In this document: positions 1-64,000 of the stretch, one piece after another | How positions within the stretch are numbered: the stretch's first letter is position 1 | How the letters are laid out: each line of letters begins with the position of its first letter | NCBI GenBank assembly: GCA_016188495.1 | Contig: JACPHU010000028.1 | Span: forward strand, 38,325-102,324 | From: Candidatus Uhrbacteria bacterium | GTDB taxonomy: Bacteria > Patescibacteriota > Patescibacteriia > UBA9934 > GWF2-40-263 | Length of the DNA stretch: 64,000 nucleotides | Direction: 5' to 3' | The notes under the pieces: generated by a model | The model's database searches: none | Told to the model about the DNA's origin: nothing | Seen by the model: the letters and a program-made list of their open reading frames with translations, nothing else | Program-made: the position numbers and the translations under genes

Positions 1-534
1 CTGGGGCGGAACGTACCCTGCCTTATTCAAGAGGAGATTCTTGAGACGAAGGCTATAGGTCATAATTTCTCCCAGGTTTTGTTTGAGAGAATTCAGAATC
101 GACATGGTTACAAGGAAGCAGCAGGCCGTTCCGCCGATGCATATCGTTGTGAACCAGTCATGGTCGTAGATCATGATGGTAACGAGCATTACAATCCAAG
201 AGAGAAGAGTCACAGTGTTGCTCGCTAGTTCCACTGTGAGAACCTTTTTTTTATAACTTCCCATGTTGTATTCCAGAAGGACTTCCTGGAAACACAGTTC
301 CAGCTCATGTGGTCGATTGGCCAACAGCAGGAGTCTTTTCATTGTCTTTGCTGCAAGCGCTTCAGGAACAGAGTTGCACAGCTTGATCGCACGATCGATA
401 TTGTTCGCCAATACCAACTTTTCGATCTGTTCGTAAAACGTTGTTATCTGGATTTTTGTCCTCAGATAACCTATCGTAATCCCGATCGAGGTAGCCATGT
501 TGAGAAGCAGAATTAAACCGGCGATAATGTTCAC
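1..534 (-). CDS. Hypothetical multi-pass membrane protein; C-terminus runs off the window edge
   Basis: Minus-strand frame is open from a GTG at 534 to position 1. AAGGAG sits 6 nt upstream (535-546 on plus). Translation VNIIAGLILLLNMATSIGITIGY...MGSYKKKVLTVELASNTVTLLSWIVMLVTIMIYD is hydrophobic and helical. The ORF track misses it because it has no stop in the window; the track's 307..516 (+) is likely spurious. Confidence 0.35.
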   Translation of the reverse strand, partial: MNIIAGLILLLNMATSIGITIGYLRTKIQITTFYEQIEKLVLANNIDRAIKLCNSVPEALAAKTMKRLLLLANRPHELELCFQEVLLEYNMGSYKKKVLTVELASNTVTLLSWIVMLVTIMIYDHDWFTTICIGGTACCFLVTMSILNSLKQNLGEIMTYSLRLKNLLLNKAGYVPPQ

Positions 535-635
535 GAACGACTCCTTGTTTGAGTGTTTTCTTATCCTACACATGTACGATAAGGTGACGATAATAGGTTG
601 TTTTTGACATTTTGTCAACAGTTCTCATTGGACAA

Positions 636-664
636 TTGACATTTTACCCCTCTTCTATTACACT
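636..664 (+). promoter_or_regulatory. Putative sigma70-like promoter for rpmA
   Basis: TTGACA at 636-641, a 17-nt spacer, then TACACT at 659-664, about 34 nt before the rpmA ATG. A second TTGACA at 605 is part of the inverted repeat TTGACA-TTT-TGTCAA. Confidence 0.3.
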
Positions 665-697
665 TTTGCACGAAATCATTTCTTACTCTTACTCTCT

Positions 698-982
698 ATG
701 GCACATAAAAAGGCGGGTGGATCCACATCGCTTGGCCGTGATTCCCAGGGAAAACGCCTCGGCGTTAAAACGGGAGACGGGTCAAGCGCTCGAGCCGGAC
801 AAATTCTTGTCCGACAACGCGGAACAAAGATTCACCCAGGAAAAAACGTTCGAATCGGTGGTGATGACACGCTCTACGCAGCTGTGGGCGGAATCGTAAA
901 ATTTACACAAAAGAAAAAGGCAAATTTTCACGGAGCTCTCAAGCAACGCGTGTTTGCCAACGTTGAAGAATGGAAAAAGTAA
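698..982 (+). CDS. rpmA: 50S ribosomal protein L27
   Basis: N-terminus [24 protein letters not shown] and [28 protein letters not shown] are canonical L27; 94 aa. Confidence 0.9.
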
Positions 983-986
983 ATTA

Positions 987-1018
987 AAAAAACATTGCCT
1001 AGGCAATGTTTTTTTGTT
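987..1018 (+). terminator. Rho-independent terminator after rpmA
   Basis: Perfect hairpin AAACATTGCC-TA-GGCAATGTTT followed by TTTTTTGTTTG. Confidence 0.6.
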
Positions 1019-1055
1019 TGATTTGGATGAGAAAAAAAGCTACTATAAAATAACT

Positions 1056-1295
1056 ATGAACGAATCTATTGAACAGCAAATTGAAAAAGTATTAGAACAG
1101 GTTCGTCCTGCGTTGAGAATGGATGGGGGAGGAATCGATCTTATTTCTTTTAATCCAGAGACAGGCGTTGTCCAGGTACGCATGAAAGGTGCTTGCGTAG
1201 GATGCCCTATGTCTGAAATCACGCTAAAGATGGGGGTTGAAGCGGCTTTATGCGACGCACTTCCTGAAGTCAAGGAAGTCGTGACGGTTGAGTAG
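1056..1295 (+). CDS. NifU-like (Nfu-type) Fe-S cluster assembly domain protein
   Basis: Translation from the ATG at 1056 (MNESIEQQIEKVLEQVRPALRMDGGGIDLISF...GACVGCPMSEITLK) matches the NifU C-terminal domain with its CxxC motif. The track's start at 954 precedes the terminator and is unlikely. Confidence 0.65.
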   Translation: MNESIEQQIEKVLEQVRPALRMDGGGIDLISFNPETGVVQVRMKGACVGCPMSEITLKMGVEAALCDALPEVKEVVTVE

Positions 1296-1315
1296 ACGTT
1301 TTTTAACATTGTCTT

Positions 1316-1717
1316 GTGTCTATTCATCGCCATAAAAAAGCGCTTCAGGAAATCTGGAAGTCGTTCAAGCGAATGTTCGTAAAGAATCGATTAGTGCCTT
1401 ATACCACGGCGCTTTCCGTTCTTTTTTTATCCATTACATTTGCTCTTCCTGTGTGGCGTCTTTTGCCATTGGCAGAGCAGTCTCCTTTTATTGCTTTGCA
1501 TTATAATATTTATTTAGGTGTCGATCGTTTCGGACCGGTGTATCAGGTTTTTTTCTTGCCGGGTGTGGGTATTTTTTTTCTTTTGTTAAATCTTTTTATT
1601 CAAGCACGCGCTTACAAAAACCAAAAAATGCTTTCGCTTTTTTTTGCATCAGCCACTCCTTTGCTTGAATTTATTTTGTGTGCAGCAATGGTGTTGATTG
1701 TTTTGACCAATATATGA
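1316..1717 (+). CDS. Hypothetical integral membrane protein
   Basis: 133-aa ORF with three or four hydrophobic helices (LSVLFLSITFALPVWRLL, FFLPGVGIFFLLLNLFI, LEFILCAAMVLIVL). Its end overlaps the mraY start. Confidence 0.35.
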   Translation: MSIHRHKKALQEIWKSFKRMFVKNRLVPYTTALSVLFLSITFALPVWRLLPLAEQSPFIALHYNIYLGVDRFGPVYQVFFLPGVGIFFLLLNLFIQARAYKNQKMLSLFFASATPLLEFILCAAMVLIVLTNI

Positions 1718-2769
1718 CCCTGGAATCGTTTGAAATTGTACGTGTTCTTTTACTCAGCGCGATTGCGTTTTTGGTGGCATTTGCCTGGGCTCCCTTATTG
1801 ATTCGCGGTTTGGAACATTGGAAGGTCGGCAAGTCGATTCGTACATCCAAAGACGCTCCCGTCTTTGCCAAGCTTCACGAAAAAAAACGAGGAACTCCTA
1901 CTATGGGTGGGATACTGGTGTGGGGAACTGTTTTAGTTCTGGCTGTCGTCTTTTATTATGTGACCCCCTTTCTTTCCCCGGACTCTCTTTTTGCGCGTCT
2001 TAATTTTTTGAGCCGATCTGAAACGCTGCTTCCGCTTGGTGCGTTTGTGGCTTCAGCCATCGTGGGATTTATTGATGACTATTTTAATGTCCGAGGGATC
2101 GGTCCAAAGGGTGGGGGACTTCGGATGCGCCATCGCATATTGATTTATACCGTGATTGCCCTTGTCGGAGCTTGGTGGTTTCGTGTCAAGCTCGATTGGG
2201 ATCTTTTGCATATTCCGTTTGTGGGAGATTTCAATATCGGGTTTTGGTATGTCCCTTTTTTCCTTTTTGTCATCGTTGCCACAGCTTTTTCTGTTAACGA
2301 AACGGATGGATTGGACGGGTTAGCTGGCGGAACTCTGTTAACTTCCTTTGGTGCCTACGCTATCATCGCTTTCGCTCAAGGGCACTATGACCTCGCCGCT
2401 TTTTGCGGAGTGATTCTCGGAGCCTTACTGGCTTTTCTGTGGTTCAACATTCATCCCGCTCGATTTTTTATGGGAGATACGGGAGCTATGTCTTTAGGAG
2501 TTACGTTAGGCATTGTCGCAATGCTTACTAATTCCGCGCTCTTTTTACCGATCATCGGATTTATTTTCGTCTTAGAATCTCTTTCCGTCATTGTTCAGCT
2601 AACGTCCCGAAAGGTTTTTAACAAACGTCTTTTTAAATCTTCACCCGTGCATCATCATTTAGAAGCGATCGGATGGCCAGAACCACAAATTGTGATGCGT
2701 GCCTGGGTCATTTCCATGATCGCTGCAGCGGTGGGCGTCTCATTAGTCTTGCTCGACGTGTTAATTTAG
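1714..2769 (+). CDS. mraY: Phospho-N-acetylmuramoyl-pentapeptide transferase
   Basis: Motifs PTMGGIL, DDYFNVRGIGPKGGGL, NETDGLDGLAGG, HPARFFMGDTGAMSLG and HHHLE. Start taken at the ATG at 1714 (MTLESFEIV); the track start at 1678 adds a Cys-rich non-MraY N-terminus. Confidence 0.9.
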   Translation: MTLESFEIVRVLLLSAIAFLVAFAWAPLLIRGLEHWKVGKSIRTSKDAPVFAKLHEKKRGTPTMGGILVWGTVLVLAVVFYYVTPFLSPDSLFARLNFLSRSETLLPLGAFVASAIVGFIDDYFNVRGIGPKGGGLRMRHRILIYTVIALVGAWWFRVKLDWDLLHIPFVGDFNIGFWYVPFFLFVIVATAFSVNETDGLDGLAGGTLLTSFGAYAIIAFAQGHYDLAAFCGVILGALLAFLWFNIHPARFFMGDTGAMSLGVTLGIVAMLTNSALFLPIIGFIFVLESLSVIVQLTSRKVFNKRLFKSSPVHHHLEAIGWPEPQIVMRAWVISMIAAAVGVSLVLLDVLI

Positions 2770-2807
2770 ATTTTTTTATTCCACCACTTCACCATTTTTT
2801 ATACCCC

Positions 2808-3914
2808 ATGAATCGTCCATCCGGTACCATCGATTATCTTTTCCTCCTGATCATCGGCGTGATCATTCTTTTTGGATTAGTGATGTTACTCTCCGCCACA
2901 GCTCCCAATGGATATTCAGAATTTGGAGACAGTTATTATTTTATAAAGCACCAAATTATTTTCGGATTGATTCCAGGTATCGGAGCTCTTCTTGTTTTTT
3001 CTCGAATTCCCTATACCTTTTGGCATAAATACGCATGGAATTTTTTGATTTTTTCTATCATTCTATTGGTTCTCGTGTTTATTCCCGGACTTGCAGCCGG
3101 TATTGGTTCAGCTCATAGCTGGATTTCTATTGGTGGTCTTTTTTCTTTGCAACCTTCTGAAATTGTAAAATTGACCTTTCTTTTTTATCTTGCCGCTTGG
3201 CTTGCCGGACGTGACAAGCAGAGTGTGCGCGACGTGCATTCTGGTTTTCTTCCGTTCGTCCTTGTGCTTGGAGCCATTACCCTTCTGATGATTCTTCAGC
3301 CGGACGTTGGAACCATGTCTATTATCGGGGCCATGGCACTGGTTGTTTACTTCGTGGCCGGCGCTCCTATTGCCTATATTTCAGGTCTTATTATGGCCGG
3401 AATCGCCGCTCTGACTCTTTTGATTACCGCAGCTCCGTATCGTGCAGCTCGCTTTACTACGTTTCTTCACCCGGAACTTGATCCCCAAGGAATCGGTTAC
3501 CATATCAACCAAGCGCTTTTAGCTATCGGATCAGGAGGGTTTTTTGGTCTGGGATACGGGCATTCCCGCCAGAAGTTCCAGTATCTTCCCGAGGTGGCAG
3601 GAGATTCGATTTTTGCCGTTGTCAGCGAGGAAATGGGATTTATCATTGCCACGATGACCATTGTTCTTTTTTTGATTTTTTTGTGGCGGATTTTGGAAAT
3701 CGCAAAACACGCTCCGGATCCTTTTGCAAAGTATGTGGTCGTAGGCATCGGAGCCTGGATTGTCATTCAGGCCTTTGTGAACATCGGATCTATGGTGGCT
3801 CTCATGCCTATTACGGGCGTTCCATTGCCATTTATTAGTTATGGTGGAACGTCTTTAGCCATTTCTCTTGCAGCCATGGGCGTGATCTTGAATATTTCTC
3901 GTTACAGAAAATAA
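2808..3914 (+). CDS. ftsW: SEDS-family peptidoglycan glycosyltransferase FtsW/RodA
   Basis: Ten-TM topology with motifs LQPSE, GYHINQALLAIGSGGFFGLGYGHS, LPEVAGDSIFA and PFISYGGTSL. It sits between mraY and murG. Start at the ATG at 2808 (MNRPSG). Confidence 0.85.
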   Translation: MNRPSGTIDYLFLLIIGVIILFGLVMLLSATAPNGYSEFGDSYYFIKHQIIFGLIPGIGALLVFSRIPYTFWHKYAWNFLIFSIILLVLVFIPGLAAGIGSAHSWISIGGLFSLQPSEIVKLTFLFYLAAWLAGRDKQSVRDVHSGFLPFVLVLGAITLLMILQPDVGTMSIIGAMALVVYFVAGAPIAYISGLIMAGIAALTLLITAAPYRAARFTTFLHPELDPQGIGYHINQALLAIGSGGFFGLGYGHSRQKFQYLPEVAGDSIFAVVSEEMGFIIATMTIVLFLIFLWRILEIAKHAPDPFAKYVVVGIGAWIVIQAFVNIGSMVALMPITGVPLPFISYGGTSLAISLAAMGVILNISRYRK

Positions 3915-3961
3915 AAACCGCGTCCTGACAACTTGTCAGAACGCGGAAGACGTTCGCTTGG

Positions 3962-4270
3962 CTAGAACGAGTTGAGCCAGGCGAGGGAGATAATTGTGCT
4001 TACGAAGGCGAGTATGCCGGATAATGTGTTTCCGGCTATGTCCTCCGCACAACCCAGATAGTCTTCTCTTTTGGTCATCCTTACGATCAGGATCCCCAAC
4101 AGAATAGAGGACACAAACGCCACTATCTCGAAGACTTTGAAGACTTCTTTCGGAGACTGGTTGGATGCTACCATCAGAAATGACCAACAGATGTTGACTG
4201 TCCCGATAGCGATCATCATCCAAAAGGCGTAGTCCGTAACGATGCGGACAATGTTTCCAACTTTTTTCAT
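3962..4270 (-). CDS. Hypothetical small membrane protein
   Basis: 102 aa with three hydrophobic helices; convergent with ftsW; no recognisable motif. Confidence 0.35.
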   Translation of the reverse strand: MKKVGNIVRIVTDYAFWMMIAIGTVNICWSFLMVASNQSPKEVFKVFEIVAFVSSILLGILIVRMTKREDYLGCAEDIAGNTLSGILAFVSTIISLAWLNSF

Positions 4271-4361
4271 CGGAGTCTCCTATGTATGACGAGAATGTTT
4301 TAACACCTTGAATCAGAAACCAAGCATAATACTCTAAAATACCCATTTTGTCAATAGATTT

Positions 4362-5420
4362 ATGAAAGTTTTATTTACCGGGGGAGGAACGATGGGGCCT
4401 GTTACACCGCTTTTAGCGGTATACGAGGCTTGGAAAAAACGAGATTCTACTCTTGAGGTTTTATGGGCCGGAACCGCTCATGGTCCTGAAAAATCGGTTA
4501 TTGAAGCTCAACATATTCCTTTTTATTCCTTTCCTGTTGCGAGATTTCCTCGTTATGTGACGTGGGAATGGGTTTTAGCTCCATTTCGCTTTGTTGCAGC
4601 CCTTTATAAAGCCACACAATTGTTTCGTTTTGAACAGATTGATCTTGTGGCCTCCGCCGGAGGATATACCGCCGTTCCAGTGATTCTCGCGGCAAAAATA
4701 TACGGAGTAAAAATTTGGGTCCATCAGCAAGATGCCGAAATTCTTTTCACGAATCGTCTGACGGCTCCTTTGGCCGATTATCTGACGGTTGCCTGGGAAC
4801 GAAACAAAAAAGAGTTTGGATCCAAGGCGCGTTTAGTCGGAAATCCTGTCCGTTCCAGCGTCTTGCTTGGTTCCAAAGACCGAGGACTTGAACGATTTTT
4901 ATTAGATTCTACAAAACCCACCGTTCTGGTTTTTGGCGGGGGAGGGGGAGCTGTTTGGCTTAATCGTCTTGTACAAGAGATTGTTCCCAAGCTAGTCCAA
5001 CAAACAAATGTTATTCACATCACGGGCAAAGGAAAGAATCAAACAGGTTTTGAACACCAAAATTATTATGTTTGTGAATTTTTGGATAAGGACATGGCGG
5101 ATGCCTATGCTCTGACTGATCTTGTTGTTTGTCGTGCGGGACTGGGAACCATTACAGAATTATCCGCTCTTGCAAAACCAGCTATTTTTATTCCCTTACC
5201 GCGTTCGGCACAAGAAATGAATGCACGCATGGTCGAGTCTTCAAGCCTTGTTCTGGATCAAACCGATGTGACTCCAGAGTTGTTGTTTGAGACCATTTTA
5301 GATCTTTTGCACGACAAGACGCGTTTGTTAGAACTGGGAGAAAAACTTCACCGGGTTTTACGCACAGATGTCGCAGATGAGCTCGTCGATCTGTTATCTA
5401 ATAAAAAACAAGCTTCTTAA
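4362..5420 (+). CDS. murG: Undecaprenyldiphospho-muramoylpentapeptide beta-N-acetylglucosaminyltransferase
   Basis: MKVLFTGGGTMGPVTPLLAV N-terminal G-loop, GT-B fold length (352 aa), and C-terminal motifs VVCRAGLGTITELSALAKPAIFIPLP. Confidence 0.85.
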   Translation: MKVLFTGGGTMGPVTPLLAVYEAWKKRDSTLEVLWAGTAHGPEKSVIEAQHIPFYSFPVARFPRYVTWEWVLAPFRFVAALYKATQLFRFEQIDLVASAGGYTAVPVILAAKIYGVKIWVHQQDAEILFTNRLTAPLADYLTVAWERNKKEFGSKARLVGNPVRSSVLLGSKDRGLERFLLDSTKPTVLVFGGGGGAVWLNRLVQEIVPKLVQQTNVIHITGKGKNQTGFEHQNYYVCEFLDKDMADAYALTDLVVCRAGLGTITELSALAKPAIFIPLPRSAQEMNARMVESSSLVLDQTDVTPELLFETILDLLHDKTRLLELGEKLHRVLRTDVADELVDLLSNKKQAS

Positions 5421-5436
5421 GAAGCTTGTTTTTTGG
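5410..5436 (+). terminator. Rho-independent terminator after murG
   Basis: 18-nt perfect palindrome AAGCTTCTTAAGAAGCTT followed by GTTTTTTGG; the stem overlaps the murG stop codon. Confidence 0.6.
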
Positions 5437-5444
5437 CCCGAGCC

Positions 5445-5537
5445 CTATTCCATTTCACCAGCACATTGGGCACATTTTTGCTCACTGTTGAGCTCGACGT
5501 CGCTTGCACCACAGGTAGTGCATGTTCCTGTTCCCAT
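5445..5537 (-). CDS. Putative 30-aa CxxC...CxxC zinc-ribbon-like peptide
   Basis: The minus strand encodes MGTGTCTTCGASDVELNSEQKCAQCAGEME with two CxxC pairs. It is too short for the ORF track, has no clear SD, and is speculative. Confidence 0.2.
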   Translation of the reverse strand: MGTGTCTTCGASDVELNSEQKCAQCAGEME

Positions 5538-5666
5538 AGAGATATGTGATTATGAATTAACCATTAAAGTATAGGCCTGTAACGGATCTCTTGCAATTAT
5601 TGAAACAGACTGCTATATTTTTGACCGTTATAGAAGTATTTTTTATTACCTACACTGTGTCTGTGT

Positions 5667-5796
5667 GGAATTCTTTCAAAATTTGATGAGATTGCCTTGA
5701 ACGGGCTGGCAGCCCCAGAAGACGTACCCAAACGTACGTCTTCTGGGGTGCCTGGGTGCCCGTGAAAGGCAAGATCGCAAATTTTGAAAGAATTCC
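5667..5796 (-). repeat. Copy C of a ~130-nt palindromic repeat element family (minus orientation), 7 nt upstream of tRNA-Lys
   Basis: The reverse complement aligns with copies at 25678, 37566 and 7644. Shared cores are CGATCTTGCCTTTCACGGGC and GCCCGTTCAAGGCAATCTCATC. The terminal stem GGAATTCTTTCAAAATTTG/CAAATTTTGAAAGAATTCC covaries with GAGATCTTTGCAAAACTCG/CGAGTTTTGCAAAGATCTC in the other copies. An internal 15-bp hairpin CCCCAGAAGACGTAC/GTACGTCTTCTGGGG occupies the position of the CCCTAT/ATAGGG hairpin in copies A and B. Confidence 0.6.
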
Positions 5797-5803
5797 TCTA
5801 TGA

Positions 5804-5878
5804 GCGCTGGTAGCTCAGGGGTAGAGCAAGAGCCTTTTAAGCTCGTGGTCGCGGGTTCAAATCCCGCCCAGCGCACCA
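5804..5878 (+). tRNA. tRNA-Lys (anticodon TTT)
   Basis: Cloverleaf: acceptor GCGCTGG/CCAGCGC, D-arm GCTC-AGGGGTA-GAGC, anticodon stem AGAGC/GCTCG with loop CTTTTAA, T-arm GCGGG-TTCAAAT-CCCGC, discriminator A and an encoded CCA. Confidence 0.9.
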
Positions 5879-5930
5879 AAAACGTTTCAGGTATCCTGGA
5901 ACGTTTTTTTATTGGTACACTATCAGCAGT

Positions 5931-8732
5931 ATGAATGAACATCTTTGGCACCACCTTCCTCAGGAAGAGATATTGAACATGCTTCACAGCTCTGAACAAG
6001 GACTCACTTCGTCTGAAGTCCTGCATCAGCAGAACCGATATGGAAAAAATGAGTTTCCAAAAGAACACATAGACGGTTGGATGTCTGTTTTTTTAAGACA
6101 GGTCAAAAGTCCTCTGATCATTATTTTGATGATGGCAGGTGTGATCAGCTTCGTTCTCCAGGAATGGGTGGATGTTTGGGTTATTTTTGCCGCTGTCCTA
6201 CTCAATACCGTCATTGGATTTGTTCAAGAGTATAAAGCGAATAAGGCGTTAGAGAATATTCAGAAGCTTGTTCAACCCCGTTCGTTTGTGTACCGCGATG
6301 GAAGAAGCATCGAAATTTTTGCAGAGGACGTTGTTCCAGGCGATCTCTTGATGTTATCGATGGGTGATCGTGTGACGGCTGATGCTCGATTGCTTGAAGC
6401 GATCGAACTGACGACCAACGAATCAGCTCTGACAGGGGAATCTTTTCCTGTGGGTAAAGAAGTCGGGCTTTGTGAAGCTCAAACCTCGTTGGCTGACAGA
6501 TCGAATATGGTTTACACAGGAACCAGCGTGATTGGCGGACGCGGACGGGCCGTGGTTGTCGCCACAGGCATGCGTACAGAGTTGGGGGTGATTGCCGGGT
6601 TGGTTGAGAGCACTGTCCAAACACAAACGCCGCTTCAGGATCAGTTAACCGTTTTAGCCAGATGGCTGGCGGGTCTTGTTTTGGTTTTGGTGACCGTTCT
6701 TTTTATCATAGGGCTTCTTTCGGGAAGGGTGATCACGGAAATGTTTGAAATGTCTGTTGCTGTTGCTGTTGCGGCAATTCCAGAAGGGCTTGTTGTGTCC
6801 GTGACGATCATTCTCGCGATCGGCATGCAAAGAATTTTGCGTCGTCGCTCGCTGGTTCGTCGTCTTGTTGCTGCGGAGACTCTGGGAAGCGTCTCGGTTA
6901 TTTGTTCAGACAAGACAGGAACTCTGACAGAAGGAGAGATGCGTGTCACCCATTTGATGCATTCTGGTCAGACGAAGATGCTCCCTTTTTCTAGAGACAA
7001 CGAATCGGATGCCATCACGAAAAAAATGTTTGAAGTGATGGCACTGTGTAATGATGCGACGTTTATTGATAGCTCGGAAGGGGAACGTATCAATGGAAGC
7101 GCGACAGAGCGAGCTTTGCTAATGGCAGCTATGGATTCGGGAATAGATCTGACAGCTGTGTTAAAAACAAATCCCCGGACAGGAGAAATTCCATTTAATA
7201 GCAGTTCTAAATTCATGGCGATTGCTTGTACTTCTGTACAAGGCATACAGTTTTTGTTGAAAGGAGCTTCCGGCCCTGTCTTGGATATGTGTACGCAGGT
7301 TCAGATTGCCGGGAACATTGTTGAATTGGATTCTCAGCAAAGGAAACAATTAGAAATTCAGGAAGGGACATTAACCCAACAGGGGATTCGCTTGCTGGCA
7401 CTGGCGTTTAAAATCCCTCTGCCTTCTGAAGGGACATTGTCACGTCAATCTCTTGGCGGTTTTACGTTTTTGGGATTTGTGGGGTTACGGGATCCTTTGC
7501 GAACGCAGGCGCGCGAGCAAATTGCATCGGCTGCGCGTGCCGGAGTACGAACGGTTCTTATCACAGGCGACCATCCACAAACCGCCCGTGCGATTGCCCA
7601 AGAGGCGGGGCTCCTGTCAGATCCTGAATCTCTCCTGGTTGTGAATGACGAAACTCGCGATCTTGCGATTTACAGGCGCCCGTCGACCCCACTCTCCCTA
7701 CGTCTGAGTAGGGTTCGTGGGGATCGACAGCCCGTAAATCGCAATCTCATCGATTTTCCTCATTCACAGCTCTTGGTTGTGGGAAGCGAGTTGGACGCCT
7801 GGAGCGATGAAGAACTTTTTCAAAAAGTTAACTTGATTGGAGTCTATGCCCGTGTTGAACCGCGCCATAAAATTCGTATTGTCAAAGCTTGGCAAGCTCG
7901 TGGAGAGGTCGTGGCCATGGTCGGGGACGGAGTCAATGACGCTCCTGCGTTGAAAACGGCTGATATCGGGGTTGCACTAGGATCTGGAACCGAGGTGGCT
8001 AAGCAAGCATCGGATTTAATCCTTCTGAACAATGATTTGGGAACGATCACGGCAGCCATTGAAGAAGGTCGGGTAATTTTTGATAACATCCGCAAAACAA
8101 GTGTCTATCTACTTGCGGATAGTTTTACGGAGCTGATTCTTATCGGAGGTTCTCTGTTGATGGGATTACCTCTTCCGTTATTGCCCGTGCAAATATTATG
8201 GATCAACCTGATCGCCGATAGTTTTCCCACCATCGGCCTTACGCTTGAGCCTCCGGAAGAAGACGTCATGCGCATCCCCCCGCGTGCCCGTACGGAACCT
8301 GTGTTGAATCGGGAAATGCTTACACTCATTTTTGTCATTGGTGTTATTACGGATCTGGTGTTGTTTGTGCTCTATTTTTGGTTATTAGGTTCCATCGAAA
8401 GCATTACCGAGGTTCGTTCTATTTTGTTTGCGGCTGTTGGTATTGATTCTCTTTTTTACGTGTTTGCCGTAAAGCGGCTGCGTACGAGTATTTTTCGCTC
8501 CAATCCTTTTTCTAACCCATGGCTCTTGTTGGGAGAGGTGATTGCTTTGTCTTTGATGCTGCTGGCACTTCTTCATCCGTTCTTCCAGGTCATTTTTGAA
8601 GTGACTCCTCTTTCCTTGTATGAGTGGATGCTATTGCTTATGATGGGAATGATTAAGCTTCTGGCGATTGAAGTCGTCAAAGAGATTTTTTTAAGAAAAA
8701 AGCCAGTGCATGCTCCTCAAGCAATAAATTAA
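5931..8732 (+). CDS. P-type cation-transporting ATPase (P2A, Ca2+/Mg2+-like)
   Basis: Motifs TGES, DKTGTLT (phosphorylation site), ITGDH and GDGVNDAPALK; 10-TM architecture; 933 aa. It contains an in-frame 46-codon insertion, listed separately. Confidence 0.85.
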   Translation: MNEHLWHHLPQEEILNMLHSSEQGLTSSEVLHQQNRYGKNEFPKEHIDGWMSVFLRQVKSPLIIILMMAGVISFVLQEWVDVWVIFAAVLLNTVIGFVQEYKANKALENIQKLVQPRSFVYRDGRSIEIFAEDVVPGDLLMLSMGDRVTADARLLEAIELTTNESALTGESFPVGKEVGLCEAQTSLADRSNMVYTGTSVIGGRGRAVVVATGMRTELGVIAGLVESTVQTQTPLQDQLTVLARWLAGLVLVLVTVLFIIGLLSGRVITEMFEMSVAVAVAAIPEGLVVSVTIILAIGMQRILRRRSLVRRLVAAETLGSVSVICSDKTGTLTEGEMRVTHLMHSGQTKMLPFSRDNESDAITKKMFEVMALCNDATFIDSSEGERINGSATERALLMAAMDSGIDLTAVLKTNPRTGEIPFNSSSKFMAIACTSVQGIQFLLKGASGPVLDMCTQVQIAGNIVELDSQQRKQLEIQEGTLTQQGIRLLALAFKIPLPSEGTLSRQSLGGFTFLGFVGLRDPLRTQAREQIASAARAGVRTVLITGDHPQTARAIAQEAGLLSDPESLLVVNDETRDLAIYRRPSTPLSLRLSRVRGDRQPVNRNLIDFPHSQLLVVGSELDAWSDEELFQKVNLIGVYARVEPRHKIRIVKAWQARGEVVAMVGDGVNDAPALKTADIGVALGSGTEVAKQASDLILLNNDLGTITAAIEEGRVIFDNIRKTSVYLLADSFTELILIGGSLLMGLPLPLLPVQILWINLIADSFPTIGLTLEPPEEDVMRIPPRARTEPVLNREMLTLIFVIGVITDLVLFVLYFWLLGSIESITEVRSILFAAVGIDSLFYVFAVKRLRTSIFRSNPFSNPWLLLGEVIALSLMLLALLHPFFQVIFEVTPLSLYEWMLLLMMGMIKLLAIEVVKEIFLRKKPVHAPQAIN
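7644..7769 (+). repeat. Copy D of the palindromic repeat element, inserted in-frame within the P-type ATPase CDS
   Basis: AAACTCGCGATCTTGC...CAGCCCGTAAATCGCAATCTCATCGATTTTCC aligns with copies A and B. Covarying internal pairs: GCGATTTAC/GTAAATCGC and CCCTAC/GTAGGG. The element plus a 12-nt direct repeat CTCYTGGTTGTG (7632-7643 and 7770-7781) totals 138 nt, or 46 codons, with no stop. It encodes NDETRDLAIYRRPSTPLSLRLSRVRGDRQPVNRNLIDFPHSQLLVV, placed where homologous ATPases have the contiguous loop LLVVGSELD..SDEEL. Confidence 0.55.
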
Positions 8733-8745
8733 CACCCATTCAACT

Positions 8746-9318
8746 ATGAAACGCCCTGCTGTTTTTCAACAAATTCAAAAAAGTTATCAAACGCACAGTA
8801 AAGCTCGCCGAGAGACAATGGTTCATTCAAATGAGGCGTTGAGTAAATCAAAACGAGCCATCTTCGCTCTTCATCGAAATGATTTTACGCAGGCGCGTCA
8901 GTGCCTGAGTGAGGCTCAAGCCTTATTCAAATCGTGTGAAGCTTCCTTTCGTTCTTTTCCTGAATTAAGAGAGGAGGGAACCTACCGTGCAGGCCTGGAA
9001 GAATATGCAGAAGCCTGTCTTTTCGAGAATTATCTTCAGAAAGGATCTCTGGGAAAAATCGATGCGCGTGCCATGACGCCTTCTATTTATTTTGCGGGCT
9101 TGTGTGATGCCACAGGAGAGATGGTTCGCTATGCCGTGCGCCAGGTTACACTGGGTCACCCAGAGGTTGTCAGCCAAATTCATGAAACCGTGAGCATGGT
9201 GATCGAGTTTCTTTTGGATTTGGATTTGACGGGGTATCTGCGAACAAAATTCGATCAAGCCAAAAAGAACCTCAGTCGATTGGAAGAGATGTCCTATGAT
9301 TTGGCTATTCGTAGATAA
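8746..9318 (+). CDS. Hypothetical protein, possibly translin-like
   Basis: 190 aa, all-helical. YFAGLCDATGEMVRYAV resembles the translin-family D..GE..R motif and EEYAEACLFENYL resembles the EY.EA region. Weak, from-memory similarity only. Confidence 0.3.
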   Translation: MKRPAVFQQIQKSYQTHSKARRETMVHSNEALSKSKRAIFALHRNDFTQARQCLSEAQALFKSCEASFRSFPELREEGTYRAGLEEYAEACLFENYLQKGSLGKIDARAMTPSIYFAGLCDATGEMVRYAVRQVTLGHPEVVSQIHETVSMVIEFLLDLDLTGYLRTKFDQAKKNLSRLEEMSYDLAIRR

Positions 9319-9323
9319 CCTCT

Positions 9324-9992
9324 ATGCACGCTCACGATCAGAATTATCCGTGGATCTTTCATCGCGATGAAATCGATTTGTTAGAAGATGAGTTGGAAGA
9401 TCTGTATGAAACCTATGGTCGCGACACAGGATCCTCCAAGACGTTTGAGTCAGCGATCTTGTCTGAACAAATGGAAACAGAGGAACGGTCAGAGGCTCAG
9501 TTATCCCGTCGATTAGGCTTTGATTTTTTTCAAAAAATTTCGGAATCTTCCCCTTTTTCTTTTTCAGAAGAATCTCAACATCCTAAAGAAGATCCCCATC
9601 AACAAACCGAGTTCATTCGAAGTCATCCTCTGTATCAAAAAGCCAAGATCTGGGCGGCGTCCTTGCGCAGTGTGACCAAACAAAAGTATCAGGAGCGCGG
9701 TCCCTATGCGAGCGAATATTTTCGCATTTACGCAAATCTGAACTTGATTCCGTTAAAAATTTTTACGGCCTTAAGCGAGGAGCTCCATGAAGACCGGGTT
9801 GGATTTGAAGTGGCAAAAGAGGCGTATGAGTTGGGTCTCATCTATCTTGATCGTGTTCGCGAGTCTTTGGGGTTGGTGGGTTTTGGCGCAGAAGAAGGAG
9901 AATGGTTTGAGGAGCGTTTAAAAGAGACGTATCAGATGCAACACCTCATTGCATCGGAGTTAAATGAGCTAAAGCGTCGAAGAGGTCTCTAA
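9324..9992 (+). CDS. Hypothetical acidic protein
   Basis: 222-aa ORF immediately downstream of the previous gene; no recognisable motif. Confidence 0.4.
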   Translation: MHAHDQNYPWIFHRDEIDLLEDELEDLYETYGRDTGSSKTFESAILSEQMETEERSEAQLSRRLGFDFFQKISESSPFSFSEESQHPKEDPHQQTEFIRSHPLYQKAKIWAASLRSVTKQKYQERGPYASEYFRIYANLNLIPLKIFTALSEELHEDRVGFEVAKEAYELGLIYLDRVRESLGLVGFGAEEGEWFEERLKETYQMQHLIASELNELKRRRGL

Positions 9993-10047
9993 AAAAAATA
10001 GGTGTGTTACAATAAAATCAAGTTTATTTATAGATAATGGAAACGCT

Positions 10048-11529
10048 ATGCCACTAGATCTCTCCTCTATTCAAACGTTTCAGGATGCGACCGTCACTGT
10101 CATGGGATTGGGACGCTACAAAAAGGGAAGCGGTATTGGCGCGGCTAAGTGGCTCATGCGTCACGGAGCCCAGATCGTCATTACGGATTTAAAAGACGAA
10201 AATGAACTCCGCGAATCTATCGATGAGATCATGTATTGGTATACGCAGTATCGCCAGATGGATAAAAGCCATGATATCTATCAGCCGATCTTTGTTTTAG
10301 GTAAACATGATGCTGACAACTTTACGAATGTCGATTTAGTCCTCCAAAATCCTGGGGTACCCCGTGAATCAGAATTTGTTCAGCTTGCCAAAAACCAAGG
10401 TATTCGCGTCGAGTCCGATATCTCTTTATTTTTCCGTTACTGTCCCTTTCCCATTTTCTCCATTACAGGAACTCGTGGAAAATCAACGACCACCGCATTG
10501 CTTGGAGAAATGTTGAAGCACAAACATCCAAAAACCGTTGTGGCAGGAAATATCACTCGTTCTCCGTTGGAAGATTTAGATTGGTTGTTAGAAGAACGTG
10601 AACCGGTTCCTATTGTCCTTGAATTGTCTTCCTGGCTTTTGGAGTCTTTGGAAGGGTTAAAGCTTGGTCCTCAGATTGCTTTGCTCACCAATGCTTACAA
10701 AGATCATCTCGACCGTTATCCCTCCTTTGAGGCGTATGTGGCTGCCAAAGAGCTTATTTTCCAGGAACAAAACCAGGACCAGGCGGCAATTCTCAATGCC
10801 GATCAGGAAATCATGCATGAAATCGCCTCACGTATTCCTTCAAAGCATCTTTATTGGTTTTCAAACGCGTTTTTACCAGAAGGTGCGCAAGGCGTGTATA
10901 CACAACAGGATTCATTGGTCCGACGCATGCAAGGACAAGAAACTGTTTTTGCTCACGTGCACGATTTAAAATTAGGAGGAGATCATAATGTGATGAATGC
11001 GTTGTCCGCCTCCCTTGCCGCTCATCTGGCAGGAGTCTCAGATCAGGATATACATGAAACACTGAAAACATTTGCAGGTCTTCCTGGACGCCAAGAGATT
11101 TTGGGCGAACTCGAAGGCGTGTTATTTGTAAACGATACAACTGCCACCTCTCCTGAAGGCGTTATGGCGGCTTTGGCACGATTTGGAAGAGGAGGAAACG
11201 TCATCTTGCTTTGTGGCGGAAGCTCTAAAGGTCTTTCTTTTACCGAATTGGGAAAGATGATTGGGGAACAATGTAAGTTCGTTGTGGTGTTTGAGGGAAC
11301 GGCCGCAGCAGATATGGAAGAAGCCATTGGGGACAGTGCTCCCTCTGCGCGCGCGAATTCAATGGAAGAAGCCGTGGGTCTTGCTTATAAGAATGCAAAA
11401 TTAGGCGATGTCGTCTTGTTGTCACCTGGAACCTCCAGCTTCGGTATTTTTAAAAACGAATTTGACCGAGGAGATCAGTTTAAAGCCCAGTTTCAGAAGT
11501 TGGGAGGGGAGATTGTAGTAACAGAGTGA
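10048..11529 (+). CDS. murD: UDP-N-acetylmuramoylalanine--D-glutamate ligase
   Basis: N-terminal VTVMGLGRYKKGSGIGAAKWL...VITD Rossmann region, Mur-ligase P-loop ITGTRGKSTTTALLGEML, and a C-terminal domain of MurD length (493 aa). Confidence 0.85.
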   Translation: MPLDLSSIQTFQDATVTVMGLGRYKKGSGIGAAKWLMRHGAQIVITDLKDENELRESIDEIMYWYTQYRQMDKSHDIYQPIFVLGKHDADNFTNVDLVLQNPGVPRESEFVQLAKNQGIRVESDISLFFRYCPFPIFSITGTRGKSTTTALLGEMLKHKHPKTVVAGNITRSPLEDLDWLLEEREPVPIVLELSSWLLESLEGLKLGPQIALLTNAYKDHLDRYPSFEAYVAAKELIFQEQNQDQAAILNADQEIMHEIASRIPSKHLYWFSNAFLPEGAQGVYTQQDSLVRRMQGQETVFAHVHDLKLGGDHNVMNALSASLAAHLAGVSDQDIHETLKTFAGLPGRQEILGELEGVLFVNDTTATSPEGVMAALARFGRGGNVILLCGGSSKGLSFTELGKMIGEQCKFVVVFEGTAAADMEEAIGDSAPSARANSMEEAVGLAYKNAKLGDVVLLSPGTSSFGIFKNEFDRGDQFKAQFQKLGGEIVVTE

Positions 11530-11542
11530 TTGATCCTTCTCT

Positions 11543-11588
11543 AATATTCCCTGAGCGGAGGTTTGTTCGACAAACCGGAGTCGAAGGG
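11543..11588 (+). repeat. R1 intergenic motif, copy I (AATATTCCCTGAGCGGAGG-hairpin-GGAGTCGAAGGG)
   Basis: Shares AATATTCCCTGAGCG and GTCGAAGGG with copies at 15573, 17102, 18878 and 20644. The internal hairpin GGTTTG-TTCGA-CAAACC differs from the other copies but preserves pairing. Confidence 0.5.
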
Positions 11589-11604
11589 TTATGTGATTTG
11601 AAAC

Positions 11605-11640
11605 AAAAAATAGCCTTTTGTGAGGCTATTTTTTGTTTTT
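11605..11640 (+). terminator. Rho-independent terminator downstream of murD and R1 copy I
   Basis: AATAGCCT-TTTGTG-AGGCTATT followed by TTTTGTTTTT. Confidence 0.6.
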
Positions 11641-11655
11641 GGTATGCCATCCATA

Positions 11656-11684
11656 TTGACAAAATGTCAAAAAAAGAGTAGTTT
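11656..11684 (+). promoter_or_regulatory. Putative promoter with a TTGACA-AAA-TGTCAA inverted repeat
   Basis: TTGACA at 11656, a 17-nt spacer, then TAGTTT. The -35 hexamer lies in the inverted repeat TTGACAAAATGTCAA, the mirror of the one at 605-619. Confidence 0.3.
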
Positions 11685-11737
11685 CTTTAGTCGACTTAGA
11701 TGTTCTCAATGTAACGGATTTAAAAGAAGGAGAAAAC

Positions 11738-12562
11738 GTGGAAGAGATCATTTTTGGACTTACAAAATGGATTCCTATAAGTTTTTATAACGTTCTTTTT
11801 TTCACCGTATTCTTTTTTGGACAGGGTCGACGAATAAAGTTTGTTCTAGTTACCTTGGCGTTTGCTGGTTCAGCAGTCTATGCCATGAAGTTCGGTTATT
11901 ATCTTGGGCATGGAAATAAGCTGCTTTATCCATTCGTGATAGAACAGGAGCCAAAGTTAGTCCTCTATATCATCACGTTCTTCTTTTGGGGAATTTTGTT
12001 TGTGACCCAACTCAACTATCGTCAACCCTCTAAACCTCAAAAGGTTTTTTCCTTTGATGCAGAAACCAATGGCTTGTGGGGTCAGCCCTTTGCCATCGGT
12101 GCCATTATCTACAATGAGGAGGGGGTTGAGACTGCTCGATTTGTCGGCCGGTGTCCCATTGTGGGAGAGGTTGACCGTTGGGTGGAGGAGAATGTCCTTC
12201 CTCAGATCATCGATATTTCTGAATCTTACGAGAACTATGAGGCACTTCTTGTGGATTTTGCCCAGTTTTACTTAACCCATCAGAAAGATGATGTGGATGT
12301 GCTGGTCCATATGGGCTACGTGATCGAAGCTCGGATTTTCCGTGACATGCACGATCGCGGCCTTATCGGGGATTGGCAGGCTCCTTATCCCTTGCATGAC
12401 GTGAGTGGAAATCTTCAGGCAGCTGGGGAGGATCCAACGTCTGTAGGGAAATATCTTGCTAAGAAGCGGCTCAACGCAGGTTCTTTTGCTGGAGGGTTCC
12501 ACAATCCGCTGTATGACTGTGCCGCTGCCGCTGTCGCGTATCGCCATCTTCAGGGATGGTAA
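11738..12562 (+). CDS. DEDDh-family 3'-5' exonuclease (DnaQ-like) with N-terminal transmembrane segments
   Basis: GTG start after AAGGAG. The N-terminal ~95 aa are hydrophobic. Exo I motif FSFDAETNGLWG and Exo III motif HNPLYDCAAAAVAY (H-x4-D) are present. Confidence 0.6.
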   Translation: MEEIIFGLTKWIPISFYNVLFFTVFFFGQGRRIKFVLVTLAFAGSAVYAMKFGYYLGHGNKLLYPFVIEQEPKLVLYIITFFFWGILFVTQLNYRQPSKPQKVFSFDAETNGLWGQPFAIGAIIYNEEGVETARFVGRCPIVGEVDRWVEENVLPQIIDISESYENYEALLVDFAQFYLTHQKDDVDVLVHMGYVIEARIFRDMHDRGLIGDWQAPYPLHDVSGNLQAAGEDPTSVGKYLAKKRLNAGSFAGGFHNPLYDCAAAAVAYRHLQGW

Positions 12563-12688
12563 TCAATATTACGTTTAAACCAATGAGTTCTTAAAAGGGA
12601 TTCGTTGGTTTTTTGTTTATCTGTAGTGGATAGCAGATTTATTTGAGAGAAAATGGCTTAAAATAAGCTTATTTTTTGTTTTATTCTA

Positions 12689-12717
12689 TTGACAAAATGC
12701 CTAAAATATGGTATATT
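12689..12717 (+). promoter_or_regulatory. Putative sigma70-like promoter
   Basis: TTGACA at 12689-12694, a 17-nt spacer, then TATATT at 12712-12717. Confidence 0.4.
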
Positions 12718-12858
12718 TTCTGTACATTTTTGGGAGAGAGACGTGATCGCCACACGACCCGCCACAAGGCAAAAGGCGAAGAAATCGGTGTTTTGGATAC
12801 ACTCTCTTGCCGAGAATTGTCTAGAATATCGGTTTTTGTTTTGTTCTTAAAAATTTTG

Positions 12859-13239
12859 ATGAGAAAGGATTGGCCATGTCGAAGGTTTTTCTTTTCGGTG
12901 ACTTCGGGAATGAAGGATGTTCTTCAGCTAGAGCAGATACTTCGGATGCGTGACATCGAGGTACAGCGAACCGAAGATCCTGGGAATGTGTCCGGGTTCT
13001 GTATTGTTTGTTTCTCTGCAGATTTCCAGAGCGGCGATTTCGCTGAGAGACTTCGAGTAAGGCAGTTGAACGGAGGAAATTTGAAACTCGTTCCTGTCGT
13101 ATTGACAGGGGGAGTTGTATCGTCGTTTCTGAAGCATCTGTTTCGGGTGGATTTGTCCGAAGGAGCCGAGAGTTCTCGTTTTGTTTCTACGGATCCGGAA
13201 CTGTTCATCCTGTCAATTACCGGCGTTCGTCGTCGGTAG
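12859..13239 (+). CDS. Hypothetical protein
   Basis: ORF in the 12676 frame; start uncertain between ATG 12859 and ATG 12910. No recognisable motif; G+C is intermediate. Confidence 0.3.
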   Translation: MRKDWPCRRFFFSVTSGMKDVLQLEQILRMRDIEVQRTEDPGNVSGFCIVCFSADFQSGDFAERLRVRQLNGGNLKLVPVVLTGGVVSSFLKHLFRVDLSEGAESSRFVSTDPELFILSITGVRRR

Positions 13240-13350
13240 AGTCTTTATCCATAAACGGGCCTCCCTGCCCATTGCCCTTGTTCCTCAGTGAAGGATTGTT
13301 CCGCGAGAGCGCAGAGGGAAGTCAGCATAGCTGGCCGAGCAGGGTGGGAA

Positions 13351-15495
13351 ATGCCAACAGATGTTGGCCATGTGCGACCGCAAGGCGCACAACCCGTGTC
13401 TCGTAGGAGAAACATGTTCCATCGTGTTGTTGTGATCGCTCCGACTCGGAGCACCTGCGTCAATATTCACACTGTTCTGTCCAACGGTTCCATTCCGCCG
13501 ACTCTCCTCGTTCGCGAGAAGGGTGTGGAACTCTCTGATGCCGTCGCTCATCTCCACGAAGGTGGATTTGGGGTGGTGGCAGGGACCGGAACCGGTAAGA
13601 CAGTCGCAATCAGAAAGATCTGCTCGGACGTTCTGGGAACGGAGCTGCTCATTGACGTGGTGACACGTGAACATGAAGCCACGGAAAAAACGTGGCGTTG
13701 CAATGTTCTCGTCGTTACTCCCGGCGTGGCCCTCAACTGGCTCAAGGCTGGTCGAATCACGGCTGAGGACTTGATCGTTATCGACGAGATCCACCAGACC
13801 TCCGAGCACCTGGAGCTGTCCATGGCTCTGGGGAAGCTCGAGAAGGAAGGGGCGAAGACTGGTTGCACTTTCGTCTGGATGTCGGCGACCATCGACCCCG
13901 CGACCTATCGGGGGTACCTCAACGCCAGGACGGTGATCTCCTGTGATGCCTTCGATCCAAGTCGTAGGGCAAAGGTCGAAGTACTGTATGCGGGTGTTCA
14001 AGAGTATCTCGAAGGGGAACTCAAGAACATCCAACAGGAACAGCGGTCGGTGGCGGTGTTCGTACCGACTCGTGCCCTCGCGGAGAAACTATCTCGCGAA
14101 CTAGGAGGACGGGGAGTTCATACGGACTTCTATCACGGAGGCGAGTCCGCCGAGAAGCTCCGCCCATTCCTGACCGGCAATGTACCGCGGCCGTTCATGG
14201 TATTCATGACGATCGCGGGCGCATCGAGCCTCAACATTCTCGGACTGGACACTGTTGTCATCGTTGACCAATGGTTTACCGAAGTAATTCGGGATGGAGG
14301 AAGGAAATCTCTCGAGAAGCTCTATCTCGGAGATAACGAACTTCTCCAGATGGGAGGGCGAGTAAATGGTCGAGCCGTCAACGGCAAGATCGTGATCCTC
14401 TCCAATCGTCAGGTGGACTTCCACAGTCTCAAGCCCGTGGCCCCCCAGTTCGTTCTTGGAGGAGATCTCGAGAATACGGCACTGATCTGTGCCCGTCTGG
14501 GGATCGATGCTCGTAATCTCGACCTGATCGGAAAGATCGATCATAAGGCGTATGCCCGCGTGGTCGAACGGTTCCGTCAGCGAGGATTGCTGGTCGTCAA
14601 CGGTGAGATCCATCTCACGGCTCTGGGTGAACATGTCGAAAAGCTGCCTGTCGAGCCTCATTGGGGGGAGATGTTGGTGGCGGCTGAGGACGTCGGGGAT
14701 CGTAAACTCTTCAATCTGATTACGGTTGTTGCCTCCTGTGGACAGCTGTACCAGATGCACCGGAAGGAATGGAATCGATTCTCCGGTGTGTGCGTGAGGG
14801 GGTCCGACCACCTCACGGCCTACAATATCGTGGTTCAGGCTTTGAACCAGTTCGGGTCTATCCGACAAAGCCGTGAAGGTCGTGAAAGCGAGTACACCCT
14901 TCGTGGGGACTGGTATCGAGGCCCTGATAACAAGGGGGAGTTCGCAGAGTGGTGTGACAAGAACGGGTTCGTCGGTAAGGAGATCAAGAACGTTCTCCTG
15001 TCTATGAAATCCATTTTTCGCACGCTCCAGATGCCTCTCCCCAAACCTGAGGAGTTCGAGGTTGTGACACTGGACTCAGAGGCTCACAAGTCCTTTGTCG
15101 GTCTTCTGGCAAAAGTCCAGTCTCTCGAGTTCGTCCGTGGAGAACAGAACTCTTTTGCTGGCACCGTTTGGGCCACGCAGGGAGGTATGTCCTCGACTTC
15201 GCAGACTCTCGGTTCCATTCGGTTCTGGAAGGATAAGAGGGGGTATCTGCGTGCCAGTATGGAAGGGACGGAAATCCCAACCGACCTGGTGCAGAAGCAC
15301 TCTTTCAAAACTCCAGAGAATCTGAAGGGAATGATCCAGGACGGAGATCGTTTCCAGATTAGTTACTCCGCGACCTTTGCGGGGGAGAAGATCAATCCGA
15401 TCGAGCGGGAGCTTGATCCGGATGACGTCCCAGAAGCCTGGCAGAGCGAGCTTCCGAGTCACTTCGCCTCCTGGCTGGCGAGCCAGATGGTTTGA
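13351..15495 (+). CDS. DEAH/RHA-family ATP-dependent helicase (HrpA/HrpB-like)
   Basis: Motif I AGTGTGKT, motif II VIDEIH, SAT motif MSATIDP, motif VI QMGGRVNGRA, and an HA2-like region LTALGEHVEKLPVEPHWGEMLVAAE followed by a C-terminal OB-like region. Start at the ATG at 13351 preceded by GGGTGGGAA; the GTG at 13288 and ATG at 13414 are alternatives. The sequence is G+C-rich. Confidence 0.75.
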   Translation: MPTDVGHVRPQGAQPVSRRRNMFHRVVVIAPTRSTCVNIHTVLSNGSIPPTLLVREKGVELSDAVAHLHEGGFGVVAGTGTGKTVAIRKICSDVLGTELLIDVVTREHEATEKTWRCNVLVVTPGVALNWLKAGRITAEDLIVIDEIHQTSEHLELSMALGKLEKEGAKTGCTFVWMSATIDPATYRGYLNARTVISCDAFDPSRRAKVEVLYAGVQEYLEGELKNIQQEQRSVAVFVPTRALAEKLSRELGGRGVHTDFYHGGESAEKLRPFLTGNVPRPFMVFMTIAGASSLNILGLDTVVIVDQWFTEVIRDGGRKSLEKLYLGDNELLQMGGRVNGRAVNGKIVILSNRQVDFHSLKPVAPQFVLGGDLENTALICARLGIDARNLDLIGKIDHKAYARVVERFRQRGLLVVNGEIHLTALGEHVEKLPVEPHWGEMLVAAEDVGDRKLFNLITVVASCGQLYQMHRKEWNRFSGVCVRGSDHLTAYNIVVQALNQFGSIRQSREGRESEYTLRGDWYRGPDNKGEFAEWCDKNGFVGKEIKNVLLSMKSIFRTLQMPLPKPEEFEVVTLDSEAHKSFVGLLAKVQSLEFVRGEQNSFAGTVWATQGGMSSTSQTLGSIRFWKDKRGYLRASMEGTEIPTDLVQKHSFKTPENLKGMIQDGDRFQISYSATFAGEKINPIERELDPDDVPEAWQSELPSHFASWLASQMV

Positions 15496-15572
15496 CCCAT
15501 ACGGAGATCTGAGGACTCCTAAACAATTCCTCATCAAACGTTCCCAAGCTGCACACGCAAGCGGCTTGGGAT

Positions 15573-15670
15573 TTCAACTGGAAGACTGATTCGATCGGTC
15601 TCCTGAGAAGTCAAAACCTCGAATATTCCCTGAGCGAGGAGTTCTCGACGAGTCGAAGGGGAAATATTCG
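15573..15670 (+). repeat. R1 intergenic element, copy II (extended form)
   Basis: TTCAACTGGAAGACTGA...TCTCCTGAGAAG...GAATATTCCCTGAGCGAGGAG...GTCGAAGGGGAAATATTCG aligns over ~100 nt with copy III. It lies 45 nt upstream of the 15718 ATG. Confidence 0.55.
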
Positions 15671-15717
15671 TCAATGTTCTTTAAAACAATCCGTGAAAGC
15701 GGAAGAAGGAGAAAGAA

Positions 15718-16473
15718 ATGGTTGAGATTCAAACGATTCTTTCTGTAGAGATGGATGAGTGTGTGGAAACAGGAATGTCTTTCAAGGCTCTTCGAGGAAT
15801 TATCCGTGAATATACCGGTGAAGAATTGCCGGTGTGTCCGGATGTTCAAGATCCAGTCTATTTCTATCATGAGGAGACGGGCAATCCTATGCTCCTCACT
15901 GAGGATCTTAATTGTGGAGAGATCCGTGGAGAGCAGAAACGAGGGGTTCAGATCGGAAGTTTGCTCCTCGTTATTTCAGAAGAGAATGGGTGTGCGGATG
16001 AATGGACTCTTACGTCACCGATTCTCTCGTTTCTTTCCGTCTACCTCCTTCCCGACACTTCTACTTTCAACACTCCTGCGAAGGAGAAGGTTGTGACAAA
16101 GATCGACGATCTCGACCTCATCGGACAGGTTGTTCGTGAGAGGATCTGGATCGAGGAGGATCCGGACAACCAGTATTTCAGTGTTCCTCCGGAGGAGGGT
16201 GTGCAGATGTGGACCGAGGAGGAGGCGAGAGTCTTTTTCGTCTTTGGATTTCAGATCGAACTCCCTCCCGACACCCATCCCTGGGGTTTCTCGACTCAGG
16301 TGGGGGATCTGGGTCCAGATCCCATTGACGTTGACGTTGTTGTCTTTTGGGACGGTGACGGCACGGCGATCATTCGTCTGCGAAAGGAGGGGTGTGAGAA
16401 TATCACCCTCATAAACAGGGATTGTAAGAAGGATTACGGGTGGAAAAAGATAGGAGTCAACGATGATGTTTGA
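15718..16473 (+). CDS. Hypothetical acidic protein
   Basis: 251 aa, preceded by an AAGGAG RBS; G+C-rich codon usage; no recognised motif. Confidence 0.45.
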   Translation: MVEIQTILSVEMDECVETGMSFKALRGIIREYTGEELPVCPDVQDPVYFYHEETGNPMLLTEDLNCGEIRGEQKRGVQIGSLLLVISEENGCADEWTLTSPILSFLSVYLLPDTSTFNTPAKEKVVTKIDDLDLIGQVVRERIWIEEDPDNQYFSVPPEEGVQMWTEEEARVFFVFGFQIELPPDTHPWGFSTQVGDLGPDPIDVDVVVFWDGDGTAIIRLRKEGCENITLINRDCKKDYGWKKIGVNDDV

Positions 16474-16813
16474 GACTGCGCTTCAGTTCCTTATTCCCTA
16501 CATGGGATGGGGGATCGTGATCCTTGCCGTGATGATCGTGTTGGATGTGATCCTCACGATTCATCGGAGCCATGGAATGTTCGACCTGGAATGCCAGGCC
16601 GAGCGGATCAACGAGGACTTTGATGAGTTGGAAAAGACTCATGGCCTCGTCCGGTCCCGATGGAGGGGTCGCCTGAAATTGTTCCTCTACGTTTGCGCCT
16701 GGCCGATCGTGGTCGGGCGATGGCTCAAAGTGACTTATTACGGCGAGACAACGTTTGTTGAGAAGATTCTCGCCGGGGCTAAGAAAAAAATCAAAGAGAA
16801 GAAAGGGGAGTAA
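16463..16813 (+). CDS. Hypothetical membrane protein
   Basis: 116 aa with an N-terminal TM helix (WGIVILAVMIVLDVILTI); overlaps the upstream gene by 11 nt. Confidence 0.4.
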   Translation: MMFETALQFLIPYMGWGIVILAVMIVLDVILTIHRSHGMFDLECQAERINEDFDELEKTHGLVRSRWRGRLKLFLYVCAWPIVVGRWLKVTYYGETTFVEKILAGAKKKIKEKKGE

Positions 16814-17041
16814 ATGATAATGTTTTTGTTCATCCTGGTACTGCTTGGATTTTTCGACGGTTTGTCTGGATCTCAGGCAAGCTGGCTGATGATCAAGTTC
16901 GCACTGTTCTACTGGGTTGTGGAACTGGTCCTGGATATTACGATCGGAGATCGATTCAGGACTTGGTACAAAACGACCCGTTTGCATGGATTTTTAGTAG
17001 GAGTTCTGAAGAAAAATTTCGGGGATCATAGGATCCCATAA
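16814..17041 (+). CDS. Hypothetical small membrane protein
   Basis: 75 aa with two hydrophobic helices; its ATG immediately follows the upstream stop. Confidence 0.35.
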   Translation: MIMFLFILVLLGFFDGLSGSQASWLMIKFALFYWVVELVLDITIGDRFRTWYKTTRLHGFLVGVLKKNFGDHRIP

Positions 17042-17101
17042 CGGCTTTCGAGTCTGCATAGCGGCGGGCTCGGAGGTGGCGAGGGATTACACTCTCGCCG
17101 C

Positions 17102-17208
17102 TTCAATTGGAAGACTGAGAAAATCTCGGTTTCCTGAGAAGGTTAAATATCCGAATATTCCCTGAGCGGAGGCTCGTCAGACGAGCCGAAGTCGAAGGGG
17201 AGATATTC
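17102..17208 (+). repeat. R1 intergenic element, copy III (extended form)
   Basis: TTCAATTGGAAGACTGAGA...TTTCCTGAGAAG...GAATATTCCCTGAGCGGAGG-GCTCGTC-AGA-GACGAGC-CGAAGTCGAAGGGGAGATATTC. An AGGAGG RBS lies 9 nt upstream of the 17245 ATG. Confidence 0.55.
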
Positions 17209-17244
17209 ACCAACGTTCCTCAAATAATCAGGAGGTTCTCCGTG

Positions 17245-18726
17245 ATGCAGACTGTTATCGATCACAATCGTACTGTCGCCGCCCGTGCGGTTCAGCTCAA
17301 CATTCGGGTCGGAGAGAATCGTTTCCCGGTCATGGATCGCACTGCACTTGCAACCTGGCTCGTCAGTCGGCTCAAAGGAGCCCGTCGGGTTTCGGAAGTT
17401 CAGAATTGGGACGTTTTGCGTCTGCCGGATCTGGACCAGGCTCTGGTCGCCCAGACGCTCGCCGAGTGTCCGGACACATTGAATGTCCTGGGTGTGGATG
17501 TCCTGGTGGAATATCGGGCGCCTTACTGCGGCATACCTCAGGCTCCGCGAGTGTCTCTTCCGGAAGAATTGGTGGCCAAGATGGGTTGGACCAATCTCCC
17601 GGACGAGGGCGTCGTCCTTCCTAGCGGACGGATGGTCGAGGTGTCTTTCTCGATTCGGTCCGGTTACTACGGGACGTCTTTTTTCGGAACCGACATCCTG
17701 CAGCTCAAGGAACAGGTGAGAGATCATTTGAACCAGGGTCAGTGGGATCGCTGGGTCATCAAGCCTGAGATTGTTCTTCCGAATATGTCGGATGCGACCG
17801 TCACCATCCCCGAGATCATCGCCGACGATTATGGTCGGTGTGTGGTCACTGGGCGATATCTTTTCGCCTACGGTACGGTGCAACCCTACCGTTACTACTC
17901 TTCAGACCCGCTGACCTGGAAGTCTTTCTGGACCCGCAATTGGGCGGAGGCTGAGAAGATGCATGCCAAGGCGGTCGCGGAGTTGGAGAAGAATCGCGAA
18001 GCAATCCGTCTCGAGGCCCAGCGTGGGCAGATGATGGAGGAGGTCGAGTCTCTCAAGACCCAGGCGAGCGAGCTGTATAATCTGGCTTACAACCAGTACT
18101 ACAGCGAGTTCGATTCTGATCTGCGTACTCAGATCTACTATCTGCGCAGCCCGTCGTTTTACTCGTCCACCGGTGTGGTGGAGATTAATCGCTGGATCAA
18201 CGAGACCAAGCCGGTTCTGGCGAAGGCGCAAGCCGAAGTCGATCGGATCACTACTCAGCGTGCTGAGGCCGAACGAATTCGTTTGGAGACGGAAGAACTC
18301 GAGAAGCGAGAACTCGAGATCATTCTGCCTTTGGTAGATGATCGTATGAAGGTAGCTCGGGACATCCTTTGTTTTGCCAAGGCGGTTGAATCTCTCAAAG
18401 GGGCTGTCAAGGGAGCCTGTCTTCTTCGCGGTGAACTGTCAGCTTCGTACGGTCGAGCTCGGCGACAACAGGTGTTGCGAGAGGCTCTGCCGACTCTCGA
18501 TGAATATGACAATGCCAGTGGAGTTCTCTACTTCAATCGAGCCGCGGATGTAGATCTGTGGCTTGAAGCGGCGGCAACCTGGCTCGAGTCTCGCAATGGT
18601 GGTCCCGTGGCAGTTTCGAAGAAGTCGGTTCCGAAGCCTTCTTCTACGATATCGGCTCCAACGTCTTCCAACGGCGGTGGGTTTACCCTCGCTGATCTGG
18701 CTGGCAAGTTCAGTTCTCGACGCTAA
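17245..18726 (+). CDS. Hypothetical protein with a central coiled-coil region
   Basis: About 493 aa from the ATG at 17245 (the track starts at a GTG at 17242). Residues ~250-370 are heptad-rich (AEAEKMHAKAVAELEKNREAIRLEAQRGQMMEEVESLKTQ...), and the C-terminus is Ser/Gly-rich. Confidence 0.45.
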   Translation: MQTVIDHNRTVAARAVQLNIRVGENRFPVMDRTALATWLVSRLKGARRVSEVQNWDVLRLPDLDQALVAQTLAECPDTLNVLGVDVLVEYRAPYCGIPQAPRVSLPEELVAKMGWTNLPDEGVVLPSGRMVEVSFSIRSGYYGTSFFGTDILQLKEQVRDHLNQGQWDRWVIKPEIVLPNMSDATVTIPEIIADDYGRCVVTGRYLFAYGTVQPYRYYSSDPLTWKSFWTRNWAEAEKMHAKAVAELEKNREAIRLEAQRGQMMEEVESLKTQASELYNLAYNQYYSEFDSDLRTQIYYLRSPSFYSSTGVVEINRWINETKPVLAKAQAEVDRITTQRAEAERIRLETEELEKRELEIILPLVDDRMKVARDILCFAKAVESLKGAVKGACLLRGELSASYGRARRQQVLREALPTLDEYDNASGVLYFNRAADVDLWLEAAATWLESRNGGPVAVSKKSVPKPSSTISAPTSSNGGGFTLADLAGKFSSRR

Positions 18727-18877
18727 ACACTCCCCTCACACGAGGGGTTCACAACACGAGGAGGATCGCGCATACGCACGCGCGATCCTCTCCTCAATTT
18801 CCTCCGTCACAATAGGGTGATGTGGGATGAGAGGAAAGCAAAAAGAAAAACAACCTCAAAGTGAGATTGTTTCCACG

Positions 18878-18915
18878 CATATTCCCTGAGCGAGGAGTTC
18901 TCGACGAGTCGAAGG
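18878..18915 (+). repeat. R1 intergenic motif, copy IV
   Basis: CATATTCCCTGAGCGAGGAGTTCTCGACGAGTCGAAGGG is identical over 34 nt to the core of copy II. It sits between two convergent genes. Confidence 0.5.
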
Positions 18916-18928
18916 GTTGCATCTAGGA

Positions 18929-19486
18929 TTATGCACGCGGAAAGGGCTCCATGTTCATAATATGTTGCGCTGATTCCACAGGAAGCACTTTATATTTCAC
19001 GAGTTCCTCAACCAAGACGTTGAGTTTACGATCTTCTTTACGCATCAGAACAGTGAAGTCCCCGCGAAGATCACCAAGCTTTTCATCCAAATAGTCTTTT
19101 GTGACCATGTTTGTTTTCAGATAAGAAACGTCTGTTTCAACTCCAGAAAGTCTATTCTCAACTCCAGAAAGACGATTTTCTATCCCCGTAAAACGTTCTT
19201 CTGTATGTTGGGCGAAGGTGTTAATGGTCGATAAAATGTCGTCATTTTGTTGAGCGAGCTTGTCAGTCTCAAGAACGAGCTTATCGGTCTTAAGAACAAG
19301 TTGTTCGTTCTGTTGAGCCAGCTTATCGGTCTTAAGAACAAGTTGTTCGTTCTGTTGAGCGATTTTATCGGTCTTAAGAACAAGTTGTTCGTTCTGTTGA
19401 GCGATTTTATTGATTGCTAAAAGAATATCATTTTGAGTTGGTTCGTTCATACATTTTGGATTATAACACACAGACGCATTCCTCAT
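18929..19486 (-). CDS. Coiled-coil protein with tandem 14-aa repeats
   Basis: 185 aa. Contains AQQNEQLVLKTDK(L/I) repeated three times plus degenerate copies; lower G+C than neighbouring genes. Confidence 0.45.
   Translation of the reverse strand: MRNASVCYNPKCMNEPTQNDILLAINKIAQQNEQLVLKTDKIAQQNEQLVLKTDKLAQQNEQLVLKTDKLVLETDKLAQQNDDILSTINTFAQHTEERFTGIENRLSGVENRLSGVETDVSYLKTNMVTKDYLDEKLGDLRGDFTVLMRKEDRKLNVLVEELVKYKVLPVESAQHIMNMEPFPRA
19241..19406. repeat. Tandem 42-nt direct repeats (about 3.5 copies) inside the 18929..19486 CDS
   Basis: The unit TTATCGGTCTTAAGAACAAGTTGTTCGTTCTGTTGAGC(GATT/CAGC) recurs at 19281, 19323 and 19365, with a degenerate copy upstream. The repeats are in-frame and encode the 14-aa repeat. 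Confidence 0.6.
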
Positions 19487-19589
19487 AATTTTAGAATAAT
19501 CATCGCATTATTCTCCTCAATTTCCCTCGTCATAATAATGTGATGATGGATGAGAGGATCTTCCGGGTCAATACAACAAGGAGACACAC

Positions 19590-20477
19590 ATGAGCTTTGC
19601 TCGTGAAGTGTTTTTTGGAAAAGTTGACCTGGACACGCTTGTGACATCTCTTGTTCTAGGACTCAATCCTAGCGAGATATTGTTCAAAGCGGTTGCTGGG
19701 TCCGTGTCTGAGGTCATGCTGGCGGATACGTCCGTGATGGCCATCGAAGTCGGCGGAAGCGGAAGAGTCGCCGAGAATAACTTCGACCATCATTCTTCCA
19801 AAGGAGGGACCACTCTTTCCTCTGCAGCTCAGGCGCTTGAGCGTCTTGCTCGACTTGTCCGCTATGTGGATGAGCTCGATCGGGGTGATCGTCGTGCTGA
19901 GTATGTAAAGGACGGCGGATTTCCATCGCTGTCTCAGCTCATTTCGGGAATGCTCCTTGTTGAGCATAGTCCCAATGTCCGTATGGAAAGAGGACTGGAA
20001 CTCCTCAAAGTCGTTCTTCACAGCGGAATCGATCCGTTTGGTTCCATGGATGCTATTCTGGATTTTATTCCTCAAGGTCGTTTGTATGCCTCCACAAAAC
20101 GGGAGCATGATCGACAGTTTGAGGAAATGTCTAGAACGGCGACGTGGTACACCACAAACGAGGGTCGAAGATTTGCGGTGGTAGAAACTTCCTGGATCGG
20201 CGCGCTGGGTGTTTTATATGGGAAAGGAGCGGATATCGTTCTTGCTCTCAATCCTGAAATGTCCAAGTCGGACGGAAACGGAAGCTACAAAAAATTCACC
20301 CTCGCGGTGAATCGGTCTGTCGTAGATATCACAGTCTTTCCCGTCCTTGAAGAGCTGTTAAAACTCGAAGAGGGATGGGGCGGACCAAATCATGGAGGAA
20401 TCTGCGGGTCTCCGGTTGGAAGAAATTCTGAATTGGAGATTCAACAAGTTGTTCAGATCGTGATCGAGAAACTGTAA
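19590..20477 (+). CDS. Hypothetical protein
   Basis: 295 aa, G+C-rich, no recognised motif. Confidence 0.45.
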   Translation: MSFAREVFFGKVDLDTLVTSLVLGLNPSEILFKAVAGSVSEVMLADTSVMAIEVGGSGRVAENNFDHHSSKGGTTLSSAAQALERLARLVRYVDELDRGDRRAEYVKDGGFPSLSQLISGMLLVEHSPNVRMERGLELLKVVLHSGIDPFGSMDAILDFIPQGRLYASTKREHDRQFEEMSRTATWYTTNEGRRFAVVETSWIGALGVLYGKGADIVLALNPEMSKSDGNGSYKKFTLAVNRSVVDITVFPVLEELLKLEEGWGGPNHGGICGSPVGRNSELEIQQVVQIVIEKL

Positions 20478-20643
20478 AAGACAGAACGTTCATACTCTTG
20501 CGGAATAAAAAAGTAGCCCAAAAAGTGGCGAAATGATGTTCCAGCATGTTTCGGGTGAAAACTCCGCCCGGGACTGGTATCGTTTTGCGCTTTTGCAAGG
20601 CAAACCAGTGAGGCATTCGTGCCTAGCATGACTTCTCTTCCAT

Positions 20644-20672
20644 TTCCGGGCGGAGGCTCGGAAGAGAAGGGG
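20644..20672 (+). repeat. R1 motif, degenerate copy V, immediately upstream of the 20684 ATG
   Basis: TTCCGGGCGGAGGCTCGGAAGAGAAGGGGAG matches copy III (TTCCCTGAGCGGAGGCTCG...GAAGTCGAAGGGGAG). Confidence 0.35.
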
Positions 20673-20683
20673 AGTATGAGTAG

Positions 20684-21697
20684 ATGTCGGAGTCCATTTC
20701 TAATCGCAAGCTTCTCGTGATCGCCGGCGGTTCGCCTTCGTCTATCATCGCCACGTATCTCTATTTGAGTGACGGTGGAGTGGACCCTGAGACCGTGCTG
20801 GAGCAGATGAAGGCAGGTGAGATTCAAGTGGTCTTCACTCAGGCCTTTCAGGTCGGTGAGCATCCCAGGTTTGGAGTGAGCGAGGCGCTCAAGGCTGTGC
20901 GTGAACTGCCGAAAGATGGGCAAGTCGTCTGGATCGGACTGGGCGTGAACAACCAGGATCCCCAGATGACCGAGAACATTTTTCGTGAGATCGGCATTGA
21001 TCGCCTCCATGTGGTCTGTGATGAGCATGAGCCCGAGCGCTGGGAAGCTCTCATGGAAAAGCTTGGTTTTGTTTCCGGGCAGTTTTCTCTCAAGACCAAG
21101 CCGGAACATCGTTCGGCTGCCTCCATCGTTGCGGAGGATTTCGGTGTGCCCATTTACGAAATCTTCGTTCAGGCGGGTGATTGGGCCGACAATCGGCAGA
21201 TGGATGTTTCCGATGAGGCACAGAGAATCGCCTTTTCTATCTCGGCCGCAACTAAGCTGAGGATGGGAGACAATGCGTTTCGTGTGACAGCCCTTCTGCA
21301 TCTGTTGGGAGACCGGGAGGCGCGGAAGGAGTTCTACGTTCGTCTTGAGGCTGCGGGTCCGGTGTATGCTGCCGTGGAGGAGGCTTTGGCCAACGCTCAG
21401 ATGCAGGGCCAGATCCTGGTCGTCCATAAGAAGGAGGGCGAGGCGGGTCTGGTCTTCGATGATACCGACGCGATGAACCAGGGGTACGCTCGTGCTCCGT
21501 TTGTGGTTGTCATCGGAGAGAAGTCTGGAGAGGGTCCGTGCATTCAGGTCGGGGTGAACAACAGCCACCCGACTCTGGGCAAGACGAACCTGCTTCAGGT
21601 TCTCGCCGACTTCGGTCCCACAGGAATCGTCCCGAAGGTCGCCATCCGTGGGACCGAGAATCTTTTTGAGATTCTTGTGAGGCTCAACGCTCTGTAA
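20684..21697 (+). CDS. Hypothetical protein
   Basis: 337 aa, G+C-rich, no recognised motif. Confidence 0.45.
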   Translation: MSESISNRKLLVIAGGSPSSIIATYLYLSDGGVDPETVLEQMKAGEIQVVFTQAFQVGEHPRFGVSEALKAVRELPKDGQVVWIGLGVNNQDPQMTENIFREIGIDRLHVVCDEHEPERWEALMEKLGFVSGQFSLKTKPEHRSAASIVAEDFGVPIYEIFVQAGDWADNRQMDVSDEAQRIAFSISAATKLRMGDNAFRVTALLHLLGDREARKEFYVRLEAAGPVYAAVEEALANAQMQGQILVVHKKEGEAGLVFDDTDAMNQGYARAPFVVVIGEKSGEGPCIQVGVNNSHPTLGKTNLLQVLADFGPTGIVPKVAIRGTENLFEILVRLNAL

Positions 21698-21705
21698 TTT
21701 CATTA

Positions 21706-21791
21706 CTCAGCTCTTGTTACGTACATCTGTATGTAGCAAGGGCTTATTCTCTCAGGATCGCAGGTTCCTCGCCTGTGGTGCTGAGAGGATA
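21706..21791 (+). repeat. R2 intergenic repeat, copy a
   Basis: CTCAGCTCTT...AGGGCTTATTCTCTCAGGATCGCAGGTTCCTCGCCTGTGGTGCTGAGAGGATA. The 3' ~50 nt are near-identical to the copy at 22566. The 5' hairpin CTTGTTAC/GTAGCAAG covaries with CTTCTGT/ACAGAAG in copy b. Confidence 0.55.
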
Positions 21792-21804
21792 GAAATATCT
21801 TAAA

Positions 21805-22092
21805 ATGTTTTTTCGCAACGGAGGAATGATGAGAGTTTTTTCCTTAGCAAATTGTTTTCTTGTTACCGCATGGTTAGTGTATGTGTTTGTGGATCTGGAA
21901 AAATTCAAGGAGCCCAAGATAGTTCATTTGACATGTGCCGGAGTCTATCTCATTACGGGTGGGCTTTTCGGAGTCTCTATGTACGTCGACAGGGTGGAGA
22001 CGTATCGATCGGCACTCTGTTTGATGATCCTCTCTTTTCTTATCGTTGGTGTGGAAATCATTCGCGCCAATATGTGTAAGTCTAAGGTTTAG
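21805..22092 (+). CDS. Hypothetical membrane protein
   Basis: 95 aa with three hydrophobic helices. Confidence 0.35.
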   Translation: MFFRNGGMMRVFSLANCFLVTAWLVYVFVDLEKFKEPKIVHLTCAGVYLITGGLFGVSMYVDRVETYRSALCLMILSFLIVGVEIIRANMCKSKV

Positions 22093-22104
22093 AAAGGAAA
22101 GAAA

Positions 22105-22560
22105 ATGTATTATATCGACACAGATCGCTCACCCACGTTGAGTACGCCCGGGATGGAGTTCGATGAAGTGTATGGGCATCGAACCTATGGAGAGAGGGTG
22201 TGGAATCCTCAGATAGCAGGTCTGTACTTTTCTCGAAAACAGACTTCAGGATCGTTTATCGATCAGTATGGTATTCGTGAGGCACTCAAGACCGAGTGTC
22301 CCATGAATGCCAACATGCTGGATTTTTTTCTGGAGCATCCGGAAGAGATCCCTCCAGGATGGGGGCGTTCTTGTTACAAGACGATCTATTTCTTCGGTAC
22401 CTTGCTCAAGCGGACGGGTCGTCTATTCGTTCGATGCCTCATCCGTCAGGATGATGGGACGTACATTGGCGGGTATCACGAATTGGACTGTTCCGCTCAG
22501 GATGTACGATGGTCCAATGATCCGGTCGCGGTCCATCTCTTTTTTGACATGCTCCTTTGA
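22105..22560 (+). CDS. Hypothetical protein
   Basis: 151 aa, no recognised motif. Confidence 0.4.
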   Translation: MYYIDTDRSPTLSTPGMEFDEVYGHRTYGERVWNPQIAGLYFSRKQTSGSFIDQYGIREALKTECPMNANMLDFFLEHPEEIPPGWGRSCYKTIYFFGTLLKRTGRLFVRCLIRQDDGTYIGGYHELDCSAQDVRWSNDPVAVHLFFDMLL

Positions 22561-22565
22561 ATAAT

Positions 22566-22652
22566 CTCAGCTCTTCTGTCGTATGTACGGTATACAGAAG
22601 GGCTTATTCTCTCAGGATCGCAGGTTCTCTCGCCTGTGGTGCTGAGAGGATA
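22566..22652 (+). repeat. R2 intergenic repeat, copy b
   Basis: See copy a; it follows the 22105..22560 stop and precedes the 22726 gene. Confidence 0.55.
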
Positions 22653-22725
22653 AGAAATTATTCATTTCGAATCCTTTTTCGTACTGAATCAGTGATAGTA
22701 ACAACAGAGAAAGGAGTCCTTTAAA

Positions 22726-23145
22726 ATGGACAGGAACGATGAGGATAAGGTTTTTTCAGACGAGAAACTTTCAGACCATACGGATCATCCGGAAGTGTCT
22801 GAGTCTTTTTATGGTGCATGGGATAGGTTGATCGATCATCTGTCTTTTCGCCACTCTATAGAGAGCGATATGGATGTCGGGACTCCTCCCTATGAGGAGA
22901 GCCGATATTTCGGATGGGGAGATGAAGGTGATGAGCTCGACGATGGCTACGATGAACCTGAGTCGTGGCTCCCAGATGATTGTGAGTATGAAGATGACTA
23001 CCGCGGTCCCGATTCCATGTTGAATGAGTCGGATGATGAACCGGAAGGGGAGCACGACTGGCAGATGGAGGTGTGTGCGCATGCAATTGCAGGCTATGAA
23101 CACCTCGAAAATCTTCCTCGATTCGAAAAGATGAGAAGGTCTTGA
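22726..23145 (+). CDS. Hypothetical highly acidic protein
   Basis: 139 aa, Asp/Glu-rich (DDGYDEPESWLPDDCEYEDDYRGPDSMLNESDDEPEGEHD). Confidence 0.4.
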   Translation: MDRNDEDKVFSDEKLSDHTDHPEVSESFYGAWDRLIDHLSFRHSIESDMDVGTPPYEESRYFGWGDEGDELDDGYDEPESWLPDDCEYEDDYRGPDSMLNESDDEPEGEHDWQMEVCAHAIAGYEHLENLPRFEKMRRS

Positions 23146-23161
23146 ACATAAGGAGGGTCAT

Positions 23162-23680
23162 GTGCAGATAGGACGTCCGAAAGATCGTCTTTCCTCTGTA
23201 GAGCTTCGTGAGTTGTTTGCCAATAAAATCAGAGATTTCGACAGTGGGCGCGGGATGGAAATTCCTCATCGGTTCCCCGATGAGTTGGAAGGTCTGTGTT
23301 TCAGCCTGTGTGTCTTGGACAGAGTGATCGGAAATCTGTTTGCACGTACGGACGAATCTGCTTGCGAATACCCGGTGGTTCGCGCGTATGCTTGTTGGAC
23401 TATCGTAGCCCTCACGAGGAATCGCAGAATCACCAATGAGCATCCTGATGAGGAAGCTCAGGTTCAAGCGTTGGTTGAGTTTTTGATCAAGGAGACTCGC
23501 TGGACGGATCGTCAGATCGAATATCCGCGTTCTCAGTCAGGTTTCATGAACCTTGTTGACGAACTCAATGAGGAACAGAGACTCCTTTCTTTGGAAGAGA
23601 CAGAGCCGGGTTTGGATGAAGACTATCCAGACGAGGAAGACGATCATTTCGGTCGTCTGATCGGATGGATTGAAAAGTAA
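23162..23680 (+). CDS. Hypothetical protein with acidic C-terminus
   Basis: 172 aa, GTG start; no recognised motif. Confidence 0.4.
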   Translation: MQIGRPKDRLSSVELRELFANKIRDFDSGRGMEIPHRFPDELEGLCFSLCVLDRVIGNLFARTDESACEYPVVRAYACWTIVALTRNRRITNEHPDEEAQVQALVEFLIKETRWTDRQIEYPRSQSGFMNLVDELNEEQRLLSLEETEPGLDEDYPDEEDDHFGRLIGWIEK

Positions 23681-23689
23681 TAATCTCAC

Positions 23690-23740
23690 CCGAGTTCGTT
23701 GCATTACGCGCACGACTCGGGTTTTATTTTTATCTATCCA
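23690..23740 (+). terminator. Putative terminator at the distal end of the G+C-rich island
   Basis: Imperfect stem CCCGAGTTCGT...ACGACTCGGG followed by TTTTATTTTTAT. Confidence 0.4.
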
Positions 23741-23805
23741 CATCTTTGTTCTCCCAGAACCGTCTAAATACGTTACAATAGGGACACGCTTGAGGCGTAA
23801 CCGCC

Positions 23806-25677
23806 ATGCAACGTCTCTCTATAAAAATGACAACTTCTTTTTTGCGCACGGTTCTTCTTGCCGTTGTGGCTTTTTTGTTTTTCTTTTTTGTTTTTGCCGC
23901 ACATCCCGCACTGGCTCAACAGACAGCCTTTGAAAAATTTGGCGAGGCTTCCACGCTTCCAACCGATGATATCGCGATCATCGTTGCGCGAGTTATTCGG
24001 GCTATTTTTGGAGTTGTTGGGATTATTTTTACCGGATTAGTGATTTATGCGGGATTTCTTTATTTTCTTGCGCGCGGGGAACCAGAACCTGTCAAAAAAT
24101 CCAAAAAAATTCTTCAACAGTCCATCATCGGGTTGATTCTGATGTTTTCGTCCTACAGTATCGCAACCTATATTTTAAACCGTCTTCTTGAAGCGGCCTT
24201 CACCAGCAGTGTGTCCTCGACTGCAGAAGCTTACAGTGAACCGTTATCCGGCGCGTTGGGCGGTGGCATTATCGACGATCACTATCCAGAACGTAATGCA
24301 ACAGATATCCCTCGCAATACAAGAATTTTTGTCAGTTTTAAAGAAGCGATCGACCCTGCCAGTCTTATAGAAGGGTATGAGTCTAATCCTGATTCGACCG
24401 CGTTGAATACTGATAGCGTGCTTATTTATCCAACCGATGATGGATCCGGAAGCGCGTTGCTTTCCGATCAGGTGGTGGTGACGTTTGACGAAGAACAGAA
24501 AGTGTTCGTGTTCGATCCTGTCGGTTACTTGGGAAGTGCGGATAAAGACATCAATTACACAGTGACACTTACCACAGAAATCCAAAAAGCGGACGGAAGC
24601 GATGCTTTTACAGGAGCGTATTCGAGCGGTTATGAATGGACCTTTGAAGTTTCAACCGAAATCGATCTCACGCCTCCCTATATTACGTCCGTGGTTCCAA
24701 AACAGGATGCAAAAGAACCTCGAAATGTCACGATCGAAATAAATTTCAGCGAAGCGATGGATCCGGTGGCAAGCACTGGTTCTTATCTTGTCAGTCAGGA
24801 TCCTCTTTTTACCAATATTCAAGTTCTGGATGAAAGCGGAAAGAATGTTGAAGGAGCATTTGAAATAAGCAACGGATATCGCACTGTCAGTTTTACCACG
24901 ATCGACGCCTGCGGAGAGGATCCTTGCGGGGATACCATTTACTGTCTCCCAACCAATCAGTTGATTACATCTTTTGCCAAAGCGGCCACCTTGAATGATG
25001 CGGAAGTTCCGCAGGCAAAATCCAGCGGAGTCACATTTGACGGGTTGGTGGATTCCGCAGCCAATTCGCTTGACGGAGATCATGACGGGGATGCCTGCGG
25101 ATCTGAATTGGATACGGTCAGCTGTAAGGACGAGGAAGCAAACGACAACTATCAGTGGACGTTTACTACGACCGATGAAATCAATGACATTGTTCCTCAA
25201 GTCGTTTCTGTAAATCCTGGAATAGAAGAAGATGAAATCAGCCAGACCAATGACGTAGAAGTGAGATTTAATACGTTTCTCAAGTCTTCTACCGTAAAAA
25301 CCGACAGTGTTTCACTTTGGCCGGATCCTTATTATGAATTTTGGTTCGCTGTTAGGAAGGATAATACCGATACGGAAACAGTCGTACATCTTGAACATCC
25401 GACGTTGGTGAGCACGGATGAAGGAGGATGGGATTACTGGCCGGTACTGACTCACGAGATAAAGAGTACGTATCAGATCTGTATGTATCCTGCGATCGGC
25501 CCGAATTCTTGTCTGGATCCGGATACAGGTCGTAGGTCAGCCAATGCTCCTTATTGCTGCAACGGGGTTCCTTCCGCTTCACAGTGTCAGACGGATACAC
25601 AGGACGAAGTGGATGGAACACTCTATCCGGTACCGAACGATTACGTTTTGCCTAATAATACAGAAACTGAATTGTAA
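23806..25677 (+). CDS. Secreted/cell-surface protein with Ig-like (bacterial Ig/SbsA-type) domains and a TrbC/VirB2-pilin-like N-terminal module
   Basis: Signal peptide ending AHPALAQ. A conserved ~110-aa module with two hydrophobic helices is shared with the N-terminus of the next gene. Repeated beta-rich segments such as TPPYITSVVPKQDAKEPRNVTIEINFSEAMDPVASTGSYLV are typical of bacterial Ig-like domains. Confidence 0.55.
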   Translation: MQRLSIKMTTSFLRTVLLAVVAFLFFFFVFAAHPALAQQTAFEKFGEASTLPTDDIAIIVARVIRAIFGVVGIIFTGLVIYAGFLYFLARGEPEPVKKSKKILQQSIIGLILMFSSYSIATYILNRLLEAAFTSSVSSTAEAYSEPLSGALGGGIIDDHYPERNATDIPRNTRIFVSFKEAIDPASLIEGYESNPDSTALNTDSVLIYPTDDGSGSALLSDQVVVTFDEEQKVFVFDPVGYLGSADKDINYTVTLTTEIQKADGSDAFTGAYSSGYEWTFEVSTEIDLTPPYITSVVPKQDAKEPRNVTIEINFSEAMDPVASTGSYLVSQDPLFTNIQVLDESGKNVEGAFEISNGYRTVSFTTIDACGEDPCGDTIYCLPTNQLITSFAKAATLNDAEVPQAKSSGVTFDGLVDSAANSLDGDHDGDACGSELDTVSCKDEEANDNYQWTFTTTDEINDIVPQVVSVNPGIEEDEISQTNDVEVRFNTFLKSSTVKTDSVSLWPDPYYEFWFAVRKDNTDTETVVHLEHPTLVSTDEGGWDYWPVLTHEIKSTYQICMYPAIGPNSCLDPDTGRRSANAPYCCNGVPSASQCQTDTQDEVDGTLYPVPNDYVLPNNTETEL

Positions 25678-25807
25678 GAGATCTTTGCAAAACTCGCGAT
25701 CTTGCCCTTCACGGGCGCCCGTTGACCACACTCTCCCTATGAGGAATAGGCTTCGTGCGGCAGGGCAGCCCGTTCAAGACAATCTCATCGAGTTTTGTAA
25801 AGATCTC
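25678..25807 (+). repeat. Copy A of the palindromic repeat element, filling the spacer between the 23806 gene stop and the giant-gene start
   Basis: GAGATCTTTGCAAAACTCG...CGATCTTGCCCTTCACGGGCGCCCG...CCCTATGAGGAATAGG...GCAGCCCGTTCAAGACAATCTCATCGAGTTTTGTAAAGATCTC. The terminal 19-bp stem has one G-U wobble (GCAAAAC vs GTTTTGT), allowed only in plus-strand RNA. The copy has no stop in one frame. Confidence 0.6.
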
Positions 25808-25816
25808 ATAAACCAC

Positions 25817-28800
25817 ATGCATATCAGACGTTTTTCTCTCATTGCGGGTTTTTTCTTGGCACTGTGCCTCAGTGTCGGAATTTTTGTTGCCCCTCCCGTC
25901 TTTGCGCAGGAAGTGGATTTGGAAAGTTTTGCCCAAACCGCTGGGTTTTCTACCGATGCGGACATTACGGTCATTATCGCCAGGCTTATTCGCACCGCCA
26001 TCACGCTGGTTGGGGTCGTGACGGTTGTTTTTATCGTGTACGGAGGATTTGTCTTAACAACCGCTGGCGGAAATCCGGAACGTGTCAAAACAGCAAAGAA
26101 AATTATTACCAATGCGGTTTTAGGCCTTGTTTTAGTCTTCGCTTCTTTTGCGATCGTCCAATTTATTTTGAATGCTCTTGTTTCAGCCACAACAGCAACG
26201 ACAGAGACTTCCTCTGACAGTTCCTCTTCTTCTTATTCTGATGGCGGAGAAAGTTCTGTCTTTTATCTTTACTCCGTTAATACACAGTGCGCGGAGGCTC
26301 TGCAAAATTTTGAGCTCCAATTTGTTTTTTCTAAAAAGGTTGATCCCGATACTGTTTCAAACGGTATTACTGTGATACAGGGAACAGCAGAAACTGGAGG
26401 ACCGGTCGTGAGCGGAACATTCTCTACTTCAGGAAGCACTGTGACGTTTGTTCCTTCTCAGTTGTGCGATTCTCCTTATGAGACCGAACATTGTTTTGAT
26501 CCCAATACCGATTATTTGATAGGCATAGATTCTTATTACATTAAATCCACCTCTTCCCAGTCTTTGACGTGTACTACCAGCTATCCTTGTTCTTTTTCTT
26601 TCACCACAGGCGATCAAATAGATGTGGATGATCCATCCGTAACGATGGATGCTCCAGAGGACGGAGAGAGTTTTTACGCAGGTTCCATAGAACTTTTACA
26701 AGCTCTAACGACAGACGATAGCGGAGTTTCCAAAGTTGATTTTTATGTGATTGACGATGAGGAAGCGATCTATTCTTCCGGAGTTAATTTTTCTACCGCC
26801 GGAGCCCTCTTAGGAGAGAATCAGGAAAATGCTTTTTTTACAGATACAACGCAGGAGTGGGCTACGCAAGGTTATACAACAAATCAAGAGTATGATATTT
26901 GGGCAAAGGGATCTGATTGTGCCGGAAATACTGATACCGCTTCGCACATAAGCATTGTGTTGCGCGCGGCAAACTGCAATAACGGCGTCCTGGATTCCGA
27001 TTTGGGCGAGACAGATGTGGATTGCGGAGGCGAAACATCAAGTGCTTATTATTGCGGGGCCTGTGAAGGAGATGAGTGTACAGAGAATGCAGATTGTTCC
27101 ACCGGACAATGCCAAGACGGGCAGTGCATCGTCACTCCTAAAATAGAAAGCGTGTCTCCAGGGGATGGCGCCCCAAATAATTTGATGACGATTTCCGGGG
27201 AAGGTTTTGGGGAGGTAGCCGGAACCATCACTTTTTTGGGTACGGAAAGCGGAGATGAAGTACAGGTCAGTGCGTATTCTTGTAATAGCGTTGTCCAGTG
27301 GTCCGATGACGAGATCATCGTTCAGTTGCCTGTGGGGGCCGTTGACGGACCTCTCTTGGTTACCACTGCCGATGTTGAACCTGAATTCGACCGAACGGAT
27401 GACGATTATGGACCTTCTATTGCAGATGTTGATGTCAACGCGATTGTTCGGCCCGGCATCTGTCTTTTAGATCCTAAGACGGATGTTGCCGGAAGTTCGG
27501 TTGATGTTTATGGAAACGGTTTCGGAGATGCTCAAGGTTCATCCATGTTTTATTTCAGCAGTTACAAAACGAGCTCCTATCTTTCTTGGGAAAATACGCT
27601 GTTGGGCGTTGCTGTCCCGACGATCAATTCTGGAAAATATTCTACGCAAGTATTTACGGGCGACTATACATGTATTGATACGTCCGGAGTTTCCACAGGC
27701 ATTGTCTGTTTAGAAGACAGTGATTGCCACACAGACGAAGGGGAGACCTGCGCCACCTCTTGGTGTTCTGAAACGTTGGAGTACTGTACGGACGATGATT
27801 CCTGCGCAGACACGGATGGAACTTGCGAATCAGTTCGTGTGGGATCCAATAAAGTCTCTTTTACCGTTAAAGATACCTCGACGGAAACCGTACCTATTAT
27901 TTCTTCTGTCGATTCCGGATGGATGGCCTGTTCTGGAGGCTCTAATGATGGAGGACAATGTGGAGAAGATACCGATTGTCCTGATGGAGGCACCTGTGAA
28001 GATGCTTCGAACTGGGGTCCTCCGGGCCAATACGTCACTATTTACGGAACGAATTTTGGTACCTCTACAGGTTCTGTGTATTGGTATAACGAAGACTTAG
28101 GTTATCTGGCGCTGGGGGATACGGATTTTCCAGATGCCTGCGGAGATGATTTTTGGCACGATACGTCTATTACCGTGAAGGTTCCTGAAACCTATTTAAC
28201 CGAACAACAAGATGCCATTAAACCCCTCACGCACGCTCTTTTTGTTGAACGTTCTGACGGGGCAAAGTCCGAGACTCAGGATTTTGTGGTATTAGACGAT
28301 CAACCAGGTCCGTCGATTTGTGAGATCAACCCATCTTCTGGTCCGGTTGGCACAAAACTGACGTTGTACGGGGATCATTTTGGCACAGGCGAAGGATCTG
28401 TGATGTTCTATTCCGAAAAAACAGCTTCTTACGGTTTGTGGGAAAACGATGAAATTTCTTCCGTGTATGTCCCTTCCGATTCTGAAACGGGACCTGTGTA
28501 TGTCAAAGAAGAGAGTCATGGGTACACATCCAACTCTGTTAATTTTAGCGTGGGAGATTGCCGTGAAGAGAGTGATCTGTGCGAAGAGGGCGAATCTTGC
28601 TGTTCCAATGGAGCCTGTTCGACCAGTTGTGAAACGCAAAACGCGGTTGCTGCCCACTATGCCTTTAAAATAACCACAGGCATCACTCCCAATACTCCGC
28701 ACGTGGTGATTGAGTGTACCGAAAACGGCGTTTCGCCTTCTCCATGGGAAGGATGGAGCGATCCGGAAGATATCTGCGTGACCGCTTCTGTTCAGGCTGA

Positions 28801-31800
28801 ATTTGATCGGACCATGAATCAAAGCACGGTGAATACATCTACAGTGGTTGTAGAAAAATGTATAGAAGTATACACAGCAACAGACGAGAGTTCAGGATTG
28901 GGAGAAGAGGGGGAATGTAAAACTTGGGAAGCATTGGTTCCTTCCGATTTTGATACCGATGAAACCGGTTTTTCGTGGGACCCGCCTTCCGGAGGATTTG
29001 CCACGAGCACTCTTCATCGGGTGACTTTGAAAGGAGTCAATCAGATTCAGGCGGACGAAAGCGAAGGAGGAGGATATCTTGAACAAGATTACCAATGGGA
29101 ATTTACCACCAGTTCTTCCGGAGCTTTGTGCGAAGTGGGTGAGGTGAACGTTCGCCCGGATGAATACACGCAAACAGAACAAGAGGACGTGAATTATTCT
29201 GCCCAACTTATTGCTCAAAATGACCGTTGCGTGGCCATGAGCTGTTCCGGTTATGCCTTACATTGGCAGTCAGATTTTGACGGAGCCCTTATTGCCGTTG
29301 CAGAACCTGGCGAAGGAGTCTGCGAAAATGACGTCTCAGCTGTTGACGAGACGCCAGCAAATGATCCTGCCCTTATTACGACAACTGTGACAAACGCTGC
29401 CAGCAAGCCTTCCGGTACAGGCGCCTTGACGATTAATTTTATTGATCCGCAGATCAACGATTATTTCCCGCAGTGTTCGACCGCTTGCGTGAACGCCTTG
29501 CCGTGGGCAGAATTTAATACGGTGATGTCAGCATCCACGATCAATGAGAACAGCGTCAAACTTTATTCTTGTCTCAATTCTTTGTGCGAGCCTTCTCAAA
29601 TAACGCAAGTTTCTTTTATTGATTCAATTAGCGTTAACGAGGCAGCCGATCGTTTCTCTATCCATTTTAAAGATACTGAAACCATGACAGCGAATACGTG
29701 GTATCGCATCGTTGTGGATGGGGACGCGATTACTTCCCAAACAGGCGTTCCTCTTTCAGAGTCCGGTTCAAATGAAGGTTCGGACGATAACCGTTATTTC
29801 CCAAATGACTTTTCTTGGATTTTTAAAACCAAAGACGATGCGGTGAGCTGTAAGGTGGATACGGTTTCTTTAGATCCAGACCTTGCCGACATGAACTACG
29901 TCGGAGAGCGTCAGGAGTTTGAAGCTACGCCAAAAGGGGAGCCTGATGACTGTTCCGAGCAAGGGCAAACGCTCCAGTCCGGATCTTATGTATGGGAAGC
30001 ATGGAGCGCAAAAGATGATCCAAATACCGTAGGAGCCAGTTCAGGAGGCGAGAATGAGCAGGATGAACTTGTTGCTTACATGATCCAAGATGGAGCCATT
30101 GAGCTCACCTCAGAACTCCCTGCGTACTGTACGGCCAGCTGTCTGAATGCGGGAGCTCCTGTGACCAGTGCACAGGGCGTGTGTGGCAATGGAGTTGTTG
30201 AAAGCTCTGAAGAGTGCGATGACGGAGTTACGACCGCCGGCGACGGATGCTCTTCGTTCTGTTTGGACGAGGGTTCGACCAGTTACGGATCTGTTTGTGG
30301 CGATAAGGTTAGAAATTATTTTGCTGACGAAGGAGGGGAAGACTGCGATGACGGCAATACAACCAATGGCGACGGATGTTCTGCCGAATGTCTGGATGAG
30401 GGGGCTCGAGCCATTAGTTCTGTTTGCGGTGATGGGACCAGAGACTGGGCTGAGAATACCGGAGGAGAAGACTGTGATGATGGAAATAAAATAAGCGGAG
30501 ACGGCTGTTCTCAAAATTGTTTGAAGGAGGGCTCTCTTTCTGAAGAAAATGTATATGCTGTTTGCGGAGACGGAACCGTGAGCGATGGAGAAGATTGCGA
30601 GGATGGGAATACAGTCAGCGCAGATGGCTGTTCTTCTGCCTGTTTAAATGAAGGAACCAAAGCATGTCCCACGTCCGCCTCTACAGGAAATTGCTGCGGA
30701 AATGGAATCAGGGGAACAGGTGAAGAATGCGATGGGGAAGAAGGATGTTCCAGCGCCTGTTTGTGGGCAGGTTCTTCTTATCTTTATGAAGCCGCTTCCT
30801 TTTGTGGAGATGGAGACAAAGAAACAGGTGAGGAATGCGATGCGCAAACGTCCTCAAGCTTCAAGACTGGAGATTACGGCGTCGCTCAAGTAGCAAGCGG
30901 TGCTCCTTTGGAAGTGAATAGCGAAACTCACTATGCGTTATCTACTGTTTCTGTCACGGTTGATAGCGATGTCAGCGGCGAAGCGACGTTACAGTTAGAA
31001 TGTTCTTGTACGACCGACGAGTCTTGCGGCGAGACAGGTTTGGGATGCGGCGCAAGCAATTGCTGTTATGAACGTCCTGCTATTGTTGATGGACAGGTCT
31101 ATCCTGCCGATAATACAGCCAGTTTTAGTGCTGGCGACGACGAAGGGTACTGCCGCAATTCCGCTATCTGGATTGAGTTTACTCAAGTCATGGATGAAGC
31201 GACCTTTGACCTGACGGAAGATTCCGATGGAGACGGAATGATCGATCAAGAGGAATTTAAAGGTAATCTTTATTTGGACTTGGTTTCTGTTGATACCAAT
31301 GAAGATGGCATACAAGAAACGGTTGACGAACAGAAAGAGTGTCCTCAAGGATATGAAGGAGCGGCCGCTTCTGCTCAGGGAACGGTTTTACGCGTTTGGA
31401 ATTGGTTGAAGGATCTCGTTTTGGGATGGTTTGGACGCGATGCTGAGGCGTCTTCCGTTTTTGCTTGTCATGTTCCTATTCATTATGAGATGTATCAAAA
31501 TTCTGATGAAACTTTCCATGTTTATTTAAGATACGGATCTTTGCTTGAAAAAAATGCGATCTATCGGTTAGTCGTTGTTGGCGATAACCAAGCGGACGAT
31601 TCTGAGAAGACGGGGGTATTGAGCCAACAGCAGGTCACCGTATGCTTAGGAGATGATTGCGAAAATGCGAGTTTCGAACAGTCGTTTGCTATCGGAGACG
31701 ATATCTGTGATTTGGACCGCGTGTTGGTTGAAGATCAGGGTAATGTTGATGCTACGGAGTATGAATCAGCCAGTATTGGATTTTTTAGTTCTACCAACGA

Positions 31801-34800
31801 AGAGCACGCCTTTATTGCCACACCGCAGACGTATCATGCAGGAAGCGGCTATCAAGAAATTTCTCCGTTAGCCGATTTGTATGAATGGACGTGGGCTTGG
31901 GGTTCTTCCAAGACTGACGAAACAGAATCAGATATCGTGGCGATTACCGAAGGGGATGCAGCAGATGATACAACGACCCATTATTCCGCTTCCGGCGCCA
32001 CAGGATACGAAACTGTCTTAACTTCGGCGGAAATTACGGTTGATGAACTTTTTACTCCCACTACCCAATCAACGATCGTGACAGGAACACAGGAAGTGTC
32101 CGCTTTGGTGTGCGAGAATCCTTGGCCAGCATTGGATTCTGCTTCAGGATTTCCTTATGTAGAAGATCTTATTCCAACCAATTTTTCTTTCTATTATTGT
32201 CGTGATGCCGGAGATTTTGGAACAGATGACGACCTTCCTGCGCTCGGAGACCCGATCGACGTCAGTTCCCTTTCCTCTTCAGGGATTATTCAGGAATTGA
32301 TTTTTAAGATAGAGGATTCAAGCGATGCTATCGGTGTACGCGTGGTATCCAATGACACCTATCTTTCGCCTTCCTCGTGGGTAGAAGCGCAAGGATTTAC
32401 CGGCTCATTTTCACAAACCCAGTTAGACGGGTATGAGGCGGTTGAGTCTGGCACCACGGTGTATACCTCCGCGGCCAACCAAAGCTTAGGATCGGTTTAT
32501 CCGAATGTCTATGTTGTGTCTTATAACCAAGACGCAGGGGAAGAAGCACAGCAGATTTTTGATCAAATTTTGGAAAACTGGAGATTTAATGCCAATACGG
32601 ATGAAGTGACGGATATCAATCTGTGTTCAGTGGATGGGGATTATGTAACCGATGAAGAAGGAAATTTTCTTACCTGTAGCTGGAATGGGGATTGTTTGGA
32701 GACCTGTCAGGACAACGTTTGTTCTGTTTCTGGAGATACGTGTGAGGCAGATGCGGATTGTCCTCTGGCATTAAATACAAGCACTCCTGTGGTGTGTGAT
32801 GCACAAAAAGCTAAACTCACACGCGACACCAAGCGTCTTACCGATATCACGGACATTCAGTCCACGCTTGAAACCTTTGGAGAAAATAACAGGCATTGTT
32901 CTGTGACAAAAGGGCAGAGTTGCGAAGAAGACGCAGATTGTCCTGGAACGGAAGAGTGTGTCGCGGGATTTCCTGCCGTTCAATCAGGAACGTTTGTTCC
33001 GGCGCTTTCCAATTCTCTTTGGGGATCTTGGAATGCTTCTTTGGCCAATGAACTAGGAACAACGCTTCCGACAGATCCTGTTAACGCGTTTTACGATTGT
33101 TCAGAAGAGGGATTTGACTCAGCTTCTTGTTGGAACGGAGAAAGCGGAATGTTCATATGTCCGGAGGATTCTCATGTGTACGGCTATCAGAGCATTGGAG
33201 GAGAGTCCTATATGTTGTATGCGCAGCTTGAGACTTCGGGCAATGTGGCTTGGGCCTATGATATAGACACCGATACCTCGGATGAAGCTGGGATTGTGGT
33301 TGAATATCCAACCGGGTACGCTCCAACGAGCACCCCTTTGGAGGATGGGTTTGAATCCACTCCCCAATTTTGCGATGCAGGAACATGGGGAGACTCAGCT
33401 TTGTGCGGTGATGGAACGCAAGGAGCAACAGAAACATGTGAAATAGGAGATACGAAATCGATTGCTTGTACGGACGATGTGACAAGTGAATTGGGAACGA
33501 TCACCTCCGCTTGTCTAACGGATTGTTCTCAATACCAAACAGAGGTTCAGGCCGAGACTGCGGGCGCTGACTGTATTGCCTATGAATGCGGAAACGGCGT
33601 TGTGGAGGATTTAGAATCCTGTGATGACGGTTCGTTAAACGGAACTTACGGTCATTGCAGCGATACCTGTACGTTTACAGGTGCATTTTATTGCGGAGAC
33701 GGTTATTTGGCGGATTCTGAGCAGTGCGACTGTGCTACAACCACCAACTATAGCAGTGTAATCACCGATACAAGCAGTTGGGCCTACGGCAACAGCTGTG
33801 TGGTTTCCAACGGCCAATACGCTTCCAATATCGATGTGAGTTGTGCGTACAACTGCACGGAACCAGGACCTTCTTGTGGAGACAAGGTCGTAAATGGTGG
33901 CGAGGCCTGCGATGGGGATTATGAAGAATGGAGTGGAGCTCTTTGTGCAGACGCAACGACTTGTTCAACTGATAGTGATTGCGAGACGGGGTCTTGCGGC
34001 GATGGAAACGTTTCTTGCGGAGTCGGAGATATCTGTACCGATTTCACGGACGTGGGAGAAACTTGTACCTCGGACAGTCAATGCGATTCACGTGAATGTT
34101 TAGCAGGAGTTTGTACAAGCGCGACGGATGCCGGATCTGTGTGCGTCGTTACAACGTCAGATCCAACCGGCGGTTGCGAATCTGGCTTGTGCGGAGATTT
34201 TAATTACACTCTTTTCCGTTATCGAACCTGCAGCAGTACGTGCGGTTGGAACAGTTGGTCGGAATGCGTAGGCGGAACACAAATTTGCGGAAACGGCACG
34301 CTGGAAGGTAATGAAGCGTGCGATGACGGAAACACTTCAAACAATGACGCTTGTTTAAATACCTGTCAGGTAAACGTCTGCGGAGATGACGCAGTGTACG
34401 TGGGTGTTGAGTCGTGTGATAACGGTTCTTCCAACGGAACGACGTGCGAGGCCTCTTATGACGGCACGTGTAACTACTGTAATTCAACCTGCCAATATAA
34501 AACTCAGTCAGGAGGATATTGCGGAGATGGAGTGCTCAATGGCACAGAGGTCTGTGACGGAGGGTATTCTACACAATTAAAATATTTTGACGTTGAAAAC
34601 CAGAAAACAACCGGGGCTTGTACAACTCATGGTGCGACAACCACAGACGCAAGCGATACGTATACGTGTCGGTGGTTAGGTGTGTGCGATGGGGGTTCAG
34701 AAAATGGAGATTTTTGCACGCTTGATGTAACGACTTACAATTCAAGCGGGATCGTGCAACCGCTTTCAAGTGGTACGGATACCAACACATGTACAGATGG

Positions 34801-36046
34801 AGAGTGTGTTGCTCCTATTTGTGCCGATAATTGCGCATCTTCTTGTCCTGTGAGTTATCAAACAACAGGCGTCCTTGTTCAAAGCGAAATTTCCGGAAGC
34901 GAACCTGCTGAATTTATCGATTTGTATAGCTTTTTGAATGACGAAGGCGATTCGCCGGATAACGCCACGCTTTATATCCCTGCCTGTAATGTGGCGACGG
35001 TATTAACCGCAGATCTTGATGATCAAAATATTACGCCACCGGACGTGGATATCGTGTTTGTGACGGATCTTACCGGAAGTATGGGTTGGACTTTGGATGG
35101 TTCTCGAAAGATTGATTTGGCGGTTAATTCGACTATCAATGCGATCGAGGAGTTATTCGATGCCTACCGTTCTACAGATGCCACAATGAAGATAGGCTTG
35201 GTTTCCTATACGGTTGATTATGGAGGCGGCGCATTTTGTAACAGCGCTTCCGCTCAAACCGATGGAGCGTACACGGATTCAGTTCTGGTAGATGATTCGT
35301 CTGAGGCAGCTCTTATCAGCTATGTCCAAAGTTACTCCACATGCGTTACTTCCAGTAACGGTTCCACACCTACCTACAATGGTATTGAAGAAGCTGTCAG
35401 TCTCCTTAAGAGCTCATCATCGACCGCTGCGGTGAAGATCGTCATTGTCTTGGCAGACGGAGATTATGACTGGATTGATTCCGCGTTGAGTACAGATGGT
35501 TGGGATGACACTACCGATTCCGTGACCAACGAAGCGTGTAACAGTACGTATTCGAAGGTCTACAACGGAAATACATACACAGAGAAACCTGCCTGCGCTG
35601 CTGACATGTACGATGATTTTGTTGACAGTTCAGATATTCTTTTCTATACCGCCGCGATCACGAGCGATTCAACCTATCAAGGGTACACTTCCCATATCTC
35701 AAGCAATGACTGCGCATGGGAGACTTCCAGTTCAGCCTCTAAAACTTCGGATTGTACAGGTAATTACGCCTTTGCAGGGGCAACAGAGGATGAAATTGAT
35801 CAAATGTACGAATCCATCGTCGATTCCATTTTAGGAACGAACGTTACCTTTACGGCCACGGATGAAGATGGCGATACCCATACCACCACCGGTGAGGTTC
35901 AAGCAGGGTCTGATGTTGAACTTCCGTTTCCAGAAGGATTCGTCTGCCAAAGCACGCAGCAAAGCATTCCTTTGCGCAACGCCTTTTACGGTGAGGGATT
36001 CATCAGCTTTAGCGATTTTAACCTGACCTATTGTCCTTACCAATAG
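25817..36046 (+). CDS. Giant (3409 aa) cell-surface adhesin-like protein with a pilin-like N-terminal module, IPT/TIG repeats, Cys-rich repeats and a C-terminal VWA domain
   Basis: Start at the ATG at 25817 (MHIRRFSLIAGFFLALCLSVGIFVAPPVFAQ signal peptide); the track's upstream extension runs through repeat A. IPT/TIG-like repeats include PKIESVSPGDGAPNNLMTISGEGFG and ICEINPSSGPVGTKLTLYGDHFG. More than 8 Cys-rich repeats have the form CGDG...GE.CDDGN...GDGCS..CL.EG (Myxococcus-type cysteine-rich repeat). The VWA domain carries the MIDAS motif DIVFVTDLTGSM. Confidence 0.7.
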   Translation: MHIRRFSLIAGFFLALCLSVGIFVAPPVFAQEVDLESFAQTAGFSTDADITVIIARLIRTAITLVGVVTVVFIVYGGFVLTTAGGNPERVKTAKKIITNAVLGLVLVFASFAIVQFILNALVSATTATTETSSDSSSSSYSDGGESSVFYLYSVNTQCAEALQNFELQFVFSKKVDPDTVSNGITVIQGTAETGGPVVSGTFSTSGSTVTFVPSQLCDSPYETEHCFDPNTDYLIGIDSYYIKSTSSQSLTCTTSYPCSFSFTTGDQIDVDDPSVTMDAPEDGESFYAGSIELLQALTTDDSGVSKVDFYVIDDEEAIYSSGVNFSTAGALLGENQENAFFTDTTQEWATQGYTTNQEYDIWAKGSDCAGNTDTASHISIVLRAANCNNGVLDSDLGETDVDCGGETSSAYYCGACEGDECTENADCSTGQCQDGQCIVTPKIESVSPGDGAPNNLMTISGEGFGEVAGTITFLGTESGDEVQVSAYSCNSVVQWSDDEIIVQLPVGAVDGPLLVTTADVEPEFDRTDDDYGPSIADVDVNAIVRPGICLLDPKTDVAGSSVDVYGNGFGDAQGSSMFYFSSYKTSSYLSWENTLLGVAVPTINSGKYSTQVFTGDYTCIDTSGVSTGIVCLEDSDCHTDEGETCATSWCSETLEYCTDDDSCADTDGTCESVRVGSNKVSFTVKDTSTETVPIISSVDSGWMACSGGSNDGGQCGEDTDCPDGGTCEDASNWGPPGQYVTIYGTNFGTSTGSVYWYNEDLGYLALGDTDFPDACGDDFWHDTSITVKVPETYLTEQQDAIKPLTHALFVERSDGAKSETQDFVVLDDQPGPSICEINPSSGPVGTKLTLYGDHFGTGEGSVMFYSEKTASYGLWENDEISSVYVPSDSETGPVYVKEESHGYTSNSVNFSVGDCREESDLCEEGESCCSNGACSTSCETQNAVAAHYAFKITTGITPNTPHVVIECTENGVSPSPWEGWSDPEDICVTASVQAEFDRTMNQSTVNTSTVVVEKCIEVYTATDESSGLGEEGECKTWEALVPSDFDTDETGFSWDPPSGGFATSTLHRVTLKGVNQIQADESEGGGYLEQDYQWEFTTSSSGALCEVGEVNVRPDEYTQTEQEDVNYSAQLIAQNDRCVAMSCSGYALHWQSDFDGALIAVAEPGEGVCENDVSAVDETPANDPALITTTVTNAASKPSGTGALTINFIDPQINDYFPQCSTACVNALPWAEFNTVMSASTINENSVKLYSCLNSLCEPSQITQVSFIDSISVNEAADRFSIHFKDTETMTANTWYRIVVDGDAITSQTGVPLSESGSNEGSDDNRYFPNDFSWIFKTKDDAVSCKVDTVSLDPDLADMNYVGERQEFEATPKGEPDDCSEQGQTLQSGSYVWEAWSAKDDPNTVGASSGGENEQDELVAYMIQDGAIELTSELPAYCTASCLNAGAPVTSAQGVCGNGVVESSEECDDGVTTAGDGCSSFCLDEGSTSYGSVCGDKVRNYFADEGGEDCDDGNTTNGDGCSAECLDEGARAISSVCGDGTRDWAENTGGEDCDDGNKISGDGCSQNCLKEGSLSEENVYAVCGDGTVSDGEDCEDGNTVSADGCSSACLNEGTKACPTSASTGNCCGNGIRGTGEECDGEEGCSSACLWAGSSYLYEAASFCGDGDKETGEECDAQTSSSFKTGDYGVAQVASGAPLEVNSETHYALSTVSVTVDSDVSGEATLQLECSCTTDESCGETGLGCGASNCCYERPAIVDGQVYPADNTASFSAGDDEGYCRNSAIWIEFTQVMDEATFDLTEDSDGDGMIDQEEFKGNLYLDLVSVDTNEDGIQETVDEQKECPQGYEGAAASAQGTVLRVWNWLKDLVLGWFGRDAEASSVFACHVPIHYEMYQNSDETFHVYLRYGSLLEKNAIYRLVVVGDNQADDSEKTGVLSQQQVTVCLGDDCENASFEQSFAIGDDICDLDRVLVEDQGNVDATEYESASIGFFSSTNEEHAFIATPQTYHAGSGYQEISPLADLYEWTWAWGSSKTDETESDIVAITEGDAADDTTTHYSASGATGYETVLTSAEITVDELFTPTTQSTIVTGTQEVSALVCENPWPALDSASGFPYVEDLIPTNFSFYYCRDAGDFGTDDDLPALGDPIDVSSLSSSGIIQELIFKIEDSSDAIGVRVVSNDTYLSPSSWVEAQGFTGSFSQTQLDGYEAVESGTTVYTSAANQSLGSVYPNVYVVSYNQDAGEEAQQIFDQILENWRFNANTDEVTDINLCSVDGDYVTDEEGNFLTCSWNGDCLETCQDNVCSVSGDTCEADADCPLALNTSTPVVCDAQKAKLTRDTKRLTDITDIQSTLETFGENNRHCSVTKGQSCEEDADCPGTEECVAGFPAVQSGTFVPALSNSLWGSWNASLANELGTTLPTDPVNAFYDCSEEGFDSASCWNGESGMFICPEDSHVYGYQSIGGESYMLYAQLETSGNVAWAYDIDTDTSDEAGIVVEYPTGYAPTSTPLEDGFESTPQFCDAGTWGDSALCGDGTQGATETCEIGDTKSIACTDDVTSELGTITSACLTDCSQYQTEVQAETAGADCIAYECGNGVVEDLESCDDGSLNGTYGHCSDTCTFTGAFYCGDGYLADSEQCDCATTTNYSSVITDTSSWAYGNSCVVSNGQYASNIDVSCAYNCTEPGPSCGDKVVNGGEACDGDYEEWSGALCADATTCSTDSDCETGSCGDGNVSCGVGDICTDFTDVGETCTSDSQCDSRECLAGVCTSATDAGSVCVVTTSDPTGGCESGLCGDFNYTLFRYRTCSSTCGWNSWSECVGGTQICGNGTLEGNEACDDGNTSNNDACLNTCQVNVCGDDAVYVGVESCDNGSSNGTTCEASYDGTCNYCNSTCQYKTQSGGYCGDGVLNGTEVCDGGYSTQLKYFDVENQKTTGACTTHGATTTDASDTYTCRWLGVCDGGSENGDFCTLDVTTYNSSGIVQPLSSGTDTNTCTDGECVAPICADNCASSCPVSYQTTGVLVQSEISGSEPAEFIDLYSFLNDEGDSPDNATLYIPACNVATVLTADLDDQNITPPDVDIVFVTDLTGSMGWTLDGSRKIDLAVNSTINAIEELFDAYRSTDATMKIGLVSYTVDYGGGAFCNSASAQTDGAYTDSVLVDDSSEAALISYVQSYSTCVTSSNGSTPTYNGIEEAVSLLKSSSSTAAVKIVIVLADGDYDWIDSALSTDGWDDTTDSVTNEACNSTYSKVYNGNTYTEKPACAADMYDDFVDSSDILFYTAAITSDSTYQGYTSHISSNDCAWETSSSASKTSDCTGNYAFAGATEDEIDQMYESIVDSILGTNVTFTATDEDGDTHTTTGEVQAGSDVELPFPEGFVCQSTQQSIPLRNAFYGEGFISFSDFNLTYCPYQ

Positions 36047-36049
36047 ACT

Positions 36050-36877
36050 ATGGACCTGAATGACTATCCCACAGGACGTCGCCTGTTTGCCTGGAAACCC
36101 GCCCTTCTCATTGCTGGTGGTGCCGTCTTTTTGATTGTGGTGGTTTTTATTCTTGTCCGAATGTTTTTTGGAAATGCTTCAGAAGAGTTTTTGCTCCAGA
36201 ATTTAGAAACTTCATCGAGTTCTGTATTGGATGCCTGTAATAACACGGATAATCCGGAAAGATGTCGCGCAGGATACCTTTCCGATTTAGCTCAACAAGA
36301 AATCTCAGCGCAAGCGTGCGATCTGCTTGAAACGGATGCACAAAAAGATAATTGTTATTGGAGTATTGCCCATGTCTCTTTAGATTCTGCTTACTGCCAG
36401 AACATTTCAGATGCCGCTTCGCTTTCACGATGCAAAGACGATGTGACAGAATCTCAGGCCATTGATCAGGCTAGTGTTCTTTTATGCGAGCAAATGATTG
36501 ACGAACATCGTCGAGAGCGTTGCGTGTATGCCGTTTCCGGACCCATTACCAGTCAAAATTGTCTCGAACGTGATCCGGGTTTGTGTGACGATATTTCCTT
36601 GTTCGAGCAGGCAACCGTAGCTGTAGATGTTGTCTATTGTCGAGAGATTGTTGACGAATATTTAGCTCTTTCCTGTGTTGATGCCGTTGAAGATCTTCTT
36701 GCGGTACAGATGGTTGATGAAGGAGAAAGGGATTCTGACCAAGACGGGCTTACCGATTCACAAGAACAGACCTACGGATCGGATCCTCAAAATCCTGATA
36801 CCGATGGAGACGGATATCTGGATGGAGCTGAAGTTTCTTCGGGGTATAATCCAATAGGCTCCGGTTCCCTAGAGTAA
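36050..36877 (+). CDS. Membrane-anchored protein with a C-terminal TSP3-like calcium-binding Asp-rich module
   Basis: N-terminal signal anchor LLIAGGAVFLIVVVFILV. C-terminal DSDQDGLTDSQEQTYGSDPQNPDTDGDGYLDGAEVSSGYNPIGSGSLE has D-x-D-x-DG repeats like thrombospondin type 3 repeats. Start is 4 nt after the giant-gene stop. Confidence 0.5.
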   Translation: MDLNDYPTGRRLFAWKPALLIAGGAVFLIVVVFILVRMFFGNASEEFLLQNLETSSSSVLDACNNTDNPERCRAGYLSDLAQQEISAQACDLLETDAQKDNCYWSIAHVSLDSAYCQNISDAASLSRCKDDVTESQAIDQASVLLCEQMIDEHRRERCVYAVSGPITSQNCLERDPGLCDDISLFEQATVAVDVVYCREIVDEYLALSCVDAVEDLLAVQMVDEGERDSDQDGLTDSQEQTYGSDPQNPDTDGDGYLDGAEVSSGYNPIGSGSLE

Positions 36878-36907
36878 TTAATCGCGGAACATTTTTATTT
36901 TCACTTT

Positions 36908-37567
36908 ATGTTTGATGATATTCATCCCGAACCTGAGGATATGTTCGATGAGACCGACAAGGTAGCTCCTCAATTGAATCCGCCCACGGCTCCTTCAATA
37001 GGTGTTTCTTCACAGGGTTCTGCCTCTGGGGTTGCAAATCCTCCATCATCTTCTGACGGGTCTCTTTCAATGGGGGAATTGAGCGAACCTAAAAAAACAG
37101 GTCCATGGAAAGCCGTTCTTCTTATTGTGGGCATTGTAGTGGTTGTAGCAGGCGCCCTGTTTCTTTCCATGAAAATTTTAAGTTCCAAAACAGATGTTGT
37201 TCCAGAACCTCCCGTCGTTACTGACATTCAAACTCAGCCTCCCGTATCAGACACAGCTCCTACCCAAGAACAGCCCGATCAGCAAGAACCGGTCATCACA
37301 AAGGAACCTGAAAAAACGTCTTCGCGTGTAGATACCGACAAGGATGGACTTACTGATGAAGAAGAAACGGAATTAGGTACAAGCTCGAAGACGGCAGATA
37401 CGGACAGTGACGGATTGTTTGACTTTGAGGAAGTCAAGACATGGGGAACAGATCCCGTTAATCCTGATACGGATGCAGACGGATATCTGGATGGGGCAGA
37501 AGTGAAAGCGGGTTATAATCCAAATGGGCAAGGGTCATTACGTGAAGCGCCTTCAGAATCTTCCTAG
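36908..37567 (+). CDS. Membrane-anchored paralog with a TSP3-like Asp-rich C-terminal module
   Basis: TM helix AVLLIVGIVVVVAGALFLSM, a Pro/Gln-rich linker, then DTDKDGLTDEEE...DTDSDGLFDFEEVKTWGTDPVNPDTDADGYLDGAEVKAGYNPNGQGSL, paralogous to the C-terminus of 36050..36877. Confidence 0.5.
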   Translation: MFDDIHPEPEDMFDETDKVAPQLNPPTAPSIGVSSQGSASGVANPPSSSDGSLSMGELSEPKKTGPWKAVLLIVGIVVVVAGALFLSMKILSSKTDVVPEPPVVTDIQTQPPVSDTAPTQEQPDQQEPVITKEPEKTSSRVDTDKDGLTDEEETELGTSSKTADTDSDGLFDFEEVKTWGTDPVNPDTDADGYLDGAEVKAGYNPNGQGSLREAPSESS

Positions 37568-37694
37568 ATCTTTGCAAAACTCGCGATCTTGCCTTTCACG
37601 GGCGCCCACCCTCCACACTTTCCCTATTGTGAATAGGGTTCGTGCGGCAGGGCAGCCCGTTCAAGGCAATCTCATCGAGTTTTGCAAAGATCTC
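37566..37694 (+). repeat. Copy B of the palindromic repeat element, overlapping the stop codon of the upstream gene
   Basis: AGATCTTTGCAAAACTCG...CGAGTTTTGCAAAGATCT is a perfect 18-bp terminal stem. The internal hairpin CCCTATT-GTG-AATAGGG covaries with CCCTAT-GAGGA-ATAGG in copy A. Confidence 0.6.
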
Positions 37695-37710
37695 CCTAAT
37701 TTTTACCACT

Positions 37711-38781
37711 ATGGCTCAGGATCATTCACAAAAAATCGAACAGCCAACGCAGATTCAGACACAGCCTGGTTTGGAGGCTCGTATTTTTACGATGCCTGAG
37801 CCCTATCGCCATGGAGCACAAGGCAGCTTGCATCAGCCGGAGACGAAAACTCCTCCAACGCCTCCTGTTCAAACTCAACCCCCCGCAGCACCGGTTGCCT
37901 CAACGTTGACCAAGCCTTCTGTTCCTGCAAAGAAACGTTCCGCAAGGAAAATTATCCTTTTTTCAGGAGTGATGGTTTTGGCACTGTTGAGCGTGGGGGG
38001 ATATGTTCTTGTTCAACAGAACAAAAAGGCAACCCAGACACCTGTGGTGACGCCCGCCCCAACTCCTAGACCGGCTCCTGACGTACAGCCTGAACCAGTC
38101 AAAGAACCTGTGGTGAAAGAACCCGAAACAGAGGAACCGGAGGTTTTTCCTGTGGAGATTGTTCCTGGAGTCGATTCTGATTCAGACGGTTTATCAGACA
38201 TAGAAGAAACACTCGTGTATAAGACCGATCCACGTTTGCCCGATACAGATTCGGATGGCTTTTTGGACGGAAATGAAGTGTTTCATCGCTATAATCCTGG
38301 AGGCACGGCTCCTGGAACTCTTTTGGGTTCAGGTTCGGTAAAGATTTATAAGGGTACGGCCATAGAGATTTTGTATGAATTTTATTATCCTTCCGGTTGG
38401 AGTTATCAAGAGGTTCAAAACGAGGTCATTTTAGATGCCCAAACGGGAGAAGGATTCCATGTCTCGGTTTTCTCCAATCCAGAAAAACTGAGCTTCAAAG
38501 ACTGGATAAAAGAGAATTTTCCTACCGCAACCTTTGTCAGCGGGGTCACCAAGAACGGTTTGCCGATGATGCAGGGCGAGGATCAGAGGACGGTTTATCT
38601 TGATTTGAATTCGGTTATTTTGAGCTTTGTCTACGATCCAGGAATAAAGACACGTGTGGATTATCTTCAAACGTTCCAAATGATGTTGAACAGCGTTCAG
38701 GTCGTGGGAGCTGTTGAAAACATCGAAAATAACCCTGAGGCATCGGCGATTCAACCGGAAGAATCAGAAACAGCTCTATGA
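37711..38781 (+). CDS. Membrane-anchored paralog with an internal TSP3-like Asp-rich module and a unique C-terminal domain
   Basis: Start at the ATG at 37711 (MAQDHSQK); the track's GTG at 37642 lies inside repeat B. TM helix IILFSGVMVLALLSVGGYVLV; the module DSDSDGLSDIEETLVYKTDPRLPDTDSDGFLDGNEVFHRYNPGG; then ~170 aa of unique sequence. Confidence 0.5.
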   Translation: MAQDHSQKIEQPTQIQTQPGLEARIFTMPEPYRHGAQGSLHQPETKTPPTPPVQTQPPAAPVASTLTKPSVPAKKRSARKIILFSGVMVLALLSVGGYVLVQQNKKATQTPVVTPAPTPRPAPDVQPEPVKEPVVKEPETEEPEVFPVEIVPGVDSDSDGLSDIEETLVYKTDPRLPDTDSDGFLDGNEVFHRYNPGGTAPGTLLGSGSVKIYKGTAIEILYEFYYPSGWSYQEVQNEVILDAQTGEGFHVSVFSNPEKLSFKDWIKENFPTATFVSGVTKNGLPMMQGEDQRTVYLDLNSVILSFVYDPGIKTRVDYLQTFQMMLNSVQVVGAVENIENNPEASAIQPEESETAL

Positions 38782-39215
38782 TTACGGCTGAATTGAATCA
38801 GGCAGGTTTAAGAGGGGGACAGTGTTTGCCAAAGAAACGTCTTCAAGAAGTGCTTTCGGCCTGTGCTCGCATTCTTGGTGTGAAAAAGCAGATCGTTCTT
38901 TCTATCGGTTTTGTTTCTGAAAAACAGATTCGAACGCTTAATAAAATCTGGCGACAGAAAGATCGCGTGACAGATGTTCTCTCCTTCGAGTTAGATGACG
39001 TGTTCTTAAAGGGGGAGGTCTTACTCAATTATGAACAAGCAAAACGTCAGGCTCTTGCTTTGAAACACTCAACTCGAGATGAACTGTGTTTTTTGATCGT
39101 TCATGGCGTGCTTCATCTTTTCGGACACGACCACGAGAAACAACAGGATGCCCAGCGTATGTTTGCTCTTCAGACAAAGATCCTCAAATCCCTTGGCATT
39201 GATAGCCGAATATGA
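38778..39215 (+). CDS. ybeY: Endoribonuclease YbeY (rRNA maturation factor)
   Basis: Zinc-binding motif HGVLHLFGHDHE (H..LH..G.DH), 145 aa; start overlaps the upstream stop (ATGA). Confidence 0.85.
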   Translation: MITAELNQAGLRGGQCLPKKRLQEVLSACARILGVKKQIVLSIGFVSEKQIRTLNKIWRQKDRVTDVLSFELDDVFLKGEVLLNYEQAKRQALALKHSTRDELCFLIVHGVLHLFGHDHEKQQDAQRMFALQTKILKSLGIDSRI

Positions 39216-39589
39216 TCGAACTTCACCGTCTTCTAAAGAGTTTTTCCCATGCGTTACGTGGCGTGGGTGTTGTGTTCAAGACCGAACAAAGTTTCAGGAT
39301 ACAAATAGGTGTTGCGATACTCGTCCTTTTTTTGGCTCTTTTTTTTCGTATTCAGGCATTTGAATGGATTATTTTGTTTCTTCTTGTGGGATCTGTCTTA
39401 ATCCTTGAGCTTATTAACAGTATTTTTGAACGCATTGTGGATACGTTTAAACCTAGAATCCATCCTGTGGTAAAGGATATTAAAGATATTATGGCCGGAG
39501 CGGTTTTATTAGGATCTCTTATTTCTTTGTTCATAGGTATTGTTATTTTTTTACCGCACGTCTTAGAGCTTGTTCGTAGCTTTGCTTAA
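39212..39589 (+). CDS. dgkA: Diacylglycerol kinase / undecaprenol kinase family membrane protein
   Basis: 125 aa with three TM helices; the ELINSIFERIVD motif matches the DgkA E(L)xNTAIE..VD signature. Confidence 0.7.
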   Translation: MIELHRLLKSFSHALRGVGVVFKTEQSFRIQIGVAILVLFLALFFRIQAFEWIILFLLVGSVLILELINSIFERIVDTFKPRIHPVVKDIKDIMAGAVLLGSLISLFIGIVIFLPHVLELVRSFA

Positions 39590-39609
39590 GGTTATACTTG
39601 ATATAATGT

Positions 39610-40869
39610 ATGTCAGATGAGATTTTTACAGGGCTTGATGTTGGAACGTACGCGATTCGCGTTGCTGTAGGCAGACTTGTGCCCTCACCAGAAGGAGGTG
39701 AACAAATTCATATTATTGGTGCCGTAGAAGTTCCTTCTGCTGGTGTCAATAAAGGAACCATTACGAATCTAGAAGATGCGGTCTCTTCTATTTCTCGAGC
39801 TCTTGAACAAGCAGAACGAATTACTGGGGTTCCATTGGGCAAAGCCTGGGTAGGAATCAATGGAAGCCATATTATTTCTCAGGAATCTCGGGGAGTTGTC
39901 GGAGTTGGACGAAGCGACGGAGAAATTCGTGACGAGGATGTTGAACGTTCCATTGAAGCCGCCCGAACAGTAGCAACCCCAACCAACTACGAGATTATTC
40001 ACGTCATTCCGAAAAGTTTTACGGTTGACGGCCAGCGTGGAGTCAAAGACCCTGTGGGAATGAACGGCATTCGTCTTGAGGTCGATGCGATTATCATTCA
40101 AGGATTGGGTTCTCAAATTAAGAATTTGACCAAGGCCGTGTATCGTACAGGCCTTGATATCGAGGATTTGGTCTTTGCGGTTCTTGCCACGGCTGAGGCG
40201 GTTGTTTCAGATCGTCAAAAGGAACTTGGGGTGTGTGTGGTGAATATTGGTGCCTCTACAACCAATGTGGTTGTGTACGAAGAAGGGGACATCCTCCACA
40301 CAGCCGTGTTGCCTATCGGATCAGATCATGTGACTTCAGACATTGCCATCGGGCTGAGAACTTCCATCGAAGTTGCCGAACAGGTCAAATTGCATCATGC
40401 CACATGTCTACCTGAGGAAGTAAATAAAAAAGAAGAAATTAATCTTGGTGAACTGGGAGCTCCTGAAGAAGAAATTGTAGGAAGAAGATTTATCGCAGAT
40501 ATTACAGAAGCTCGCATTCAAGAAATTTTTGAACACGTGGACCGTGAACTTAAAAAGGTTGATCGTTCTGGCATGCTTCCTGCCGGAGTCGTTTTGACCG
40601 GCGGGGGAGCAAAATTAAGTGGTATTTTGGAGGCAGCCAAATCGGCTTTCCGACTTCCTGTTTCCTTGGGGACTCCCATTGGCATCACAAGTGTCATTGA
40701 TCGGATCAACGATCCATCCATGAGTACAGCCATGGGCTTGGTCCTATGGGGCCATCATATTCGAGGAGCAGGAACACGAGGTGGAATCAGTCATTTTCTT
40801 TCTCGTTTTGGAGACATGAATAAAATCACCTCAGGGTTTAAGAAGATTTTTCAATCTCTCAAACCATGA
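39610..40869 (+). CDS. ftsA: Cell division protein FtsA
   Basis: Actin-like ATPase motifs GLDVGTYAIRVAVG, IHIIGAVEVPSAGVNKG, VVNIGASTTNVVVYEEG and GVVLTGGGAKLSGI; sits upstream of ftsZ. Confidence 0.85.
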   Translation: MSDEIFTGLDVGTYAIRVAVGRLVPSPEGGEQIHIIGAVEVPSAGVNKGTITNLEDAVSSISRALEQAERITGVPLGKAWVGINGSHIISQESRGVVGVGRSDGEIRDEDVERSIEAARTVATPTNYEIIHVIPKSFTVDGQRGVKDPVGMNGIRLEVDAIIIQGLGSQIKNLTKAVYRTGLDIEDLVFAVLATAEAVVSDRQKELGVCVVNIGASTTNVVVYEEGDILHTAVLPIGSDHVTSDIAIGLRTSIEVAEQVKLHHATCLPEEVNKKEEINLGELGAPEEEIVGRRFIADITEARIQEIFEHVDRELKKVDRSGMLPAGVVLTGGGAKLSGILEAAKSAFRLPVSLGTPIGITSVIDRINDPSMSTAMGLVLWGHHIRGAGTRGGISHFLSRFGDMNKITSGFKKIFQSLKP

Positions 40870-40900
40870 GGCTTTCAGGGTGGAATTTAAGCGATATGTT

Positions 40901-40930
40901 AAAAAGAAGATATACACATCTTCTTTTTTC
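40901..40930 (+). terminator. Rho-independent terminator after ftsA
   Basis: GAAGAT-ATACAC-ATCTTC hairpin flanked by an A-run and a T-run (AAAAAGAAGATATACACATCTTCTTTTTTC). Confidence 0.5.
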
Positions 40931-41076
40931 TTTTCTTGACAGCAAAGGTACCGGTGTTAAAGTGTGAATGATTTTTGTGCTCAGTAGAGCGAATTTTGAG
41001 CACATTATGTGTTCAAGCGACAGTATTTTTGTAAGTAAGACTCGTAACTTGTACCTAAATTTTGTTCACTACTTCT

Positions 41077-42318
41077 ATGGCCCAAGTCAAACCAGAAATT
41101 GAAACCTTTGCTAAGATTAAGGTGGTTGGTATTGGAGGAGGCGGTGGTGCAGCGGTTAATCGCATGATCAGCGATAACATTAAAGGCGTTGAATTTATCG
41201 TGATCAACACCGATGTCCAGGCGCTTAATCAAAATTTAGCTGCCCGTAAGATTCCTATTGGAAAAACAATCACCCGTGGATTAGGCGCAGGAATGAATCC
41301 TGAAGTCGGATCAAAAGCAGCCGAAGAAAATCAAAACGAAATCAGAGAGGCTCTCACAGGTTCCGACATGGTCTTCCTTACGTGCGGACTCGGTGGAGGA
41401 ACAGGAACAGGCGCCATTCCAGAAGTGGCAAAGCTCGCCAAAGACATCGGTGCGCTCACTGTTGCGGTGGTCACCAAGCCTTTTACGTTTGAAGGAGCCC
41501 AACGAAGACGTATTGCAGAGGAAGGGTTTGAACGTCTTTTGAAACATGTCGATGCTATTATTACCATTCCAAACGATAGAGTCCTTCAAATTATTGATAA
41601 GAAAACGTCTTTGATGGATGCCTTTAATGTCGTTGACGATGTGTTAAGACAGGGTGTCCAGGGGATTGCTGAGCTTATTACCATTCCTGGTTTGATCAAC
41701 GTGGATTATGCGGATGTGAAAGCGATTATGGAATGTTCGGGATCGGCACTTATGGGTATCGGTCGCGCTACTGGGGAAAATCGCGCGGTCGAAGCGGCAA
41801 AGCAAGCGATCGCCAGTCCATTGCTTGAACTTTCTGTCGATGGAGCCAGAGGCATTTTGTTTACGATTTCGGGAGGAAGCGATTTGGGAATGCACGAGGT
41901 GGCAGAAGCCGCAAAGGTGATTACCAGTTCTGCTGACGAAGACGCCCGTGTCATTTTTGGAGCGAACATTAACGATGACATGAATGAGGAGGTTCGTATT
42001 ACGGTCGTTGCCACAGGATTTGATTCTCGTGAACGCCGCACCAAGACTCCTGGAACCGTTGAGGTTCAGGCACAAAGCATCTGGTCTTCCAACGCGCCCC
42101 TTCGTATGCGTGAAGATGAACCCATGGCTCAAAAACCCAAAGTAAATTTTCAGGCACCTATGGCGGAGCGTCCTTCCATGATGGTGGAACGTCCACCTGT
42201 TTCTAAAATGGAGTTTCCCAAACCCGCACCTAAACCAAGCATGCCTGTTCAGCCTCCCGCACAGAAAGAAGAGGATGAAATCGAAATTCCAGCGTTTATT
42301 CGTAAGAAGATGATGTAA
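41077..42318 (+). CDS. ftsZ: Cell division protein FtsZ
   Basis: IKVVGIGGGGGAAVNRM, the tubulin signature GLGGGTGTGAIPEVAK, NTDVQAL and VVTKPFTFEG. Start at the ATG at 41077 (MAQVKPEIE); the track's TTG at 41062 is an alternative. Confidence 0.85.
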   Translation: MAQVKPEIETFAKIKVVGIGGGGGAAVNRMISDNIKGVEFIVINTDVQALNQNLAARKIPIGKTITRGLGAGMNPEVGSKAAEENQNEIREALTGSDMVFLTCGLGGGTGTGAIPEVAKLAKDIGALTVAVVTKPFTFEGAQRRRIAEEGFERLLKHVDAIITIPNDRVLQIIDKKTSLMDAFNVVDDVLRQGVQGIAELITIPGLINVDYADVKAIMECSGSALMGIGRATGENRAVEAAKQAIASPLLELSVDGARGILFTISGGSDLGMHEVAEAAKVITSSADEDARVIFGANINDDMNEEVRITVVATGFDSRERRTKTPGTVEVQAQSIWSSNAPLRMREDEPMAQKPKVNFQAPMAERPSMMVERPPVSKMEFPKPAPKPSMPVQPPAQKEEDEIEIPAFIRKKMM

Positions 42319-42338
42319 CCCTATTTTTACAGGGATAT

Positions 42339-42376
42339 AAAAACAGCCACTGTTGTGGCTGTTTTTTTGGTATAAT
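42339..42376 (+). promoter_or_regulatory. ftsZ terminator hairpin overlapping an extended -10 promoter (TGgTATAAT) for nrdR
   Basis: AAAAACAGCCAC-TGTT-GTGGCTGTTTTTTT, then TGGTATAAT at 42368-42376, 27 nt upstream of the nrdR ATG. Confidence 0.5.
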
Positions 42377-42402
42377 AGAACTTATTGAATTTGATTGAAT
42401 GT

Positions 42403-42888
42403 ATGTATTGCGCTGTTTGTAACCATAAAGATACAAAAGTGGTTGATTCCCGTATTTCTTCCGATGGTGCCAGTGTTCGTCGTCGTCGCGAGTGTGAGAA
42501 ATGCGGTTTCCGCTTTTCTACATTAGAAGAAGTGGAGCTTCTTGATTTGACCATTGTGAAGCGTGATGGCCGGCGTGAATCATACTCACGAGAGAAGCTG
42601 ATTCGAGGTCTTGAGAAATCGCTTGAAAAACGTCCGTTTACGGACCAAGCATTTCAGAAATTGGTGCACAAAATAGAACGGGATGTCCAGAAAAAACGAC
42701 GCGGCCAATTAACCACGCAGGAGCTTGGTGAAATTGTCATGAAGCATTTAAAAGTTTTTGATAAAGTGGCTTACATTCGTTTTGCTTCCGTCTATCGTTC
42801 TTTTGAAGACGTGCAAACATTTGAATCAGAGTTACAAAAATTGAGCCAGAAAGAGAAAGGGGCGAGAAAAGGAAGAACAAAAAAATAA
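42403..42888 (+). CDS. nrdR: Transcriptional repressor NrdR
   Basis: MYCAVCNHKDTKVVDSRISSDGASVRRRRECEKCGFRFSTLEE is the NrdR zinc-ribbon signature; it is followed by an ATP-cone. Start at the ATG at 42403. Confidence 0.85.
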   Translation: MYCAVCNHKDTKVVDSRISSDGASVRRRRECEKCGFRFSTLEEVELLDLTIVKRDGRRESYSREKLIRGLEKSLEKRPFTDQAFQKLVHKIERDVQKKRRGQLTTQELGEIVMKHLKVFDKVAYIRFASVYRSFEDVQTFESELQKLSQKEKGARKGRTKK

Positions 42889-42898
42889 AGATTGTTTT

Positions 42899-44125
42899 AT
42901 GACGGAATTTAAACAACCAAAAACAAAAACCATTATTATTTTTTGTCTTATTGCATCGACCGTTTTTGGCGCTTTGGCAGGAGGGTTTACCACTTTTTTT
43001 CTCACAACAGATCTTAAACGCTCGATTGTCGGAGATATCAAGGACGGACAGATGAGCCAACAGGCCGTTCAATCTCGTATTGTCGAACTTATCGAAGATG
43101 AAACAGCGAGTATTGCTGTAGTTGAACAGGTGACCCCTGCGGTTGTGAGTATTGTTGTAAAGAAAAATCCAGGAGACCTGGAAGGATATCAAAAAGAATA
43201 TTTTTTGAATGATTCTTTCTATCAAGCCCAATCTCTTGAGGATGGATTCGTTTCGCCATTGGTTGAGGTAAGCAGCGGAACCGGTTTTTTTGTCACAGCA
43301 GACGGATATGTCTTAACCAACCGGCATGTGGTCTCTGAAGAGAATGGTCTTTTTTTTGTTGTGACAAACGATGGAGAAGAACTCCCTGCAACTTTGGTTG
43401 ATGTTGATCCTCTTCAAGATATCGCTATTTTGCATGTTGAAGGCGAGGCCTTTGCCACCGTTACTCTTGCAGATTCTGAAGATATCCGTATCGGCCAAAC
43501 GGTTATTGCTATTGGAAATACTCTTTCTGAGTTTCGCAACACGGTAACCAAGGGGGTTGTTTCGGGGATTAATCGCCGTGTCACCGCAGGGGATGCGTAT
43601 AACTCTGAGGTGATTGAACAGGCTATTCAAACAGACGCTGCTATTAACCCAGGAAATTCAGGTGGGCCGCTCATCAATTTGTTAGGAGAGGTCATCGGTA
43701 TCAATACAGCCGTGAGTTTTCAGGGCGAGTCTGTTGCATTTGCAATCCCTATTAACGAAGCAAAGCGTGCTGTGGAGGATGTGAGATTGTATGGCCGGAT
43801 CCTGCGTCCTTGGTTGGGTATTCGTTATGTCTTGGTAACTCCTGAAAAGATCGGAAGTGCCTTACCAGTATATGATGTGGGTGCACTCGTTGTTTCGGGA
43901 GAACAACCCGGAGAAGAGGGTATTTTCGAAGGTTCTCCTGCTGATTTGGGTGGGCTTCAGGAGGGGGATATCATTGGGTCTGTGAATGGCGAATTGTTTA
44001 CCCAAGACCATGCATTGGCAGAACGGATTTCCGCATTCCGACCAGGAGACGTTGTGCGTCTTGATGTATTACGAAATCAAGAGTGGTTAGAAATCACACT
44101 AACCCTTGCCGAATACGGTGAATAA
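42899..44125 (+). CDS. HtrA/DegP-family trypsin-like serine protease with a C-terminal PDZ domain
   Basis: N-terminal TM anchor; catalytic-triad contexts TNRHVV (His), DIAIL (Asp) and GNSGGPL (Ser); PDZ-like C-terminus (GDIIGSVNGELF). Confidence 0.8.
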   Translation: MTEFKQPKTKTIIIFCLIASTVFGALAGGFTTFFLTTDLKRSIVGDIKDGQMSQQAVQSRIVELIEDETASIAVVEQVTPAVVSIVVKKNPGDLEGYQKEYFLNDSFYQAQSLEDGFVSPLVEVSSGTGFFVTADGYVLTNRHVVSEENGLFFVVTNDGEELPATLVDVDPLQDIAILHVEGEAFATVTLADSEDIRIGQTVIAIGNTLSEFRNTVTKGVVSGINRRVTAGDAYNSEVIEQAIQTDAAINPGNSGGPLINLLGEVIGINTAVSFQGESVAFAIPINEAKRAVEDVRLYGRILRPWLGIRYVLVTPEKIGSALPVYDVGALVVSGEQPGEEGIFEGSPADLGGLQEGDIIGSVNGELFTQDHALAERISAFRPGDVVRLDVLRNQEWLEITLTLAEYGE

Positions 44126-44140
44126 TATTTTTACGAATTT

Positions 44141-45544
44141 ATGAATAAACGAACAAAAATTATTTGTACGGTCGGTCCTGCCAGTGCGAGTGCTTCCATC
44201 CTTGAATCGATGATGCGTGCTGGAATGGACGTGGCACGACTCAATTTTTCTCATGCGACCTATGCCGATCATAAACGTCTTATTCGTGCGATTCGAACCG
44301 CATCAAAAAAAGCAGGAGTCCATGTTCCTCTCCTTGGAGATCTTCAAGGTCCTAAGATTCGCCTCGGCCAACTTCCAGAAGCGGGCGTTGAACTCATGAA
44401 TGGTTCAGAGATTATTTTGACAACAGCTACCAACCGATATACGGAAGGGTTCATTCCTGTGACGTATAAAAATCTCCATAAGGATCTCAAAAAAGGAGAT
44501 CGGATGTTAATTGATGATGGAATTTTGGAACTTCATGTTCGAGAGATTAACGGCAAACAGATCCGAGCGCTCATCGTCAATGGGGGAACGGTGACTTCGC
44601 ATAAAGGAATGAATTTTCCGGATTCAACCCTTCATGTTTCTGCCTTTACCAAAAAAGATCGAGAAGATACGTTGTTTGCCATTGAACAGGGAGTCGAATG
44701 GATTGCCTTGTCTTTTGTGACAGGCCCCAAAGAAATTTTGTTGTTAAAGCGACTCATTAAACAACATACTCCCAAAGGCATCGCTCCAGCGCGTGTCATT
44801 GTAAAAATTGAAAAACACGAAGCCATTAATCGATTTGATGAAATTCTTTCCGTGACCGATGCGGTCATGATTGCTCGCGGGGATTTAGGCGTTGAGATTA
44901 ACGCGCAAGAAGTTCCTTTGAGACAAAAAGAGATTATTGAAAAATGCCGTCAGGCAGGCAAACCCGTGGTTGTGGCTACACAGATGCTTGATTCAATGAT
45001 TCGCAATCCTCGTCCAACGCGTGCGGAAGTGTCAGACGTGGCAAACGCCGTGTTTGATCATACGGATGCCGTGATGCTTTCCGGAGAATCTGCCACAGGA
45101 AAGTTTCCGTTAAAAGCGGTAAAGATGATGGCTTCAATCATTAAGGAAGCGGAAGCCTCTGTGTTTGATGACGTTCCTCTTTTTTTGGATATAAGCCAAG
45201 AACCGGTTACAGCTTCTTCGCAGAGTATTAAATTGTTGACGATAGAAGGTTCTATCCACGGCGTTCTCGCTTCCCATACGTTGGCTCCGTGGTCAGAAAT
45301 GGCATTGAAGACCCGACCAGAAGTTCCGATGTTTATTGCTGTATCCTCTGAAAGGGAAGCAAGGCAGCTTACGATCCGTTGGGGGGTCCATCCTTTTGTC
45401 TTAAAAAAACAACAAGAAAAAACGTTTGTTCGTTTAGGTCTTCAGAAATTGAAAAAGGATCGAATGGTAAAAAAGAACATGCGTCTGGCCGTCATATTAG
45501 GAAAACAGCACGGAGAGGGATTTGATCTTGTCACTGTTGCTTAA
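44141..45544 (+). CDS. pyk: Pyruvate kinase
   Basis: MNKRTKIICTVGPAS, ARLNFSHA and MIARGDLGVEI motifs; 467 aa. Confidence 0.85.
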   Translation: MNKRTKIICTVGPASASASILESMMRAGMDVARLNFSHATYADHKRLIRAIRTASKKAGVHVPLLGDLQGPKIRLGQLPEAGVELMNGSEIILTTATNRYTEGFIPVTYKNLHKDLKKGDRMLIDDGILELHVREINGKQIRALIVNGGTVTSHKGMNFPDSTLHVSAFTKKDREDTLFAIEQGVEWIALSFVTGPKEILLLKRLIKQHTPKGIAPARVIVKIEKHEAINRFDEILSVTDAVMIARGDLGVEINAQEVPLRQKEIIEKCRQAGKPVVVATQMLDSMIRNPRPTRAEVSDVANAVFDHTDAVMLSGESATGKFPLKAVKMMASIIKEAEASVFDDVPLFLDISQEPVTASSQSIKLLTIEGSIHGVLASHTLAPWSEMALKTRPEVPMFIAVSSEREARQLTIRWGVHPFVLKKQQEKTFVRLGLQKLKKDRMVKKNMRLAVILGKQHGEGFDLVTVA

Positions 45545-45546
45545 AC

Positions 45547-45578
45547 AAAAAGAGATTCGGAATCGAATCTCTTTTTCG
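45547..45578. terminator. Bidirectional terminator hairpin between pyk and the convergent 45584 gene
   Basis: AGAGATTCG-GAAT-CGAATCTCT flanked by A-runs and T-runs. Confidence 0.5.
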
Positions 45579-45583
45579 TTGTG

Positions 45584-46078
45584 TTACTGCGTGATTAACT
45601 CCGTGTTTTCTTCTGGTTGAGGTTGTGGTTCTTCTGCCGGACCCGTTGTTCCTCGAGATTCCTCTGTCCCTATGAGCCATTTTTCACAACGAGGATCTAG
45701 ACAGGCTTGAATGGCGAAGACGTATTCGGTTTCAGGTGTTAATCCATCCGGATCAAGGCTTACGCGATCGTGTTCGCCTGATTCTGTGCGTGTGTATCCT
45801 GAAAGAGGTTCTGTGACGGTGATGACAAAGTGATTATAGGGTTGCTCGGGTTTGCTCCATTCAAGACGCAACTGCGTAGGAAATCCAACCGTTACTCCAT
45901 TTACCTCTTTTGGACGGAAGGGGAGAACCTGCATCTGAGCATCCCAGGTACCGCTGGCATTTTCAAACAACGCTGGGTGAACCTTCGGGATCGCTTCTTC
46001 CCGTTCTCGATTCCAGAGCACAAACCCCAGGACTCCAAGAATAATCAAAACAACAGCGACTTTAAAATAGGATTTCAT
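45584..46078 (-). CDS. Hypothetical membrane-anchored extracytoplasmic protein
   Basis: 164 aa, N-terminal signal anchor VAVVLIILGVLGFVLW, beta-rich body, Pro/Glu-rich C-terminal tail. Confidence 0.4.
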   Translation of the reverse strand: MKSYFKVAVVLIILGVLGFVLWNREREEAIPKVHPALFENASGTWDAQMQVLPFRPKEVNGVTVGFPTQLRLEWSKPEQPYNHFVITVTEPLSGYTRTESGEHDRVSLDPDGLTPETEYVFAIQACLDPRCEKWLIGTEESRGTTGPAEEPQPQPEENTELITQ

Positions 46079-46279
46079 ATAACGCCATTTTAGCTTGATT
46101 AAGGGTATTTGACGAGATCAGCTCATGGAGTTATGGTTAAAAGGCTATGATCACCTCTACCACACATTCAGCTTGGTGGCGCGACCTTTCCTAAGGAAGG
46201 TCGATGGTTTGTCTTATTCAAAAACCACTCAGATCTTCCTGGGTGGTTTTTGTTTTTTTACACACGAGGAGAAAGAATC

Positions 46280-46864
46280 ATGGACTACATTAAAAAGAAT
46301 CCGACACTGGATGAGTTGGTGTATCTGGCCTCGCAAGGGTTCTGCAAACCCGTCACAGAAGCGCTCGTTCAGGATGTTTCACAGCATCTTGCAGACACGG
46401 ATTTTTGCTTGTGCGTGGAAGATCAAGGAAAGCTTGTGGGGTGTATGCTCTGTAAGATTCCTTTGTCTGGAGTACTTTACATTGCCGGGACGCTTATTCT
46501 TCCTGAGTATCAAGGGGAGAGAATTAAAGCTCAGGCAACACTGTTCCTTCTTCGTGAACATCCTGAGCTTAAGTGGTTCTCAGGTCGAACCCAGTCGCCG
46601 ATTGTCTGGTCCTCTGTCCGCTCCATTGCTCGGGAGATGCTTCCTTATCCAGACATCAGAGAGGTATCGCAAGAGGCCTTTAATCACCTGCAGCAACTCG
46701 TAAACGCTCTTGGCATGAGCGCTCCGATCCAGCAGGGATTTTACGGAGGGTCTTTGTACGGAAAAAAACCTCTGAATCGAGATCCAAACATCCAAACTTG
46801 GTGGGATGGTTTATGCGATTTTGAACGCGGAGACGCCGTGCTCTACATCGCCCGTCTTAATTGA
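46280..46864 (+). CDS. Hypothetical protein (acetyltransferase-like fold is a guess)
   Basis: ATG at 46280 preceded by GAGGAGAAAG; 194 aa; no clear motif. The track start at 46250 lacks an RBS. Confidence 0.35.
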   Translation: MDYIKKNPTLDELVYLASQGFCKPVTEALVQDVSQHLADTDFCLCVEDQGKLVGCMLCKIPLSGVLYIAGTLILPEYQGERIKAQATLFLLREHPELKWFSGRTQSPIVWSSVRSIAREMLPYPDIREVSQEAFNHLQQLVNALGMSAPIQQGFYGGSLYGKKPLNRDPNIQTWWDGLCDFERGDAVLYIARLN

Positions 46865-46964
46865 AAACACTCCTTGCTTACTGGTTCACAAAAGCCAGTT
46901 TTATTTTTATCTAGATACAGATAAGCCTTAATTTAGATCTTTTTTAAGCTGTGGGTTTCTAGGG

Positions 46965-46993
46965 TTGCCTCCTGAAACGTCCTATGCTACTAT
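46965..46993 (+). promoter_or_regulatory. Putative promoter for tRNA-Asp
   Basis: TTGCCT, a 17-nt spacer, then TACTAT, ending 17 nt upstream of the tRNA 5' end. Confidence 0.35.
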
Positions 46994-47010
46994 TTTCCCG
47001 CTATCAATTT

Positions 47011-47088
47011 GGGCCGGTGGTGTAGCCCGGTTAACACGTCGCCCTGTCACGGCGAAGTTCGCGGGTTCGAATCCCGTCCGGCCCGCCA
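47011..47088 (+). tRNA. tRNA-Asp (anticodon GTC)
   Basis: Acceptor GGGCCGG/CCGGCCC, anticodon stem TCGCC/GGCGA with loop CTGTCAC, T-arm GCGGG-TTCGAAT-CCCGT, discriminator G and an encoded CCA. Confidence 0.85.
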
Positions 47089-47162
47089 GGACAACTTCTT
47101 ATCGGAGCGACCCGTAGGCCTCAAGCCATACGGGGCGACCCATAGGGATATGTCCCCAGTAC

Positions 47163-47190
47163 AAAACCGCCTTCACGGGCGGTTTTGTTA
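47163..47190 (+). terminator. Rho-independent terminator downstream of tRNA-Asp
   Basis: AAAACCGCC-TTCACG-GGCGGTTTT followed by GTTATT. Confidence 0.55.
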
Positions 47191-47252
47191 TTGGTCGAAC
47201 AAATGTAATGTGGATATGTAGGAGGCGGAAGAGTGATTTGTAATTTCTTGTT

Positions 47253-48977
47253 ATGGAAAATCAGTACGATCAAATACTAGTTACTTTTGGTCACAACAAC
47301 CTTTTTGGATGGAGGATTACTCGTGAAGAACTTATCGCGTGCATAGCTCCATATCCAGCATCACAATGGCTTGAACTCTGTGCAAAAGTTGAGGGCTTTC
47401 TTTCTATTAAGAGAAACGATCCAGAAGACCCGCAATCATTTCTTGCTCAGACATTTTTCCCACCAAGCACCTTAGACAGGGTCAAGCGATGCACCAAAGA
47501 AAAAATAATCCTTTTCTCGCTCGGTCAGCTGAATGTTTTGAGGAAGATGGCCATTGTCTACGGAAGAAATGACGGCGATGAAACCGAGCTTCCGATGCAA
47601 AAAGTTGCGCTCTCAAAAGCATTTCTCGCGACACAAGATCTTCATAACGATTACGATGAAATCGTAGGAAAAAACGGAGACTTAGAAAGCTTTTGTCAAT
47701 TCATCATCCGCAACGGCTACCTAAATGGCAGTTTGAATGCAGCCGATCTTTTTGTGCGTACTCATCAAATACATACTCTGCATGGACAAAACGTCCGATT
47801 CCGAGAATCGGAGAGTTTCTCAGATTTCTTTTCAAAAACCGTGGGGCTTACCGTAGATCAAGCAATGGCATTGTGTTTTTCATTAGCGATCAATTATTTT
47901 CAAGATAAGAACGTCCTTATTACGCAAACTACTGTAATCAATCCGACCACCTATTATGAAAATCTGGTTATCGATCCTCGATTAACAGAATCGATTGTAG
48001 AAAATTTAGTGATTGATTTTTCCGAGGCTAAAGAAAAAATTTCAGAGGAAATTACTGACAGCGAGTGCTCCAATACTCCAATCGGATATAATCTTGGCAT
48101 TTTTCGGAAGACACCCTTTATTCGGTTGGGTAATGGAAAGTTGGTTTGCGCAAACCTTTCGTGTCTTCTCGAGAAAACTACACAGAACATAATCTGGTTG
48201 CCTAAGAGCAAAGTAACTGGGCTAACTAAAGAACAGATGGATAAACTTGTAATAGAGCTGACTAGTTACCGTGGAAAACTGTTCGAAGAACACGTAAAAA
48301 AACTATGCGTCGAAATGGTGAATAAAAATACAAAAACTGTGTTTCATTATATTCCACCAGAAGCAACGAAGACACATGAGGAGGTCGGTGATTCACTCCT
48401 AGTACAGGGCGATACGCTTGTTATTTTAGAAGCAAAGTCCCGTCAGTTTAATGAAAGTTTTAAGTATACAGGGGAGTGGAGCGCGGACAAACAGTTTATT
48501 GATGAGTTAACGAAAAAAGCAGTTGAACAAATTGAAACTGCTGCCAGAAAAATCCGAGGAGGCGAAATTGGCGGGCTATCCATAAAACCAGAGGCCATCA
48601 AACGAATTTATCCCGTGATTGTAGCTTACGAACCAATTCCAATGCATGGAAAAATGCAGAGATACATTCGTCAGCAAGTCAATGAATCCGGATGTCTCAC
48701 AGATTCAATATTCGCACCCTTGGAGATTATATATGTGGGAGACTTGGAGAATGTGATGGATGGTGTAGAGAGCTACACTCTTATTGACGTGCTTGAAGCG
48801 AAGGACTCGAGTGATCCACATGCAAGCGAGACAAATTTCAATAACTTTTATTCCCACTTTGTAACATCCAAAGGTGTACTTAGTAATGGTTGGGGCAAGG
48901 AAAACTTCAGCACGTTTTGGAAAAAAGTTTTTACACCCAACTTCATTTTTAAATCATCTCCTACTTCAAAAGACTAA
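47253..48977 (+). CDS. Hypothetical protein with a possible C-terminal PD-(D/E)xK nuclease-like motif
   Basis: 574 aa. GDTLVILEAKSRQF near residue 390 fits a D...E.K core; no other recognised motifs. It is the first gene of the island beside tRNA-Asp. Confidence 0.35.
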   Translation: MENQYDQILVTFGHNNLFGWRITREELIACIAPYPASQWLELCAKVEGFLSIKRNDPEDPQSFLAQTFFPPSTLDRVKRCTKEKIILFSLGQLNVLRKMAIVYGRNDGDETELPMQKVALSKAFLATQDLHNDYDEIVGKNGDLESFCQFIIRNGYLNGSLNAADLFVRTHQIHTLHGQNVRFRESESFSDFFSKTVGLTVDQAMALCFSLAINYFQDKNVLITQTTVINPTTYYENLVIDPRLTESIVENLVIDFSEAKEKISEEITDSECSNTPIGYNLGIFRKTPFIRLGNGKLVCANLSCLLEKTTQNIIWLPKSKVTGLTKEQMDKLVIELTSYRGKLFEEHVKKLCVEMVNKNTKTVFHYIPPEATKTHEEVGDSLLVQGDTLVILEAKSRQFNESFKYTGEWSADKQFIDELTKKAVEQIETAARKIRGGEIGGLSIKPEAIKRIYPVIVAYEPIPMHGKMQRYIRQQVNESGCLTDSIFAPLEIIYVGDLENVMDGVESYTLIDVLEAKDSSDPHASETNFNNFYSHFVTSKGVLSNGWGKENFSTFWKKVFTPNFIFKSSPTSKD

Positions 48978-50397
48978 CCGTTTTATTTCCATAAACGAGT
49001 CGGCTCCTCAGATTCCCTAGCAATTCCCGTTTCTCCGATACACTCCCTTCACGCAACAAGTACTTCATATACGCACGAACATCCATTTCCTCAGTCGTAC
49101 CTTCCGGTACAGACGTTCCACCACGGAACAGTCGTTCGAACCGACTGAACCGTTTTATCTCTTCTTCCAGCTTCGTCTTCAATCCAATCTCATTGATATC
49201 AATCTGGTCGATGATCTTCAATAGTTCGTTGATCAATTCGTCCTCACGGATGTAAACATTCTTGCAGTTGCGATCTCTTGCTCGCGTGCATCCATAGTAG
49301 ACATACCGCGTATGACCGCCGTCCTTTCGTTGTTTATATTTCTCCTCCGCCGATACTCCCGATCCACACAACCCGCACGTGAACAATTTAGTGAAGGCGA
49401 ATTCTTTGTTCTCCCGCACTATCTGGTCGCGTTTAAGTTGAACGTGTGCTAGGTCGAATAACTCTTTCGTGATGATTGGTTTGTGTTTACCTTCGTACCA
49501 GTTTCCGCTATTGCGCGGGAACTCGAAGCGTCCGTAGTAGAAAGGATTTTCGAAGATGCGGTAGATACCGCTCAGCGTCAGTGTTTTATTGCCTCGCGTC
49601 TTGAAGTTCAGATCATGCTTCAACCAGTTGTAAAGTTTGCGACCGCTGAATTTTTCGTACGCCACTTTTTCAAACATTTGTTTCACAATAGGAGCACGAA
49701 CAGAATCAAGAATTTTCTGACATTTTTTGTCCATCCGTTTTTGATCCGAATATCCAATAGGTGCCATGCCCGGCCAGTGACCCATCTCCACTCGCGTGCG
49801 AAGCCCACGTTTCACGTTCTCTCCTCGGTGATCGTTTTCAAGTTTTGCCGTTGAGCCAAGAATCATCAGCAAGTATTTCTCATTCGGATTGTTTCCGAAC
49901 GTCTGTCCGTGCGTTCGAATCTCCGCGAGCAGTCCTTGGTCGATGAGATCAACGACCGCACCCAAGTCACCGGCGTTACGACTCAATCGATCCGGTGCCC
50001 AGGTCAGAATCCCATTAAACTTTTTATCGCGGATATCGTTCAGTAGTTCATTGAAGATTGGTCGTTGACCTGTAGATTTTGCTGAATGGCTTTCTCGTTT
50101 GATCTCCACTACGTTAAGTCCATCCCGTACCGCGATCTGGAGCATTTCCTTCGCCTGCGAATCAATAGAAAGAACTTGCCGCTCAGCCGACTCACTACTC
50201 TTGCGAGCGTACAGGCAGTACTTGATTCCCTCAGGAGCCACTGGCTGTTCGTGTTTTGTGCGTGTCAGCCCAGTCTGAGTCACCACGCCTCCTTGTGTGT
50301 TTTTCATACAACACATCAATGACGCAACCCCCGCGGGGCGTCCAGTGCGCCTTGGTGTTGGTAACATTATCTCTATTAATCCCTTATAATCACCCAC
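48961..50397 (-). CDS. Large serine recombinase (resolvase/invertase-type N-terminal domain plus recombinase and zinc-ribbon domains)
   Basis: YCLYARKSSESAERQVLSIDSQ carries the catalytic-Ser context of serine recombinases. A recombinase-domain region (GILTWAPDRLSRNAGDLGAVVDLIDQG) and a Cys zinc ribbon (CGLCGSG...YYGCTRARDRNC) follow. GTG start at 50397; an internal ATG at 50367 is an alternative. Confidence 0.8.
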   Translation of the reverse strand: MGDYKGLIEIMLPTPRRTGRPAGVASLMCCMKNTQGGVVTQTGLTRTKHEQPVAPEGIKYCLYARKSSESAERQVLSIDSQAKEMLQIAVRDGLNVVEIKRESHSAKSTGQRPIFNELLNDIRDKKFNGILTWAPDRLSRNAGDLGAVVDLIDQGLLAEIRTHGQTFGNNPNEKYLLMILGSTAKLENDHRGENVKRGLRTRVEMGHWPGMAPIGYSDQKRMDKKCQKILDSVRAPIVKQMFEKVAYEKFSGRKLYNWLKHDLNFKTRGNKTLTLSGIYRIFENPFYYGRFEFPRNSGNWYEGKHKPIITKELFDLAHVQLKRDQIVRENKEFAFTKLFTCGLCGSGVSAEEKYKQRKDGGHTRYVYYGCTRARDRNCKNVYIREDELINELLKIIDQIDINEIGLKTKLEEEIKRFSRFERLFRGGTSVPEGTTEEMDVRAYMKYLLREGSVSEKRELLGNLRSRLVYGNKTVSLLK

Positions 50398-50441
50398 GAA
50401 TTGCCACGGGATGCGAATTTTGAGAGAATAACTTCAATTAT

Positions 50442-51377
50442 ATGTCTCTTCTTCGTATTAAAGGTGGCAAACTGGAGCAGATCAAAGAAACGGAATTGAA
50501 ACTCGAAAAGGATTTGCAAAAGCTCACCGAGACAAACCTCGAAACAGTTTTTGGATTGCAGTTTGTTTCAACGGAATTTGCCTTGAATAATCTACGCATT
50601 GATACGTTGGCATACGACACGGAAACCGGTTCCTTCGTGATTATTGAGTACAAGCGAGATCGAAGCTTTAGTGTGATCGACCAAGGTTTCGCCTATCTAT
50701 CCTTGATGTTGAATAATAAAGCAGACTTCATTTTGGAATACAGCGAAAGGATCGGCAAACATCTGCGACGCGACGATATCGACTGGTCACAAAGTCGTGT
50801 GTTGTTTGTTGCTCAAAGTTTTACCAATCACCAATTGCAAGCGATCAACTTTAAGGATTTACCGATTGAACTTTGGGAAGCCAAGAAATACAGCGACGAT
50901 CTTATTTCGTTTAACCAAATCAAGGCGCTGCAATCTGCCGAATCCATCAAGACCGTTTCCAAGAACGAAAATGTTTCAACAGTAAGTAAAGAGGTGCAAA
51001 CGTACTCTCCAGAAGAAATCCTTGCGCGATTTAAGGGTGATGCACACGAACTTTCTTTGGAAATACGACGAAGAATTCTTGACGTCAGCGGACGTTTTGA
51101 AGAAAAGCCAACGAAGAGATACTTGGGTTACAAAATCGAAGGGAAAAATATCGTTGCTATCGACTCTTCGGAAGGGAACGTAAGAATTACTTTTACTCGC
51201 ACTCGACCGGAAGACCTTAATGACCCAGAGAAAAAGACGAGTCTACGAAAGAAGTCTCTAGAACATTACAATCAATATCTTACAGACATCATCATCAGAA
51301 AACAGGATGATATTGACTATGCGATGTTCTTATTGAAGCAAGTCATGACACGTTTTCAGAAAGAGAAAATAATTTAA
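50442..51377 (+). CDS. Hypothetical protein with an N-terminal PD-(D/E)xK (RecB/Cas4-like) nuclease motif
   Basis: RIDTLAYDTETGSFVIIEYKRD...VIDQGFAYLS fits D...E.K plus a Q...Y motif. Confidence 0.4.
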   Translation: MSLLRIKGGKLEQIKETELKLEKDLQKLTETNLETVFGLQFVSTEFALNNLRIDTLAYDTETGSFVIIEYKRDRSFSVIDQGFAYLSLMLNNKADFILEYSERIGKHLRRDDIDWSQSRVLFVAQSFTNHQLQAINFKDLPIELWEAKKYSDDLISFNQIKALQSAESIKTVSKNENVSTVSKEVQTYSPEEILARFKGDAHELSLEIRRRILDVSGRFEEKPTKRYLGYKIEGKNIVAIDSSEGNVRITFTRTRPEDLNDPEKKTSLRKKSLEHYNQYLTDIIIRKQDDIDYAMFLLKQVMTRFQKEKII

Positions 51378-51413
51378 TCAAAAACTGACGTTCAAACGTC
51401 AGTTTTTGATTCA

Positions 51414-52115
51414 TCAGAGAAAGCGCGTTTCCAACTTTTCTTTTACTCGCTCCCAATCGGGACATTTTTCTGCTAAGAGTCTATAAAATGCATTGCTATG
51501 CTTTTTATATCTGAAGTGACAAAGTTCGTGAATGATCACGTAGTCAATACAGTCTTTTGATGCGTGAATGAGCTTCTCATTCAGAATAATGCGTTTGTTA
51601 TCTATAAAACTGCCCCAACGCTTTGCCATGTTCTTAATGCTGATTACAGGACGATTGGAGAGTTCAAACTTCCCAAGAACGGCATCAAGGCGACTGTTAA
51701 ATACGTCGAGTGTTTTATCCTTAAACCATTGATGAAGGATGCGTTTATTGGTATCTCCGTCGGTTACTCCAACGTTTGTTGTCAGCATCAACTTTCCTCG
51801 TTGCAATGAAACATCCCTTTCCTTGCCGCGTTGTACGATCAGTTGGTACTGCCTCCCAAGATAGAAGAAACTTTCTCCTGAGATGTACTCCCTCCGATAA
51901 ACTTTCTTCTTAAACTTACTGAAGTATCGAACCTGTTTTTCCAACCACACCCATTTTCTTCGAAGGAAAGATTCTATCTTTTCACATTCTGTATCAATAG
52001 GAGCCTTCACGATAAGTTTAATGTCCGAAGTAACTGTTAGGCTCAATGTCTTGCGGATTTCAAATTTCAGTACGTAGTCATAGAGATACTTTCCGTATTG
52101 AAATTGTTTTTTCAT
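51414..52115 (-). CDS. YgjP-like (DUF45/WLM-type) zinc metallohydrolase, as commonly found beside type I R-M loci
   Basis: HExxH motif in IIHELCHFRYKKHS; 233 aa; its start overlaps the hsdR stop. Confidence 0.55.
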   Translation of the reverse strand: MKKQFQYGKYLYDYVLKFEIRKTLSLTVTSDIKLIVKAPIDTECEKIESFLRRKWVWLEKQVRYFSKFKKKVYRREYISGESFFYLGRQYQLIVQRGKERDVSLQRGKLMLTTNVGVTDGDTNKRILHQWFKDKTLDVFNSRLDAVLGKFELSNRPVISIKNMAKRWGSFIDNKRIILNEKLIHASKDCIDYVIIHELCHFRYKKHSNAFYRLLAEKCPDWERVKEKLETRFL

Positions 52116-55100
52116 AGTGTGAAGAGGTCGTGATTATTCTCTGCAAGACTGATCACGGCATCCTCGATATTTCGCATCTGTTCTGCAGAAAGATCAATGC
52201 CGAGTTCAAGCTTCACGAAATCGTAAAGATAATCATCTATACGGTTCGCGATAACGCGCTTTACTTCAGTGTTTTTGTGCCAGTCCACAACCGCCTCAAC
52301 ACGAAGGACTTCAAGTAATCCCACAATCACCTGAGCATATTGCTCATCTGAGAGCCTTGCTGCCACGAACTGTTCCTTGAGGTTTCTGTAGAAAATGGAT
52401 GCCCCTTTTATTTGTTGGATTGAATCAGGAGATGCATCATCTGTTTTATTCATGACATCATCCTTAATCAGACGCATCTGCCCAAGAGCGTCAGCATCAG
52501 ACATCTTTCCGTCACGCATACTCTGAAGAATCTGTTGAATTTTTTCAGAAAAACGCTGATAAAATTCAGGGTCAGTGTCCATACGTTCGCGAATGGTGCG
52601 GTCGGTATGAGCGGCGATTGCTTCCGCTTTCGACTTATCTGATCCCAGTTCTTTGATTGCGGTCGCAAATCGTTCTGGATCAGTAATGTCGATTTGTGCA
52701 GTAAGTAACTCGACCCCTTTTGCGTCAATATACTTATCCAGCAACTGGATAAGCGGTTTCTTGTATTCATCCAAGTCGATCTGGTCGGCATATCGAAGAC
52801 GCACCGAACTACGAAGCTCGGTGAACTTCTTTAACTCCCGCTTATACACATCCGTGTGCTTGAAAGTCGTAGCGAAGTCCTTGAGCGACAAGCATTCATT
52901 GAACGCCCGGATAAACGCATTGTAGCTATCGTAGAACAATCTGCGCTCGGGTTCATCCTGAAGGCGCTGGATGTACGCCTCGTCGTCTGCTGGCAAACCG
53001 TTAAACATGTCGTGCAGATTCGAGTAGTTTTGTTCAAGTTCCTGAACCTTGTCACTCACATCGACAAGTGCACCCTTAACATCCTCTTCCGCGTAATTAC
53101 CGAACAACTTCATTGCCCGATCAAGGTTCTTGGCGTTTTCCGAGTAGTCGATAATAAATCCGGATGTCTTCGGGATTGTCTTATTTTCGAAGAGACGATT
53201 AACGCGTGCAATCGCCTGAAGAAGGTTGTGATCTTTCAGGTCTTTCGCGAGGTAGAGCACGGTATTTCGAGGCGCATCAAATCCTGTAAGCAACTTGTCG
53301 ACTACGATAATAATTTCGATACCATCGGCATTGTTCTTGAAGTTATCAATAACCTCATCTTCGTAGGACTTGAGACTCGAATACTTATGGCTCACCTCAT
53401 CCAGATATTCGATGACTTCTTTTTTATGGGTATCATCCTCACTAACAATTCCAGACTCATCAGAAATAATAACCGCCGTACGTACTTTTCCGTTCTTCTC
53501 GAACAGACGCTGGAAAAGAACCGCCGAAAACTTTGACGGAGCAACTAATTGTGCCTTCAACCCTGTTCCCTGAAACCGCTCAACGTAATGTTGCTCAACG
53601 TCATACGCAATTTCTGTAATGCGCTGAGGATTGTCTTTAATAATTTGGCGATCAACGTATCGTTGTAGATGCTGTTTATTCGCATCGCTCAGATTCTCGG
53701 TGATACGATCCATGTGACGATCAATCTGTTCGGTATTCTGCTCGAGGTCAACATAGCGACCTTCGTAAATGAGTGGCAAGATAATTTTGTCCTTGATTGC
53801 GTCATCGATAGTGTATTTATCAATATAGCCTCCAAACTTGAGATAGCTCGCTCGTTCCTTCTTCATGAGTGGCGTTCCGGTGAATGCGATGTAACAAGCA
53901 TTCGGGAGAACGCGTGACATTTCTAAGTTCGCCATACCGCCTTGGGTTCGGTGGGCTTCATCGATCAAGATAAAGACGTTCTTGTCATCATCGATAAACC
54001 CTCCACGCTTTTTGGAAGCCGCCTCGAACTTATGCACGAGTGTTGTTACCACGTTCAACTCCTTGTCTTTGATGAGTCTCAAGAGGTGCTCGCCACTGGT
54101 CGCGCGAACAACATCTTTCTTGAGACCACAGTTTCGGAACGTATCACCAATTTGTTTATCGAGGTCGCGACGATCCGTAACGAGAATGATGCGGGGATTA
54201 TTGATATCTGGATTATCAATCAACGCCCTAACGAACATCACCATGGTAAGCGACTTACCCGACCCCTGCGTGTGCCATACAAGCCCTCCCTGACGCTTTG
54301 TACCTGTCTCAGCCTCGTCTTCCTTGGCAATGCGATCAAGGATCTTTTTAATGGCAAAATACTGCTGGTAACGTCCAAGTTTCTTAACGCCCGCATCGTA
54401 AAGAACGAAGTTGCGTGACAAGTCGAGCAAGCGAGCCTTATCAAATAACGCAATAATCGAACGATCTTGTTCAGTTGGTAGTCGTTCTGTTGATTGCTTG
54501 AGACCAGATGTCGCCCCATTAAGGTCAAGGCAGAGCTGACGATAAGTTTCTCTGTCGATCTTTTTAGCGACGAGTTCCTTAACACGTTTATCCTGCGTTT
54601 CGAGCGAAGTATCTTTCTCCTTCCACGTTGCGTAGAACTTAAAAGGAGTAGCGGTCGTTCCGTAGGACATATCCTTACCGTTGGTCCCGACAAGCAACTG
54701 CGGATAGGTGTAAAGCTTTGGACAATAATCGATCTGCTGGTTTCGCAAGTGCTGGTTGACAGCTTCTTTCACCTCAACACTCGATTTCTTATTTTCAACA
54801 ATGGTAAACGGGATGCCATTCACAAAGACCACAATGTCTGGACGAATTGAACCCTTGCCTTCAGCAGGGAATTCTACCGTTACATGAAAAGCATTATTTT
54901 CTGGATGAATAAAGTCCACGAATCGAATATTCTTCGAAACACTCTTTCCATCATGGAAGACTTTCACCGCCTTTGATCCCGTCATCGGCATGATGAGGTT
55001 AAAGACCTTTCTCGAGGTATCAATCAGTCCTTCATAAGGAACATTCTCCAGCTCCTCAAGAGCTTCAAGGATATCCTTATCTGCAAATTTATATTCCTGA

Positions 55101-55303
55101 CCCTTATGCTCGTAAGAGTTTATTTCTTTCAGTTTCCCGAATGCAATGTCTTTCAGGATAAACTTTGAAAGATCACCCCGTCGCTGACGTTCGACTTCTT
55201 CAGAAGAAAGATATGTGTAGCCGAGATTGATAAGTAACTCAACAAACGGCAATTGCGATTGCCGTGCTTCGTCAAAATTTACTTGGAGGATGTTGCTATT
55301 CAT
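52112..55303 (-). CDS. hsdR: Type I restriction enzyme R subunit
   Basis: N-terminal PD-(D/E)xK nuclease motif RPDIVVFVNGIPFTIVENK, SF2 helicase motifs TQGSGKSLTMVMF (I), FILIDEAHRTQ (II) and a motif VI region; 1063 aa. Confidence 0.85.
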   Translation of the reverse strand: MNSNILQVNFDEARQSQLPFVELLINLGYTYLSSEEVERQRRGDLSKFILKDIAFGKLKEINSYEHKGQEYKFADKDILEALEELENVPYEGLIDTSRKVFNLIMPMTGSKAVKVFHDGKSVSKNIRFVDFIHPENNAFHVTVEFPAEGKGSIRPDIVVFVNGIPFTIVENKKSSVEVKEAVNQHLRNQQIDYCPKLYTYPQLLVGTNGKDMSYGTTATPFKFYATWKEKDTSLETQDKRVKELVAKKIDRETYRQLCLDLNGATSGLKQSTERLPTEQDRSIIALFDKARLLDLSRNFVLYDAGVKKLGRYQQYFAIKKILDRIAKEDEAETGTKRQGGLVWHTQGSGKSLTMVMFVRALIDNPDINNPRIILVTDRRDLDKQIGDTFRNCGLKKDVVRATSGEHLLRLIKDKELNVVTTLVHKFEAASKKRGGFIDDDKNVFILIDEAHRTQGGMANLEMSRVLPNACYIAFTGTPLMKKERASYLKFGGYIDKYTIDDAIKDKIILPLIYEGRYVDLEQNTEQIDRHMDRITENLSDANKQHLQRYVDRQIIKDNPQRITEIAYDVEQHYVERFQGTGLKAQLVAPSKFSAVLFQRLFEKNGKVRTAVIISDESGIVSEDDTHKKEVIEYLDEVSHKYSSLKSYEDEVIDNFKNNADGIEIIIVVDKLLTGFDAPRNTVLYLAKDLKDHNLLQAIARVNRLFENKTIPKTSGFIIDYSENAKNLDRAMKLFGNYAEEDVKGALVDVSDKVQELEQNYSNLHDMFNGLPADDEAYIQRLQDEPERRLFYDSYNAFIRAFNECLSLKDFATTFKHTDVYKRELKKFTELRSSVRLRYADQIDLDEYKKPLIQLLDKYIDAKGVELLTAQIDITDPERFATAIKELGSDKSKAEAIAAHTDRTIRERMDTDPEFYQRFSEKIQQILQSMRDGKMSDADALGQMRLIKDDVMNKTDDASPDSIQQIKGASIFYRNLKEQFVAARLSDEQYAQVIVGLLEVLRVEAVVDWHKNTEVKRVIANRIDDYLYDFVKLELGIDLSAEQMRNIEDAVISLAENNHDLFTL

Positions 55304-55547
55304 ATTGTCTGTAGCGATCTTCGTAATTCTTCCTCACATTGCTTGAGATGTAGCCACCAAGACCCCTACCGAGCAATGCTAACTGTTTCAATTGCTGAAG
55401 GTGGTATGACCCAGGCTTAAAATTTCCATACTTGTAATAACGATATCCATCCTTATTCGCCTCCGAGAATTTCACGATAATCGCATCGCTTTGTATTTCG
55501 TAGGCTTCGACGTCGGAATTACCATTGAGATTTCTATATCGTTCCAT
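55296..55547 (-). CDS. KTSC-domain small protein
   Basis: 83 aa; SDVEAYEIQSDAIIVKFSEANKDGYRYYKYGNFKPGSYHLQQLK...GGYISSNVRKNY matches the KTSC domain pattern (from memory). Confidence 0.4.
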   Translation of the reverse strand: MERYRNLNGNSDVEAYEIQSDAIIVKFSEANKDGYRYYKYGNFKPGSYHLQQLKQLALLGRGLGGYISSNVRKNYEDRYRQYE

Positions 55548-55549
55548 AC

Positions 55550-56776
55550 TTATGGATTAACTTTGATGAATTCGGTGGTTCGTATCTTGCCAGTCACGAG
55601 GTTGTTAAGCAAAAACTTCTTTTGAAATTTCAGGGCTTTCAACTTCCTCTCCAAAATCTCCAATTCTTCTTCAGCAAGTGCGAGTATTTTTCCAATTGCC
55701 ACCTGTTCTTCGTAAGCAGGAACAGGACATTTAACCAGTTTAAAATCTTTATATTTACAGTTCAAAGTATCGCTTACGATGCCTTGTGAATTCTGATAAA
55801 AAGAGTGGATGAGGCGTGGGGTTTTAAAGAGATAGGCAAAAAACAAGGGATCAACGTCTTTTCTTGGAGACACTACTGTGTAAGCAGGACTAACAATACC
55901 GTCGTACTTAGATAGGGCACTCCGTCCTTGCCACATTCGCATGGTGTTGTAGCCGATGTCCCCCGGACAAATACGCTTATATTTTGATTTATCAGTGTTA
56001 GAAGAATCTTTCTTATATGAGTTTGCTTGATAGATGATGCCTTTACGTGCCGCGATTGATAAAAGCGGTAGATCGCCACGACCAATTTCTTTTCGCTCCT
56101 TAAATAAGTCAGCCAGGCGCGATAAATTCCATTGTTTTGAAAAATTACGAAGTCGAATCTTTCCGTGCAATAGCTGTTGGCAAAGTCCGTTCTGAATCAT
56201 CTTCTTAAGATCAATCTTTTTAGATAGCTTCTCTATGGCACTGTCCCATGCTTCTAACACGGTAACGATGCGCGCCTGTTCGTCGACTGGAGGAATCAGT
56301 ATATAAACATCACGTAAATCTTCCTGCCCTATGTTAGAACGTACGGCACCTTGTCCTCGTTTAATAATTTCACCGCGAACCTCACTCGAAGAAAAACAGT
56401 ATTTCTTAAAGCAATCGTCAAGATCTTTTGTTTTTGATCGTGCACGAATAACAAAACCACCAAATATAACCTCCTCATTATCTAGATAAATCGAGGATAA
56501 ACCAATTTCTTCGGGTGTTTCAGACGTTCTATTAAATAATACGTCCCCGTATTTGACCCTATTCTTAGCTAAAGTTTTCGCATCAACCGCAACCATTCCT
56601 GGAATTAATTCAGATGTCAGTGAACTATGTTTGATGACCTCCATGACATTGATAAATCGAGTTCCTGACCCATATTGTGTCTTATCTGCATTGACGCCGT
56701 TTTTAAAATCAAATAAATCTCCCATCTTCATGGTCTTCCAGTCACTAGGGATCTTTTTTGATGGGGTATTTTGCAT
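55550..56776 (-). CDS. hsdS: Type I restriction-modification specificity subunit (two target-recognition domains)
   Basis: 408 aa with two TRD-like halves separated and followed by conserved coiled-coil spacers (EQARIVTVLEAWDSAIEKLSKKIDLKK, EEQVAIGKILALAEEELEILERKLKALK). Confidence 0.8.
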   Translation of the reverse strand: MQNTPSKKIPSDWKTMKMGDLFDFKNGVNADKTQYGSGTRFINVMEVIKHSSLTSELIPGMVAVDAKTLAKNRVKYGDVLFNRTSETPEEIGLSSIYLDNEEVIFGGFVIRARSKTKDLDDCFKKYCFSSSEVRGEIIKRGQGAVRSNIGQEDLRDVYILIPPVDEQARIVTVLEAWDSAIEKLSKKIDLKKMIQNGLCQQLLHGKIRLRNFSKQWNLSRLADLFKERKEIGRGDLPLLSIAARKGIIYQANSYKKDSSNTDKSKYKRICPGDIGYNTMRMWQGRSALSKYDGIVSPAYTVVSPRKDVDPLFFAYLFKTPRLIHSFYQNSQGIVSDTLNCKYKDFKLVKCPVPAYEEQVAIGKILALAEEELEILERKLKALKFQKKFLLNNLVTGKIRTTEFIKVNP

Positions 56777-56790
56777 AAGGTTTGATTGGA

Positions 56791-57264
56791 TTAGACTAGA
56801 AAAACATCAATGAGAGCAAAAATCACACCGAGAATCACGAACGTAATCTGTAGATAGGTGGTTGCTTCAACGGACGTTTTTGAGAGATCAGAAAGTTCGT
56901 TCAAAATCTCTTTTGCATCGGAAATTGCCTCTGGGTCTTCGTGATTCACACTGAACCACTTCCACACATCAGTAGCCTTGGTTAACAAAAATCCATGCTT
57001 TCTAAAATATGTACGGTCGATCATCATTTGAACTCCACCAAAGACTACAGACATCCCAAAAAAGATTAGACCCCACTTTGAATATAAAAGATCATGCACC
57101 CCACCATCACTAACTATTCGAGTGGCGGCAAGACCTCCAATAGCAAAAGCAATCTTTATCAGTAAGTCTGAAAACTTAAACGCTTGAGCATTCGCCTCGT
57201 GAAGGGATTCTCTTGCGGCAGATTCGAGAGTTTCGGCATTTCTGATTATAAGCTCCTTGTCCAT
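56791..57264 (-). CDS. Hypothetical three-TM membrane protein embedded between hsdM and hsdS
   Basis: 157 aa with hydrophobic helices IAFAIGGLAATRIV, LIFFGMSVVFGGVQMMI and ITFVILGVIFALIDVFLV; no recognised motif. Confidence 0.4.
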   Translation of the reverse strand: MDKELIIRNAETLESAARESLHEANAQAFKFSDLLIKIAFAIGGLAATRIVSDGGVHDLLYSKWGLIFFGMSVVFGGVQMMIDRTYFRKHGFLLTKATDVWKWFSVNHEDPEAISDAKEILNELSDLSKTSVEATTYLQITFVILGVIFALIDVFLV

Positions 57265-57424
57265 ACTATTTTTTGTCCTCTATTTTAGGAGGAATAGGAG
57301 GTTTGGAATCCTGTTTGAAAGGAAACAACGAGACTGGAACGCCATCTGATTTTTGACTCGTCTTTGGATTACGCACCTCAATAAGTTTTTTTGTTTCCGC
57401 TTTCTTATCCATACTGTGTGGAGA

Positions 57425-58207
57425 CTATGTTTTTGACTTTATCGTTTGATTTATTTTATCGAGTTCTTTCTTAACTTGTGCGTCTTTCTCTGACTTTTGC
57501 TTGATTTCAATTTTTTGATCCAAGATCAGTTCAATAGAGAGTCTAATTGGAGAAAAATACTCAAGACACTCTTCCTCTGTCAGCTCATGGACTCCTTTGC
57601 TTAGAATTCCGTAGACAGATTTCATTTGTACTAATTGACTCGGGAGCACAGTTTTCAGAGCGTCCACCTTTTCTTCCATTCGCTTTCTAAGAAAAATAAC
57701 GTCATCAAGACCGAGTGCTGATTTGTTAGCTTTATAAGTTTCAATGATAAGATTTTCAAATATTCTCCGAAGGTAGACAAAAGACCCAGCCCCTACACCA
57801 TGTGCCCTCAAACCAATCGCTTTTTTGTAATTTCTCAAGTCTTCTTCTGAAAGAAGCTTGTCGTATCGCTTACCGATCTCAGCAAATTGGATATCGGCTA
57901 GTGATGGAAACTGCCCCACCTTCATTATCCTTCCACCCTCAAGATCAACGATGAAGAATCTTAATATTGTTGGACCATCACGTTTGCAGGAAAGAGCGAC
58001 ACGTCTAAAAGATTCCCACCCATGGTAATCGTTAACCGTACTTGCACTAATTTCGTAAGTTGTATCGAACCCATCCAAAGAGTTATAGGCGTTGACTGTG
58101 CCTGAATAGATATTGCCTTGTATCTCAGCTTTCGTTACTGGTTCATAAAGCGCGATCTCAAAATAGAATTCGTGCTTGGATATTTTCTTTTCTTCTTCTT
58201 CATCCAT
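57425..58207 (-). CDS. Hypothetical cytoplasmic protein embedded between hsdM and hsdS (possibly DUF4145-like)
   Basis: 260 aa, helical C-terminal half, GLRAHGVGAGSFVYLRRIFENLI. Proteins of unknown function are often embedded in type I R-M operons; the family assignment is a guess. Confidence 0.35.
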   Translation of the reverse strand: MDEEEEKKISKHEFYFEIALYEPVTKAEIQGNIYSGTVNAYNSLDGFDTTYEISASTVNDYHGWESFRRVALSCKRDGPTILRFFIVDLEGGRIMKVGQFPSLADIQFAEIGKRYDKLLSEEDLRNYKKAIGLRAHGVGAGSFVYLRRIFENLIIETYKANKSALGLDDVIFLRKRMEEKVDALKTVLPSQLVQMKSVYGILSKGVHELTEEECLEYFSPIRLSIELILDQKIEIKQKSEKDAQVKKELDKINQTIKSKT

Positions 58208-58212
58208 ACGTA

Positions 58213-59724
58213 TTATTTGATGCCGAGCTGTTTTAAGTACTCGCTCATCTCTTTTTCGAGTTTCTGCAATTCTGGCTCAAGAGCAGCGAGTTCCTTAAGG
58301 TTTGCAGAAATATCAATCTCACCCTCCTCTTCGAAGGTGTCCACGTAGCGGGTGATGTTCAGGTTGTAATCGTTTTCCTTAATTTCATCTAAAGAAATGA
58401 GCCGAGAAAACTTTTCAACCTCTTTGCGATCAGCGTAAGTGTTTACAATTTTGTCCGTGTTTTCATCTGTAAGAATATTCTGCTTCTTGCCAGACTTGAA
58501 TTCCTTGGACGCTTCAATGAAGAGAACGTCTTTGCGGTTTTCGTTTGCTCCGCCTTTTTCGCGGGAACGGTCGAGAATAAGAATGGCGACAGGAATTCCC
58601 GTTGTTTGGAACAGGCTCGCTGGGAGACCGATCACGGCATCAATCATGTTTTCCTCAATGAGTGCTTGGCGAATGCGACCTTCGGCACCGCTTCGGAAAA
58701 GCACACCGTGCGGAACGATAACTGCGACACGTCCAGTCTTTGGTTTCGCAGTCTCAACCATATGCGTAATAAACGCATAGTCGCCTTTTTCGCCTGGTGG
58801 GATACCACGGTGGAAACGCTTGTACTTATCGCCCTCGGCATTCTCCGCACCCCATTTTTTCAAGCTAAAGGGTGGGTTTGCTACAACCACGTCAAACTTC
58901 ATCAAGTGGTCATTCTCAACCAAGAGTGGATTGTTCAAGGTATCACCCCATTCAAGACGTGCGGTGTCCTTGCCGTGCAAGAACATGTTCATCTGGGCGA
59001 GGTGGTACGTTGAACCCGTGCTTTCCTGTCCATACAACGCATAGTTCTTCGATCCCTGCTTTTCAACCTCAGCACCAGCCAAGAGCAGGAGACCACCTGA
59101 ACCCATCGCAGGGTCGCAAATGCGATCGCCCTCCTTTGGTTGTGCGAGACGAGCAAGAAGTCGAGCTACAGGAGTCGGAGTGAAAAATTCACCCGCTTTT
59201 TTACCTGCGTCCGCTCCGAACTTCTCAATCATGTACATGTATGAGTTACCAATGATGTCCTCATTGGTTTCAGACAAGTCAATTTTGTGAAAATCCTGAA
59301 TAAGATGACGGAGCATCTTATTACGTTGTTCTAGCTTGCCGAGCGTTGATTCCGAGTTGAAGTCCACACTGAAGACTCCTTCGAGCTTCGAGCGGTTTTC
59401 CTCTTCGATGCGATGGAATACTTTGTTTAGCTCTTCGCCGATATTGTCCTGTTCATGGATGCTATAGATGTAGTCGAAGGTTGTCTTCGGGGGGAGATAG
59501 AAACGATCAAGCTTCATCTTTTCCTGAATCCGAGCCTCGTCGCTCCCAAAACGTTCCTTGTTTTTCTCATACTGTTTCTTGGAACGGTCGCTCAAGTATT
59601 TAAAGAAGAGCATTGTCAGAACATAGTCCTTGTAAACACCCGCATCAACGGACGTTCGTGACGAGTCCGCGGCCGACCAAAGAACTTTATTGAGGTCGTC
59701 TTGTGAAAATGGTTTGTTGGTCAT
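58213..59724 (-). CDS. hsdM: Type I restriction-modification DNA methyltransferase (N6-adenine) M subunit
   Basis: HsdM N-terminal domain, AdoMet motif DPAMGSGGLLL, catalytic motif VVANPPFS; 503 aa. Confidence 0.85.
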   Translation of the reverse strand: MTNKPFSQDDLNKVLWSAADSSRTSVDAGVYKDYVLTMLFFKYLSDRSKKQYEKNKERFGSDEARIQEKMKLDRFYLPPKTTFDYIYSIHEQDNIGEELNKVFHRIEEENRSKLEGVFSVDFNSESTLGKLEQRNKMLRHLIQDFHKIDLSETNEDIIGNSYMYMIEKFGADAGKKAGEFFTPTPVARLLARLAQPKEGDRICDPAMGSGGLLLLAGAEVEKQGSKNYALYGQESTGSTYHLAQMNMFLHGKDTARLEWGDTLNNPLLVENDHLMKFDVVVANPPFSLKKWGAENAEGDKYKRFHRGIPPGEKGDYAFITHMVETAKPKTGRVAVIVPHGVLFRSGAEGRIRQALIEENMIDAVIGLPASLFQTTGIPVAILILDRSREKGGANENRKDVLFIEASKEFKSGKKQNILTDENTDKIVNTYADRKEVEKFSRLISLDEIKENDYNLNITRYVDTFEEEGEIDISANLKELAALEPELQKLEKEMSEYLKQLGIK

Positions 59725-59729
59725 ACGAG

Positions 59730-60386
59730 TTATTCGGATTTTTTGATAACGATTGAAGAGATGAGTTCGTTGAGCAGGGAGTCGCGTTGCTGGAGTAACT
59801 TTTGTTGAGAAATAACATTGCGGACGAGTTCGACGATGGTGCGTTGCGTTTCGATTGGAGGAACAGGTATCTCTAGTAATGAAAGGTTTTTGGTGAGGAT
59901 GGTTCGGATCGTTGATCCTGACGCGATGCGTTGGAGCTGTTGCTGTCCTTTTGGGGTATTGAGATAGGCACAGACAAATTCGGGAAGAACGTCATCGCGG
60001 TTCACTCGAATGATATGGAGTGACGATGATGCTATGAGGGGAAATCGTTTCTCGTTCACAAACGCAGCTTTGAACCCTCCGCTTGATGTGCCACGCGAGA
60101 CAAGTAGAACATCACCCTTTGACACCATGACCGAATCCGCACGACCGATCACCTTGATTCGTTTGAGACCGTTCTCATCGGCAATCGACCCGTTACCCAG
60201 AAGGTTTGCCGCTTGTACAACCCTTGTGTCTCCATTCGGATCTTGCGGGATCGATCCCCGAAAGCTGAATCCTGTTGAAATAGTTGAAATTTCTTCTAGT
60301 GTTTTATTCACAAGTAAGTCGTTACTGTTTGATAAAGCGACGATACTCCCCCTTGTATTAAGAGTCAAGTTTTTACTTGTACACAT
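59730..60386 (-). CDS. Half-size type I R-M specificity subunit (single TRD)
   Basis: 218 aa, one TRD plus a C-terminal conserved helix (ETQRTIVELVRNVISQQKLLQQRDSLLNELI); directly upstream of hsdM in the same orientation. Confidence 0.6.
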   Translation of the reverse strand: MCTSKNLTLNTRGSIVALSNSNDLLVNKTLEEISTISTGFSFRGSIPQDPNGDTRVVQAANLLGNGSIADENGLKRIKVIGRADSVMVSKGDVLLVSRGTSSGGFKAAFVNEKRFPLIASSSLHIIRVNRDDVLPEFVCAYLNTPKGQQQLQRIASGSTIRTILTKNLSLLEIPVPPIETQRTIVELVRNVISQQKLLQQRDSLLNELISSIVIKKSE

Positions 60387-60686
60387 CCTCCTACTGCATA
60401 TTTATATTTACCAAGTGGTCACACAGACCTCAGTTTTTCCAATAAAGTGGCAGAAGAAGTAGTCAAAACTGACTTTACTTTGGGGTGTTTGTAAGCTATT
60501 CTAGCCCTGACGAAACCCAACCTCCTTACAGGGGATTTTTTCCTTACCGGATCGCACGCATTGAACGGCATCCGGTTAAAACAATTCTCGTACGATCCGT
60601 ACGGGGGTTGGGTTTCGTCACCACCGGGTGTCGTTTTTGTTTTAGCGGCATATGTGTGGACATTACTCTTCACCCCAAACAATCGT

Positions 60687-61739
60687 ATGGCCATCATCAT
60701 TTCATCCAACGGCGGGAAAGCCGTGAAGATAGAAAAATCCTCCTTTGAGAAAGAGGATTATCTACAGCAATACATCTACGAGAATCCGGAGAGCATTCCT
60801 TTGTATGAAATCAAGGAAGACATCCGTCTGCTCATTCTCGCACGCGAGTTTCCTACCAACAGTGGTCCCATCGATGCGATCGGCATTGATAAGTATGGGG
60901 AGCTCTACATTGTTGAAACGAAGCTCTATGCAAATGCAGACAAGAGAAGGGTCATTGCCCAATCGCTTGATTACGGCGCGGCACTCTGGAAACACTCCAA
61001 CGATTTCAATGAATTTTTGAAGATCTTAGATCAGCACACACAGAAGGTATTCAAGCTCCGGACAACGGAAAAAATCAGTGAGTTTTTCGAGCTTGAAACG
61101 GAAGACGTTGATGCAATCTTTGAGAAAGTTCGTGACAATCTCAATAACGGCGTCTTTCATTTCGTCGTCCTCATGGACAAACTCGACGACAGGCTCAAGG
61201 ATCTTATTTTGTACGTGAATCAAAATAGCCAGTTTGATGTCTACGCGGTTGAATTTGAATACTACAAACACGATACGTACGAGATCATCATTCCAAAACT
61301 ATTCGGCACGGAAGTAAAGAAGGATATTGCCGTATCCACATCAGGCATCACACGCAGAAAATGGACGGAGGAACTGATGCTTCAGGATGCAAAACAAAGG
61401 CTCTCTCCAGATGAATTCAAAGGCTTTGAGCAGATCTATGCCTTTTCAAAACAACACGCCAGCGAAATTCGTTTCGGAACAGGTGCCTATGGAACGTTCA
61501 TCCCTATTTTTGGAACGATCTGCGAACGGTCGTTGTTCACTCTTTCAACGGACAAGAGACTTATATTCAATTTCGAATGGATGGAGAAACGGCTCGCCGA
61601 GCTATTCAAAGAAAAATTGGAAACGATCGGCTTCTCATTTTTAGAGAATTATAAAGAATCCAAACCAAGCGTTCTCCCAGAGGAATGGTTGCCAAAGACC
61701 TCTCCGTTTCTTCATGTTATCGAGGAACTTTTGTCTTAA
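60687..61739 (+). CDS. PD-(D/E)xK nuclease-superfamily protein (RecB/Cas4-like fold), hypothetical
   Basis: GPIDAIGIDKYGELYIVETKLYANADKRRVIAQSLDYGAALW contains D, E.K and Q...Y motifs in the right order and spacing. Start at the ATG at 60687; the track start at 60561 precedes a hydrophobic, probably non-coding extension. Confidence 0.45.
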   Translation: MAIIISSNGGKAVKIEKSSFEKEDYLQQYIYENPESIPLYEIKEDIRLLILAREFPTNSGPIDAIGIDKYGELYIVETKLYANADKRRVIAQSLDYGAALWKHSNDFNEFLKILDQHTQKVFKLRTTEKISEFFELETEDVDAIFEKVRDNLNNGVFHFVVLMDKLDDRLKDLILYVNQNSQFDVYAVEFEYYKHDTYEIIIPKLFGTEVKKDIAVSTSGITRRKWTEELMLQDAKQRLSPDEFKGFEQIYAFSKQHASEIRFGTGAYGTFIPIFGTICERSLFTLSTDKRLIFNFEWMEKRLAELFKEKLETIGFSFLENYKESKPSVLPEEWLPKTSPFLHVIEELLS

Positions 61740-61802
61740 ATTCATAAATCAAGATACGATTGGCTACTGCGATCGTATTTTTTAAATCACTCACTTCATT
61801 TC

Positions 61803-62408
61803 ATGGACACCGAAAAGTTATACGTTCGAAAACAAGCCATTAAACTTTCGGGAGGAGAGCGTTTTTCAATTCATAAGGTAAAAGCGCCTACTGTTTTAGA
61901 TTTTTGGCAGTATGGATTCTCGAATCTTAACTCCAACGTCTTGCGCGGAGCACTGGCTGAATTTCTTGTTGAGTGTGCTCTTAAAGAACTGGATGCAATC
62001 GAGATTCGCAATCCGTGGGGGGATTACGATGTTGAGTACAACGGCAAAAAAATTGAAGTGAAGTCCTGTTCGTATCTTCAAGACTGGGATCAACCAAAAC
62101 TTTCCGTCATCAGGTGGGCGGGGCTTAAAGCGAAGTCGCTTTATTGGTCCTCTGCCGTTGGTGATTTTCAGAAGAATGAACAGAAGGAGTACAAGTCAGA
62201 CATTTACGTACTCGCACTTTTAAACCACATGGAGACAGAAACTCTAGATATTCTAGATTTGAATCAATGGTGTTTCTACGTTCTCTCAAAGGAGACACTC
62301 AAGGTCATTTCCCGTGATAAAAGCGCGGTCTCGCTGTCGACGCTACAAAAACACAATGTTGAACCCGTTGGGTTTGATGCATTGAAAACAAAGATCGAAT
62401 CGCTCTAG
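61803..62408 (+). CDS. Hypothetical protein with a PD-(D/E)xK-like motif
   Basis: LAEFLVECALKELD...GDYDVEYNGKKIEVKS fits an E...D...E.K core; 201 aa. Confidence 0.35.
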   Translation: MDTEKLYVRKQAIKLSGGERFSIHKVKAPTVLDFWQYGFSNLNSNVLRGALAEFLVECALKELDAIEIRNPWGDYDVEYNGKKIEVKSCSYLQDWDQPKLSVIRWAGLKAKSLYWSSAVGDFQKNEQKEYKSDIYVLALLNHMETETLDILDLNQWCFYVLSKETLKVISRDKSAVSLSTLQKHNVEPVGFDALKTKIESL

Positions 62409-62923
62409 TCTTTTTCTTCCTCAGACAGATCATGTTCTGATTCATAATCTTCGTTTCGTTCATCCTCCTCTTCTATTACATGATCGATGCCCGCCGCATT
62501 GGCCATTTGTTTCATCATCTCCTCTGTCAATACAGACTCTGACTCGGACAAACCTTTATTGTTTTCACGATAGCGCTTGTGATTATTAGACAGGTAGTAT
62601 TTTTGTGCCTGCACGCTTCCATCGCGAGCTTTTCCAAGAAGAGCGAGCTCAACATTGTCTGCCGTTTTTTCAATCCCACGCCCAATCGCTTCGTCGGCTT
62701 CTATCGTAAAAACCTCATCGTCTGCTCTCCAGCGGCTATAGGTTGAACGGTTGATTCCGATCCGCGAAAGGGCTGCACCAATGTTGGGTGCTTCCTCGAG
62801 GTACTCAAGAAGTTTGGTTTTTTGAGCGCTCTGTCTTTTCTCTATGGTTTCTGCTTTTTTCTTCGCACCACGCTGTCCTTTTGAGAGTTTCTTTTTGATT
62901 GCCATAGAGCACGAACCTTTCAA
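62405..62923 (-). CDS. HTH DNA-binding protein (phage terminase small-subunit-like or regulator)
   Basis: Lys-rich N-terminus, a helix-turn-helix-like LLEYLEEAPNIGAALSRIGINRSTYSRWR, and an acidic C-terminal tail; 172 aa. Confidence 0.35.
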   Translation of the reverse strand: MKGSCSMAIKKKLSKGQRGAKKKAETIEKRQSAQKTKLLEYLEEAPNIGAALSRIGINRSTYSRWRADDEVFTIEADEAIGRGIEKTADNVELALLGKARDGSVQAQKYYLSNNHKRYRENNKGLSESESVLTEEMMKQMANAAGIDHVIEEEDERNEDYESEHDLSEEEKD

Positions 62924-63696
62924 GTCTTATACACCGCAAGGGAGCCGGTCTTTTTCTCCCATCGGTCGATTATGCTCTGACAATACTCAGGATCAATTTC
63001 AATCCCCACACAAACACGCCTTACAACATCACACGCAAACAAGCATGTTCCAGACCCAAGAAAGCCATCGTAGACGATATCTCCAGAGGACGAACTGTTA
63101 AGGATGAGTCGTTGAATGAGATTGATCGGCTTGGTGGTTGGATGGTTGGAACTCTTCCTCGGCTTTGGACAAATGAGAAGCGACTTGTCCGTTGGTTTGT
63201 AGAATGTATGTGTTCCATACCATCCGTAGGCAACCAGTTCGTGTTGTGGAGCATAATCAAGTCTTGCCATCGTTGCTGAAGTTTTGACCCAAATGAGCAG
63301 TTGAGAAAATTTGAACATCTCAGCCAGAATTGCCTGGTGCAAAGACCAGATCATTTTGTCTGAGTTGAAGATGTAGTACGTATTCTTGTCAGTGAGATGT
63401 GGCTTTACGGCACTCAACCATTCTTGCATGAAGGATTGGTACTCCTCATCACTTTGGAGATGGTCTGCTTCTATCACCTTATTTTTAGACAGTGTTTTGA
63501 ATCCACGTGCTCCTTCAACCAGAGCAACGCCGTATGGGGGATCTGTGCAGATAAGAGATACTTTTTTGTCCTGAAGAACCTGCGCAACAAACTGCTTGTC
63601 GCGTGAATCTCCACAACCAAGCGCGTGAGCACCAAGCATCACAATGTCTCCTTTTTTAATCAATCTTTTTTGCTTTTTTGTTTGTGAGTTGTTCAT
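62920..63696 (-). CDS. DNA methyltransferase, beta-class N6-adenine/N4-cytosine (DPPY before the AdoMet motif)
   Basis: Catalytic motif IV LICTDPPYG, then the C-terminal AdoMet motif YDGFLGSGTCLFAC. Start uncertain among Met codons at 63750, 63696 and 63639. Confidence 0.7.
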   Translation of the reverse strand: MNNSQTKKQKRLIKKGDIVMLGAHALGCGDSRDKQFVAQVLQDKKVSLICTDPPYGVALVEGARGFKTLSKNKVIEADHLQSDEEYQSFMQEWLSAVKPHLTDKNTYYIFNSDKMIWSLHQAILAEMFKFSQLLIWVKTSATMARLDYAPQHELVAYGWYGTHTFYKPTDKSLLICPKPRKSSNHPTTKPINLIQRLILNSSSSGDIVYDGFLGSGTCLFACDVVRRVCVGIEIDPEYCQSIIDRWEKKTGSLAVYKT

Positions 63697-64000
63697 ATCG
63701 ATGAATAATAAGTTGAGTAAAGATGGGTTCGATTTCACACAGTCGGGCAACTCGATTCATCTGCTCGCAGGCGATGAGCAAACTGCCCGAGCCTGCGGTC
63801 ATGTCTAAAACAACATCGCCTGATTTTGTGCATCGTCGCAGGAATTTTTCGTAGAGAGCTGGAGGCTTTTGTGTGGGATGTTCGTACTCTTGTCCCGGTA
63901 GTCGACCCACCAGCCAGATGTTAAACAAATCCACAATGTCTGATATTTGTCGGCTTCCCGTTCCAACCTCTTTGTTCATGACTTCCGTAAGATTCGTGAC
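63656..64000 (-). CDS. Second DNA methyltransferase (C-terminal part only; its start lies beyond the window)
   Basis: The C-terminal AdoMet motif VVLDMTAGSGSLLIACEQ and the tail IIHRYEQL are paralogous to the preceding MTase; the minus-strand frame stays open to position 64000. Confidence 0.5.
   Translation of the reverse strand, partial: VTNLTEVMNKEVGTGSRQISDIVDLFNIWLVGRLPGQEYEHPTQKPPALYEKFLRRCTKSGDVVLDMTAGSGSLLIACEQMNRVARLCEIEPIFTQLIIHRYEQLTNKKAKKID

Follow-up and report, generated by a model that had tools for sequence, protein, structure and literature searches.

The 64-kb window, the whole stretch of DNA analyzed here, contains a gene for a P2-type cation ATPase resembling SPCA and LMCA1, which spans positions 5931–8732 on the forward strand. 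Its open reading frame (ORF) of 933 amino acids runs without interruption and carries an insertion. All of the catalytic motifs are intact, and no further lesion was found across the 2.8 kb of the gene. The nearest solved structures are SPCA1 and Listeria LMCA1 (E ~1e-150), and the alignment to these solved relatives is broken solely at query residues 564–616. An AlphaFold2 model of the protein has a mean pLDDT of 85, and Foldseek identified LMCA1, SPCA1, and SERCA as its top matches. At NCBI the protein is also annotated as intact (MBI2473898.1, HAD-IC family P-type ATPase, Candidatus Uhrbacteria; 106-kb contig). The dN/dS between the ATPase and its orthologue is 0.11, a value that reflects the whole divergence from this relative and not just the time since insertion.

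Two 12-nt matches, CTCCTGGTTGTG at 7632–7643 and CTCTTGGTTGTG at 7770–7781, enclose 126 nt within the gene, and the added material amounts to 138 nt. The initial annotation had described an ORF that stays open through a repeat, and this is what we found, with 46 extra codons and no stop. It also read the 12-nt matches as a target-site duplication around a 126-nt element. A duplication is indeed present, but it is 7 nt rather than 12 nt long, and the element measures 131 nt. Three further members of this subtype (L134, L135/L136, and L084) have a TTGTG/CTTG terminus and flanks without it, which identifies TTGTG as the left terminus of the element itself. The element, copy A, therefore occupies 7639–7769 on the forward strand (131 nt, T-TGTGAATGACGAAACTCGCGATCTTGC ... 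GCAATCTCATCGATTTTCCTCATTCACA-G) and forms a hairpin along its whole length. On either side are the left copy of the duplication, CTCCTGG, at 7632–7638 (+), with its boundary set by the L134, L135, and L084 copies, and the right copy, CTCTTGG, at 7770–7776 (+). The one mismatch between them is synonymous (Leu CTG/TTG). The flanking repeat seems to be 12 nt because the native target sequence TTGTG at 7777–7781 (+), which is TTGTC in the empty site of the relative, happens to match the first 5 nt of the element. Allowing at most one mismatch, the flanking 12-mer occurs four times in the window versus 0.56 expected. The 46 extra codons (7644–7781, +) are stop-free and correspond to residues 572–617, NDETRDLAIYRRPSTPLSLRLSRVRGDRQPVNRNLIDFPHSQLLVV. 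Without the insert, the junction peptide would read ...DPESLLVVGSELD... and the DNA junction of the uninserted allele would read ...TCTCTCYTGGTTGTGGGAAGC....

A contiguous loop had been expected at this position in homologues, and the 46 residues are missing from 120 of 120 ATPase homologues. They also form the sole internal gap relative to the closest orthologue. The closest relative, L001, is syntenic with ~80% identical DNA. Its site is empty (GAATCCAACGTGGTTGTCGGAAGC) and shorter than that of the window by exactly 138 nt. The site is likewise empty in a second sample of this relative (L137), and both empty sites hold the target sequence CTCYTGG once. The ATPase shares its cluster with only one C-terminal fragment, which comes from the L001-like species and has an empty site, and the protein collection contained no closer relative for dating the insertion. 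The insert is homologous at the DNA level to intergenic copies in this genome and in others. Repeats break assemblies, and the end of Logan contig L004 adjoins another family member, copy D, so a repeat misjoined into the gene during assembly or binning was considered. L004, which is recorded in two samples, nevertheless agrees with the window at 100% identity across the insert and encodes the same 933-aa protein as the NCBI record on the 106-kb contig. The duplication of exactly 7 nt and the kept frame are, in addition, signatures of integration. This speaks against the assembly artefact raised in the initial annotation, which we regard as extremely improbable.

The insert is located after the TGD motif and its helix and before the GDGVNDAP motif. 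In established P-type ATPase anatomy, the stretch between these two motifs is the P domain. The insert is therefore in a surface loop of the P domain rather than in the N domain, where it had been placed initially. In the AlphaFold2 model, residues 568–610 are coil with pLDDT <50, between a helix (549–559) and a strand (614–617), while the remaining fold is confident. The second LLVV (614–617) supplies the native β-strand in the model. In one homologue, P0107, this loop is naturally longer by a 14-aa insertion.

Only one of the six frames of copy A is stop-free, and this is the frame used by the ATPase; the other five contain stops. The open frame encodes 43 amino acids with no family match. 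Two more copies of the same subtype are in frame in other, unrelated genes, P0124 (O-antigen-ligase family, Wzy_C) and P0125 (pilin-like). Each of the three inserts adds 138 nt in the identical frame, and the P0124 and P0125 insert peptides are 61–66% identical to that of the window. In P0124 the segment is missing in ten homologues and in the tandem paralogue, and it is predicted to be in the N-terminal tail ahead of the first transmembrane helix. The P0125 case follows solely from the lack of a downstream start codon. Both inserts, as an N-terminal tail and a leader, are in spots expected to be harmless, and in the ATPase and P0124 the insert is predicted to be placed where the fold is undisturbed, as a disordered loop in the former and within the tail in the latter. 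No coding constraint was seen on the peptides of the three in-frame copies, which differ at approximately 13, 5, and 8 sites by codon position. A 138-nt unit is not inherent to the subtype. The unit of an intergenic L084 copy is 139 nt, so frame selection is sufficient to account for the 138-nt pattern. Other apparent in-ORF copies (L079, L054, L107, L115, L117, L118, L121, L122, and P0121) were rejected as antisense or spurious ORFs or as N-terminal over-extensions through an upstream element. The L115 copy, for example, is upstream of smpB, and P0121, the sole protein recovered with a concatenated six-frame peptide query for genic copies, has no true insertion.

An intact ORF is by itself weak proof of function, since approximately one-sixth of frame and orientation combinations, and hence of random genic insertions of this subtype, stay open at 138 nt. 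The insertion could accordingly be real and the ATPase inactivated or crippled; the gene would then be poorly expressed or a recent pseudogene, open only for want of a stop codon and of time. A strong internal hairpin that could block expression and an inserted peptide without coding constraint would both suit such a gene. Against this, the catalytic motifs are whole, no other lesion is present in the 2.8 kb, and the one difference between the duplication copies is synonymous, which indicates that some time has elapsed without decay. The site is also in a surface loop that is predicted to be disordered and whose length differs between homologues, and two other genes have like inserts at positions expected to be harmless. 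We consider loss of ATPase function unlikely.

Alternatively, the insert could remain untranslated, with ribosomes bypassing it from GTT GTG (7638–7643) to 7776–7781 or with the hairpin excised from the mRNA. Identical take-off and landing codons do surround a very stable hairpin here, but matched codons are an automatic outcome of a target-site duplication. In programmed bypass, as in T4 gene 60 and the yeast mitochondrial byps, a stop codon follows the take-off site and the known gaps are ~50 nt or less. The gap in the ATPase gene is 138 nt, and the take-off site is not followed by a stop codon. The insert is moreover stop-free only in the frame of the gene and a multiple of 3 in length, neither of which is needed for bypass, and this favors read-through approximately 10-fold. 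As for excision, no intron or ribozyme family matched the insert. A programmed bypass element was rejected given these features, and we judge an untranslated insert to be very improbable. An intein or a group I/II intron was also rejected, as 46 aa or 138 nt is too small and there was no Rfam match.

As first described, the repeat family occurs elsewhere in the window, for a total of four copies. Copy D is in reverse orientation (5667–5795, −) between murG and tRNA-Lys (5804–5878). Copy B (25679–25807, +) begins directly after the stop of an ORF at 23806–25677 and is upstream of a giant ORF. Copy C (37566–37694, +) is 90% identical to copy B and overlaps the TAG stop (37565–37567) of an ORF at 36908–37567. 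We found copies in 15 assemblies, one of them by a weak match, and the family is present in at least 14 assemblies of Uhrbacteria/Patescibacteria. Most of the ~50 copies examined are intergenic, and most are just past stop codons or in 5′ leaders; approximately three of the ~55 copies known are inside genes, and these were found partly via protein search. One copy is on a contig labeled “Lentisphaerae”, an example of a mis-binned contig.

Several observations point to mobility of the family. Three sites differ in presence or absence between L001 and the window; L001 carries a family copy of its own behind ftsW that has no counterpart in the window, and copy D is missing from L001. In L084, one copy is broken by another, with a CCTA duplication. 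Direct repeats of ≥4 nt surround 25% of the copies versus 3.5% in mismatched-flank controls. The length of the duplication differs by subtype (4–5 nt versus 7 nt), with 7-nt duplications at four A-type copies, of which the one in L084 is ambiguous at 7–9 nt. [quoted passage not shown] In the partial genome sequence examined, we detected neither a long autonomous element that shares these ends nor a cognate transposase. An insertion sequence with a DDE transposase beside the orthologous locus in L001 was rejected as the mobilizer, as its terminal repeats are unrelated. A phage or plasmid origin was also rejected: five pattern matches to viral contigs were due to chance, with no nhmmer match, and BLAST of phage and plasmid collections was empty.

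The segment comprising copy A forms one long hairpin, with an RNA dG of -74.9 kcal/mol (z = -9.05; 0 of 200 shuffles as good) and a DNA dG of -39.5 kcal/mol (z = -9.5). The termini of the element, TGTGAATGA and TCATTCACA, pair with each other, so that the whole element makes a hairpin of 52 pairs. Of the cells in 39 copies, 93.4% are paired, compared to 33–42% in slid controls, and both sides have changed in 33 of 40 pairs. Compensatory cells number 263 versus 70 in shuffles. The G-T cells (35) are no commoner than the A-C cells (41), which indicates that wobble pairs are not specifically tolerated on one strand, as is predicted for a DNA-level palindrome. The palindrome thus appears to be kept at the level of DNA.

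This bears on a further possibility, that the family acts chiefly as a structured, functional RNA or as a hairpin with a regulatory role, for instance in termination or mRNA stabilization, and that the ATPase copy is an accidental product of recombination. Strong structural covariation would be in keeping with that role, as would the location of most copies right after stops or in 5′ leaders. However, the balance of G-T and A-C cells is the one predicted for a DNA-level palindrome, and there is no terminator-like T-run past copy A. The flanking duplications and empty sites mark insertion. There was also no match to a known RNA, intron, or ribozyme family in Rfam at gathering score, with only chance miRNA-like matches (E ≥0.03). 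We therefore find a primary RNA function quite improbable, though the intergenic copies may have a secondary RNA role.

The element has conserved, asymmetric subterminal boxes, CGATCT and ATCTCATC, and its ends read T-TGTGAAT... or GAGACCTCTGC.... The termini are hypervariable between copies yet complementary. One explanation for variable termini, that they are arms of a hairpin already present at the target, was ruled out for copy A, where the empty site has no such arms. Hypervariable termini are unusual for recognition by a DDE transposase. Conserved boxes with free-running, complementary termini hint at a mechanism of mobilization or maintenance unlike ordinary transposase recognition of terminal repeats.

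Our preferred reading is that copy A is probably a non-autonomous palindromic MITE that behaves like the Rickettsia palindromic elements (RPEs) and is translated as a tolerated disordered loop. A 131-nt MITE of a family found across the Uhrbacteria would have entered the ATPase gene, presumably through the action of a transposase, with a staggered cut giving rise to the 7-nt duplication, and the single stop-free frame of the element would have fallen in the frame of the gene. Because the element and duplication together are 138 nt and the two frames coincided, the gene stayed open and gained 46 residues. Transcription and translation would then continue through the insert and yield a disordered, Arg/Leu-rich loop that connects the post-TGD helix of the P domain to the next β-strand. 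The pump would tolerate this loop, much as the RPE-bearing guanylate kinase of Rickettsia does its insert, and likely retains its activity. In the mRNA, the hairpin of approximately -75 kcal/mol could attract RNase III or slow the ribosome.

REP/REPIN elements, which are mobilized by RAYTs, are hairpins of 20–40 nt that bear GTAG or CGTC tags and do not duplicate their target. As a single 131-nt unit with duplications and no such end tags, the Uhrbacteria element was not assigned to this class. Its behavior is closer to that of the RPEs (Ogata et al. 2000, reviewed in PMC2229807 and PMC10969869), which are palindromes of 105–150 bp that form a single long hairpin. Both occur intergenically and in frame within conserved protein genes, with one frame encoding a related peptide, and both insert at spots that the fold tolerates, in hosts with small genomes and a symbiotic or parasitic lifestyle. 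The likeness to RPEs drawn in the initial annotation thus holds for behavior, with two further in-frame copies of the same subtype, but it is an analogy of behavior, between hosts of unrelated phyla. Approximately 3 of ~55 copies are genic here, whereas some families of R. conorii have nearly half of their copies within ORFs. The target duplication of RPEs is listed as unknown (PMC2229807), while the Uhrbacteria element has a clear one of 7 nt. Conversely, the RPE-bearing gmk (guanylate kinase) of Rickettsia was shown by experiment to be translated into an active product (PMC2229807), whereas for the Uhrbacteria ATPase we infer translation.

Similar behavior has been described for other small repeats. 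QMITE2 of Coxiella burnetii is a 150–190 bp MITE with 7–11 nt direct repeats of variable sequence and yields a small RNA (PMC5896051). Like the Uhrbacteria family, it is mostly found at the 3′ ends of genes, with occasional in-frame insertions or C-terminal extensions, but it has a different host and no known sequence relation, and the Uhrbacteria element is a near-perfect palindrome over its whole length. ERIC/IRU and YPAL are imperfect palindromes of ~127–168 bp from enterobacteria (PMC2229807, PMC10969869). They are likewise mostly intergenic and are co-transcribed, with occasional intragenic in-frame fusions. Effects of ERIC on RNase E and mRNA stability have been demonstrated (PMC2229807, PMC10969869). 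YPAL target duplications vary from 3 to 26 bp, in parallel to the 4–5 and 7 nt of the Uhrbacteria family, whereas ERIC has TA termini and duplicates TA; the hosts are Gammaproteobacteria. BRE of betaproteobacteria is internal to ~9 protein genes, and the pneumococcal BOX, RUP, and SPRITE repeats are comparable (PMC3184786), as small repeats within genes or fused to gene ends, though with other architectures and hosts; we compared these by description. In-frame palindromic insertion is therefore known in Rickettsia and other bacteria. Searching the full texts of the literature covered, we found no paper that describes such elements for Patescibacteria or Uhrbacteria, in agreement with the initial view that they had not been described for this lineage.

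It is known, if uncommon, for selfish DNA to add material to proteins through small hairpin transposons that enter genes and spare them, with Rickettsia as the textbook case. Candidate Phyla Radiation bacteria have ~1 Mb genomes and are uncultured. The same behavior in this group, here in Uhrbacteria from groundwater, means that it is not peculiar to one lineage. It is possible, though we hold it only tentatively, that the Uhrbacteria, and perhaps other Patescibacteria, own a counterpart of the RPEs whose A-type subfamily repeatedly colonizes genes, giving unrelated proteins a related peptide. For annotation, inserts of this kind lengthen proteins, and the elements push called N-termini outward (P0121, P0124, and P0125). 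The family can also serve as a short marker in strain typing and in spotting mis-binned contigs. Finally, the enzyme that mobilizes the family could be traced through the conserved boxes, together with the hypervariable but complementary ends.

The ATPase gene (5931-8732, forward strand; 933 aa) is open throughout. Its sequence at 7632-7781 is as the initial annotation described it, with 126 nt bounded by CTCCTGGTTGTG (7632-7643) and CTCTTGGTTGTG (7770-7781), giving 138 extra nt that contain no stop. With up to one mismatch allowed, the 12-mer has four matches in the window against 0.56 expected, so the flanking repeat is not a chance occurrence; the exact matches are the two at 7632-7643 and 7770-7781. 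The insert folds as a single long hairpin (RNA dG -74.9 kcal/mol, z = -9.05; with DNA parameters, dG -39.5 kcal/mol, z = -9.5), and the only stop-free frame of the six is the one the gene uses. The termini of this copy, copy A, are unusual within the palindromic family, and resemble those of copies at L134 (T-TGTGAATTACGAAAC...GTTTCGTAATTCACA-G) and L135/L136 (T-CTTGCATGACGAAAC...GTTTCGTCATGCAAG-G); a nested intergenic copy at L084 has similar ends. These A-type copies are flanked by 7-nt duplications at L134 (CATAAGG/CATAGGG) and L135 (TCTTTTC) and by a duplication of 7-9 nt at L084. On the strength of these flanks, TTGTG at 7639-7643 is assigned to the element, and we place copy A at 7639-7769 (131 nt) with CTCCTGG/CTCTTGG as its duplication. 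The 12-nt repeat had been taken as the target-site duplication; the duplication is real, though 7 nt long, as TTGTG is the element's own. The TTGTG at 7777-7781 is part of the native target, where the relative has TTGTC, and matches the element end by coincidence.

The protein is a P2-type cation pump; among solved structures it is closest to human SPCA1 and Listeria LMCA1 (E about 1e-150). Alignments to these two split solely between query residues 564 and 616, where those chains have about 4 residues. The orthologue alignment proposed in the initial annotation finds the 46 residues in none of the 120 best homologues from a collection of 5.8 billion proteins. The closest of them (P0001, 82% identical across aligned positions) is encoded by a syntenic relative in the order mraY-ftsW-murG-ATPase-translin-like-hypothetical-murD. 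The relative's DNA aligns to 7642 and picks up again at 7774, with the empty site GAATCCAACGTGGTTGTCGGAAGC equal to the window minus exactly 138 nt; a second sample of that species has the same empty site. The insert is the sole internal gap between the window ATPase and P0001 (overall dN/dS 0.11, dS about 1.05). Two records hold the same 933-aa protein. One is a Logan contig of SRR12113419 that is recorded for two samples and matches the window at 100% identity across 4.9 kb; the other is NCBI entry MBI2473898.1, from a Candidatus Uhrbacteria contig of 106 kb, where the product is listed as a HAD-IC P-type ATPase and the gene as intact. These records speak against an assembly artefact. Downstream of the ATPase gene, at 8746-9318, is a gene whose orthologue in the relative encodes a match to Pfam Translin (PF01997), a family uncommon in bacteria.

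An AlphaFold2 model built with 73 homologues (mean pLDDT 85, pTM 0.81) matches the LMCA1, SPCA1 and SERCA structures. Residues 568-610 are modelled with low confidence as coil; they are preceded by helix 549-559, itself after the TGD motif, and followed by strand 614-617, the second LLVV. TGD and GDGxND are both P-domain motifs in the accepted layout of P-type ATPases, which places the insert in that domain and not in the N domain as originally proposed. The loop at this site varies in length among homologues, with a 14-aa insertion in one of them (P0107). No terminator-like site was found downstream of the copy A hairpin. We infer that the insert is translated and tolerated; in Rickettsia, a guanylate kinase bearing an RPE is translated and its product is active (PMC2229807). 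That the gene was recently disabled by the insertion is less likely but a serious alternative; translational bypass between the duplicated codons would be highly improbable.

About 50 other family copies are intergenic, often in a 5' leader or just past a stop codon. Apparent element-spanning ORFs among them were dismissed as antisense or spurious ORFs or over-extended N-termini; one such case is P0121 (L133, 476-1273), where an over-extended start runs through an upstream element. A full HMMER search with the 50-residue segment of the window as query, covering 1.84 billion representative proteins, returned two proteins with the same element-frame peptide, a sample biased in that a protein search finds genic copies only. 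Both look like genuine A-type insertions: each adds 138 nt, keeps the gene's frame, uses the same frame of the element and gives the protein an element-derived part near the N-terminus. P0124 (L135, 2547-4706) belongs to the Wzy_C/O-antigen-ligase family, and its segment is missing from ten homologues and a tandem paralogue, whose N-terminal tails are as long as that of P0124 once the insert is subtracted. P0125 (L134, 2772-3410), weakly pilin-like, has no start codon between the element and its transmembrane helix and is a probable in-frame insertion. The intergenic L084 A-type copy forms a unit of 139 nt, so frame compatibility comes from selection and is not inherent to the subtype. Among the three encoded peptides, 15-16 of the 43 positions differ, with about 13, 5 and 8 substitutions at the first, second and third codon positions; the third is not enriched, and the comparison gives no sign of selection on the peptide itself.

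Several observations bear on mobility. In the relative, the ftsW stop codon is immediately followed by a copy, at a site that lacks one in the window. At L084 (3988-4252), the central loop of the A-type copy is interrupted by a reverse-orientation copy of the common GAGACC-ended type (4049-4177) with a CCTA duplication, one subtype having inserted within the other. In 45% of copies the flanks carry a direct repeat of 3 nt or more, versus 8% in mismatched-flank controls; for repeats of 4 nt or more the figures are 25% and 3.5%. Duplications are 7 nt for the A-type versus typically 4-5 nt for the GAGACC-ended type (GTCT, AACA, TAAAC, GAAGT, GGTA, TAGG, AAAC); CATG, TATG and ACTAT were added by eye from the flank alignment, the automatic boundary having absorbed part of the repeat. 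No autonomous partner element was found among the loci collected. A DDE transposase gene at the relative's locus was rejected as the mobilising partner, its ends being unrelated.

An nhmmer profile finds exactly four family members in the window, and the three further copies first annotated at 5667, 25678 and 37566 are recovered as copy D (5667-5795, reverse), copy B (25679-25807, forward) and copy C (37566-37694, forward). Copies B and C are mutually closest (90% identical, in direct orientation, both with AGATCTTTGC ends) and flank an 11.9-kb block with one giant ORF of about 3500 aa (25544-36046) plus two smaller ones, which could be a local duplication or composite unit. The TAG stop (37565-37567) of the ORF at 36908-37567 overlaps the initial bases of copy C; the gene may thus owe its stop codon to the element, as a supplied or a replacement stop. 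Copy B and the relative's copy both start immediately after TAA stop codons. Copy D, not present in the relative, lies 9 nt upstream of tRNA-Lys(UUU) (5804-5878); the Logan contig breaks inside this tRNA gene, about 26 nt downstream of the copy. The window also holds four copies within 8 kb of a second, shorter palindromic family of about 45-70 nt (AATATTCCCTGAGCG...GTCGAAGGGGAAATATT; repeat families D9-D11), at 11543-11588, 15617-15685, 17154-17224 and 18873-18916, with no Rfam match at gathering score. Other repeats (families D1/D12) are a 21-nt tandem array at 19231-19410, detected as six 75-nt copies that overlap in steps of 21 nt, and a perfect direct repeat of 30 nt whose two units, at 21738-21767 and 22598-22627, are offset by 860 nt.

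Across species-representative genomes, a pattern scan followed by an nhmmer filter places family copies in at least 15 assemblies, and 10 of those listed are named Candidatus Uhrbacteria. The remaining listed assemblies are Patescibacteria-group MAGs, one unclassified "bacterium", one weak Kaiserbacteria match and one Lentisphaerae-binned contig. This last (MHBF01000116.1, bin Lentisphaerae bacterium GWF2_44_16) has a copy and printed flanks that match a copy in a JGI metagenome also containing the Uhrbacteria relative; the contig is probably from Uhrbacteria and wrongly binned. To judge by the numbers in assembly names, carriers may range from about 39 to 59% G+C. A further 14 loci came from a metagenome scan. 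Viral contigs gave five pattern matches, which were discarded as chance, BLAST of phage and plasmid collections with the element gave no match, and no Rfam family matches it. In an alignment of 39 copies, two subterminal blocks are conserved, AAAACTCGCGATCTTGC and GCAATCTCATCGAGTTTT; together they make an asymmetric internal loop and are not mutually paired. The search pattern accounts for part of this conservation, but CGATCT and ATCTCATC are kept also in copies reached by other routes. The central stem-loop is variable, and the outer ~11 nt are very different between copies and complementary within each. The arms covary very strongly: paired cells make up 93.4% (33-42% in slid controls), changes occur on both sides in 33 of 40 pairs, and compensatory cells number 263 versus 70 in shuffles. 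G-T cells (35) do not outnumber A-C cells (41), so wobble pairs are not favoured on one strand; this pattern points to a palindrome at the DNA level and away from an RNA structure read off a single strand. Two copies at L065 in Uhrbacteria GW2011_GWF2_39_13 (2558-2718 and 5934-6095) have, within the right arm, an additional G+C-rich hairpin of 33 nt, CCCGCCCGAACGAACG.TCGACGGTCGGGCGGG.

Small palindromic repeats inserted in frame are documented in Rickettsia (RPE), Bordetella (BRE), pneumococci, enterobacteria (ERIC/YPAL) and Coxiella, where QMITE2 has direct repeats of 7-11 nt (PMC2229807, PMC3184786, PMC5896051, PMC10969869). The Uhrbacteria element agrees with the working definition of a MITE except for a cognate IS, of which none was found. 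The RPE-like pattern first proposed holds for in-frame behaviour, which recurs in P0124 and probably in P0125; the likeness is one of behaviour, and membership of the RPE families cannot be claimed. The element was also thought to be new to this lineage, and full-text literature searches turned up no account of such elements from Patescibacteria or Uhrbacteria. The ATPase insertion is real and its initial interpretation is correct in essence; in-frame insertion of small palindromes is already known elsewhere, and the Uhrbacteria element is a further case.

What the first reader, a model, noticed from the sequence alone, without database searches (positions are those of the whole stretch)
11540..23740. 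Compositionally distinct ~12-kb island carrying a membrane-anchored DnaQ-like exonuclease, a DEAH/RHA helicase and about 12 proteins with no recognisable function
From just after murD (11529) to the terminator near 23700, codon usage shifts visibly toward G/C-ending codons (ctc, gag, ggc, ccg). The flanking dcw and surface-protein genes are A/T-rich. The island encodes a DEDDh exonuclease fused to an N-terminal membrane anchor, a DEAH/RHA helicase with an HA2 domain, several tiny TM proteins, coiled-coil proteins and strongly acidic proteins. None carry motifs I can place. The genes are separated by two families of conserved, structured intergenic repeats (R1 with 5 copies, R2 with 2). It could be a foreign mobile or viral-like element, a transfer from a high-G+C partner organism, or an uncharacterised exonuclease-helicase system. 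Exonuclease plus helicase plus small membrane effectors is an arrangement seen in several anti-phage systems, but no known system matches.
Basis: partly seen in the sequence, partly recalled or inferred. Interest (0 to 1): 0.7.

Follow-up and report, generated by a model that had tools for sequence, protein, structure and literature searches.

The report
Resident helicase–phosphoesterase locus, not foreign island
The G+C-rich stretch is not recently imported DNA: it is a fast-changing locus shared with a sister species, built around a split RNA-helicase gene and two DHH-type phosphoesterase genes that also sit together in unrelated bacteria, with genes separated by conserved folded RNA-like spacers.

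Summary
The "acquired island" reading does not.

**Composition.** The shift is real (GC3s, Mann-Whitney p=5e-5). It comes from four genes: helicase 13414-15495, 16463-16813, 17242-18726 and 20684-21697. It does not span all of 11.5-23.7 kb.

**Why it is not an import.**
- The same helicase family is G+C-enriched in all 19 other Patescibacteria loci checked (GC3 above every flanking gene in 16 of 16 testable sources).
- Its GC3 tracks host GC3 (r=0.78), so the bias belongs to the gene family.
- A sister Uhrbacteria species has the syntenic locus.
- No integrase or att-like repeats were found.

**What the genes are.**
- The helicase plus 17242-18726 form a split HrpA-like DEAH/RHA helicase. They are fused in many relatives, and one fused relative hits DUF3418.
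- 20684-21697 has a DHH/DHHA1 fold.
- 19590-20477 carries DHH motifs. Its family is fused to CARF effectors or sits beside Cmr or mCpol genes elsewhere.
- This DHH pair recurs next to a DEAH helicase in five lineages, one a 3.7-Mb G+C-rich genome.
- The membrane-anchored DEDDh exonuclease is real, but it is a separate, Patescibacteria-wide housekeeping-type gene.

**Spacers.** Four structured intergenic element families (R0, R1, R2, D3) are better conserved than the genes and flank swapped gene cassettes.

Biological role is unproven. Interest is moderate.

The parts
11543..11588 (+). R1 structured element, copy 1, just after the murD stop. A hairpin terminator follows at 11607-11640.
11738..12562 (+). 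Membrane-anchored DEDDh 3'-5' exonuclease. It has its own promoter-like site (11654) and terminator (12577-12611), and host-like GC3 (0.45). I treat it as a separate housekeeping-type gene, not part of the G+C-rich module.
   Evidence: The AF2 model has pLDDT above 90 in the C-terminal domain. Foldseek finds RNase T, ERI and Orn. The family holds 765 proteins at 60-68% identity, mostly 173 aa and lacking the N-terminal extension. Homologues lie next to dnaE in L111 and next to murD in L110.
12689..12717 (+). Sigma-70-like promoter (11 of 12 positions, extended -10), likely driving 12862 through the helicase genes. It resembles the exonuclease promoter.
   Evidence: (repeat D13).
12862..13239 (+). 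Small ORF of unknown function with host-like composition.
13414..15495 (+). HrpA-like DEAH/RHA helicase core (693 aa, GC3s 0.63). It ends in the conserved tail FASWLASQMV.
15573..15612 (+). R0 hairpin element, copy 1.
15618..15671 (+). R1 element, copy 2.
15718..17041 (+). Three-gene cassette inserted between the helicase core and its C-terminal module. It holds an acidic 251-aa protein and two small membrane proteins (16463-16813 and 16814-17041).
   Evidence: Homologues of 15718 (36% identity) and 16814 (30%) are present in the sister species.
17101..17209 (+). R0 copy 2 (17101-17143) plus R1 copy 3 (17152-17209). Together they duplicate the roughly 110-nt module found at 15573-15671.
17242..18726 (+). 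C-terminal module of the helicase, encoded as a separate gene (494 aa, GC3s 0.60). It has an alpha+beta N-domain, a coiled coil and a tail.
   Evidence: It is fused to the helicase in L007-L010, L012, L013, L016 and L018. The fused orthologue P0023 hits Pfam DUF3418 at 27.8 bits against a cut-off of 25. Residues 71-332 of the window protein align to that same region.
18786..18922 (+). D3 hairpin copy 1 (18786-18839), a terminator-like hairpin, and R1 copy 4 (18875-18922).
18929..19486 (-). Low-G+C coiled-coil protein with 21-nt tandem repeats. It is the only minus-strand gene in the region.
   Evidence: It is 71% identical in the sister species.
19510..19560 (+). D3 hairpin copy 2, in the 5' leader of 19590. 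A D3-like hairpin also precedes the 19590 homologue in L096.
19590..20477 (+). DHH-like phosphoesterase, assigned by motifs only: VDLDT, NFDHH and GWGGPxHGG.
   Evidence: Motifs are invariant in the 3-sequence alignment. The family has 273 representatives. Elsewhere it is fused to CARF plus HD, fused to a PD-(D/E)xK effector beside a Cmr operon, or sits next to mCpol. There is no Pfam, PDB or hhalign hit.
20684..21697 (+). DHH/DHHA1-fold protein (GC3s 0.65). The canonical DxD motif I is absent. DEH, GDWADNR and GxKxGxG are invariant.
   Evidence: The AF2 model has pLDDT 86.5. Foldseek finds PAP phosphatase 8a8k (E 3e-11), PggH, RecJ, NrnA and GdpP. A homologue in L115 scores hhalign probability 99.1%.
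21706..21795 (+). R2 two-hairpin element, copy 1.
21805..22560 (+). Variable cassette: a 3-TM 95-aa protein and a 151-aa protein. Neither has a homologue in the sister species.
22566..22655 (+). R2 element, copy 2.
22726..23680 (+). Two acidic proteins (139 aa, pI 4.1; 172 aa, pI 4.6), absent from the sister species. A conserved terminator follows at about 23690-23730.

Best explanation
This is a resident, fast-evolving accessory locus of this Uhrbacteria lineage, not newly imported DNA.

**Core (shown).**
- An HrpA-like DEAH/RHA RNA helicase is split into a core gene (13414-15495) and a C-terminal DUF3418-like module (17242-18726). A three-gene cassette sits between them.
- Next come two DHH-type phosphoesterase genes. 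19590-20477 has intact DHH motifs. 20684-21697 has the DHH/DHHA1 fold but a degenerate active site.

**Proposed mechanism (inferred).**
- The helicase, with its C-terminal module supplied in trans, engages and pulls or unwinds RNA. E. coli HrpA does this on mRNA of collided ribosomes.
- The DHH pair, one catalytic and one probably regulatory or structural subunit, hydrolyses short oligonucleotides or nucleotide-derived signal molecules.
- The small membrane and acidic proteins are lineage-specific accessory cassettes.

**Intergenic elements.**
- R0, R1, R2 and D3 are strand-specific hairpins in the transcripts. I infer that they act as processing, stability or translation-control leaders.
- Because they repeat, they also provide homology patches for swapping cassettes.

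**Composition.** The G+C-rich codon usage belongs to these gene families wherever they occur. Its cause is unknown. G+C-biased gene conversion at a recombination-prone locus is one candidate.

**Exonuclease.** The DEDDh exonuclease upstream is an independent, Patescibacteria-wide gene that here has gained a membrane anchor.
For: **Residency.** The sister species has helicase, 15718-like, 16814-like, 17242-like (59% identity), coiled-coil (71%), 20684-like (63%), then pilin (88.6%) and the giant protein. This appears in four assemblies.

**Intrinsic G+C bias.**
- The helicase is 8-15 G+C points above its flanks in 19 of 19 other Patescibacteria loci.
- Its GC3 exceeds that of every flanking gene in 16 of 16 testable sources (15 loci plus the window). 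The mean offset is +0.18 (Wilcoxon p=3e-5) and r=0.78 with host GC3.
- The 17242 and 20684/19590 homologues are also G+C-rich elsewhere.

**Split HrpA.**
- The two genes are fused in 8 loci.
- The fused orthologue P0023 hits DUF3418.
- The E. coli HrpA C-terminal region belongs to the DUF3418 superfamily and senses ribosome collisions (PMC11419001).

**DHH pair.** The fold is and the motifs.

**Cross-lineage link between the DHH pair and a DEAH/RHA helicase.**
- It is seen in the window, L092, L094/L014, L012 and L115.
- L115 also has a protein sharing the C-terminal domain of 17242.

**Modular exchange.**
- In the sister species the helicase body is an unrelated canonical DEAH/HA2 helicase. 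Identity jumps to about 90% at 33 nt before the stop codon and continues through R0.
- The genes after 20684 differ, but they are flanked by the same R2 and D3 elements.

**Structured elements.**
- Pairs kept through changes on both sides: 4 in R2, 2 in D3, plus a covarying inner stem in R1.
- All copies lie on the gene strand.
- Nucleotide identity between the two species is 80-88%, against 67-74% for the locus coding DNA.
Against: - No biochemical or expression data exist, so the functional coupling rests on gene neighbourhood alone.
- 17242 itself has no direct Pfam or PDB hit. The link to DUF3418 runs through one fused orthologue scoring just above the cut-off.
- Most Patescibacteria helicase loci lack the DHH pair. 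One DHH-pair locus (L096) has no helicase in the roughly 10 kb sequenced downstream.
- 19590 is called DHH from motifs only.
- 20684 lacks motif I and may be inactive.
- The links of the 19590 family to CRISPR type III genes fit a conflict role at least as well as a housekeeping one.
- The cause of the G+C bias is unexplained.
Confidence: 0.5

Rival explanations
1. The helicase, the DHH pair and the variable small membrane and acidic proteins form a biological-conflict module. It would be either a defence system or a counter-defence set left by a mobile element. The DHH enzymes would degrade nucleotide second messengers (cyclic oligoadenylate or SAM-AMP-like), as NrN and ring nucleases do in type III CRISPR systems.
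For: - The 19590-like domain is fused to CARF plus HD in P0300.
- In P0290 it is fused to a CARF-PD-(D/E)xK-like nuclease beside a Cmr operon.
- In L114 it sits next to mCpol.
- NrN DHH and DEDD phosphodiesterases partner membrane effectors in type III systems. NrN's closest structures, PggH and GdpP, are also among the top matches for 20684 (PMC10600005).
- The 20684 family is patchy and rare, with 9 clusters.
- Components are swapped between sister species while the architecture is kept.
- Cassettes encoding acidic and membrane proteins turn over.
- The L115 operon starts beside a divergently transcribed Xre-type regulator gene.
Against: - No PADLOC or PHROGs hit was found for any island protein or for the L115 neighbours.
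- No cyclase, Cas10, CARF or SAVED gene was detected in the window.
- The Patescibacteria helicase is 55-67% identical across classes and usually sits among housekeeping genes, which is unlike defence genes.
- Only four contexts of the 19590 family were inspected, and two were chosen because they were fusions.
Confidence: 0.3
2. This is a recently acquired genomic island, prophage remnant or transfer from a high-G+C partner organism.
For: - G+C and GC3 are elevated in part of the region.
- Many ORFs have no assigned function.
- The region interrupts the murD...ftsA cell-division cluster.
- More distant relatives of the pilin gene lack these genes upstream.
Against: - The locus is syntenic in a sister species.
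- The G+C excess is family-intrinsic and tracks host composition in 16 of 16 testable sources.
- There is no integrase, transposase, tRNA junction or flanking direct repeat.
- Promoters are host-like.
- The first 1.7 kb (exonuclease and 12862) have host composition.
- A textbook mobile island with a serine recombinase and a type I R-M system lies elsewhere, at 47-60 kb.
Confidence: 0.08
3. This is an assembly chimera that joins DNA of two organisms.
For: Composition changes within the contig. The sister-species contigs end just upstream of the helicase.
Against: - Four independent assemblies of the sister species have the same G+C-rich genes joined to the same pilin and giant-protein genes.
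- The source contig's proteins are on record from two assemblies.
- The R1 element occurs both in host-like DNA (11543) and in G+C-rich DNA.
Confidence: 0.02

Closest known systems
E. coli HrpA (DEAH/RHA RNA helicase with a DUF3418 C-terminal region; splits collided ribosomes)
   Same: - It has the DEAH/RHA core motifs GTGKT, DEIH and QMGGRVNGR. NCBIfam HrpB/HrpA and PDB Prp43/HrpA give weak hits.
- A C-terminal alpha+beta plus helical module follows the core, and a fused orthologue hits DUF3418.
   Different: - Sequence similarity is only distant (phmmer E about 1e-4 against HrpA chains).
- The protein is split into two genes, with three ORFs inserted between them.
- Pfam finds no HA2 or OB domain in the window protein.
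- GC3 is elevated in every lineage examined.
- It is sometimes clustered with a DHH pair.
DHH/DHHA1 phosphoesterases: NrnA, PggH, GdpP, PAP phosphatase, and the CRISPR-associated NrN
   Same: - 20684 has the two-domain DHH/DHHA1 fold.
- 19590 carries DxD, DHH and GGxH-like motifs.
- Like NrN, the 19590 domain occurs in type III CRISPR contexts.
   Different: - Neither protein hits the Pfam DHH or DHHA1 models.
- 20684 lacks motif I.
- The two families are not detectably related to each other.
- They occur as an adjacent pair, often near a DEAH helicase.
DEDDh exonucleases (RNase T, oligoribonuclease, ERI-1, DnaQ)
   Same: The fold matches, and the DxE and H-x4-D catalytic residues are present.
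   Different: - It belongs to a Patescibacteria-specific family with no Pfam hit.
- In this genome it has an N-terminal membrane extension of about 100 aa, which most members lack.
PeSL mobile regulatory cassettes of T4-type phages (PMC2839356, PMC4122927); also T7 intergenic RNase III sites and integron attC arrays
   Same: Conserved, structured intergenic modules punctuate same-strand genes. They flank ORFs that differ between close relatives, and the modules are better conserved than the ORFs.
   Different: - There is no sequence similarity to any of these.
- The locus is cellular, not phage.
- No embedded promoter consensus was detected.
- No integron integrase or attC core sites are present.
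- Function is untested.
Helicase-plus-nuclease defence systems (Hachiman, Mokosh, Gabija and others)
   Same: The gene logic is a helicase plus nuclease or phosphoesterase plus small accessory proteins.
   Different: No PADLOC model matches any component. The helicase family is different (DEAH/RHA).

Membership tests
Horizontally acquired genomic island / prophage | Composition differs from the host across the element. | tested here: inconclusive
   Only four genes are strongly shifted. The tetranucleotide dip is modest, and similar dips occur elsewhere in the window.
Horizontally acquired genomic island / prophage | The composition anomaly reflects a donor, so it is not shared by orthologues in other hosts. 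| tested here: not met
   Helicase GC3 exceeds that of every flanking gene in 16 of 16 testable sources and correlates with host GC3 (r=0.78).
Horizontally acquired genomic island / prophage | Mobility genes are present, or insertion is at a tRNA with flanking direct repeats. | tested here: not met
   There is no integrase or transposase domain. No tRNA lies within the region. No boundary repeats were found.
Horizontally acquired genomic island / prophage | Absent from close relatives. | tested here: not met
   The locus is syntenic in the sister species. The murD side of that species' locus could not be recovered.
HrpA-type DEAH/RHA helicase | DEAH/RHA RecA core motifs. | tested here: met
   Pfam DEAD scores 1.9e-11. 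NCBIfam HrpB scores 6.6e-13, below its cut-off. PDB Prp43-like and HrpA chains align over residues 98-516 and 98-437. Invariant motifs are listed.
HrpA-type DEAH/RHA helicase | HA2, ratchet and OB auxiliary domains. | tested here: inconclusive
   No Pfam HA2 or OB hit was found for the window protein. The alignment to Prp43-like chains reaches residue 516. No structure model was made.
HrpA-type DEAH/RHA helicase | DUF3418 C-terminal region. | tested here: inconclusive
   The fused orthologue P0023 scores 27.8 bits against a cut-off of 25. 17242 itself and its profile give no Pfam or PDB hit.
DHH/DHHA1 phosphoesterase | Two-domain DHH plus DHHA1 fold. | tested here: met
   Met for 20684: Foldseek probability 1.0 to 8a8k, 7d62, RecJ, NrnA and GdpP. 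Not tested for 19590.
DHH/DHHA1 phosphoesterase | Catalytic motifs DxD, D, DHH, D and GGGH. | tested here: inconclusive
   19590 has VDLDT, DHH and GWGGPxHGG. 20684 has no DxD, carries DEH in place of DHH, and GxKxGxG in place of GGGH.
DEDDh exonuclease | RNase T/DnaQ-like fold with DEDD and H residues. | tested here: met
   The fold is shown. D107, E109, D203, H255 and D260 are invariant.
Known anti-phage defence systems (PADLOC 2.0) | A match of the component proteins to system models. | tested here: not met
Integron cassette array | IntI integrase and attC sites with RYYYAAC/GTTRRRY cores. | tested here: not met
   No integrase is present. On inspection of the repeat sequences, no such cores were seen.
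Described RNA families (Rfam 15) | A covariance-model match for R0, R1, R2 or D3. | tested here: not met
   Nothing relevant was found at E up to 10 in the island, or in repeat-rich viral loci.

The most novel reading that the evidence does not exclude
The split DEAH/RHA helicase, the DHH phosphoesterase pair and an adaptor domain form a previously undescribed helicase-phosphoesterase system. It is conserved across phyla and acts on nucleotide-signal or RNA substrates in genetic conflict, either as defence or as counter-defence. In Uhrbacteria it sits in a hyperplastic locus. There, conserved structured RNA modules (R0, R1, R2, D3) both control expression and mediate cassette exchange. The persistently G+C-rich codon usage would be a footprint of constant recombination or transfer.
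Probability: 0.25. Interest if true: 0.8.

Novelty: new variant of a known kind. Interest (0 to 1): 0.5.

Why it matters
**Method.** A G+C-rich patch in a streamlined Patescibacteria genome need not mean foreign DNA. One helicase family and its partners carry a G+C excess of about +0.18 in GC3 across the phylum. That pattern is unexplained and could mislead island-finding tools.

**A candidate system.** The locus points to an uncharacterised but recurrent partnership between DEAH/RHA helicases and a pair of divergent DHH phosphoesterases. One of the pair belongs to a family wired into type III CRISPR signalling loci. This is directly testable with purified proteins.

**Gene turnover.** The locus gives a cellular example of gene-cassette turnover bounded by conserved structured intergenic modules. 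That pattern is best known from T4-type phages.

**Helicase architecture.** An HrpA-like helicase tolerates being split, and it can even have its motor swapped for another DEAH family while keeping an 11-codon tail.

Tried and rejected
**Family and structure searches that gave nothing useful**
- Pfam, NCBIfam, PADLOC and PHROGs on the island proteins returned only helicase hits.
- Rfam found nothing at gathering or E up to 10 thresholds for the repeats.
- PDB sequence and profile searches for 17242, 19590 and 20684 found nothing meaningful.
- hhalign of 19590 against 20684 showed no relation.
- hhalign of the sister species' 367-aa protein against 19590 gave only a weak local match at the DHH motif.

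**Collection scans**
- The helicase gave no relatives in IMG/VR.
- R2 gave no hits in IMG/VR.
- The R1 core gave 71 IMG/VR contigs. By my rough estimate, single hits are about what chance predicts for an 18-base gapped pattern in tens of gigabases. I therefore count only the multi-copy or nested cases.

**Other dead ends**
- A literature search on the R1 sequence found nothing useful.
- Two hand-written patterns for D3 and R0 failed. I replaced them with nhmmer.
- The afdb50 fold library was unavailable.
- I could not recover the murD side of the sister-species locus, because its contigs end at the helicase.

**Ideas considered and dropped**
- Hammerhead or K-turn identity for R1: the core does not fit the hammerhead consensus, and nothing was tested further.
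- Integron attC identity for the repeats.
- Expression-linked codon bias as the cause of the G+C excess. Both C-over-T and G-over-A choices shift and A-ending codons are avoided, which does not discriminate between causes.

Full report
**Source and setting.** The window comes from a Candidatus Uhrbacteria (Patescibacteria) contig. The helicase, 20684 and exonuclease products are identical to HYV70_05130, HYV70_05165 and HYV70_05120 on a 106-kb contig. The flagged region lies inside a cell-division cluster. Upstream are mraY, ftsW, murG, a P-type ATPase, a translin-family gene and murD. Downstream are a T4SS-pilin/Big_5 gene, a 3,500-aa surface protein, TSP3-repeat proteins, ftsA and ftsZ.

**Checking the composition claim.**
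- Background G+C is about 0.45. It reaches 0.55 at 13-15, 17-19 and 21-22 kb.
- Thirty-four background genes have mean synonymous GC3 of 0.407 (sd 0.054). Island genes as a set are higher (Mann-Whitney p=4.6e-5).
- The signal comes from the helicase (0.63, z 4.1), 16463 (0.67, z 4.9), 17242 (0.60, z 3.6) and 20684 (0.65, z 4.4).
- The exonuclease, 12862, the minus-strand coiled-coil gene, 19590, 21805 and 22726 are at background.
- Composition-normalised tetranucleotide usage dips only modestly at 13-17 kb. It dips equally at 33 and 52 kb.
- In the G+C-rich genes both C-over-T and G-over-A choices shift, and A-ending codons are avoided.

**Why the G+C excess is not evidence of import.**
- The helicase has thousands of relatives. 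They are 55-67% identical across Patescibacteria classes.
- In all 19 other Patescibacteria loci fetched, the helicase gene is 8-15 G+C points richer than its surroundings.
- In the 16 sources with enough flanking genes (15 loci plus the window), its GC3 exceeds that of every flanking gene. The mean offset is +0.18 (Wilcoxon p=3e-5).
- Its GC3 correlates with host GC3 (r=0.78).
- Partner genes show the same excess in other genomes.
- A bias that follows the gene family and tracks the host is not a donor signature. Its cause is open. G+C-biased gene conversion at a recombination-prone locus is one candidate, and this is inference.

**Synteny.** A sister Uhrbacteria species (GCA_003485135.1 and three metagenome assemblies) carries the same locus.
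- Its order is helicase, a 15718 homologue (36% identity), a 16814 homologue (30%), a 17242 homologue (59%), the minus-strand coiled-coil gene (71%) and a 20684 homologue (63%).
- Three unrelated genes follow, then the pilin gene (88.6%) and the giant protein.
- The locus therefore predates the split of the two species and evolves much faster than its flank.
- Relatives whose pilin is only 50-72% identical have none of these genes in the upstream sequence recovered (up to 10 kb).
- There is no integrase, no tRNA junction and no boundary repeat.
- A classical mobile island lies elsewhere in the window, at 47-60 kb. It has tRNA-Asp, a large serine recombinase and type I R-M genes.

**The helicase is a split HrpA-like enzyme.**
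- The helicase and the 17242 product are adjacent in L001-L006. They are one ORF in L007-L010, L012, L013, L016 and L018.
- The fused orthologue P0023 hits Pfam DUF3418 above the cut-off. The window protein aligns to that same stretch.
- In E. coli HrpA the DUF3418-type C-terminal region binds two collided ribosomes and is required for splitting them (PMC11419001).
- Direct profile searches with the 17242 domain found nothing in the PDB. This homology is therefore supported but thin.
- In the window the two halves are separated by three ORFs. A duplicated module of about 110 nt (R0 plus R1) brackets those ORFs.

**Motor swap in the sister species.**
- Its helicase is a canonical DEAH/HA2 enzyme, only 26% identical to the window's.
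- The DNA alignment is unrelated up to 33 nt before the stop codon. It then jumps to about 90% identity through the conserved tail FASWLASQMV and the R0 hairpin.
- One helicase body has therefore replaced another at a sharp junction.

**The DHH pair.**
- The 20684 model (pLDDT 86.5) matches DHH/DHHA1 enzymes: PAP phosphatase, PggH, RecJ, NrnA and GdpP.
- Its family has only 9 clusters. It lacks motif I but keeps DEH, GDWADNR and GxKxGxG.
- 19590 has DxD, DHH and GGxH-like motifs. It has no detectable profile similarity to 20684 or to solved structures.
- The 19590 family has 273 representatives.
- Of four contexts inspected, one is a fusion to CARF plus HD.
- A second is a fusion to a CARF-PD-(D/E)xK-like nuclease beside a Cmr operon.
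- A third lies next to mCpol.
- The fourth is in a 3.7-Mb G+C-rich genome (L115). It is followed by a true 20684 homologue (hhalign probability 99.1%).
- Further along that L115 operon lie a protein sharing the C-terminal domain of 17242 and a DEAH/HA2 helicase like the sister species'.
- The DHH pair thus lies near a DEAH/RHA helicase in five lineages: the window, L092, L094/L014, L012 and L115.
- NrN, a DHH phosphodiesterase whose nearest structures are also PggH and GdpP, degrades the SAM-AMP signal in type III CRISPR systems. DEDD nucleases substitute for it in some of those systems (PMC10600005).

**The exonuclease.**
- The fold and catalytic residues are DEDDh. The N-terminal helical hydrophobic extension is real, since a strong Shine-Dalgarno site precedes the GTG start at 11738.
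- The family is Patescibacteria-wide, with 765 proteins at 60-68% identity, and most members lack the extension.
- It lies next to dnaE in one genome and next to murD in another.
- It has host-like composition and its own promoter and terminator.
- I treat it as a separate gene.

**Intergenic elements.**
- There are four families. R0 has 2 copies, R1 has 4 plus 1 degenerate, R2 has 2 and D3 has 2.
- All lie on the gene strand, and none occurs elsewhere in the 64-kb window.
- All four are present in the sister species, in multiple copies and in front of different genes. Their nucleotide identity between species is 80-88%, above that of the locus's own coding sequence.
- Pairs kept through changes on both sides support hairpins: 4 in R2, 2 in D3, and a covarying inner stem in R1.
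- D3 sits just upstream of ribosome-binding sites. A D3-like hairpin precedes the 19590 homologue in L096.
- No Rfam family matches.
- The closest analogy is the PeSL regulatory cassettes that flank variable ORFs in T4-type phages (PMC2839356, PMC4122927). This is an analogy only.

**Verdict.**
- The locus is a resident, hyperplastic accessory locus built on a helicase-phosphoesterase core. It is not a foreign island.
- Neighbourhood evidence cannot settle whether the core serves RNA surveillance and turnover or a nucleotide-signal conflict function.
- I give the first a slight edge for the helicase and the second real weight for the DHH pair.

Noticed in passing
window 47011-60400: A textbook mobile or defence island lies here. 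It holds tRNA-Asp (47011-47088), a 574-aa unknown protein, a large serine recombinase (48961-50397, minus strand) and a type I restriction-modification system: hsdR 52112-55303, hsdS 55550-56776 and hsdM 58213-59724.
   Followed up: partly
R1 core; IMG/VR loci L066, L080, L081, L083; L017:19417-19445 and L017:14699: The 18-base R1 core (CCCTGAGCG...GTCGAAGGG) recurs in G+C-rich viral contigs. There it forms multi-copy, nested 'Russian-doll' arrays. It also occurs in another Patescibacteria genome, about 20 nt upstream of an 801-aa gene that begins MKKYNHKKIEKKWQEFWEE. No Rfam family covers it. By my rough estimate single hits are near chance; the nested arrays are not. What this element is remains unexplained.
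   Followed up: partly
window 8746-9318: This is a translin-family protein (Pfam E 8e-21). To my knowledge this family is best known from eukaryotes and archaea. It sits between a P-type ATPase gene and murD.
   Followed up: no
window 23806-36046: A pilin-like protein (T4SS_pilin/TrbC plus Big_5) is followed by a 3,500-aa protein. In the sister species the counterpart of that giant protein also carries the pilin-like domain. The pair is 79-89% conserved there, but in more distant relatives it sits in other genomic contexts.
   Followed up: partly
window 19231-19410: The minus-strand coiled-coil gene contains six or more 21-nt tandem repeats, giving heptad-like KLAQQNEQLVLKTD units. It is the lowest-G+C gene in the region.
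   Followed up: no
L111:2638-6549: In another Patescibacteria genome the DEDDh exonuclease homologue lies immediately downstream of dnaE (DNA polymerase III alpha). This suggests the family could be the proofreading subunit.
   Followed up: no
L003-L006, about 16-22 kb: In four genomes the helicase neighbourhood also holds PIF1-type helicase, thymidine kinase and T4-type RNA ligase genes.
   Followed up: no
L092:7241-8344: The sister species lacks a 19590 homologue. After its 20684 homologue it has a 367-aa protein with an 'INIDHH' motif. That motif aligns weakly to the DHH motif region of 19590 (hhalign E 0.003, probability 10%). It may be a functional replacement.
   Followed up: partly
L092 and L093, contig ends: The contigs from the public assemblies of the sister species shown end within about 200 nt upstream of the helicase gene. 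This is consistent with strain heterogeneity or repeats at that junction.
   Followed up: no

Follow-up and report, generated by a model that had tools for sequence, protein, structure and literature searches.

Hairpin repeats in a Candidatus Uhrbacteria contig as probable members of a REPIN/RAYT-like family associated with small GIY-YIG genes

Repeats of the REP/REPIN type are the commonest non-coding repeats in bacteria, and we know of no enzyme class tied to them other than the HUH/Y1 RAYTs. The REP/BIME and REPIN-RAYT systems of Enterobacteria and Pseudomonas share with the repeat described here short, imperfect palindromes, a high copy number, an extragenic location, inverted pairs of two subtypes, rarity between divergent genes, and a small nuclease or transposase gene with inverted repeat copies on either side. 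MITEs and the Neisseria Correia and NIME (dRS3) elements are likewise small non-autonomous repeats with inverted termini; they form intergenic mosaic arrays, comparable to the forward/reverse tandems of our loci L127 and L223, and their transcribed hairpins are able to alter mRNA stability. The subterminal hairpins of IS200/IS605 are also imperfect, with conserved irregularities, and are recognized as folded ssDNA by a small nuclease, as is proposed here. The GIY-YIG homing genes (I-TevI, Seg proteins) are small selfish ORFs in varied contexts, whose sites occur with and without the ORF. GIY-YIG ORFs have been found in insertion sequences of CPR rRNA genes that are not introns (PMC11270868), and GIY-YIG genes are among those predicted to have been horizontally transferred from Patescibacteria (PMC12455944).

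The repeat departs from each of these systems. Its head is AATATT, unlike the GTAG/GTGG head of REPs, and the linked gene encodes a single-domain, UPF0213-like GIY-YIG protein where REPINs have a HUH/Y1 tyrosine transposase. Also unlike in REPIN-RAYT, a single doublet holds the ORF in its loop, with the repeats directly adjoining the start and stop codons, and a G.A-rich internal loop is the conserved, putative recognition module, while the apical hairpin varies freely. Homing enzymes of the GIY-YIG type have a separate DNA-binding domain and a unique, conserved gene as target, whereas here there is a bare domain of ~88 aa and the site is a multi-copy hairpin repeat, with no group I intron. 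Compared with MITEs and Correia elements, the units are much shorter, have no detected target-site duplication (TSD) and no DDE transposase parent, and are conserved within the hairpin and not at its tips. The enzyme fold differs from that of IS200/IS605; with local GC skew as a stand-in for the direction of replication, the repeat has no strand bias, nor is there evidence of left-end/right-end asymmetry or guide sequences. Our literature search found no description of the repeat or of a partnership between GIY-YIG genes and repeats, and recent language-model mining of intergenic elements may hold one.

The stretch of DNA analysed, hereafter the window, comprises 64 kb of a Candidatus Uhrbacteria contig. 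An initial annotation had listed five copies of a structured element in it. Copies I–IV are present where it had placed them and far above chance: AATATTCCCTGAGCGRAGG at ≤3 mismatches gave four matches in the window against 0.02 expected, and CCCTGAGCGN{8,38}GTCGAAGGG four exact matches against 0.00 expected. The fifth, copy V, scored only E > 10 with the family covariance model and is not counted as a member. No further copies were found in the 64 kb by half-site searches and a filter-free covariance-model scan.

Copies I–IV have in common the AATATT head, followed by the core CCCTGAGCG-(variable hairpin)-RAGTCGAAGGG, and all are on the + strand. Copy I (11543..11588), a solo element of the long form, reads AATATT-CCCTGAGCG-GA-(GGTTTGT TCG ACAAACC)-GGA-GTCGAAGGG and matched the pattern exactly. 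The core of copy III (17154..17199), also of the long form, reads AATATT-CCCTGAGCG-GA-(GGCTCGTC AGA GACGAGCC)-GAA-GTCGAAGGG, and that of copy II (15622..15660), a short form, AATATT-CCCTGAG-(CGAGG AGT TCTCG)-ACGA-GTCGAAGGG; copy IV (18878..18916) is a solo short form with a core identical to that of copy II, and all three matched the pattern. With the covariance model R1, derived from a seed alignment (A2) of 22 long-form copies, the scores were 69.3 bits (E = 1e-21) for copy I, 38.1 bits (E = 1e-10) for copy II, 70.6 bits (E = 4e-22) for copy III and 36.1 bits (E = 5e-10) for copy IV. Copy IV had 95% identity in the repeat family D4, and copy III folded as RNA with −25.3 kcal/mol (z = −3.4). 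The internal hairpins were as first described: the long forms have an apical hairpin of 7–8 bp, different in sequence in each (GGTTTG/CAAACC in I, GGCTCGTC/GACGAGCC in III), and copies II and IV a shortened one, CGAGG-AGT-TCTCG, with a G.T wobble.

The placement of the copies relative to genes also agreed with the initial annotation. Copy I starts 13 nt past the stop codon of a murD-like gene, and a canonical terminator distinct from it comes next, at 11607-11639. Copies II and III lie upstream of start codons, at 51 and 36 nt when counted from the model match and at 57 and 42 nt from the core. Copy IV is flanked by convergent ORFs (17242-18726 on the + strand and 18929-19486 on the − strand). 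All four are sense to the flanking + strand genes. From PADLOC, NCBIfam and Pfam, the adjoining ORFs are orphans except for a DEAD/DEAH-box helicase-like ORF (13288-15495) and the MurD-like ligase, and no tie was found between the element and the function of the adjoining window ORFs. The block carrying copies II–IV consists of G+C-richer genes at 13–19 kb. The window also encodes giant T4SS-pilin fusion proteins, which are typical for CPR.

The same element was found in many other genomes. A scan of 185,579 species-representative genomes for the head and both arms (ATATTCCCTGAGCG N8-38 GTCGAAGGG) gave 60 loci with head and core in about 25 assemblies, mostly Patescibacteria and with many copies per genome. 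The carrier assemblies belonged to Uhrbacteria, Saccharibacteria, Parcubacteria and unclassified CPR groups, and a few were from outside CPR (Gammaproteobacteria, Methylomirabilis, Lentisphaerae and other MAGs). With the exact pattern, there were 23 loci in the assembly STA_55, 8 in SO_2017_GW3_23 and 9 loci holding 15 copies in Cand. Uhrbacteria GW2011_GWF2_39_13. The family covariance model recognized 125 copies in 428 kb of genome loci. With a looser arm pattern, 79 contigs from viral collections matched, roughly 50 of the matches possibly being due to chance by estimate; several of these contigs had 2–5 copies or nested arrays. Looser variants were also found near GIY-YIG genes in other metagenomes. 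Both window subtypes occur in the Uhrbacteria genome LBWG01, with 85–100% identity, and together with the pilin fusions this makes a related CPR bacterium the very likely source of the window. Over 48 nt, the core of copy I agrees fully (100%) with a copy in that genome (L103, 7769-7816), and copy II is 93–97% identical to short-form copies in four of its loci (L096, L103, L136 and L137).

Across the family, the repeat is about 30–65 nt long, with the A/T-rich head AATATT, an outer stem CCCU/AGGG, and between the stems a conserved purine-rich module (5' GAGCG-RA, 3' GRA-GUCGA). Since most seeds were picked by exact arms, the conservation of the arms is partly there by construction. Judging from its sequence, tandem sheared G.A pairs stacked about a G-C pair are possible in the purine-rich module; such a scheme lies outside thermodynamic folding. 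The apical hairpin varies freely, from a GC-GNA-GC mini-hairpin to >20 bp, and the short forms retain a minimal GC-GNA-GC or GC-GNNA-GC mini-hairpin.

Both stems covary, the inner one by compensatory substitutions, which answers the question of covariation raised in the initial annotation. In the seed alignment, all seven apical-stem pairs had changes on both sides and 96.8% of the cells were paired. In the alignment of 125 copies, which was fitted to the model and therefore favours the structure, 12 of the 13 pairs covaried and 98.3% of the cells were paired, against 36–63% in slid controls. The outer stem changed from CCCT/AGGG to CTCT/AGAG in L225 and to CCCC/GGGG in L228. The covarying stems, together with the presence of the element in many other genomes, show that it is not the local duplication that the initial annotation had considered as the alternative.

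Such covariation is also what a cis-acting structured RNA would display, be it a leader, an element for RNase processing or stability, a site for protein binding (G.A-rich, loop-E/K-turn-like) or a small self-cleaving ribozyme. The purine-rich internal loop conserved on one strand, the G.U wobbles in copies II and IV and in the upstream hairpin of copies II and III, and the position of the window copies, all four sense to + strand genes and two of them just upstream of an RBS, point in the same direction. Covariation of a palindrome is equally expected of a DNA hairpin, and both strands fold about equally well as DNA, the similar energies giving no discrimination between the strands. With Rfam 15 at gathering score, the whole window gave two tRNAs and nothing on the elements; at E ≤ 10, in the region 11000-21500, no family matched them, with all self-cleaving ribozyme models included. 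This agrees with the view in the initial annotation that the core does not fit a hammerhead: CUGA...GAA is present without the N7-G8-A9 part of the core and without stem III, and there was no covariance-model match.

The genomic behaviour of the repeat is that of a dispersed DNA element. The adjoining genes are unrelated housekeeping genes, such as those for glycosyltransferases, MreB, PilM, NUDIX proteins, queuosine synthesis, thymidylate synthase and RuvB. By crude longest-ORF calls, which placed 33 of the 129 elements "inside" such ORFs, 88 were intergenic: 38 between convergent genes, 24 co-directional in sense and 15 in antisense orientation, and 11 between divergent genes. Judged by local GC skew, 48 of 89 copies lay on the G-rich strand, so that no strand bias was seen. 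Inverted neighbour pairs ≤60 nt apart accounted for 52 of the 125 copies (42%), with 11 tail-to-tail and 16 head-to-head, and long and short subtypes were paired in LBWG01 (L087, L103, L136, L137). A GTAG/GTGG head within 12 nt upstream was found in 0 of 129 copies. Flanking direct repeats had a mean length of 3.43, against 3.33 in mismatched-flank controls, and the fraction with ≥5 nt was 0.16 against 0.17, with the reservation that the exact ends of the element are undefined and a short TSD could escape. A run of T ≥ 4 within 20 nt 3' of the element, as in an intrinsic terminator, was found in 12 of 129 copies only, and this reading was rejected. A promoter reading, with an upstream TTCGACA as −35 and AATATT as −10, was set aside: the spacing ranges from 14 to >20 nt, and the window has no such upstream partner.

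Unrelated neighbours, both orientations, inverted pairs and the lack of a T-run, GTAG head and TSD together give a REP/BIME-like DNA profile, and not one expected of a regulatory RNA acting from the sense strand. Across the family, neither orientation predominates, the neighbours are functionally unrelated, and the copies gather between convergent genes and in inverted pairs and bracket a nuclease gene like terminal inverted repeats. The roles proposed in the initial annotation (leader, processing RNA, regulatory site, ribozyme) were thus not borne out, and we consider a cis-acting RNA very improbable. That copies II and III lie just ahead of an RBS reflects where these two happen to be and is no property of the family. 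The window elements should be annotated as a dispersed repeat, and not as regulatory RNA of the adjoining orphan genes.

The spacing of copies II, III and IV, at 1.5–1.8 kb and each beside a single orphan ORF, has the superficial look of a cassette array, in which the elements would be integron-attC-like or other site-specific recombination sites delimiting cassettes in the G+C-richer block at 13–19 kb. The element sequences have no R''/R' core sites (RYYYAAC / GTTRRRY), no integrase or recombinase domain was found in the ORFs scanned at 10–39 kb, and elsewhere the family members adjoin ordinary housekeeping genes, which makes this reading highly improbable.

The gene associated with the repeat was recognized in locus L127, where an ORF for an 88-aa GIY-YIG domain lies amid a dense array of repeats. 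By profile match, the closest solved structures to this ~88-aa single-domain protein are the UPF0213 proteins 1ZG2 and 1YWL. A protein search gave 216 or more close homologues at E ≤ 1e-10, of which 120 were listed; these were, the query excepted, 66–80% identical to the query, and PF01541 was assigned to all of them. Those among the listed homologues that had source names came from several CPR lineages. In 34 homologues with 67–80% identity, from several CPR lineages, the residues Y8, Y18, G20, R28, H32 and E65 were invariant, and we take these to be the candidate catalytic set from what we know in general of the GIY-YIG fold.

In the close subfamily (≥62% identity), repeats flank the GIY-YIG gene in all 12 loci inspected. 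In 10 of these the layout is clean, as in L091 and L142, with a forward copy just ahead of the ATG and a reverse copy just past the stop; in L127 and L141 the gene lies within more complex arrays. In eight loci on long contigs, the forward element ends ≤14 nt ahead of the start, or overlaps the annotated start (L227), and the reverse element begins within about 20 nt past the stop. These eight loci have eight different flanking gene pairs: LexA/DinB, GT4/methyltransferase, an orphan ORF/ATP synthase epsilon, an orphan ORF/TsaE (then PolA), PyrG/L27, YchF/ComEC, Wzy-like/unknown, and unknown/PMT. The units containing the ORF are roughly 350–400 bp long and autonomous-looking. In SO_2017_GW3_23 there are tail-to-tail doublets lacking the ORF, GTCGAAGGG-CTACC-(10 nt)-ATGGTAG-tCCTTCGAC, and L091, with the ORF, reads GTCGAAGGG-CTACCAT-ATG...TGG-TAG-CCCTTCGAC. 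The shared CTACC.../...GGTAG junctions show that the ORF occupies the loop of the doublet.

The association extends to metagenomes. A scan with an alignment of four such proteins gave 80 loci, in which the model R1 had 25 matches, some 17 lying no farther than 300 nt from the GIY-YIG gene. A strict core regular expression matched 39 times in the genes ±300 nt (67 kb) and 11 times in the other 274 kb of the same loci, a ~14-fold enrichment around the genes, with 1.7 matches in total in shuffled sequence. Among the distant homologues, many have sequence variants of this design at their flanks, for example gtcatcCTGAGCttGTCGAAGGatg and gtcatggtGAGC..GTCGAAccatgac, and others have different hairpin families there; several adjoin tRNA genes. 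In L106 and L033, the more distant GIY-YIG genes lie inside hairpin repeat families unrelated to the present one.

Many of these traits would also be found in classical REP/BIME elements moved by a RAYT (HUH/Y1) encoded elsewhere, the GIY-YIG link being then a coincidental clustering in repeat-rich spacers: the palindromes are short and imperfect, high in copy number and extragenic, they form inverted pairs of two subtypes, and they are depleted between divergent genes. The GTAG/GTGG head is nevertheless missing from all 129 copies. No Y1-transposase-like ORF was found in 1.45 Mb of loci by tblastn, a weak test with approximate queries (IS200 TnpA and the E. coli RAYT), and Y1_Tnp was absent from the top 25 neighbour families. 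The ~14-fold enrichment at the GIY-YIG genes and the recurrence of the forward-ORF-reverse layout, in 10 of 12 loci, leave chance clustering as no explanation, and we regard a RAYT-driven origin as very unlikely. For each of the three readings, classical RAYT-REP, cis-regulatory RNA or ribozyme, and attC-like, one test or more gave a contradicting result.

From the sequence comparisons above, the window copies are probably solo hairpin modules of a GIY-YIG-associated, REPIN/RAYT-like selfish repeat family. By analogy, the predicted nuclease would recognize the GAGC/GTCGA module on a folded hairpin, in extruded or single-stranded DNA, and nick it. Repair or recombination would then duplicate the element, or carry the ORF into doublets lacking it, in a scheme resembling a RAYT acting on REPINs, or a homing endonuclease. 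Structure-specific cleavage by GIY-YIG nucleases (Slx1, UvrC), the RAYT-REP partnership and homing are established analogues for such a mechanism. Against this reading, tblastn found no GIY-YIG gene in the 64-kb window, and none was seen in 72 kb sampled from the closest relative, LBWG01. With no such gene in the window, its copies would be passengers. Their transcripts would fold into stable stem-loops, located in the mRNAs behind the murD-like gene, between the cistrons of the G+C-richer block and at the 3' end of a convergent gene pair, and mRNA decay or translation could be incidentally affected, as by REPs in E. coli.

The main rival keeps the association and reverses the causality. Here the repeats would be an independent family, possibly useful to the host as mRNA 3'-end stabilisers, insulators or nucleoid-protein sites and spread by other means, and the GIY-YIG gene a homing parasite of doublet loops. 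The location of the ORF exactly in the doublet loop and the ORF-less doublets with the same junctions are the pattern expected for homing, the 88-aa nuclease has no DNA-binding domain of its own, and the repeats far outnumber the nuclease genes (125 elements against two subfamily GIY-YIG genes in 428 kb). Enrichment at gene 3' ends and between convergent genes recalls the E. coli REPs, which stabilise the upstream mRNA. Against the rival stand the lack of a T-run and the lack of an orientation bias relative to the flanking genes or the strand, which a sense-strand RNA function predicts. The nesting of the genes of L106 and L033 in other repeat families is likewise more readily understood if partner pairs co-evolve than if there is a single, conserved site for homing. 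On balance, we consider the rival rather unlikely.

We rate the repeat as REP/REPIN-like with a putative dedicated nuclease. More tentatively, the hairpins and the ~88-aa GIY-YIG gene may represent a previously undescribed class of bacterial selfish elements, a GIY-YIG counterpart of REPIN-RAYT, in which a bare catalytic domain encoded in the loop of an inverted pair would sustain or spread dozens to hundreds of ORF-less solo and doublet copies per genome. Families differing in sequence but built alike (stem-GAGC-NN-GTCGAA-stem) would then be common outside CPR as well, often next to tRNA genes. If GIY-YIG proteins do partner hairpin repeats, this would be a second, independent solution to the RAYT-REP problem. 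It would give a function to the very common small "GIY-YIG / UPF0213" protein family and provide a nuclease that is compact, specific for structure and known to act on one defined type of DNA hairpin.

Copies II and III are parts of larger composite units, which are not accounted for by the family model, with respect to their G.U wobbles and their position close to the RBS. The unit of copy II (15573..15685, + strand), defined by alignment and folding, has an upstream hairpin GACTGA..TCGGTC with a T.G wobble, an outer stem GAATATTCCC/GGGGAAATATTC and a 3' tail CAATGTTCTTTAAA, and stops ~30 nt ahead of the ATG at 15718. By pairwise alignment, the unit of copy III (17102..17224, + strand) is homologous to it but with a long-form core; its upstream hairpin has two G.U/U.G wobbles, and it stops 18 nt ahead of the GTG at 17242. 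The initial annotation had noted a shared upstream stretch and near-complementary outer segments, and both are real: the two units have ~125 nt in common, including the hairpin (15573-15610 and 17102-17140) and the 3' tail, and GAATATTCCC/GGGGARATATTC is an outer stem common to both. The upstream 17-mer occurs in the window at 15573 and 17102 only, and neither it nor the upstream half of the composites had a match in the 220 loci searched. The composites may have arisen by local duplication of an element-bearing spacer, with a later exchange of the core subtype.

The reported copy V (20641..20677, + strand), ATTTCC-GGGCGGAGGCTCG-(11-nt gap)-GAAG-AGAAGGGGAG, is doubtful. It had no match to the family covariance model at E ≤ 10 with the filters off, and its site folds as a different, perfect hairpin. 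Its local alignment with copy III scored 27, above the 99th percentile of window segments (21) and below one unrelated segment (29). Copy V could be a decayed relic with an 11-nt deletion, or due to chance.

A partnership of this kind, if real, would also account for some of the points at which metagenome assemblies of Patescibacteria break, and the repeats may lie behind some spurious small ORFs. The only public contig encoding an identical MurD-like protein terminates within copy I, which looks like an assembly break at a repeat.

The window also carried a second repeat family, a rod-like hairpin of ~125 nt that was bigger than the main hairpin repeat and had no match in Rfam. Three copies were found in the window (7640-7766, 25690-25795 and 37577-37682) and three elsewhere: in the Uhrbacteria loci L103 (5254-5381) and L128 (6726-6830), and in locus L080 (604-710). 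Of its 47 predicted pairs, 16 had compensatory changes. One window copy lay within a P-type ATPase ORF (5931-8732), and another within the annotated 5′ end of an ORF encoding a 3500-aa protein.

This 3500-aa protein was one of the fusions in which T4SS-pilin (TrbC/VirB2-like) N-termini were joined to Ig-like, TIG and VWA domains (23806-25677 and 25544-36046). Such fusions are typical of Patescibacteria and support the taxonomic placement of the window. Immediately 5′ of the tRNA at 5804-5875, the segment 5667-5796 matched parts of L114 and L128, both Uhrbacteria loci, at ~81–83% identity.

Within the window, the coiled-coil ORF at 18929-19486 (−) contained a run of 21-nt tandem repeats (19231-19410) and was flanked by 47-nt direct repeats, 85% identical, at 18789-18835 and 19512-19558. 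Two successive genes were each followed by a terminator-like hairpin and a TATTGACAAAATG promoter-like box (11607-11680 and 12650-12713), which constitute the repeat families D2 and D14.

Outside the window, tandem arrays flanked the GIY-YIG gene in L127 (2380-2640) and in the Sungbacteria assembly L223 (2740-3420). Their ~112-nt unit consisted of a forward minimal and a reverse long element. The upstream spacers of L223 and L224, a second Sungbacteria assembly, differed in length, hinting that array length varies.

Six metagenome loci (L156, L162, L175, L176, L177 and L179) had tRNA genes directly adjoining small GIY-YIG genes with flanking hairpins. In L162 and L177, duplicated tRNA segments lay on either side of the GIY-YIG gene, which suggests that it inserted at or within tRNA genes. 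Two CPR contigs that are unrelated to each other carried 23S_rRNA_IVP-family genes ~1 kb from their GIY-YIG units (L223 4270-4650, L225 3946-4317); this family is a further type of small ORF, known from intervening sequences carried on hairpins.

More distant small GIY-YIG genes were nested in different hairpin families, CCACCCCCGCGGAGGCGGGGTC in assembly STA_55 (L106 4005-4500) and gtcattccggaatttcgcg... in a G + C-rich viral-collection contig (L033 2250-3050), so the pattern of a nuclease in a hairpin nest may be general.
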